Source of the DNA: Azolla caroliniana
Taxonomy: Eukaryota > Plantae > Polypodiophyta
NCBI GenBank assembly: GCA_043228905.1
Contig: JBHGNT010000402.1
Span: forward strand, 1 to 28,165
Reading direction: 5' to 3'
DNA: 28,165 nucleotides
Shown: piece by piece, positions 1-28,165 of the stretch
Layout of the letters: each line of letters begins with the position of its first letter
Numbering within the stretch: the stretch's first letter is position 1
The notes under the pieces: generated by a model
Told to the model about the DNA's origin: nothing
The model's input: only the letters and a program-made list of their open reading frames with translations
Databases searched by the model: none
Position numbers and translations under genes: made by a program

Positions 1-300
1 AATTATCACCATGTCATCTTAGAAGAAGGCCATAATGTGCAAGAAATTCTGGACCACAAATAGAGCTTTATGGAAAATCCAAAAGTTTTGTCTTGATTAC
101 CCTTCTTTTGCTCTAATACAAAGCTACAAATAGGGGTCTGATTATGAGAAAATAAAAGTGTATATCCATTGGGCAGAGAAAATAAAATCTTGTGAATATG
201 TATTGCAACTCTGAAGGCATTGGGCAGAGAGCTAGTAGGACGTGAGCTTGATATGAGCAATACATTCATTTAGAAAACGACAAAATGGATTACGCTCAAG

Positions 301-1675
301 TATGTCAAAGCCATGATTTTGGAATGGAGTCCAGACTTTAATACAATGGAGGAGCATAAAAAACGGGCACTCCAATAGTCATTATCGTATGCTTCCCAAA
401 CCTACCCTTCCAAATCCATCATTTGATCCCAAAGTTGGCACACAATATAGGGATGGTATGTATAGAGAAACCTTCATTTGCCGATAAGGTTGCAGAAATC
501 CCCAAGCTTAAGGTGTTGGTTAGGGACATAAAAGAACAGCCAACAGAGATTTGAGTCCACACAGAGGATTTTGGCCTAAGGATGGTGAAGGTTAGCAATG
601 AAGGCTTGCCGGGCCAGTGCTTTGCATGTAAAGAAATGGGTCACAGGGCCAAACAGTGCCCTTTGTATTGGAAGAAAAGAGAAGGCAAAGGAAATCAGGG
701 CACCAAGATGCCCGATAACCCAATTTCGGTGATGGGAGGGCAGAGGATCCTCGCTCATGTTGGGAAGCAAGTCACTGGGGAAGAAGGATGGGTAACGCCC
801 AGGAAAGTGGCTAGGTCTAGCATTCACAATCAAAAGGGTCCTCCTACAAGTGCCAGTTCCAGTTCGAACAAATTTGATATCTTGTCACAAAGGGAAGAGG
901 AACCCCAAGAGGGTGAGATAATTTTGACGACTCCGATTGATTTGCTTCCAAGAGTCGAGACCCTAGAAACACTTGTAGAGCCGTCTGAAAGTCGGGGCAA
1001 GAGATTTTCATCAAACCGAAGAACGGTTAAGGCGTGGATTAGGAAAGGGAAGGACAAGGAAAGTCATGTGAACATGGGTATTAATGAAGTGCAGAAAATG
1101 ATTGCCCAGATTGAGGCTGGAAATCCCTCAATTGTGGGAGTTGACTTTGTTATGATGAAAGATTGGAAGATGCAAGGTATGGAGGTACTGAAGGTCAGAG
1201 TGAACATTGGTACTCCCAAGGAAAGAGTTCATGGTTGGAATAGAGCACAAATGGTCCTCATCAATAGTGACTCTAGTAGACTAGAGATCGGTTGCTCCTT
1301 CGACTTGGAGCCTGATTTGGAAGATGGAAGGGGAGAAGAATCCTCTTTGAAGATGTTCTGTAATAGGGGAACAGTGTGTATGCGATACCTTATACCTGAA
1401 AACGAAGTTAAGGGGTTGCATGCACAATGGAAGAGCTCCCTGATATACATGGGGAGATTCTTGAACTTGGTCCAAATGTTCCCTTGGTTTGCATATGGAG
1501 GGTGCACGATCTTATGCTAAATCCTGGTCAGTTCCACTTCCAGTGTGGTGAATTACCCACTGATCAAAAAAGGGAAATAAGAATGGAGTGGGAAAACATA
1601 TGGAGTATGATGACGACATATTTGTCGAGCAAGGGTGAATCTCCCTTGGCCTTTCTTTTGAACCCAAGTCAATGA
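301..1675 (+). pseudogene. LINE ORF1 remnant (DUF4283-like region plus zinc knuckle)
   Basis: ILEWSPDFN and CFPNLPF-like segments (310-540); NEGLPGQ-CFACKEMGHRAKQC (CX2CX4HX4C, 618-659) in ORF 582..1520; probable frameshifted tail in ORF 1427..1675. Confidence 0.8.
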
Positions 1676-3639
1676 GACTTTTCTCTTGGAATGTGCAAGG
1701 ACTTGGTGGGTCCCATCATCTGCTTGAGAAGCGAATTTTTAGGAAGGAATTTGAAGTTGTTAGCTTATGTAGGAAGATTGATATTTTGCTCTTACAAGAG
1801 CAATACCTTGGCTGAGAAAGGATAGAATTGTTCAACGACTCGTTGCCAGGGGATTGGCACACATGGTGGGCTCTAGCTCACGGCGTACTAGAGAGGAGAG
1901 GTGGAGTCTGTATTTCGGTGAGAAAGTCACCGAATATCGCCATTTTGGACCATGGCATATTGATAGAAGGAAGGGTCATGTTCTGTTACTTGTAATGGAG
2001 GAATGTGAAATTTGGGGTCTTGAATGTCTATGCACCAAATAGTAGCAGTGAGAGGACCTCTTTTTGGAGCGAGCTGGCAAACAAAATTCCCTCTTATGAC
2101 AACTGGATAGTAGCAGAAGATTTCAACATGACTGAGAGTGTCTGGGGGCTCACTCGAACTTGTTACAGGGAGAGGAGCTTAGAGCATGGGGTTTCCTATT
2201 TAATATGCTTGGAATCAAAGATTCTTGGCATTCTAGTATGGTGGTTGAGGAGAACTCCTTGTTGTTTTCACGATTTAGTTGGAAGGAGAGTGAAAGATGT
2301 CATTCTAGATTGGACCACATCTATGTGAGCCCCAAATTTGAGGATTGGAGCGCTTGCACATCCATTCTAATTGGCTTTACTTACTCTGATCACCTTCCAG
2401 TTTCCTTGACTCTCGATCCTATTCATAAGAAGAAGAGTGAGTGCAATTTGAGGATTCCTCCGAAGATTTTTGGTATCTAGAAGGTTAAGGAAGAAGTGAT
2501 TAACATCTGGTCAGCATCTCCATCATTCGACGACCCGTAACATGTATTAGAGGAAATGATTATTAATTCTTCTCATGCTCTTGAGAAAGCGGCTAGAGAG
2601 GAGATGGTAAGGTGTCGTTCCCAACTACAACGCTTGAGGAAGGTAGTCACCTCAACTCAAAAGCTTACGCAAGTGGACCCACGCTGTTCTTGGGCAAAAG
2701 ATAGACTGCAGGAAGCCACAAGGGTGTTGTAGGAGATTGGGCAGCAAAGGGAGCAATTCCTCTTCAGAAAGTCGGCAGCACAGTGGGTTGTCAAGGGAGA
2801 TAAAGTTAAGAGTGAGTTTTTTCTCACCAAGGCTCCAAAACTAAAGGGAAATCCTATTCTAAGTCTTAAGAGAGAGGATGATTCGGTGACAACTGACCAA
2901 GATGAAATCTTGCAAATGGCAACGAAGTATTATAGAGACCTTTTAGCTCCAATGTTGATAGAAGCCCCATTGATTCACTTGATGCATCATGTAGTTGCAT
3001 GCTTGAAGACCAAGATTGGAGAGATAGCCAAATCACAGTTGTCAAAGACCATAGAGAAGGAAGAGATAGGATAGGATTCATAGCAGGGCTTGCCTTGGAG
3101 TTGACGGCCTTCCCAACGCCTTCTTCGTGGAATTTTGGGAGCATATTTTTCCTAGTTTGGAAGCTGGATTCTAGGAAATGTGGAGAACGAGAAGGATTGC
3201 GAGCAGCTTCAATGAAGGATTGATATACATGATTCCTAAATCAGAGAAGGTGTCGCACGAGATTAGACAATGGAGTCCCGTCACCATTTTAAATCTCATT
3301 TATAAAAAAATTGCTAACATACTAGTGCAGAGAGTCAAGCCCTTTCTAGGAGATATCATCCAAACCAATCAAACCGGTTTCATGGAGCATCGATCTATTA
3401 TGGACAATGTGATATTGTTTTGGGAGGTTGTTGCAACAGCAAGGGAGACCAAGCAAAACTTAGCTTATCTGATGTTTGACTTCGAGAAAGCCTATGATTG
3501 AGTGCAATGGTATTTCCTTGAAGAAGTGATGAAGGTGATTGAGCTACCGTGGGAATGGAGGTGTGCTGCTCAAGCCCTATATAAGAATGGCTCAAGTAAG
3601 GCGTTGATTGCAGGGAGGAAAGGAGCTAGAATCTCTCTT
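1672..3639 (+). pseudogene. LINE ORF2 remnant (AP endonuclease plus N-terminal reverse transcriptase)
   Basis: MRLFSWNVQGLG at 1672, IDILLLQE, NVYAPN, WIVAEDFN, SRLDHIY, SDHLPV; RT segments IPK...WSPVTILN..YKKIA, QTGF..RSI.DN, DFEKAYD. Confidence 0.93.
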
Positions 3640-6332
3640 GTTTGTACTCTTTCTTTACAAGATATAAACATTTGAAAGACATCTATGATTCACATTTTTC
3701 CATAGTAGAATAGGCATAGTTAAAAATATCACAATGCATTCTCATGACTTTACATAACTTCTACGTTATGTTGTCCTAATGCAACACTAGCAAAAAACAT
3801 ATTTGTTTTTATTCTTTTCCATGTGGAAAGTTCACTTCCACAAAATAATCAAAGCAAAGATAGAATAGCAGAAGAAATATTTGCTTCCTCCATTATTGAA
3901 TGTGAATGGACCTTTTAAAATGGGGGACTTCTATTGGACAACCATTCACATCTCAAATATAAGGGGATAGATACCCATGTTACTTGTTTCATATTGTTAT
4001 TTCTCTATTATTTTTTTATTTTTTATTCTATTTTATTTTTCAAAAAAAAACTCCTTCCATTAGTTATAAAATTTTACACATGAGATTAGTATATACAAAT
4101 CCCTGTAGGGACACGATAGGTTCATCTTATGTGGATGCCCACCGACTCAATAAAGGGGGAGGACGACCATTGTGTGATGAAGGCTAGTCGTTGTCTTTCA
4201 ACTCCATTAAAGTCACCCTTGAGGCCGTCATATTGGCTCTTTAGAGGGTTACCACTTCACTCCATATCTCTTGCATTAACACTTTATAAGCTCCCTACAA
4301 AAACCAAATAAATAAAGTAGCTTTTAACATTTTACAAACTTTTCGTAAATTTGGCAAGCTTGTTTGTAAGGTACTAGAAAAGTGTCTCTAGCGTAGACTC
4401 ACTCCTTAACTATAGATGTATGTAGCATTAACTTGGCCATAAATAGCATAGAGCTAGAGCTAGCTTTTGTATGTGTAAGTCCACTATTACCTAACCTATT
4501 GAGGTGTTCACAATACATAGTTTAGTCTTCATCCCTACAACACTAAGCTCGTAGTCGTCACACCTACAAATATGGGTGTTGTACAAATACTCTACCTTAC
4601 AAAGAGTTTCTACCCTTGAAACTAAAATTTTGATAACATTTTAGTAAAATGATAATAGCCAATGCCCATAACTATTGTTCTGTTTGAAATGACCTCACCA
4701 TTTTCCCAAGACTTGGTATTAGAACAAATTGAGGTGTCTTTTTATTTGATTTTTCTAGCTTATGATATTAGGCTATGAAATCTTTGAAAGCATAACATCT
4801 AATCATAATATCATCATTTGTTGATCTTCTTTACAAGTTTGCTTATACAAAATATGTAAAACTACATGGGACTTTTTTGTTTCCAAAATGAAGCTACTTT
4901 CCCATCAGTTAGGAAGGATTATTACAAAGAGATTGTACAAGGAGGCTTATACATAAATCAGGGAATCTCCCTCCGATCAAGTTCAAGAAAATGAGACTAG
5001 TTACATCACCTTTCGGACTAACTACTTAATGTAAGTACCTATAGCTAAAAACTACATGGGACTTATTTACTACCAACCAACATTATAAGTTTTATTACGT
5101 AGTGACAAAAATATCCACAAAATCTGGGAGACATCAAAGGGGGGGGGGTGGTTACTTGACAATAATCATATTATTTTCCTCGAATGTAGTCTCCATGCAA
5201 ACCTCACGTTTTACATGTAAAAATATATGTACTTGCTCTTTCAACATAGTCTAAGCAATTGTCTAATTTTTTTTTAAACTTATAGAAATAATATTATCTT
5301 ATGTAATTAACCTTTAGGCTCACTTGAGGTTAAGGGTGGAAAAAACCCCTTAGAACTAGTTTTGAAATGCATGTCAACATGCATAAATTTCTATATATAT
5401 ATATAGAAATATATACATTCCCAAGGCAACTCATTGTCAACACGAATATCACTTGCAAGTTGCAATACCTCTTTCTCAAGGCTTTCAATGTAATCCATGT
5501 AAGCAGTGAGCACTCCACCCAAAACACAAGAATCATATCACACTCGTAGACCTTTCCCTTTAGGTCAGCCATGTACACGAACAATTGGTACATGTAGAAT
5601 GAAATATGCAAATGATGTGAGGAATAGCAAGAAGATTATGAGAATTATGTGCAAAGATACACGTTAGGCAAGACCAACAAGTTTATGGATTACATCAATG
5701 AAACAACACTTTTGAACAATTAAAAGAGGGATTCTATCATATTTTATGGTCTATTATAATAGTTACTGTGTTTTATGGTCTATGATCCATCAATTTTAAT
5801 GAGAGAGAGTGTTTATGGAAGCATCCAATTTAAGGCTCACACTGTCTTTTGTGCATGAAGAGGGAGAGAAGGATAAATAATTATGTAGATTAAACACTCA
5901 CCTAGGCATTGACCAACAACCTCCTTCAAAGTTGGTGACTTTCCATTACTTCCCATTGAAGGGAGGAAAAGTACTTAAGATATTAACCCATGGTGGAATC
6001 ATTCTTTGACTTCTCACAGTCACGCTCCAAACAATCATAATGAGGGAAAGCGTACAAATACGTTTTATACTCAATTAATGTTTTTGTGCACCAAGTGGGG
6101 TAGGCGTCGCTCCCTCATTATCTGAATCCCCCTAACAGAAAGAACCACACATGCAAGTCTCCACGCATGTAGTTCCGTTGGGCCAATTTACTCCACTCCA
6201 TCTTATCAACAATTCCAACTTTTCGGCATTACATGGATATATGTCCCTTGTTGCTCATGCCAAACACCTCTCCTCAAGGAAGCACCAACCTTGTGCATCC
6301 ATTTATTTTAGAATCCTATTCAATAATTTACC

Positions 6333-6775
6333 AATTTCATGACTTTTATTAATGCATGACACTAATCTGACTAAAGTCTTACCTAAAAATATAAGGTGAT
6401 AATAGACTCACATCATAGTATGTAGATTAATCCATTGAACGACATATGTGATCCTTATGTCTTCATTTGTTTCCATTAATGCATGGATGACTCCAAAACT
6501 TGCATTAAAGTCTTAGTTGACTAACCAATCCTCAATTTAGTAGCATCAACCTTAGTAGCAATCTCATGATATTTATTATTGCATGACACTAATATGGCTC
6601 AAGGTTTACTTAGAAATATAAGGGGATACATACACTAACATGTTAATAGTACGTAGATAAATCCACTCAACAAAATATGCTCATTGAGTCATCCTCATGT
6701 ATTCATTTCCATTGATGGATTTGCAACTCCAAAACTTGCATTAAAGTCTTAATTGACCAACCCATTCTCATTTTG
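6333..6775. repeat. Old diverged tandem duplication, two copies of about 210-230 bp
   Basis: Shared blocks TGCATGACACTAAT, AAATATAAGG, GTAGAT.AATCCA and ACTCCAAAACTTGCATTAAAGTCTTA occur twice in the same order. Confidence 0.8.
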
Positions 6776-7839
6776 CTTTTTTTTTTAAAATCCTCATTAT
6801 AGTTGTTTCTCTTAGCTAGTGAGGCTTGTTGTCACAAAAACAAAAGATGCATTACATGTTTATTTGCTACATAATGTTTAGCTGGATTCATTACGGGAAA
6901 AAAGGCTTTAGCATTTATAATGTGAAATTTCCAACTCTTGTTTGATCATAGTAAGTTGTCTACGATAAAAAGCAAGATGTATTAAGAGATAATTATTAGT
7001 CTTTTTTTGTTCAATCCAACGGTGAAATTAATCTTCTTTTAATTGATAAACATGAAGAGAATATCTACTAGTATAAAGGCCTTCAAATATGTATAGATTT
7101 ACACCAATATTGACATTTGTTTTATTATTGTAAGAATATCTTAACCTCGATTTAGGTTTTGCCATTAATATTTAGGAGATACCTACCCTTATTGGTTTCC
7201 TTATATCCCCATTTGAGAAGTAGAAGCTTTTTGAGAACCTAAAAACAATTAATGGCATAAAGTAAAAGGGCACCATTTTGTAATGCTTGTTAACATAAAG
7301 CTAGCTCACTCACGAGTTCGAATGATTATTCTGTATTTTTTAAGAAGATTTCTTAAGAAGAAAAAGTAAACAAAAATTGGTATTGTAATGAAGTTAGAAA
7401 CGATAGCACTAAAATTTTTGTATACTTTTTATTGTGAAAAGGGCTACCATGAGTCACACAAGGTGGAGAATGGTTGGACTCGACAATCGTCGACACATTC
7501 CTAGGCATAAGGGAAGCTTTTTGACATGTGGTCTAGTATTTTACAAGATAATTCGAAAGACTAGATTAGCTTTTAACAAGATCTTTTAGTCTACTAAATC
7601 ATACACATTTTGGAATTTATACATTCATTTGATTATTTAGGCACTTCCATTTTGCTCAGTGCCTTTTGTGAATACAAGTTACACTTTAGCCTTTATTTCT
7701 AACATATTTTTAAAGGGATTCATAAATTAGAGCAAATGGGTGATTCTAGAAGTTGTTTCATAAGGTCTGTCAAATTTAACACGCAAATTCTTGAGACATA
7801 AAAATACATTGAAGTTTGTGGAACTCGACGTGAATGATA

Positions 7840-8102
7840 GTTTGAAATCAAATCTTCAAAATTGCCAGACAAGACATGGACCCATTGTTATGGAAACCAA
7901 TATAATAGAATAAGAGCAAGAACATGTGTTTGAAATGAAATCTTCAAAATTGCCGGACAAGACATGGACCCATTGTTATGGAAACCAATATAATAGAATA
8001 AGAGCAAGAACATGTGTTTGAAATGAAATCTTCAAAATTGCCGAACAAGACATGGACCCATTGTTATGGAAACCAATATAATAGAATAAGAGCAAGAACA
8101 TG
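7840..8102. repeat. Tandem repeat, 3 x 88 bp, nearly identical
   Basis: Units start at 7840, 7928 and 8016 (GTTTGAAATSAAATCTTCAAAATTGCC...GAGCAAGAACATG). Confidence 0.97.
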
Positions 8103-8856
8103 GTATAGTTAGATAAAGTAAATATTTTTGCTATTGTGGAAGCAAAGACCACTTTAACAAGAACAACTGCCACGAGGTGAAGTTTGTTACTATAAAACCT
8201 TTCGAGGACTATTAAAACAAGTGCACTAGAACAAGAACATGACCATGTGCCAAATTCAATTGTCCACCGAATGCATAAAAGAGCACACCTAAGTTAGTAT
8301 CATAATAATCCAAATATAAAACATTTGAACATCTATTCGAGGTCATATCCAACCATCATCAAATTTTCAATTGATAATTTATTTCCCATTTTATTACTTG
8401 CATCTTATAGCAAGATTAAAATGCAATATCCAAAAGCCTCCACGATGTTTTATTTGAATTTCTTTATTTTTTTTCTCTTGGGTAATTTTCAAAATCCTTT
8501 TAAGTGTAACAAAGGGTTGTTAATTTGAGTAATGCGCATCTTGGTAGAGTAAGCTCCTCAAGATGAAGAGAATGTCAACGATGTTAGAAAAAAAAATAGA
8601 AAAAAGAAGAAGTTGTCGATTGAGTTTTGTAGTTGAACCATTGATCATGATAATGTCTGGCTTTTGATCATGGGGATATTTTTGAGTTGCACTCTATTAA
8701 GTGTCATACATGAACTTCTCTTACAAGGATTTTGGTCTCATTCTTGCTAGTTAATGTCCACATGAAGAATGTCAAGTTGGGAAAGTTCTTTTCTCGAGTT
8801 TGTTTGCAAGGAGGGGTACATATTGGGCCCTTTGACTAAATCGGTTCATTCACAAT

Positions 8857-9239
8857 CATAGTTCCTAATATTCGCGTACGTCCAATTTACTGGACGTACG
8901 CGAACGTTTGCAAACGTACGCGTATGATACGCGATATTCGTTTGGCTTTTTTTTTTTTCTTTTGACTTTTTTTTGGTTTTTTTAATTTTTGATATTCATA
9001 ATATTTTGTGAATAGAAGTGACATCTGACACACATACACACTCTCTCTCTCTCTCTCACACGAGAACTGACAGATTTTCTCTCTCTACAAAATCTAGATA
9101 TCTAATATACATATTACATACTCCCTCACACAGACAAAACCCATAGCTCCTCTCTCTCTCTCTCTCTAGAGTCTAGATATACACTCAATCACTGTCTCCT
9201 CACACATGCAAAACAGGGCTTCTCTCTCTAGACCACACA

Positions 9240-9294
<55 letters not shown>

Positions 9295-9463
9295 CCCCTC
9301 ACACACACACACACTATGTACACCATATACACCATATGTATATATAATATATCTATGTACCGCGTATGGATTTCAATCATACTTGGAGCCTTTTCACGTA
9401 TGAGTATGATACGAATATTGGCGTTTGAGTATGACACGAATGGGACGTATGGCTAGAACTATG
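8857..9463. mobile_element. Non-autonomous hAT-type element (MITE 1), 607 bp
   Basis: Perfect 8-bp TSD TTCACAAT (8849-8856 and 9464-9471); TIR CATAGTTC/GAACTATG; CGTA/TACG-rich subterminal motifs. Confidence 0.92.
9242..9314. repeat. (CT)n(CA)n compound microsatellite inside MITE 1
   Basis: Direct reading; shorter CT runs also near 9040 and 9150. Confidence 0.95.
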
Positions 9464-9749
9464 TTCACAATAGAGTTTGGTCAATCATGGTATATATTCC
9501 TATAGCTCCCATGCCATTGAAGGTCACATTATGTCCTCTTTTCTATTTTCTTTTAAAAATCTTACAAATTAAACAAGGTTTTACCTCACTTAGATGTCTT
9601 GTGCTTGTCATACAAGATATTACAAATAAATAATGTAGTGCGTACATTCTAATAATCATGTTATTGCTTTGTTTGTTTATGTGTGTGTTTGTTTGCGAGG
9701 TAGAGCATATTCACCACAGTCTAGAAAGTAGGTTAAGCTTACCTACGTG

Positions 9750-10322
9750 AAGCTATGGGCCTGGTTTTGGCTCAAACCAAACTGAACCATTAAGCCATGG
9801 TTTAACAGTTTATTAGTTCAAAAATAATTAAATGGTTTGGACTATTAATAAACAGTTCGATATTAGTTTGCCTTGGTTCCAAATTTTGGGTCTATTTGTT
9901 TCTAAGTTTAAGTGGGTTGGTTTAAAAGTTTATTGCTTAACTTCTTTTCCCCTTAATGGTTTATTAATTTAATAGTTTAATTAATATTTTTTATTGGTTT
10001 AATTAATTTTACTTAAATATTTATATAAATTAATGGTTCAATTAATGTTTGTTATTGATTTAACAAATTTAACTTAAATGCTTATTTAACTTAATGTATT
10101 TTTGTTTATTTAGTTTTTTAATTAGTTTGACGTAAATGGTTACGTTCAAATTTTTTATTAAATGGTTCGGTTTGGTTTTAAATTTTCCCTAAACGGTTTT
10201 GGTTTAAATGGCTTAAGAGTTCATAAATGGTTTGGTTTGGGTTTTGTTTTATATAAATGGTTTTCTTTTGTTTCAAGGCAAAGAAACTGAACCAAACCAA
10301 AACCAAACTGGGCCCATTGCTA
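9750..10322. mobile_element. Non-autonomous hAT-type element (MITE 2), 573 bp
   Basis: 8-bp TSD CCTACGTG (9742-9749) / CCTATGTG (10323-10330), one CpG-type mismatch; imperfect TIR AAGCTATGGGCC versus TAGCAATGGGCC; many AAACC/GGTTT subterminal motifs around an AT-rich core. Confidence 0.85.
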
Positions 10323-10535
10323 CCTATGTGTATCTACATGTGTATGACCAAAATAACATGCCAATTGCATCATGCCAAACGGCTCCAACGAATCAAGGTT
10401 AAGATTGCATTGCATGACTCTACATAGGTTTTAGATACAAATAATAATCTTATGCTCTATTAATGTTAATGTCTTAATAGTCAACATTTTCTACAACTAA
10501 TCAATTGGTAGTTCTTCCCATGATTAGTTGAAACA

Positions 10536-10884
10536 TGTTGTAAAGAATCGAATGGATTTTGTGTAGCAGAAGAATTGTGTGTGTGTGTGAGAGAGAGAGC
10601 TCACGATTACAGAAAATCAGAAAACTGTATTACAAAGAAAGCAAGAACAACCAACAACTACAACGGGAGGGAGAAGGTGCTTATGTAGTCACCATCTCTG
10701 TAAGTTCTATCACCAGTATAGCCTCTTGGGAAAAAGGTTGTGTCTTAACTACCTAAGGAATATGTGTCATAGGACATTAACTTATATGACGCACTAGTTA
10801 CTATACAAGGAGGTGGGGTGTTCACACACTTGAGTATCCTAGAGTGTGTTCCCACTCACGGGAAGTTGAGTTTAATTCTCAACA
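10536..10884 (-). repeat. 3' LTR of Copia A (349 bp)
   Basis: TGTTG...CAACA termini; minus-strand purine tract TTGAAGGGGCG abuts 10884; partner LTR not in window so left edge is unconfirmed. Confidence 0.75.
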
Positions 10885-10943
10885 CGCCCCTTCAAACACA
10901 ACTTCCAGATGGTGGGTTCGGATTGGTCTCCGGATCATCACGA

Positions 10944-13094
10944 CTACGGTGACTCCGACTTTGGCTTCAAATGGCCGGGTGTAGTCCTATTGTCCCCCCT
11001 CAAGCTCGGTTGGTCAATGGTCGAAAGATCCCGGATTGTCATGAACTGCCACAGCTTGTCGACTCCCAAGGCCTTGGTGAAGATGTTGGCCATCAGTAGG
11101 TTTGTGTTAATGTATTGTAGGTCGACATCCCCGGCCAGAGCATGCTCTCGGATGAAGTGATAGTGCACTTCGATGTGCTTAGTTCGAGCATGGAAGATTG
11201 GGTTCCGAGCGAGGTGAATACTGCTCATGTTGTCGCAGTAGAGGAGAATTGGATCCTTTATGGGAACACCCAGATCCTTCAAGATTCTCTTAAGCCCAAC
11301 GGCTTCGCGTATAGCTACGGGCGTGCCCCTGTATTCGGCTTCGGTGCTCGATAGTGCGACTGTCGGTTGTTTCTTACTACTCCACGATATGGCACCACTG
11401 CCGAGAGAAAAGACAAATCCGAATGACGATCATCGGTTGCCTCTGTAACTGGCCTAGTCGGCATCGGTATAACCTTCGAGTCATACTGGTGTGGTCGATT
11501 TGTAAAGGATGCCGAAATCCATGGGTGTTCCACTCACGTACCTTAGCACTCGCTTAGCACAGTCGAGATGGATGTCTCGCGGAGTTTGCATAAATTGGCT
11601 AAGGAGGCCAACCAGGTAACTCAGGTCGGGTCATGTAATTGTGAGGTAGATGAGGCTTCCGACTAGTTGACGATAATGTGTCGGCTCACACTCTCTAGTG
11701 CCTGAGTCGGCATCTAGCTTTAGATTTCGATCGAGAGGAATAGTGACGGGCTTACACCGTGTCATCCCAAACTTGTAAAGAAGATTGAGGGTATAATGCT
11801 TTTGAGAGAGCATGATGTCGTCTAGAGTCCAAATTACTTCTATTCTTAGAAAGTCATGGAGCTCCTTCATATCGGTCATTTCGAATCAGTTGGAGAGGAG
11901 CTTCTTGATGTGCTCAATATCCGCTAAATGCTCTCCTCCTATGACCAAATCATCCACATAAATGATGATAAATACCTGTCCTCTGGAGTCTCTCTGGATG
12001 AACAGAGAGTTGTCAGACTTGGACATGTTGAAGCCAATTTGATGAAGATATTGCATTATCTTCAAATGTCATGCTCTCGGTGCCTGCTTCAGACCGTAGA
12101 GAGGCTTTTTGAGTCGGCAGACATCAATCAAATGCGTAGTCGACACGAATTCGGGTGGTTGCACCATGTACACCTCTTTGTCTAGCTCGCCTTGCAGAAA
12201 GGCATTCTTTACGTCCATTTGGTGGAGGTGCCACCCTTTTGCTGTTGCCAACGCAATCACGGTTTGAATTATAGTCAACTTTGCCACCGGGGCAAAGGTC
12301 TCTTCATAGTCGACATTGTGCGTCTGCGCATGCCCCTTTGCCACAAGCTGAGCCTTGTACCGATGGACAATGCCGTTGGCGTTGTGCTTTATCTTGAAGA
12401 TCCACCTGCACCTGCATCCAATTGCCTTTTGGTGGTTTGAAGAATGGACGAGATCACATGTCTCGTTCTTCGAGAGTGCTTACATCTCCTCATCCATCGC
12501 TTCGACCCATCTAGGGTCTTTCACGGCTTCCGAATAGTTTTCCGGTTCTCAGACTGTCGACACCTTCATCATCAATGCATAATGATATGCCATGTAGTCG
12601 TTGTAGCCAAATCGGCTGACTACGTTCTTTTCTCAGGTGGATCGACGTGGTTCTCCTGGTGTCCTCATGATGGGCACATCCAATCTACCAAACTCACTGT
12701 CGGATAAGTGAGTCGATTAATTTCCAACTGAGTTTTCGTACTCAAGCATTTTGGCCTTTCGTTTGTCCTATTTCGAACTCGACCGTGACGTGCTTTGGTC
12801 ACTTAGATGCCCTTGCAGTCCACTCAACCTGGTTGAGATTGGACTTTCCTCTGATGTAAACCTCAGTCGATCATCCTCCTCGGCATCTGTGTCAAACTCG
12901 GTTTCGATTGTGTCGGATGGGGCTGATTTGACTATATACCAGGATGATGACTCGTCGAATACATCCCTACTCACTTGTACCTTCTTGGTGGATAGGTTGA
13001 AGCACTTATAACCTTTTTGGTCGAGTGAGTACCCTATGAGTATACATTTTTGTGACTTGAGATCGAGCTTCTACCGCAGGTTTTCGGGGATATG
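10944..13094 (-). pseudogene. Copia A pol remnant (integrase C-term, RT, RNase H)
   Basis: KCILIGYS..QKGYKCF..SRDVFDE; DYEETFAPVAK, LHQMDVKNAFLQG, LYGLKQAPRA; YRQLVGSLIYL; YCDNMSSI..ARNPIFHARTKHIEVHYHFIRE. Confidence 0.95.
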
Positions 13095-13224
13095 TGTGGA
13101 AAGTTGGTAGGTGTGTGCGTATGCGGAAGTGTATGAGAACCTGTTTGCTGACTCGGAAAACAACACTGAAAGGGAGGAAGGCAGGGAGTTACACAGAAAC
13201 GAGCTTTAATGGAAAGGTTTATTA

Positions 13225-13259
<35 letters not shown>

Positions 13260-13428
13260 AGACTTGATATACAATATCTAGTCAAGAAGATCTTTCTTTA
13301 CAACGTTTGGTTATTGCTTATATACTAAGCCCTAACTATGTGGACGAGGTTACACTAGGATACAAAGTGGAGGGAATCGACCTTTTATGCCAACTAAATT
13401 CCCCGTAAAAGGACTAATATTTCCAACA
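13095..13428 (-). repeat. 3' LTR of Copia B
   Basis: 13095-13368 aligns to 27912-28165 with about 15 substitutions and a CT-run length difference; termini TGTGGAAA...TTTCCAACA; right edge inferred from the terminal inverted repeat only. Confidence 0.85.
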
Positions 13429-13561
13429 TGTACATGTGTTTGGGGTTGTCTCCCCCATAAAATTAGATTACAACACTAATCTAGATTTATGTTACAAGTC
13501 GGTTGGCAAATAGTTGAGTCGGCATAAGTGAGGTCCGTATCGAGCGTAGCATGGCTCATTA

Positions 13562-15497
13562 TCATGATTGATTCGGTTGACTCTTACCTTCTGCTCCTCG
13601 TTCAACTTTCTTCTGCTCGGTTGCTTGTCGTAGTCCCATCTTTTTCCTTACTGCTCTGAAGCATTGATCTGGGAGTGGCTTTGTCAGGAAATCAGCGATG
13701 TTCACCTTAGAGTTGATATTCCAGACTTCGAACATCTTCTCCGTTGTGAGCTCCCGGATGTGATGATACCGCACCTCAATATGCTTTGTCTTTGTGTGAT
13801 AGACGGGATTATTGATGAGGTGTATTGCGCTCTATGAGTCGCAATAGATGGTTGGCGATAGACGGTCGGTTTGGCTTGTATCCGAGAAGTCAACAAACAG
13901 TCGGTGCAACCAGATGGCTTCCTTTGCTGCTTTCGATGCCGCTATGTACTCGACTTCTATGGTAGACAACGTCGTGCACTCTTGAAGTTTAGACCTCCAT
14001 GATATTGCACCACCAACATAGGTGAAGATGTAGCCTGATGTCGATTTCCAATTATCTATATTTCCAGCATAGTCGGAATCGGTGTAGCCTTCAACTTCGG
14101 TTTAGGTTGTCAAACTGAAAGTCAGTTGTGTATCTTCAGTTCCTCTCAGGTACCTGAAGATGTGCTTGACGGCCTCCCAATGCTTCCGTCTTGGGTTTGA
14201 CATGTACCGGCTGACCACTCCTACGGCATAGGCTAGGTCGGGTCGGGTCACCACCATTGCGTACATGATACTTCCTACGGCCGATGCGTAAGGAATCTTT
14301 CCATTAAGCTCTCTCTCCTTTTCCGTTGAAGGAGAGTCTCTGTTCGATAGTCAAATCGACGTCGGAAGCGGTGTTGGTGCTGGCTTTGCATTCTCCATAT
14401 TGAAGCGCTTCAACACCTTTCGGATATAGTCGGACTGGGAGAGTCAAAGAGTCTTGGTCATCCGATTTTGCTCGATCCTCATGCCTCGTATGTGACAGGC
14501 TTGTCCGAGTTCCTTCATCGCGAACTTGTCGTGAAGGCTCCGCTTCAGCTTTTTGATCTTTGCTTGATTGCTTCCTGCAATCAGCATATCGTCGACGTAT
14601 AGGATCAGATAAATCCTAGACTCATCCGCCAGTTGCCAAATATACATGCATGGGTTGGAGTCAGATCTATAGTATCCAAGTTCCCTGATGTAGGAATCAA
14701 ACTTCTGGTACCACATCCTCGACACTTGTTTCAAGCCATATAGGATTTTCTTTAATCGACATACGAGATGACTGTCCTCCCCCGTCGTCGTGAAACCGGC
14801 CAGTTGAGACATATATATGTCTTCTTCCAGATCTCCATGTAGAAATGTTGTCTTTACATCCAGGTGCTCTAGCTCTAGGTCGACCCCGTATTCTTGTTTG
14901 AATCCCTTCGCAACAAGCCGAGCTTTGTACTTGGGGTTATTTTTAGTCGGATACATGTTTGTATCGGAAAACCCATTTGCAGGGTAGCGGCTTCCTTCCA
15001 GCTGGTAGTTCAACCAGCTCCCATGTCTGATTTTTATGACTCGAGTCCATTTCAGATTTCATGGCCTGTTGCCATGTGTCGGCGTCCCTTGCGGCCATAA
15101 CTTCTTCATAAGTATTTGGTTCGCCTACATCGGCGTAGTTGACGTAGTCGACGCCCGGTTGATAGAACTCTGTCGGCCTTCGAGGTCGTCCAGATCCCCT
15201 AGGTGCCGAGGTAAGTGGTTCAGATTCTTCAATCAACTCTGTAGGTCGATCAATACTTGTTGAACCATTTGTGTCAGGAGTCTTGTTGGGTGACCCCCCC
15301 CAAGTTGGGATTTCAGTGGTGTCACTTTGTCCTCCCCTATGAATTTCGTCGACTCGGTTTGGTTTCCTACTCGCATCTTGTTGACTTTGCCTGCTTCCAC
15401 TCTGGTTGAATAGGCTCTGTCATTGATGGCTTTGTCTTTGAGTTCGACTAGTGGACTTCCCACCGATTCGGAGTCAACAGAGCAGGTATGTTGTCGG
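13562..15497 (-). pseudogene. Copia B pol remnant (linker, RT, RNase H)
   Basis: WQQAMKSEMDS..KNQTWELVELP.G.K...CKWVF; KARLVAKGF; LDVKTTFLHG; LYVDDMLIAG; GYTDSDYAG..STSGY; TKHIEVRYHHIRE. Confidence 0.95.
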
Positions 15498-15916
15498 TGT
15501 TAGGAACAATACTAAGACAAAGAAGGAATATAGTACTAAAAGATGAGGATTAGTATTAAGGGAGGTGTAAAACTCTTGAGAGAGGAAAGAGAGAGTGAGT
15601 GTGTGTGAGAGAGAATGATGATAACAAAAGATATATATTATGTTAAGAGAATATACAATAGTAGCTTAGGAGGCTTAAGACTGGCGTTGAACCGATTTGG
15701 TTTGAAATAATGCCTTGTGCCTCCTTTTAGAGTGTTCTCAGGAGTATTCCTGAAGTTTCTAGAATGTTCCAAAGAAATCTATAATATACATCAATTTTTT
15801 ATAGTAAAACTTAAATGAAAATAATTCCTTCGTATTACAACATATAGTCTAATGGTCAAGAGCTCGACCCATGTAACATAAGGTCATTGGTTCGAGTCTT
15901 GTCATATCATATGACA
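15498..15916 (-). repeat. 3' LTR of Gypsy C (419 bp)
   Basis: TGTTA...TGACA; aligns end to end with 25535-25957. Confidence 0.95.
15845..15899 (+). promoter_or_regulatory. tRNA-like Pol III A-box and B-box in LTR U3, antisense to the element
   Basis: TAGTCTAATGG at 15845 and GGTTCGAGTCT at 15889; 44-nt offset equals tRNA positions 8 to 52. Confidence 0.65.
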
Positions 15917-15930
15917 ATATCCCCCCCTTA
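15917..15930 (-). other. Polypurine tract of Gypsy C
   Basis: Minus strand TAAGGGGGGGATAT immediately before the 3' LTR. Confidence 0.88.
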
Positions 15931-15980
15931 CAACAACGAGTGTCATGAGTCGTTTTGGATTGAGGACCCAGTTTGTCTCG

Positions 15981-16780
15981 ATATTGATGATGGAAGTCTT
16001 CAAGAAGAGCACGAGCATTGGTCACATTCTCTATTGGTTCCCAAGTACGCTCGTTGGAACTATATCCTAGCCAATCGACTAAATAGTAGAGCTTGGTGCG
16101 AACAATCTTGGAATCGAGGATGGCGGCAACCTTGTACTCAAGTCCATCTTCAAGTTCGATCGGGGGTGGAGGTTGTTTAATACGACCTGGGATGGTATGA
16201 TAGGGTTCGAGGAGAGAACTATGAAACACCAGATGTATCCGAAGTTGTGGAGGTAGATCGAGACGAAAAACGACATCATTAATTTTTCCGATAATACAAA
16301 AAGGACCTAATCGCCGATAATCCAACTTCCCGCATGGGCGAGTAGTCTTGATGTGTTGTTGTAGTAGCCATACCCGATCTCCAATGTTAAAACTAGATGG
16401 AAGGCGATGACGATCCGCGTAAACCTTGTGTGTTTGTTGAGCTTGTTATAGATGAGTAGATAAATCTGCTTGTATCTTGCGTATCTTGCGTATCTCTGCA
16501 CAAGGATTTGTGGGTAACTCTAGGGTTTCAAATACACACCACTAGGGGTGACAGTCCGTATAAGCATAAAATGGTGTAACCTTTGTCGATGAGTGGATAG
16601 AGTTATTATATGCAAATTCAGCAAAGTGGAGAATATCTACCCAGTCATCTTGATGATAGCTTAGAAAGCACCGAAGATACTGCTCCAACGTTTGATTTGT
16701 TCGTTCTACTTGGCCGTTTGTTTGCGGGTGGTAGCCGGAGGAGAGGTTACAAGTGACCTTGAGCATTTTAAAGAGGTGCT
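15981..16780 (-). pseudogene. Gypsy C integrase C-terminal half with GPY/F motif and chromodomain
   Basis: SGYHPQTNGQVERTNQTLEQYLR, AEFAYNNS.HSST; LGPF; EYKVAAILDSK..YYLVDWLGY..ERTWEP. Confidence 0.95.
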
Positions 16781-17047
16781 TCTAGCTTTGCATAAAGACC
16801 ATGTTCTCAAAGTCATTTTAGTACTAACAGTACATGAGAATAATGCTCTTCTTAGGTCTTCGAATAAACCAGTAGATCATCCAAATAGATGATCAAACAA
16901 ACATCCAAGAGGTCTCGGAATATATCATTTGCCATGTGTTGGAAGACTGTTGGCGCATTAGTGAGGCCAAATGACATGACTGTATACTCGAAGTGCCTAT
17001 ATCTGGTGCGAAATGCGGTCTTCCATTCATCTCTTGGTTGGATCCGT
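16781..17047 (-). pseudogene. Gypsy C RT core, part downstream of insert D
   Basis: [37 protein letters not shown]. Confidence 0.93.
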
Positions 17048-18469
17048 TGTCGCGAAAATACGACAAGGATACGTGAACGTTGAGGCAAGACCCCGGGGCC
17101 TTTGACTAGAGGATATCAAATTCGTGTATTTATGTACTAAGAATTAACCGAAATGAGAAAGATTAACAAATTTCATTAACAAGTAGAAAGAAAGATTACA
17201 ATTGATCCCGAGACTGGGATTACAAAAGTTTGCTAATGGAGATGGCTAGAGTAATAGATTAGAAGAAATGAAATATGGATTTAATTAGAATATTAGGGTT
17301 TTTAGCTTTAATTCGAAAATTAGGGTTTTTGAGTTATATGGCTTTGATTAGGACATTAGGGTTTATGACTTCCGTAAGGAAATTTAGGGTTCTTGGCTTC
17401 GATAAGATAAGAGAGCTCCGAAAGAAAAGGAAAAAAATTAAGATAATATGGAGAGTCTAAGTATAGGAAAAAAATGGAATTTTATATGGGGTTCTTCCTT
17501 GATCATCTGCATGTTCACTTTTTGTTGTCTAGCCTCTACTTTTAGTTGCTTAGCTTTTTCTTTTAGTTGCATGCGACCGTCCACATGACCTTTACTTTTT
17601 GCATGCACTCCAACTTTAGTTGCTTGCGTCCACATGGCCTTTACTTTAGTTCTCTTCACTTTACTTTAGTTTGTTGCATGATCCAATCTTCCATCCGTCC
17701 GCATCCAACCTCGTTCGGTAGCCGGTTCCGCCCGATCGCTGAATCCCTCGCCGGCCGGTTCCGGTTAGCTTGCCGGTTCTAGTTCCGATTTTGCTTGCCG
17801 GCCGGTTCCGGTTTTGCTTGCCGGCCAGTTCTGGTTCTGGTTTGCTTGCCAACCGGTTCCGATTCCGGTTTGCTTGCCGGTTCCAGTTCCGATTTTGCTT
17901 GTCGACCGGTTCCGATTTTGCTTGTCGACCGGTTCCGGTTTTGCTTGCCGGCCGGTTCTGGTTCTGGTTTGCTTGCCAGCCGGTTCCGGTTTCCAGATTT
18001 GCTTACCGACCGATTTCCGGATTTGCTTGTTGGCCGGTTCCGGTTCTGGTTTGCTTGCCGATTCCAGTTCCGGAATCCAATTTTGCTTACTGACCGGTTT
18101 TCGATTTGAATGCTGGTTCCAGTTCCGGTTTTGCTTACTGGCCGGTTTCTGGTTTTTTGGGAACTTGGCCACCATCATCCATCAAGACAAAGTGGCCAAA
18201 GTGCTCTCAGCACAAATGAAAAATGAGGGAGCTCAAGGTGCTTATATAGCCAGGGCCTTAAGTTTCCTATCTATGTGGGATAGTTCTAATTGCCCTATCT
18301 TCTCAAACTTTATTTTCACATAACTTGATATGTATTTCTCCATTTTGTATATAGTAAAATACATTTTGAAGCTCTTGAGTATATCCATTTTTCTATAGTA
18401 AGCTACTAATCTAATCTATAATAATTATTTCATTATTTTTTTACATAGTGTGTGAAGATTCACACAACA
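17048..18469 (-). mobile_element. Insert D: solo-LTR-like element, 1422 bp
   Basis: TGTCGCG...CACAACA ends; CCGT duplicated at 17044-17047 and 18470-18473; removal restores host [15 protein letters not shown]; minus-strand CTATATAAG near 18241-18249 suggests orientation. Confidence 0.8.
17750..18158. repeat. GC-rich minisatellite, about 16 units of about 22-32 bp (GCCGGCCGGTTCCGGTTTTGCTT-like)
   Basis: Recurrent TTTGCTT anchors with variable numbers of CCGGTT hexamers. Confidence 0.92.
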
Positions 18470-19430
18470 CCGTATGAGGTTATATACTCCTCGTAAGTCG
18501 ATCTTTGTGAAGAACCTTGCACCATTGATCCCTTTTAAAAGACTTGAGATAAGGGGAAGTGCATACCTATTCCTGATGGTGACCTTATTCAAGCTACGGT
18601 AATCTACGACGAGACGAAGTGATCCATCCTTTTTCTTGACGAAGAAAATGGGTGCGTCGGCTAGAGATTTCGAATGTCGAATGAAACCATTTGCCAAATT
18701 CTCCTCTATATAGGCTTGAAGGACTTCTAGCTCGGTTGGTGAAAAATTGTAGATCGGTCCCCATGGTGGCTCTTTTCCCGGTTGTAAACCGATGGGGCAA
18801 TCATACGGTCGATAGTGAGGAAGCGTATTGGCTTGTACTTTATCGAACACATCGGCATAATGACGATACTTCTTTGGAAGTTGAACGGTGGACTCTTCTT
18901 TAGTGGTGTTGGAGGGTTTTACTGATACTGCGAAGAGAAACATTTCTTCCTTGTATCCTTCCTCGGGTTTGTCGATACCGGATTTCTCTTGTTCTCCAAT
19001 CTATGTCTGGGTTGTGTAATTCGAACCATGGTAATCCTAAAACAATGGGATGTTCTGGGATACTAATTATATTAAAGGATACTACACACGCTAAATTATC
19101 TAGGGCAATATTAACGGGCTTTGACTCTTCTATGATATTTCCCGAAGCAATGGGACGACCATCAATGATTACTACAAAGGCTGGACACGGGAGTATTTTT
19201 AGGGATATCTGATGAGCTTGGGAAAAATTCCTATCCATGAAGCAGGAATTAGCTCCAAAATCTAGGAGTGTTGAGACATGTACTAGAGAGGTACTTTTAG
19301 TACTAATTGTTACTTGGGCTAAGAATACATTGCTAACTTGCTTAGAGGGAATGGAACCACTAATGGGCTGCACAAATCTAGGGTTGTCCAACCAAACGAC
19401 TCCTATTTTGGCTAGACTTAGTCATTTAAC
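18470..19430 (-). pseudogene. Gypsy C protease and RT N-terminus
   Basis: LLDFGANSCFMD (mutated DSG), IVLGLPWFELHNPDIDW; LPHYRPYDC.I, APIFFVKKKDGSLRLVVDYRSLN, FTKIDLRG.YN. Confidence 0.93.
19386..19430 (-). promoter_or_regulatory. Putative gag-pol -1 ribosomal frameshift signal
   Basis: GTTAAAT heptamer, 6-nt spacer containing the gag TAA, then an 11-bp stem; protease ORF is in the -1 frame relative to gag. Confidence 0.65.
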
Positions 19431-19693
19431 TCTTCTTCTAACTGACTAACGACATCAAATTTGTTCGATAGATTTGGGCTATTAGTACTATTAGGACTAT
19501 CAGATATTCCTACTGAAATAGACTCGGGTTTAGTACAATTAGAACTAGCAACTATTTGGTTCACCTGTCTTCTTGGCCTATGGGGACAATTCATTGCAAT
19601 ATGCCCTGGTCCACCGTAATAAAGACATAGTCGATTTGCTTGGCGTCACTACTTTTCTTCTTCCAGTAATGGTCCACGACGACGTGTAGTGTC
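19418..19693 (-). pseudogene. Gypsy C gag C-terminus with decayed zinc knuckle
   Basis: RRRGPL...NRLCLYYGGPGHIAMNCP; stop at 19418-19420. Confidence 0.88.
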
Positions 19694-20036
19694 TGTTTAT
19701 GGGTGGGGGATGGAGCCAAGATCGGCTCCACCCCCCTCCCAAGGGGGTTCGAGTGTGAGAGGAGAGAGGGAGAGATGAGATGCACAGAGAGAACGAATGA
19801 GAGAGAGAGAGAGAGAGAGAATCGAGACAGACACAATTTAGAGTAACTTCGATATCATTTTTTCATGCCCCATGAGTGAGGATTTATATAATAGAAGATC
19901 TTTACAAAAAGCCGAATGGATGTAGGTACACACCTACTTACCTCACCTAACACTCAGACATTCACATTTCATATTACACCTCACACACCACCTTCCACAT
20001 TACACCTAACCCTCCCGTACACCTATACGGGTAACA
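19694..20036 (-). repeat. LTR-like left terminus of E (343 bp), orientation tentative
   Basis: TGTT...AACA ends; minus-strand TATATAAA at 19883-19890; GA microsatellite; abutted by a PBS-like motif; no second copy in window. Confidence 0.55.
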
Positions 20037-20038
20037 CC

Positions 20039-20055
20039 TGGCACGCTCGTGGGAC
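20039..20055 (+). other. tRNA-Arg PBS-like motif TGGCACGCTCGTGGGAC
   Basis: 2 nt after AACA; inverted near-copy at 24020-24036. Confidence 0.7.
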
Positions 20056-22180
20056 AGTGCATTGCATGGCGTACCCACAAGCCCATGGCAAAAACTCGTT
20101 GACCAGAAACTCCATCGGTCTTCTCTCGACGGTCGAAAATCCCTCGACCGGAACATTTCTCTACGATCGATAACTTCGATCGGAGCTAGCATGACACGAA
20201 CCTTCTCATTCAGCCAGCATAATGCACGATTGGATCACACACCAATCAGCTTGTCCATTGTGATAAAGTCGTTCAGGGTTTAAAAATGATTCTGGGTGTA
20301 AGTGTATGTATACATATATTTTTTCTACATTGGTGTGAGTGGTGATAGGTTTTTGTTCCATCAATTTTTCGAAATTCTATCTCGTACCCCTCAGTTGTTG
20401 AAATTCTAGTAGCTACCCTTATATTTTTGAAATTTATTTACTATCCTTTGGTTTTCGAAATTTTTCGTTGTGCCCTCGTCTGAAATTTGTGGTGATGCCT
20501 TTCCCTTTCTCTTCGTCTTTTTAGGTTTCGGTTTCTTCTGTGCCCTTTTCTTTCTTTCTTCTTTCTCTTCTCCTTCTCTATGTCTTCTATCTCTGTTGCG
20601 ACAGAAACGATGCTTTGTTCTCTTCTTCTTCCTTAGTTTTCTTGGTTCAGTCATCTTCTGCTCCATCTGCAGTCTCAATCGAATGTCTGTATGTCTCTCT
20701 GTGTAGGTCCTTCCTTCTTCGCCTTCTTCTTTCTGCTGCTCCATCTTCGCTTTCCCTCCCTTCTTCTCTTGTTGTGTGTTGTTGTTCTTCTTTGTTTCTT
20801 TTGTCTTTGTGTTTTCATCCGCTTGTAGCAACCACTGCATCTTCCATGACTCCAACTCATTCTTCCTCTTCTTGTAGTTCGTTTGCTTTTGTTTTTTTAT
20901 TTGTTTTCCCCTTCATTTTGGCGGTTGGCTGCTCCGATTTTTTTGTCTATTGGCCAGCTTGTCAGCTGTCCATGGCCTATCTGATGACTTCCTTTGTTCG
21001 ACGGCCGTCGTCGTCTGTCCGGCCATCGCATTTCTCGGTAGTAGCCATTCGCGGCCGTCGCTTGGCTCTTGGCCGTCCTTGCAGCCGTGCTAGTGCTTGG
21101 CCAACTATCCCTCGACCGCTCCTATTCTTATTTGGCTGCATCTCAGCTTCTCAGCCGTCTCTCTAGGCCTATTCTCGATGCTCGGTCGTCGCTTTCGACC
21201 ATATATTGGTTGACGCTCGGCCGTGGCTTGGTCGACTCTTGGCTTCTTGGTCACTTTCTCACCTGTGGTTTGTTCGACCGACTCTCTATTCGGTTGTGTC
21301 TTTCTAGTCGGACTTTGGCCATCTCGGCTAGTCGGTCAATTGCCGAACCATCTGCATGGCTAGCTAGTTGCTGCCATCCCACTGCTGATTCACTGCGTTG
21401 CTCGTCTTTATCCACCAACCGACTCTCTGTCCATTTGGCTCTTGTTGTTGATGGAAATAAACAAAGAATGTGTTTTCTCTTCAATATTGAACCTTATACA
21501 CCTTAGGTTTTGTTTCTTCTTCCCTTCCGGTATATGGTTAATGATACTTGATACAAATAGAGCAATGTGGCCTATTTCATTATTAGGACATATGACCCCG
21601 ATCCTTATCTAGAAAATTTGTAAGGAGTAAGTAAACCCATAATAATGCTAACTCTATCATCTCTCTTACTCTTTTACGTATATATATACTCTGCTACAAT
21701 GGTTAAATACTTGATCTCACTATCCGGTTCCACCACAAACCCTTCATGAGAATCAAAGAAGACCATTAATGGAGCACACGCACTCTGTCGATACATCATT
21801 ATACATCGATCATATGTGCTTTATCTTCCTTGTTCATGACCTGCATTCCTCTTTTCTCTAAACTTGAATCATTGGTAGATCTTGGCACTAAACCAGATAT
21901 ACAAGTGACTTCACCACTTTATTCCAGAATAAGTTAGCTATGGCTACTATTGCCATTTCCTTCAAACTCTGCTATGGACCTCTTGATGGAGTGATTTAGA
22001 AGGTGTTTGATTGTTAGTTTCATGTAATTTATTAATTTCTGAATCTGCTTCTTCCTCCTCCTGATTACAAGCAATAGAGTGGCACAAACACACACAACAT
22101 AAAGATGAAGACCTAGAGACACATAGGGGAACAAAGAGGGAAAGAGAGATTTCTATTCAAGGGTGGTAGGCCGTAGGCAA

Positions 22181-22235
22181 AGCCTAGGCGAGGTCATTTC
22201 ATAGATATAGGAGCTTTTCGCTAGAAAGGTTAACA
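22181..22235 (+). repeat. Fragmentary 5' copy of the right-hand LTR of E
   Basis: 22181-22217 matches 24227-24263 (34/37); ends GGTTAACA like 24521-24528. Confidence 0.75.
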
Positions 22236-22240
22236 CAATT

Positions 22241-22253
22241 TGGCACGCCTGGT
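22241..22253 (+). other. Primer-binding site, tRNA-Arg type (TGGCACGCCTGGT)
   Basis: 5 nt after the GGTTAACA LTR end and upstream of gag. Confidence 0.75.
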
Positions 22254-22530
22254 TACAGTTGTGAGATCACAGCGAACTACGTTGAAGACAACCTTTACCC
22301 GCCATTACGACGCCCAATCGCACCAAGCGGTCTCGGCCATTTGGCCGACGCCCTGAGCCAGTCGAAGGCACTTCTGACTCGGCGGTCACGGACCAGTCCT
22401 TCCCAGAAACATCGGAGGCTCACCGGTTGCAATCCTCGCCACACCAACCTCTCCATCAAGCCCTCCAGAGGTCAACCACCCTAACCCTAACCCTTTTCCG
22501 GCTTTACCGGAAGACTCCGAATTCGATACC

Positions 22531-23230
22531 ATGTCGTATCCTTACCCACAATACACCAACAGCCCCGATGCGGAGTCGCATGTTCGTGCCTTCGTGTCCA
22601 CCTGGCAAACCAACCACTCAACCCAGGGACTCTCGCCTGTCGAAATCGAGGCCTCAAAAATTGCTGAGTTTATGCTATCCCTCGATGGACCAGCTGCGCA
22701 ATGGTATTCTGGCCTCGACACAGGGGAGTTTGTCGCCTTCCACGATGTTCGCACACAGTTCCTAGAATTGTTCCATCGCGAGGTGCCCAAACGAGAATTG
22801 CTCCGACAGTTCTTTTCCATGCGACAAGAACCGCACGAGACGGTCGCACAGTTCACGATCCGGTTTCGGTATGTCTCTGCACAGCACATTCCGGGCGCAT
22901 TCCTGTCCAGCCTACGGGAGCCTCTACGGACGACTCTTGTACTTACTAATTTTGACAACCAAATGATCGAGCAAGTCATAGTGCGCGTCCTCGCCCTCGA
23001 TCGGACTCAACAAAGCATGGCTTTCTCTATGAGTTCACTGCAAAGCGCCCTTCCCCAGGAGGACAATCGCTTCCGCCACGCCCTCCAATGCACAGTTTGT
23101 TCGGGATCGGGCCATCTGGCCCTCGAATGTCCTCACCGACCACAGTGTCCGATCCGCCAGTCCCGATCCCACACGGTTGAACACTGCGAATACAATATGC
23201 TCAACCACACAACGACGGCTCCGGTTTGGA
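22531..23230 (+). pseudogene. Gypsy gag remnant of E with two zinc knuckles
   Basis: F.LSLDG.AAQWY, MRQEPHETVAQF..RF; CTVCSGSGHLALEC and decayed CPIRQSRSHTVEHC. Confidence 0.88.
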
Positions 23231-23923
23231 CCCACAATACTACCAACACCAGATCCACCTTCTCCCGGACGCTCGGCTGGTTCAGCAAAGACGATATCGG
23301 ATGAACCCCAATTATGTGGCTAAGGTCAAGGAAGAAATAGACAAGCTCCTCCGAGTCGGGTTCATACGACCGGTAAAACGCGCCACATGGTTAAGCCCAA
23401 TCGTAGTCGTCCCCAAGAAAAACGGGAAAATCCGAGTCTGTGTGGACTATCTCGCAAGCTTAATGCTGCAACGGTCATGGATGGATTCCCTCTCCCGTTC
23501 ACGGATAGTGTTCTCGACATGGTGGCAGGTCACGAATGCTACAACTTTCTAGACGGGTTCAGTGGGTACAACCAAATCAGAATGCACCCGGATGATCAAG
23601 AGAAAACAACATTTGTCACGGAATGGGGTGTTTTCGTGGCAGAAGTCATGATGTTCGGTTTAAAAATAGCGTTAGCCACGTTCAAGCGCATCATCACCGA
23701 AATTTTAAACGAGTATATCCCGACGTTCATGCAAGTCTTCCTCGACAACTTCGCCGTATATGGTCAGCGACTGGAACACATGACCCAGTTACGTCTCTGT
23801 CTTGATCGATGTCGCCAGGCTCAGTTAAGTTTAAGCCCGGTAAAATGCGCATTCTTGGTCACAAGCAGCAACCTACTCGGACACATCGTCAGTCAAGAAG
23901 GTATCGCCATGGACCCGGAATAA
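23226..23923 (+). pseudogene. Gypsy RT remnant of E (non-chromovirus-like); protease, RNase H and integrase absent
   Basis: WLSPIVVVPKKNGKIRVCVDY, FLDGFSGYNQI, MMFGLK.A.ATF.R, VFLDNF, LLGHIVSQEGI. Confidence 0.93.
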
Positions 23924-24019
23924 AACCAACCTCTAAGCCCCGTAGGAACGGACAATTTTTGTAATCCGTGTGGTTTTGTTAAATCCATGGTGAATCGTGG
24001 GTCTGACGGACAAAGTCCT

Positions 24020-24036
24020 GTCCCACGGGCGTGCCA
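24020..24036 (+). other. tRNA-3'-end-like (anti-PBS) motif GTCCCACGGGCGTGCCA at the expected PPT position
   Basis: Ends in CCA, followed by GG and the TGTTG LTR start; largely complementary to the PBS at 22241. Confidence 0.7.
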
Positions 24037-24038
24037 GG

Positions 24039-24528
24039 TGTTGTCCATAGGCCAAAAATAGAAATTAGTTAAATGTAATACGCTGGAAGTAAGGCGAGTA
24101 GGTAAGGGAGAGTTAGGTAAAAAGCTGAGTTTTGAGCCTCACAGTTAGCTGACCGCTCGGTGTTGTATGAAGGAAAAGAAGTATATAAACCGAGGTCTGC
24201 GTACCTCGGTAGGGGGAGATATCCAGAGCCTAGGCAAGGTCGTTTCATAGATATAGGAACTTTGTAAGGCTACCGGCTGTGGGCCGTGTTTTTTTGTAAA
24301 CCTCGCTAACTATTGCAGTAAAACATATCTATTAACTCTTGTTGTTTTCATCTGTGTGTCGTCGTTTCTAAGGTCTCAACTACGTATACGACCTGGGCTC
24401 TATTCCGGGTATGATCTCCGTGTTCTTCCCTTAACAACACCCCTGTGCACAAGTCTTCACGATTACACTTCCCTGGATACCGATAGCTTGTAGGCATATC
24501 GAAGGTGTTTCCCGCAGAACGGTTAACA
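24039..24528 (+). repeat. Right (3') LTR of E, 490 bp
   Basis: TGTT...AACA ends; TATATAAA at 24182-24189; partial copy precedes the PBS and gag; left edge inferred. Confidence 0.7.
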
Positions 24529-25408
24529 GTGTCAATTTCCATCGGAGTTGGAGTATTCACTGGAGACGCATTATATGACTCCCTTGGAAAAGGTTTTGCT
24601 ACCAGTGAGGCATAGGTGGGCTCTAATCTTGCCCTTGGCATCTGGAACTCATGTTTCGAACGTCGTTCGAAAAGACGGTTGTCGCATCTCACCGCGTGAC
24701 TGATTGCTTCTATCAATGACTTTGGTTCTTCGAGGAAGGTCAACAATAAATCCTTGACATTGTTACGTAGACCATAACGAAATTGCTCCATTAGTTCTTG
24801 GTCATCCTAGGGGATATCGGAGGCGAGTAGGCGGAAATCTACAACGTATGCGGGGGTTGGACGATCACCTTGACGTAATCATCGGATTTTATTGATTGTT
24901 GTCCTTATGTTGTTAGTATCTCCAAAACAAGCTTTAAACTCACTTAAAAACTCTTCAAAATGTTTAGTAAAGGAGATTCCTTTTCTAACAACGGAGTGAA
25001 CCATGCCAAAGCTAAGCCACTTAACAACGTGCCTGCTAAACCCACTCGTGATGCATCGATGGGATATTAGGAAGGATGCATTTGAATGACTAATCGTACA
25101 TGATTAAGGAATCCTCTAAACTGCGATCGCGTTCCATTGAATTTCATGGGAAGACCGATCTTGGGTTCTTTAAGAATCCCTTGCGTACTGGGTCCTTGTT
25201 GTTGGATCGCTACTATGGTTGATTCGAGTTGTTGCACGCGTAACACTAGTTCCCCATGTTGTTGTTGTGTCTGTTGCTTCTCTAAGGAGATTTGTTGAAG
25301 CTCCCCCAACAATCGTTGATTTTCTTGTTCCAATGCAAGAAAATTCTCTTTCAAGCATTGCAACTTCAAGAAAATGGATTGATATTCTTGAGCGCTATCA
25401 GTAGCCAT
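24529..25408 (-). pseudogene. Gypsy C gag N-terminal and capsid region
   Basis: ATG at 25408; Q/E-rich coiled-coil-like start; EPKIGLPMKFNG.RSQFRGFL; QFRYGLRNNVKD; PTPMEID. Confidence 0.92.
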
Positions 25409-25534
25409 AGTATGAGAGAAAAGAGGAATAAGAGATTAGTATGAAGGGAGCGAGAAGTAAGAAGATAAGGAAGAGAAGGAAAGAGACCAAAATTGGTTCA
25501 AACAGTCGGAAACAGTACTAAGACAACAAAGTAC

Positions 25535-25957
25535 TATCAGGAACAGTACTAAGACAGATAAGGAATTAGTACTAAAAGATGAGGATTAGTATTAAGGGAG
25601 GTGTAGAACTCTCGAGAGAGGAAAGAGTGAGTGAATGAGTGAGTGACAGAGAGAGAGAGAATGATGATAACAAAAGATATATATTATGTTAAGAGAATAT
25701 ACAATAGTAGCTAGGAGGCTTAAGACTGACGTTGAATCGATTTGGTTCGAAATAATGCCTTGTGCCTCCTTTTATAATGTTCTCAAGAGTACTCCTGAAG
25801 TTTCTAGAATGTTCCAAAGAAATTTGGAATATGCATCAATTTTCTATAGTACCTAAATGAAAATAATATCCTTGGTATTACAACATATAGTCTAATTGTC
25901 AAGAGCTCGACTCATGTAATATAAGGTCATGGGTTCGAGTCTTGCCATATCATGACA
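25535..25957 (-). repeat. 5' LTR of Gypsy C (423 bp)
   Basis: Aligns with 15498-15916; TATCA (mutated TG end)...TGACA; minus-strand TATAAAA at 25770-25776. Confidence 0.93.
25888..25942 (+). promoter_or_regulatory. Second copy of tRNA-like A/B boxes in the 5' LTR
   Basis: TAGTCTAATTG at 25888 and GGTTCGAGTCT at 25932. Confidence 0.6.
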
Positions 25958-27806
25958 ATCGGCTTGTTCGAGTTCGACTGTTTGTCGAATCTTTGATTCA
26001 ACTTGGTGGGTCGGTTTTTCTATGACGTCTCAGTCGTCTTTGAAAGATACCTTTTTCCCTACTATTTTCTTATGGTTCCGTTGAGAGAAGATAGAGTCTT
26101 CATTGAAGACTACATCACTGCTCCGGATCAATTTTCGGTTCTTAGGGTCCCATAGCCTGTAGCCGAATTCCCCATCGGTTCCATAACCGAGAAATATGCA
26201 TTTCGTTGCATGGGCTGCCAATTTTGTCATTTTATCCCTGGGGATGAACACGTAGGCTTCACATTCGAATATACGGAGCCTATCATAGGTCGGTTTTTTT
26301 CCTGACCATAGTGCCTGTGGCACTTCAAGCCTAATTGCTCTTGACGGCGCCAGATTTATCAGGTATACTTCCGTTTGCAATGCTTCTGCCCAGAATTCCA
26401 GCTTCAGTTCGGCTTGTTGAAGCATTGCTGTCACCCTCTCCTAGATCGTTCTGTTGATCCGTTCTGCCACTCCATTTTGCATGGGTGTGTAGGGAACGGT
26501 CTTTTGAAGTCAGATCCCTTTGTTGGACACGTCTTGTTTGAAGGCTCTGGAGGTGTATTCGCCTCCATTGTCGGATCAGAGTGTCTTCACTCTATGTCCC
26601 GACCGGTTCTTACTTCAGATATCCACCGAGTGAAGACCTCGAGTGCTTCGTCTTTGGACCTGATCGAGTAGGCCCAGACCTTCTGTGTACAGCCATCTAC
26701 AAAGGTGATGAAGTACTAGGAGCCTCCTAGTGATCGCTCTAGCAGGGGTCCACATATATCTACGTGCACGAGCTCTAGGGGTTGTCGTACCATCTCGTAG
26801 TGGAGAGTGTGCAGACTTCGGGTCTGTTTCCCATATCGACAATGCTCGCAAAAGTCCGTGTTCGCTTAGGATTTTGGGATGTAGCCTACTGCCATCAGCC
26901 GATCAAGTCTGGCTTGAGACATATGGCTGAGTGACTCGCCATGCGAGAGGTTTGGGTCGGTCTTTTCGGCTACGTTCACGGACCCCTTCTGAATTGATCG
27001 TCATTAGCGGCTATAGGTTGTTGTACTTGTGCCCGCCTCTTATCTTCAGGTTTGCTCGAGTGATCATCCAGACCGACTCAATTAGAGTCGTTTTGTCCCC
27101 ATCTTCGGCTAGCATGCCGATGGAGACCAGACTCCTTTTCAGGTTAGGTACATGCCAAACTCGGTGCAGGGTTATTGTGTTGCCATTTGGTAATCGGATG
27201 GGAACCTCTCCGGTCCCTGCAATTCTGCACTCCTGCCCGTTGCCTAGATGGACTGTGCCATTGGTGTCGGTTGAATAGTCCGAAAACCATTCAATGTTGG
27301 GGGTCACATGGAATGTGGCACCAGAATCCAGTAGCCACGTGTGTGCATCCTGTGCACTGTAGAGGACTTCTCCGATCACTGAATCCTCTAATGAGAGAAC
27401 TTCTCTGGATCGGGAGTCGGCAACGTTGATTTGGTTCCCGACTGGAGAGCAGTCCGATTTGGGTCGTCCTCGATTCCTTGAAAAGTTGTTTGATCAAAAT
27501 TAGTTTTGAAGATGAGGACTTCTTCTCGTACACATGTTGTAACTTTTCCCATAGTGATAACGTTGTCGTCTCTTTTTCCATGCTGAAGTAGACATTTTCG
27601 GCCAGATGCATTTGGATGGTGGAACGTGCAATTTCGTCCATCGATTTCCACGCTTCGGTTGTCATCGAAGCAGGTTTTTCACTGTGTCGAATAGCTTTGA
27701 CTTGTCTTTTGATGATCAGAACATCCTGCATCATCTCCTTCCATAGTGCAAATTTTTTGCCATCGAACTTTCTGATTTCAACTCTAGTTCCGAATGTTGA
27801 AGCCAT
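25958..27806 (-). pseudogene. Copia B gag, protease and integrase remnant
   Basis: KFDGKKFALWK; WLLDSGATFHVT; FCEHCRYGKQ; SDNGGEY; FWAEALQT..YLIN; KCIFLGYG..GYRLWDP..SSDVVFNE. Confidence 0.95.
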
Positions 27807-27896
27807 ATTCTTCTATGAAAGGTGAGATTTTTTTACTGACCTCGTCTTTTTCTTTTGAGCTTCTTCTGTTTTCTGTTGCCGCTGAACAACAAGGTC

Positions 27897-27909
27897 GGTT
27901 CTGATACCA
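27897..27909 (-). other. Primer-binding site, initiator tRNA-Met type (TGGTATCAGAACC)
   Basis: 2 nt inside the 5' LTR; one mismatch to the usual TGGTATCAGAGCC. Confidence 0.9.
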
Positions 27910-27911
27910 TT

Positions 27912-28165
27912 TGTGGAAAGTTGGTAGGTGTGTGCGTATGTGGAAGCGTATGAGAACCTGTTTGCTCACTCGGAAAACAACACAGAAAGGGAGGAAGGCA
28001 GAGACTTACACAGAAACGAGCTTTAATGGAAAGCTTTATTACGTTCTCTCTCTCAGAGACTTGATATAAAATATATGGTCAAGAAGATCTTTCTTTACAA
28101 CATTAGGTTATTGCTTATATACTAAGCCCTAACTATGTGGACGAGTTCACACTAGGATACAAAGT
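27912..28165 (-). repeat. 5' LTR of Copia B (partial, cut by window end)
   Basis: Matches 13095-13368. Confidence 0.95.

What the first reader, a model, noticed from the sequence alone, without database searches (positions are those of the whole stretch)
19689..24533. One perfect TSD encloses two unrelated LTR-like ends
Seen: GTGTC flanks both sides and excision restores host gag, so this looks like one integration event. Yet the left terminal unit (19694-20036) and the right one (24039-24528) show no similarity beyond TGTT/AACA ends, seem to have outward-facing TATA boxes, and each has the same tRNA-related motif on its inner side. Only a short piece of the right LTR recurs before the PBS and gag. 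Inference, alternatives: (a) concerted integration of ends from two different cDNAs, later joined internally; (b) one very long compound LTR with heavy deletions; (c) an element type with asymmetric termini.
Basis: partly seen in the sequence, partly recalled or inferred. Interest (0 to 1): 0.7.

Follow-up and report, generated by a model that had tools for sequence, protein, structure and literature searches.

The report
Two retrotransposons integrated as one
This plant DNA insert carries the ends of two different jumping-gene families inside one insertion scar, a hybrid form that recurs in this genome, and it likely arose when one integrase complex gripped one end of each of two separate DNA copies, a pairing known from test-tube work that would also explain a precise inversion found elsewhere in the genome.

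Summary
One 5-bp duplication (GTGTC) encloses the 3' LTR of a non-coding family L (inverted) and the 3' LTR of an autonomous Ty3/gypsy family R, both U5 ends outward. L and R are independent, normally paired families, so a long compound LTR and an asymmetric element type are refuted. Such hybrids recur: 6 of 27 L insertions are bounded by a TSD shared with another family, against 0 of 38 ends of the helper family R2. One locus (C3) holds a complete L and a complete R2 with crossed TSDs and the host DNA between them inverted. That is the footprint expected if two integrase complexes each took one end from each cDNA (U5+U5, U3+U3). Best reading: two-donor concerted integration, inner ends later joined with deletions (0.6); joining during reverse transcription is the main rival (0.25). 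The inner motif is a tRNA-Arg(TCT) 3' end standing where the polypurine tract should be; captured mature tRNA copies suggest tRNA priming at both LTR ends. The scan noted this PPT-less lineage, and one inverted hybrid, before on other DNA of this genome. No read bridged the junctions.

The parts
19689..19693 (.). Left target-site duplication GTGTC
   Evidence: same flank in the C2 copy
19694..20036 (-). 3' LTR of non-coding family L, inverted, U5 end outward; TATA box at 19883-19890
   Evidence: paired and solo copies genome-wide; orientation from TATA, from the side carrying the mirror tRNA site as in R, R2 and S, and from L U5 ends followed by a PBS
20039..20055 (-). Mirror tRNA-Arg(TCT) site of L in the PPT position (tRNA 3' end in L sense, 2-nt spacer); one substitution in this copy
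20056..22177 (-). Internal region of family L; ends inside L's 5' PBS; a 240-bp stretch present in the C2 copy is missing
   Evidence: no Pfam match for 2 window ORFs and 24 ORFs of another copy
22178..22235 (+). Remnant of the R 5' LTR: positions 186-225 joined through TTT microhomology to the last about 20 bases; L|R junction at 22177/22178
22241..22253 (+). 5' PBS of R after a CAATT spacer, complementary to tRNA-Arg(TCT) (13 nt in the family form, 9 contiguous here)
22378..23226 (+). gag of R with small deletions
   Evidence: Pfam Retrotrans_gag E=4e-9
23223..23919 (+). Fragment of R reverse transcriptase; protease region lost upstream, RNase H, integrase and extra ORFs lost downstream, both joins at microhomologies
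   Evidence: Pfam RVT_1 E=6e-16; gag-RT join unique among 40 scored copies
24020..24036 (+). Mirror tRNA-Arg(TCT) site of R in the PPT position, 17 of the last 18 tRNA bases, inside a predicted hairpin
24039..24528 (+). 3' LTR of autonomous family R, U5 end outward; TATA box at 24182-24189
24529..24533 (.). Right target-site duplication GTGTC
15531..25953 (-). Host Ty3/gypsy element whose gag is interrupted by the insert; its LTR pair differs at 27 of 409 aligned bases

Best explanation
The insert is a hybrid of two independent LTR families inside one target-site duplication, and it likely arose when one integrase complex paired the U5 end of an L cDNA with the U5 end of an R cDNA and inserted both at one site, after which the two free inner ends were likely joined by repair with loss of sequence. 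Shown: two families, inverted arrangement, both U5 ends outward, one TSD, recurrence of hybrids, and a crossed-TSD inversion at C3. Inferred: L is non-autonomous and shares particles with R-type helper RNA, both RNAs are copied to cDNA, integrase pairs ends across molecules, and the further microhomology deletions came after insertion. Also inferred: both families start their second strand from a host tRNA-Arg at the mirror site rather than from a PPT.
For: (1) C3:19389030-19409973 holds a complete R2 (flanks ATGAC/TTCCC) and a complete L (flanks GTCAT/GGGAA). The flanks are reverse complements crosswise, and the 3.4 kb of host element between them is inverted, its ends abutting both outer flanks. 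This fits U5+U5 at one TSD and U3+U3 at the other, and the two LTR pairs are of compatible age (13/455 and 5/333, p=0.24). (2) C15:7045005-7047433 repeats the window's layout (R2 minus, L plus, U5 out on both sides; ATTGT/ATTGC), with flanks contiguous in other host copies. (3) Three more TSD-bounded hybrids in direct orientation: C13 (TCAAT), C1 (TCACA), C20 (CTTTA). (4) Hybrids are 6 of 27 L insertions (6 of 20 resolved) and 0 of 38 R2 ends (0 of 33 resolved); without the window, 5/19 vs 0/33, Fisher p=0.004. This fits a passenger that usually travels with a foreign RNA. (5) In vitro, HIV-1 integrase prefers U5/U5 pairs from two donors and makes a 5-bp TSD (PMC8742673, passages); Ty1 integrase inserts two U5 donors concertedly (PMC8487063, passages). 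(6) Deletion after insertion is shown at this locus: the window lacks 240 bp kept in the C2 copy, and C2 lacks 5 kb.
Against: In the window the inner ends are lost, so two full cDNAs are not seen here. The junction falls inside L's PBS and about 40 bases after the start of R's TATA box, both plausible stops of unfinished minus strands, which favours rival 1. Only one crossed locus was found. A survey of 29 older L-type U5 ends found no further TSD-bounded hybrid within 10 kb; most stayed unresolved. Seven more L-type 3' junctions added none either. The L set was chosen by similarity to the window's LTR, so the rate may not hold for the whole family. The three direct-orientation hybrids can also arise by strand transfer at the shared PBS. 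Co-packaging and non-autonomy are not tested experimentally.
Confidence: 0.6

Rival explanations
1. The two minus strands were joined end to end during reverse transcription in one particle (or a strong-stop DNA jumped to the mirror tRNA site), giving one linear DNA with two U5 ends that integrated normally.
For: The L side stops 8 nt into its PBS and the R side starts near the expected transcription start (LTR position 186; TATA at 144). C7:19241393-19243070 has an inverted L-like LTR placed U5-first at a mirror tRNA site with the 5'-type spacer, the footprint expected of a mis-aimed second strand transfer. Template switching between co-packaged RNAs is proposed in PMC1950507 (whole text read).
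Against: It cannot produce C3, where both elements are complete and the host is inverted. No microhomology longer than 1-2 nt was seen at the L|R junction. The transcription start is not mapped. In C15 the join is deep inside both elements.
Confidence: 0.25
2. Sequential conventional insertions: L inserted, R later inserted at exactly the same 5 bp (or an ectopic repair swapped one half), and deletion removed the middle.
For: Deletions after insertion are common at this locus. LTR ends share TGTT/AACA and the PBS, which could seed ectopic template switches.
Against: It needs re-use of the identical 5 bp in six independent loci. Recombination between independent insertions does not keep a TSD (PMC1950507). 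At C3 both inversion breakpoints would have to fall exactly on TSD-LTR borders.
Confidence: 0.1
3. Misassembly or chimeric read in a small unplaced contig.
For: The window is a whole 28-kb unplaced contig, and the chromosomal copy lacks the R half.
Against: The host|L junction is in both copies. The exact TSD with host continuity, the resumed alignment with C2 at 27219, and a 4-bp microhomology (GCAA) at the C2 deletion that uses bases of the L|R junction all argue for real DNA. Five like loci lie on chromosome-scale contigs.
Confidence: 0.03
4. An element type with asymmetric termini, or one very long compound LTR.
For: None beyond the single TSD.
Against: R has matching LTRs and a TSD (at most 1 mismatch) in 9 of 9 pairs checked; L forms 14 conventional pairs or solos among 27 insertions; the deleted R half is not amplified.
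Confidence: 0.02

Closest known systems
Two-donor concerted integration in vitro (HIV-1 IN, Li and Craigie 2005, PMC8742673, passages; Ty1 IN, PMC8487063, passages)
   Same: One integrase complex inserts two ends from separate donor molecules with a 5-bp TSD; U5/U5 pairs are preferred by HIV-1 IN.
   Different: There it is a test-tube reaction with short donors that linearises a plasmid. Here it appears as fixed chromosomal products between different families, one with a precise host inversion.
Template-switch complex insertions of Triticeae, rice and maize (Sabot and Schulman 2007, PMC1950507, whole text)
   Same: Two elements inside one TSD, explained by co-packaged RNAs.
   Different: Those have three LTRs in one orientation and near-identical outer LTRs. 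Here the outer LTRs are unrelated and, in the window and C15, inverted.
Aberrant HIV-1 proviruses under integrase inhibitors or mutants (PMC5041404, abstract only)
   Same: Integration events accompanied by deletions and inversions of host DNA.
   Different: Those follow impaired integrase. Here every outer end is precise and TSD-bounded, and two different elements are involved.
Plant non-chromovirus Ty3/gypsy, OTA superclade (Neumann et al. 2019, PMC6317226, passages)
   Same: gag-PR-RT-RH-IN order, no chromodomain seen, sense extra ORFs, 5-bp TSD, tRNA-Arg PBS.
   Different: No PPT; a mirror tRNA-Arg site instead. No additional RNase H, so not Tat as defined there. Nearest named proteins are 44-48% identical liverwort and conifer polyproteins.
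Helenus and Ajax TRIMs (Kojima 2024, PMC10886601, parts 1-4 of 6)
   Same: tRNA-derived sequence in an LTR retroelement.
   Different: There it lies inside the LTR as a Pol III promoter and PBS and PPT are normal. Here only the tRNA 3' end sits outside the LTR in the PPT position.

Membership tests
Ty3/gypsy LTR retrotransposon (parent family R) | Paired LTRs with TG..CA ends and 5-bp TSD | tested here: met
   9 of 9 R pairs checked; 27 of 38 R2 ends with TSD at most 1 mismatch
Ty3/gypsy LTR retrotransposon (parent family R) | Domain order gag-PR-RT-RH-IN | tested here: met
Ty3/gypsy LTR retrotransposon (parent family R) | tRNA PBS behind the 5' LTR | tested here: met
   complement of host tRNA-Arg(TCT) 3' end
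Ty3/gypsy LTR retrotransposon (parent family R) | Polypurine tract before the 3' LTR | tested here: not met
   longest purine run 4 (R) and 3 (L) in the 60 nt upstream; tRNA 3' end instead
OTA|Tat | Additional (archaeal-type) RNase H domain | tested here: not met
   no RVT_3 or RNase_H match in 28 ORFs picked from 56 of two near-complete copies; RH runs directly into IN
OTA|Athila / Phygy / Selgy | Placement in RT-RH-IN phylogeny with reference elements | not testable with these tools
   no REXdb reference set on hand; only unnamed or automatically named homologues
Template-switch complex (Sabot and Schulman) | Flanking TSD | tested here: met
Template-switch complex (Sabot and Schulman) | Near-identical outer LTRs in the same orientation | tested here: not met
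Non-autonomous LTR element (family L, LARD-like) | Paired LTRs, primer sites, no gag-pol coding | tested here: met
Non-autonomous LTR element (family L, LARD-like) | Mobilised in trans by a helper | not testable with these tools
   inferred from hybrids with R, R2 and an R-like family
Two-donor concerted integration product | One TSD around precise ends of two different cDNAs | tested here: met
   window, C15, C3
Two-donor concerted integration product | The two cDNAs were separate molecules when integrated | tested here: inconclusive
   implied at C3 by crossed TSDs; not decidable for the window
Helenus / TRIMp3 | tRNA-like Pol III promoter inside the LTR, with PBS and PPT | tested here: not met
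   tRNA 3' end lies outside the LTR and no PPT

The most novel reading that the evidence does not exclude
In this plant lineage both cDNA strands are primed by host tRNAs, and a non-autonomous family regularly leaves its particle with a second, helper cDNA so that integrase pairs ends across molecules. This would be a natural, recurring two-donor integration route that builds inter-family hybrids with clean TSDs and, when both end pairs insert, precise host inversions.
Probability: 0.45. Interest if true: 0.87.

Novelty: new variant of a known kind. Interest (0 to 1): 0.74.

Why it matters
One integration is normally taken to mean one cDNA with two matching LTRs; LTR finders, LTR dating and TSD logic all rest on that. 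A genome in which about a fifth of the sampled insertions of one family are inter-family hybrids, and in which one event swapped TSDs and inverted host DNA, would show that cross-molecule end pairing, known from in vitro work, happens in nature and is inherited. It gives a testable source of small inversions, names the helpers of a non-autonomous family directly, and bears on how many cDNAs a particle makes. The PPT-less, mirror-tRNA design of the parent families is a second testable departure from standard reverse transcription.

Tried and rejected
Public runs: no RNA holder listed. Contigs of five DNA runs were laid in two calls. The empty host site was seen, but no listed record bridged the L|R junction by 31 letters on each side; the tables were cut and the samples are probably other individuals, so this is inconclusive. 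One X5 record stops at 22180, where the C2 copy leaves the window sequence; its other part was not shown. An Rfam tRNA search scored only 63 candidates and missed the best-matching tRNA-Arg gene, which a pattern then found. One search's pattern caught only the 18-nt form (7 places); one search counted the 17-nt form. One search's pattern dropped L ends with C at the 13th flank base, so L ends followed by the CAATT spacer were not counted; one search likewise dropped some R2 ends, and only its first 100 of 233 rows (C1-C8) were used. One search gave too few rows to use. Survey of 29 older L-type ends: no new hybrid; 8 resolved as solo or same-family, the rest unresolved. Seven further L 3' junctions added no hybrid. 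C16/C1120 (L and R fused U5-to-U5 at a GTT microhomology) has no matching outer TSD and was not counted as a hybrid. The idea that the window and C2 alleles are two repairs of one fresh break was rejected: the two R LTR copies differ at 4 of 40 bases, the alleles by about 1%. Literature: nine topic searches on PPT-less or dual-tRNA priming and on hybrid, inverted or two-donor insertions, plus one on aberrant proviruses, found no description of either in vivo; the library lacks most subscription journals. PMC10085805 (passages) was not relevant. No supplementary files were read; those of PMC6317226 list PBS types per element and could bear on the lineage.
Full report
OBSERVATION. The window is a whole 28-kb unplaced contig (C402) of a 523-Mb genome. 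GTGTC stands at 19689-19693 and 24529-24533, directly outside TGTT and AACA, and the gag frame of the minus-strand host element is continuous across the empty site. The two terminal units share no significant similarity in direct orientation (297 of 300 shuffles score as high) and at most a faint one inverted (15 of 300). Both TATA boxes point outward, and each unit has the same tRNA-related motif on its inner side. A second copy of the locus on C2, about 1% diverged, has the same host|left junction but has lost window 22181-27218 at a 4-bp microhomology that includes bases of the internal junction.

TWO INDEPENDENT FAMILIES. The right unit is the LTR of family R (607 candidates, 40 scored). 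R elements are 9-15 kb or longer with nested inserts, carry gag-PR-RT-RH-IN and sense extra ORFs, and had matching LTRs with a TSD in 9 of 9 pairs checked. The left unit is the LTR of family L (1467 candidates, 40 scored), with a 1-3 kb interior without Pfam matches. Its sense is the window's minus strand, judged from the TATA box, from the side that carries the mirror tRNA site in the coding families, and from U5 ends followed by a PBS. The insert is therefore L's 3' LTR and interior, inverted, joined at 22177/22178 to a deleted R: LTR remnant, PBS, gag, part of RT, 3' UTR and 3' LTR. Both outer ends are U5 ends. R's large deletions sit at 2-4 bp microhomologies, and the gag-RT join occurs in no other of 40 scored copies.

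HYBRIDS RECUR. The 40 scored L hits make 27 insertions (C2 with the window, and C1120 with C16, counted once): 14 conventional pairs or solos, 6 bounded by a TSD shared with another family, 1 U5-to-U5 fusion without matching TSD, and 6 unresolved. The six are the window; C15 (same layout, ATTGT/ATTGC, flanks contiguous in other host copies); C13 (TCAAT), C1 (TCACA) and C20 (CTTTA) in direct orientation; and C3. As a control, 38 U5 ends of the autonomous sister family R2 with genomic flank on C1-C8 gave 27 conventional with TSD (at most 1 mismatch), 2 with two transitions, 4 R2-R2 pairs whose far flank was not fetched, 5 unresolved and no hybrid. Leaving out the window, 5 of 19 against 0 of 33 resolved gives p=0.004. 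Against this, 29 older L-type ends and 7 further 3' junctions gave no new hybrid, most staying unresolved, so the rate applies to the subfamily nearest the window.

THE KEY LOCUS. At C3:19389030-19409973 a complete R2 is flanked by ATGAC and TTCCC, and a complete L, 3.4 kb away, by GTCAT and GGGAA. The flanks match crosswise as reverse complements. Against an intact copy of the host family, the left flank covers positions 53-523 forward, the middle covers 494-5728 reversed and the right flank resumes at 5725 forward. Two integrase complexes, one holding both U5 ends and one both U3 ends, cutting two nearby sites, give exactly this. Two ordinary insertions followed by recombination do not, unless both breakpoints fall on the TSD-LTR borders (inference). 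The LTR pairs differ at 13/455 and 5/333 (p=0.24), compatible with one event.

MECHANISM. Inferred: L, having no proteins, is packaged with helper RNA; both RNAs are copied; integrase pairs any two TGTT..AACA ends. In vitro, HIV-1 integrase prefers U5/U5 pairs from two donors with a 5-bp TSD (PMC8742673, passages), and Ty1 integrase inserts two U5 donors concertedly (PMC8487063, passages). In the window only the U5 pair inserted; the U3 ends were likely joined with loss of about 350 bases of L and 185 of R, and further deletions followed, as the 240 bp kept only in the C2 copy shows. The rival is a join during reverse transcription: the junction lies 8 nt into L's PBS and near R's expected transcription start, and C7:19241393-19243070 shows an inverted LTR placed at a mirror tRNA site with the 5'-type spacer (its flanks TTATT/TTTTT are a weak TSD). 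I give 0.6 and 0.25. Both need two different RNAs in one particle.

THE INNER MOTIF. Host tRNA-Arg(TCT) genes end in the 15 bases that, with CCA, form the motif; they do not encode CCA. The element form matches 17 of the last 18 bases, and the match stops at tRNA position 59, next to A58, whose methylation is a known reverse-transcriptase stop (recalled). It stands 2 nt before the 3' LTR of R, R2, S and L, where no purine run longer than 4 was found in R and L. The exact 17-nt form before TGT occurs 450 times (control 0), before about ten LTR start sequences in the first 100 rows; the 18-nt form occurs 7 times. S uses another 5' PBS but the same 3' motif. Longer copies of the mature tRNA with CCA are joined to a U3 start (three copies in one tandem array, likely one event) and to U5 ends, which points to tRNA priming at both ends. 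The motif also folds into a hairpin, so an element-derived tRNA mimic as primer is not excluded. The scan's earlier notes reached the same reading on other pieces of this genome; they are not independent support. One described an inverted hybrid as a likely one-off, which the counts here do not bear out.

COMPARISON. Template-switch complexes (PMC1950507, whole text) have a TSD but near-identical outer LTRs; this fails that test. Aberrant HIV proviruses (PMC5041404, abstract) bring host inversions but follow impaired integrase. The parents resemble plant non-chromovirus Ty3/gypsy elements (PMC6317226, passages) but lack the extra RNase H of Tat and a PPT; nearest named proteins are 44-48% identical. 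Helenus (PMC10886601, parts 1-4 of 6) has its tRNA inside the LTR. Ten searches of the open library found no in vivo description of two-donor hybrids or of dual tRNA priming.

LIMITS. No read-level confirmation of the L|R or right junction; one crossed locus; counts from capped searches; no RNA data; organism not determined.

VERDICT. Real and recurring. New variant of a known kind; interest 0.74.

Noticed in passing
G000:C3:19389030-19409973 (L174, L175, L092): Complete R2 and complete L with crossed TSDs and a precisely inverted 3.4-kb host segment; used as key evidence and worth its own study.
   Followed up: yes
G000:C16:11227776-11252026 and C1120:2555-6434: L and R fused U5-to-U5 at a GTT microhomology; the R-side element has an R2-type 5' LTR and an R-type 3' LTR; outer flanks do not match. 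A young S element (LTRs 99% alike) is nested in it.
   Followed up: partly
G000:C7:19241393-19243070 (L170): Element with two inverted L-like LTRs, U3 out on both sides, the second placed U5-first at a mirror tRNA site.
   Followed up: partly
G000:C16:17527333-17527843 (L168, L169): Tandem LTR array whose U5-U3 junctions hold a perfect 18-nt tRNA-Arg 3' end in sense, like a retained plus-strand primer.
   Followed up: partly
G000:C2:12003811-12024668 (L143-L145): Tandem array of S-family elements with a 53-nt mature tRNA-Arg copy, CCA included, before three LTRs.
   Followed up: partly
G000:C918 (L217:1139-1224): Short chimeric LTR: 58 bases of R2 U3 joined to an L U5 tip, behind a mirror tRNA site.
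   Followed up: no
G000:C6:15709447-15714977; C13:8952467-8955192; L207: L elements with internal inversions or fold-back pieces near the U5 hairpin.
   Followed up: no
G000:C1:9811979-9816464: Six tandem 752-bp copies of a gag segment inside the C1 hybrid.
   Followed up: no
window 22177-22181 and G000:C2:8827881-8827884: The 5-kb deletion of the C2 allele starts 3 bases from the L|R junction; the coincidence is unexplained.
   Followed up: partly
window 13092-28165: Nesting: the host gypsy element lies in a minus-strand copia-like element whose LTRs are at about 13092-13368 and 27909-28165; another copia-like remnant lies at about 10900-13070 and a LINE remnant at 555-3501.
   Followed up: no
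window 17747-18147, 7840-8103, 6329-6774: GC-rich 23-to-105-bp repeat block inside the host element, a 3 x 88-bp tandem repeat, and a degenerate 230-bp duplication.
   Followed up: no
L209:9290-9930 (G000:C14): 570-bp near-perfect palindrome (96%) inserted in an L-type LTR, probably a MITE.
   Followed up: no

Follow-up and report, generated by a model that had tools for sequence, protein, structure and literature searches.

The window, a stretch of 28,165 nucleotides from a contig of Azolla caroliniana, is a nest of retrotransposons. A unit made of two LTR families (19694-24528) sits inside the gag of a chromodomain element and is bounded by one shared 5-bp target site duplication (TSD), with its left copy at 19689-19693 and its right copy at 24529-24533; an uninterrupted relative (L322) spans the site. 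The left part of the unit reads on the minus strand and comprises the 3' LTR of family 2, which is non-coding in the copies seen (19694-20036), its spacer and tRNA-Arg(UCU) mimic with the three-part build described below (20037-20078), and an internal region that ends just after its primer binding site (PBS) position, where it joins family 1 head to head (20079-22177). Family 1 reads on the plus strand and begins with remnants of its 5' LTR, namely, a 40-nt internal piece and the U5 end (22178-22235), followed by a 5-nt spacer and a short minus-strand PBS for tRNA-Arg(UCU) (22236-22253). Its gag and RT (22378-23923) are decayed and carry two internal deletions, the second of which joins RT to the 3' end of the element, and the unit closes with a 490-bp 3' LTR (24039-24528) that is delimited by LTR pairs with TSDs.

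The orientation of the left part, tentatively assigned in the initial annotation of this DNA, proved right: it is the 3' LTR of another family, read on the minus strand, and in 8 of the 20 stretches examined the internal sequence of this family 2 lies between two LTRs of the same sense. The inverted pair of motifs is not part of the design but an accident of the fusion of two motif-bearing families inserted as one unit, as follows from the single TSD, the uninterrupted relative, and the junction at 22177. Since both outer ends are U5 ends, 19689-24533 is likely an aberrant cDNA chimera that integrated in one step. Truncated 3' LTRs fused tail to tail, both within and between families, were also seen at L041, L044, L045, L046, and L215. 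A further locus (L043; G000:C2:8822000-8831999) is 98 to 99% identical to the flanks in the window and is without window positions 22181-27218; the window contig looks like another haplotype of this locus. The remainder of the window includes what we take to be decayed LINE-like open reading frames (555-3501) and pieces of copia elements (10944-15419 and 26030-27910, presumably with a Met-type PBS at 27901), as well as three 88-nt tandem copies (7840-8103) and a degenerate tandem array of 23/29 nt (17747-18156).

Attention had been drawn to 25 nt at 24018-24042, described as a mimic of a tRNA 3' end directly before the right LTR. These letters read as claimed, and their reverse complement indeed matches 20033-20057 at 24 of 25 positions. 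The identity of the mimic stands, but its extent had to be revised, as the true motif is longer (23997-24036) and constitutes a 40-nt copy of the 3' half of the host tRNA-Arg(UCU) plus CCA that is interrupted by a 13-nt hairpin insert. Comparison with the host tRNA-Arg(TCT) genes confirmed that they end as initially stated, with the CCA not encoded, and that the motif is short of one C relative to the tRNA. The window itself has no tRNA gene according to ARAGORN. Genes for tRNA-Arg(UCU), or repeats that resemble them, occur in clusters at G000:C11:693000-703500, C22:1428000-1505000, and C4:19549000-19569000. In tRNA numbering, the motif runs on the plus strand from the 5' strand of the T arm and the T loop up to A58 (23997-24006), through the insert between positions 58 and 59 (24007-24019), to a 17-nt copy of bases 59 to 76 that includes CCA and lacks the one C (24020-24036). 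Read on minus-strand DNA, this last segment is a PBS. A 2-nt spacer (24037-24038) separates it from the LTR, and among the at least five families that carry the motif the spacer is family specific, being GG, TG, AG (98 of 99), TATG, or TATTG.

The insert forms a hairpin of 4 to 6 bp with compensatory changes across families, and four compensated versions of its two middle pairs were found. In an alignment of 32 rows, drawn from 70 family representatives with two more included, all six pairs of the inner hairpin change on both sides, 97% of the cells are paired, and the pairing exceeds that of 500 of 500 shuffles and of all slid controls, counts that are not to be read as probabilities because the rows were chosen by their 3' segment and are related to each other. 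None of the five pairs of the outer stem is compensated, and its 3' side is invariant in these rows, which were selected by that very side. At the closing pair of the hairpin, G-T is more frequent than A-C (14 against 4), a weak hint that the hairpin folds as sense RNA.

The placement of the motif relative to the LTR is defined by complete elements. Three family 1 LTR pairs (95 to 96% identical, 490 bp, TGTT...AACA) have the TSDs CAACA/CAACA, CACCA/CACCA, and TGCAT/TGAAT, two being exact and the third one base off, and they uphold the LTR start at 24039. In all three, the motif and GG precede the 3' LTR with gag-pol on the same strand, while the 5' LTR is followed by CAATT and the short PBS; the pairs were found by a search with motif and LTR in which 40 of 677 candidates were scored. 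Likewise, the motif, 2 to 5 nt, and then U3 follow each other in all five family 3 pairs for which both starts were found, and pol of the family lies upstream on the strand of the motif in 16 of 20 stretches. Hence, in LTR pairs with TSDs, the mimic is located at the exact position of a plus-strand primer, on the gag-pol strand, and the polypurine tract (PPT) is absent. Within 60 nt of the LTR, the longest purine run is at most 8 in 152 of 153 contexts, all chosen by the motif. The nearest purine run of 10 in family 1 lies 128 nt upstream of the 3' LTR, and one branch of family 3 has a purine-rich stretch at -54 to -37; such upstream runs are not conserved, and the idea that one of them is a displaced PPT was discarded for that reason. 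That a PPT is visible where present is illustrated by the chromodomain element that hosts the unit, which has an ordinary one directly before its LTR in the same window (15920-15929, minus strand). The proposal that a tRNA-Arg(UCU) 3'-end mimic stands in place of the PPT is therefore borne out by intact LTR pairs, and the case that would have spoken against it, intact copies with a normal PPT, was encountered in none of the intact copies checked.

The motif is widespread. The 523-Mb genome that was searched (G000) contains 1,316 exact copies of the 17-mer followed by NN and TG and 2,143 exact copies of the 15-nt core, as opposed to none of the reversed-pattern control in either case, so that chance can be dismissed. 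It is conserved across unrelated LTR families, the flanks of which are unrelated. Outside this genome, it was found in 112 metagenome stretches with LTRs that are mostly 70 to 90% like those of this genome, the listed stretches bearing accessions of one series, and contigs from two further coded organisms share alignable sequence only at the motif and the beginning of the LTR. Another coded organism, F, gave no coverage, which need not mean that it lacks the motif. Viral contigs yielded neither the motif nor a relative of the RT. Eleven matches in contigs of prokaryotic genomes, none with hairpin context, were taken as chance. The RT-RNase H sequences of motif-bearing elements form one supported clade beside liverwort and fern sequences, apart from nine flowering-plant rows without a lineage label, and the named proteins closest to the RT, with about 50% identity, come from liverworts and ferns. 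Two copies of family 3 combine the motif with 100% identical LTRs and exact TSDs, and in one of the two, gag-pol is one uninterrupted frame of 1952 aa that includes RNase H and integrase. The lineage is successful and recently active, and the motif is lineage-wide.

By their direct LTRs, TG...CA ends, and 5-bp TSD, these are Ty3/gypsy LTR retrotransposons, with a PBS after the 5' LTR that matches host tRNA-Arg(UCU) or tRNA-Arg(UCG) over 13 nt; the PPT usual for Ty3/gypsy directly before the 3' LTR is what they lack. Pfam on one copy (L148) gave the order gag, RT, RNase H, integrase. At E<=0.001, there was neither a chromodomain after the integrase nor a second RNase H family, and RNase H and the integrase zinc finger are about 110 aa apart. 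Downstream of the integrase, the same copy has a forward open reading frame of 979 aa without a Pfam match (L148:6474-9413), which stops about 10 nt short of the mimic. Measured against the features tabulated in PMC6317226, the elements are non-chromovirus Ty3/gypsy that lack defining features of Tat, Phygy, and Selgy and depart from Athila in PBS type. They share with the REXdb groups Athila, Tat/Ogre/Retand, Phygy, and Selgy the GAG-PROT-RT-RH-INT order, the lack of a chromodomain, and an extra 3' open reading frame, with Ogre/TatIII the tRNA-Arg PBS, and with Athila the 5-bp TSD (PMC6317226). Unlike Tat (TatI-III, Ogre, Retand), they have no aRH; unlike Athila (Asp, Asn, or Ala), Phygy (Trp), and Selgy (Ala), they have an Arg PBS; and in contrast to the 4-bp TSD and missing extra frame given for Phygy and Selgy, they have a 5-bp TSD and the 979-aa 3' frame (PMC6317226).

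PPT priming of the plus strand is the rule in Ty3, retroviruses, and plant LTR elements, as described in PMC5371799 and PMC7197481, and PMC6317226 places a PPT before the 3' LTR in "most" elements, its accessible lineage descriptions mentioning no substitute. The elements described here resemble canonical PPT elements in the LTR-PBS-gag-pol-LTR layout, the tRNA-primed minus strand, the RNase H and integrase domains, the short spacer between primer and LTR, and the 5-bp TSD. They differ in that a tRNA-sense sequence ending in CCA replaces the purine tract and in that the likely primer is a host RNA acting in trans. The bipartite PBS of Ty1 and Ty3 is similar in that two segments bind the acceptor end and T arm of the tRNA with a loop between them, but there it is the RNA that carries the complementary segments, and they serve to start the minus strand (PMC5371799), whereas those considered here are complementary to the tRNA only on minus-strand DNA. 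Helenus TRIMs also contain tRNA-derived sequence inside an LTR element, yet as a promoter within the LTR with PBS and PPT retained, and the author finds no priming role for it (PMC10886601). Elements of S. osmophilus were considered as a parallel and set aside, as they have ordinary PPTs (PMC10085805). No description of tRNA-primed plus strands was found in the full-text literature searched, most subscription papers and Repbase notes lying outside it, and the replacement of a PPT by a tRNA mimic is apparently undescribed. HIV-1 has a tRNA-Lys3-like sequence in U3-R near its 3' end that aids minus-strand transfer; its PPT is retained. What we describe is a known kind of element with a priming step that is likely new.

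We consider it probable that the plus strand is primed by host tRNA-Arg(UCU) annealed to the minus-strand DNA, in which case each of the two strands would start from a tRNA; this use of the motif had been suggested initially and is the likely one, supported by the genomic fossils discussed below. In such a scheme, RNase H would remove the element RNA, and the minus strand would then expose a two-part site that pairs with tRNA bases 59 to 76 and approximately 47 to 58, the 13-nt hairpin being looped out at 58/59. RT would extend the CCA end of the tRNA through the spacer into U3, after which RNase H would remove the tRNA and integrase would trim the spacer. Where removal fails, the minus strand may copy the primer for 18 nt to A58, or further, and thereby generate fossils. 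It speaks against this scheme that RNase H acts on a tRNA paired with DNA and might cleave it before RT has extended it.

Modeling agrees with the choice of isoacceptor. At four 3' sites, the modeled duplex of minus strand and tRNA-UCU, in which the insert is looped out, reached -49 to -53 kcal/mol, compared to -28 to -35 kcal/mol for tRNA-UCG and about -26 kcal/mol for shuffles, with RNA parameters as a proxy for the RNA-DNA hybrid, and UCU was favored over UCG at all four. Pairing with the tRNA is weakened by the insert and the missing C and, in two families, by mismatches as well. The PBS of family 3 matches tRNA-Arg(UCG) at 13 bases and that of family 4 is also of the tRNA-Arg(UCG) type, yet the 3' mimic of both is still UCU; the UCG isoacceptor was found with a looser pattern after a first, stricter pattern had given none. 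Only slightly less probable to us than plus-strand priming by tRNA-Arg(UCU) as such is the fuller combination in which this clade dropped the PPT and has both strands primed by host tRNAs, some families using Arg-UCG for the minus and Arg-UCU for the plus strand, on a two-part minus-strand site with a hairpin at A58.

Since the tRNA genes here do not encode CCA, tRNA-exact sequence with CCA beside an LTR points to a copied primer or template. True tRNA-Arg(UCU) sequence plus CCA is joined to a U3 start by the family's own 3' spacer at eight independent loci (L094-96, counted as one event, L097, L100, L144, L145, L304, L313, and L317), with one base of the spacer changed in L304. All 55 exact tRNA 18-mers in the genome were fetched; by BLAST, 27 join an antisense U5 end and 9 join a U3 start (six events), while 19 were undecided, most of them with 5'-type spacers. 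Two more U3 events came from looser matches with the T arm, 35 of 47 of which were examined. Fossils of tRNA-UCG are found at U5 in all five events and at U3 in none, and, judged from sequence, the same type of fossil marks the known minus-strand priming site. Three of the eight U3 fossils (L097, L313, and L317) precede a 5' LTR with PBS, and in L097 and L317 the tRNA-UCU sequence lies ahead of a 5' LTR whose PBS is UCG. L313 contains, twice, the series U5, an 11-nt spacer, T, exactly 18 nt of tRNA, AG, and U3, located upstream of PBS and gag-pol; three positions set it apart from the motif of its family. It resembles a two-LTR junction, and two cDNA ends joined while the plus-strand primer was still attached would have this appearance.

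The fossils are rare aberrant products, and they show that the tRNA pairs at the 3' site in vivo, if only now and then. The same letters as in the U3 fossils would result if the minus strand switched onto the tRNA within the last 7 to 11 shared bases, but the three at 5' LTRs are harder to explain in that way. The L094-96 event may be secondary, as 130 nt of its flank are common to a neighboring 3' LTR. Eight "U3-first" assignments that rested only on L215, an inverted fusion, were dropped, as were assignments from far-downstream matches (L132-134, L138, L147, and L384). At L379, PBS-side sequence passes without a break into a tRNA-Arg(UCG) fossil in inverted orientation with a U5 end, a junction that resembles a fold-back.

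Among the alternatives, the element's own RNA mimic might survive RNase H and act as primer in cis, taking the role of the PPT in the shape of a tRNA, with host tRNA binding there only by chance. Its place and spacing are those of a PPT, the covarying hairpin has a slight G-U bias in the sense strand, and the fixed missing C implies that the site is inherited from element RNA. Against this, all eight U3 fossils are of the tRNA type and none of the element type: no element-type fossil with the tRNA T loop was found, and one match without the usual preceding bases was an ordinary mutated copy, in a test that misses about 44% of random junctions and covers G59-T60 families only. Moreover, no tRNA-like fold is kept, as the outer stem is uncompensated and there is no conserved 5' strand of the acceptor, and identity to one host isoacceptor across families would be left unexplained. 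We regard priming in cis as unlikely.

A slightly smaller chance is given to the tRNA binding the minus-strand site for RT stalling, RNase H cleavage, or strand transfer, with the plus strand starting from a nearby non-conserved fragment. That the site can capture strand transfers is suggested by several inverted products (L098, L099, L104, L116, L308, and L312), in which a tRNA-exact 18-mer and a U5 end are fused to the hairpin context of the 3' site, and Ty3 has bipartite tRNA contacts far from its PBS (PMC5371799). The extra site of Ty3 is, however, complementary to the tRNA on the RNA, whereas the motif has the same sense as the tRNA. Furthermore, the CCA lies at a fixed, family-specific distance from U3 that mirrors the minus-strand junction, the fossils retain the spacer, and no other conserved primer candidate was seen.

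Pairing of the 3' motif with the element's own PBS, for circularization of the RNA or self-priming, had been proposed on the basis of complementarity that does exist in the window (9 perfect bases, about 12 with G-U pairs) and that was modeled at -39 kcal/mol over 48 to 50 nt for family 1. As families 3 and 4 are primed by tRNA-Arg(UCG) and still retain the UCU mimic, such pairing is not the general use of the motif; in family 3, it was modeled at only -22 kcal/mol with scattered pairs. The tRNA fossils at U5 ends reflect ordinary tRNA priming of the minus strand and, together with the UCG families, do not match self-priming of the Tf1/Tcn1 type, making this explanation very improbable. Least credible of all is that the motifs are ordinary PBSs of inward-facing 5' LTRs, to whose reversed LTR-PBS junction they are identical in form, or a neutral leftover beside a hidden PPT, because LTR pairs, TSDs, and gag-pol polarity put the motif at the 3' LTR and it is conserved amid unrelated flanks; the intact copies refute this reading.

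If plus-strand priming by tRNA-Arg(UCU) is true, a successful, recently active lineage manages without a PPT, and a host tRNA on a DNA template is enough for RT to begin the plus strand. Such elements would provide a natural system for asking why the PPT is otherwise retained, by what means RNase H first leaves a primer intact and later removes it, and what integrase does with overhangs of 2 to 11 nt. Annotation tools that require a PPT, or that orient elements by the best PBS match, are predicted to misread them, as the longer tRNA match is at the 3' end on the other strand. At the 5' end, the spacers between LTR and PBS range from 2 to 11 nt by family (e.g., window 22236-22240 and L355), and since they exceed the usual 2 nt they would entail long integrase overhangs. 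Finally, some 5' PBSs have been converted to the full 18-nt complement of the tRNA (L089, L090, L093, L115, and L310), the outcome to be expected from a plus strand that copies the primer as far as A58.
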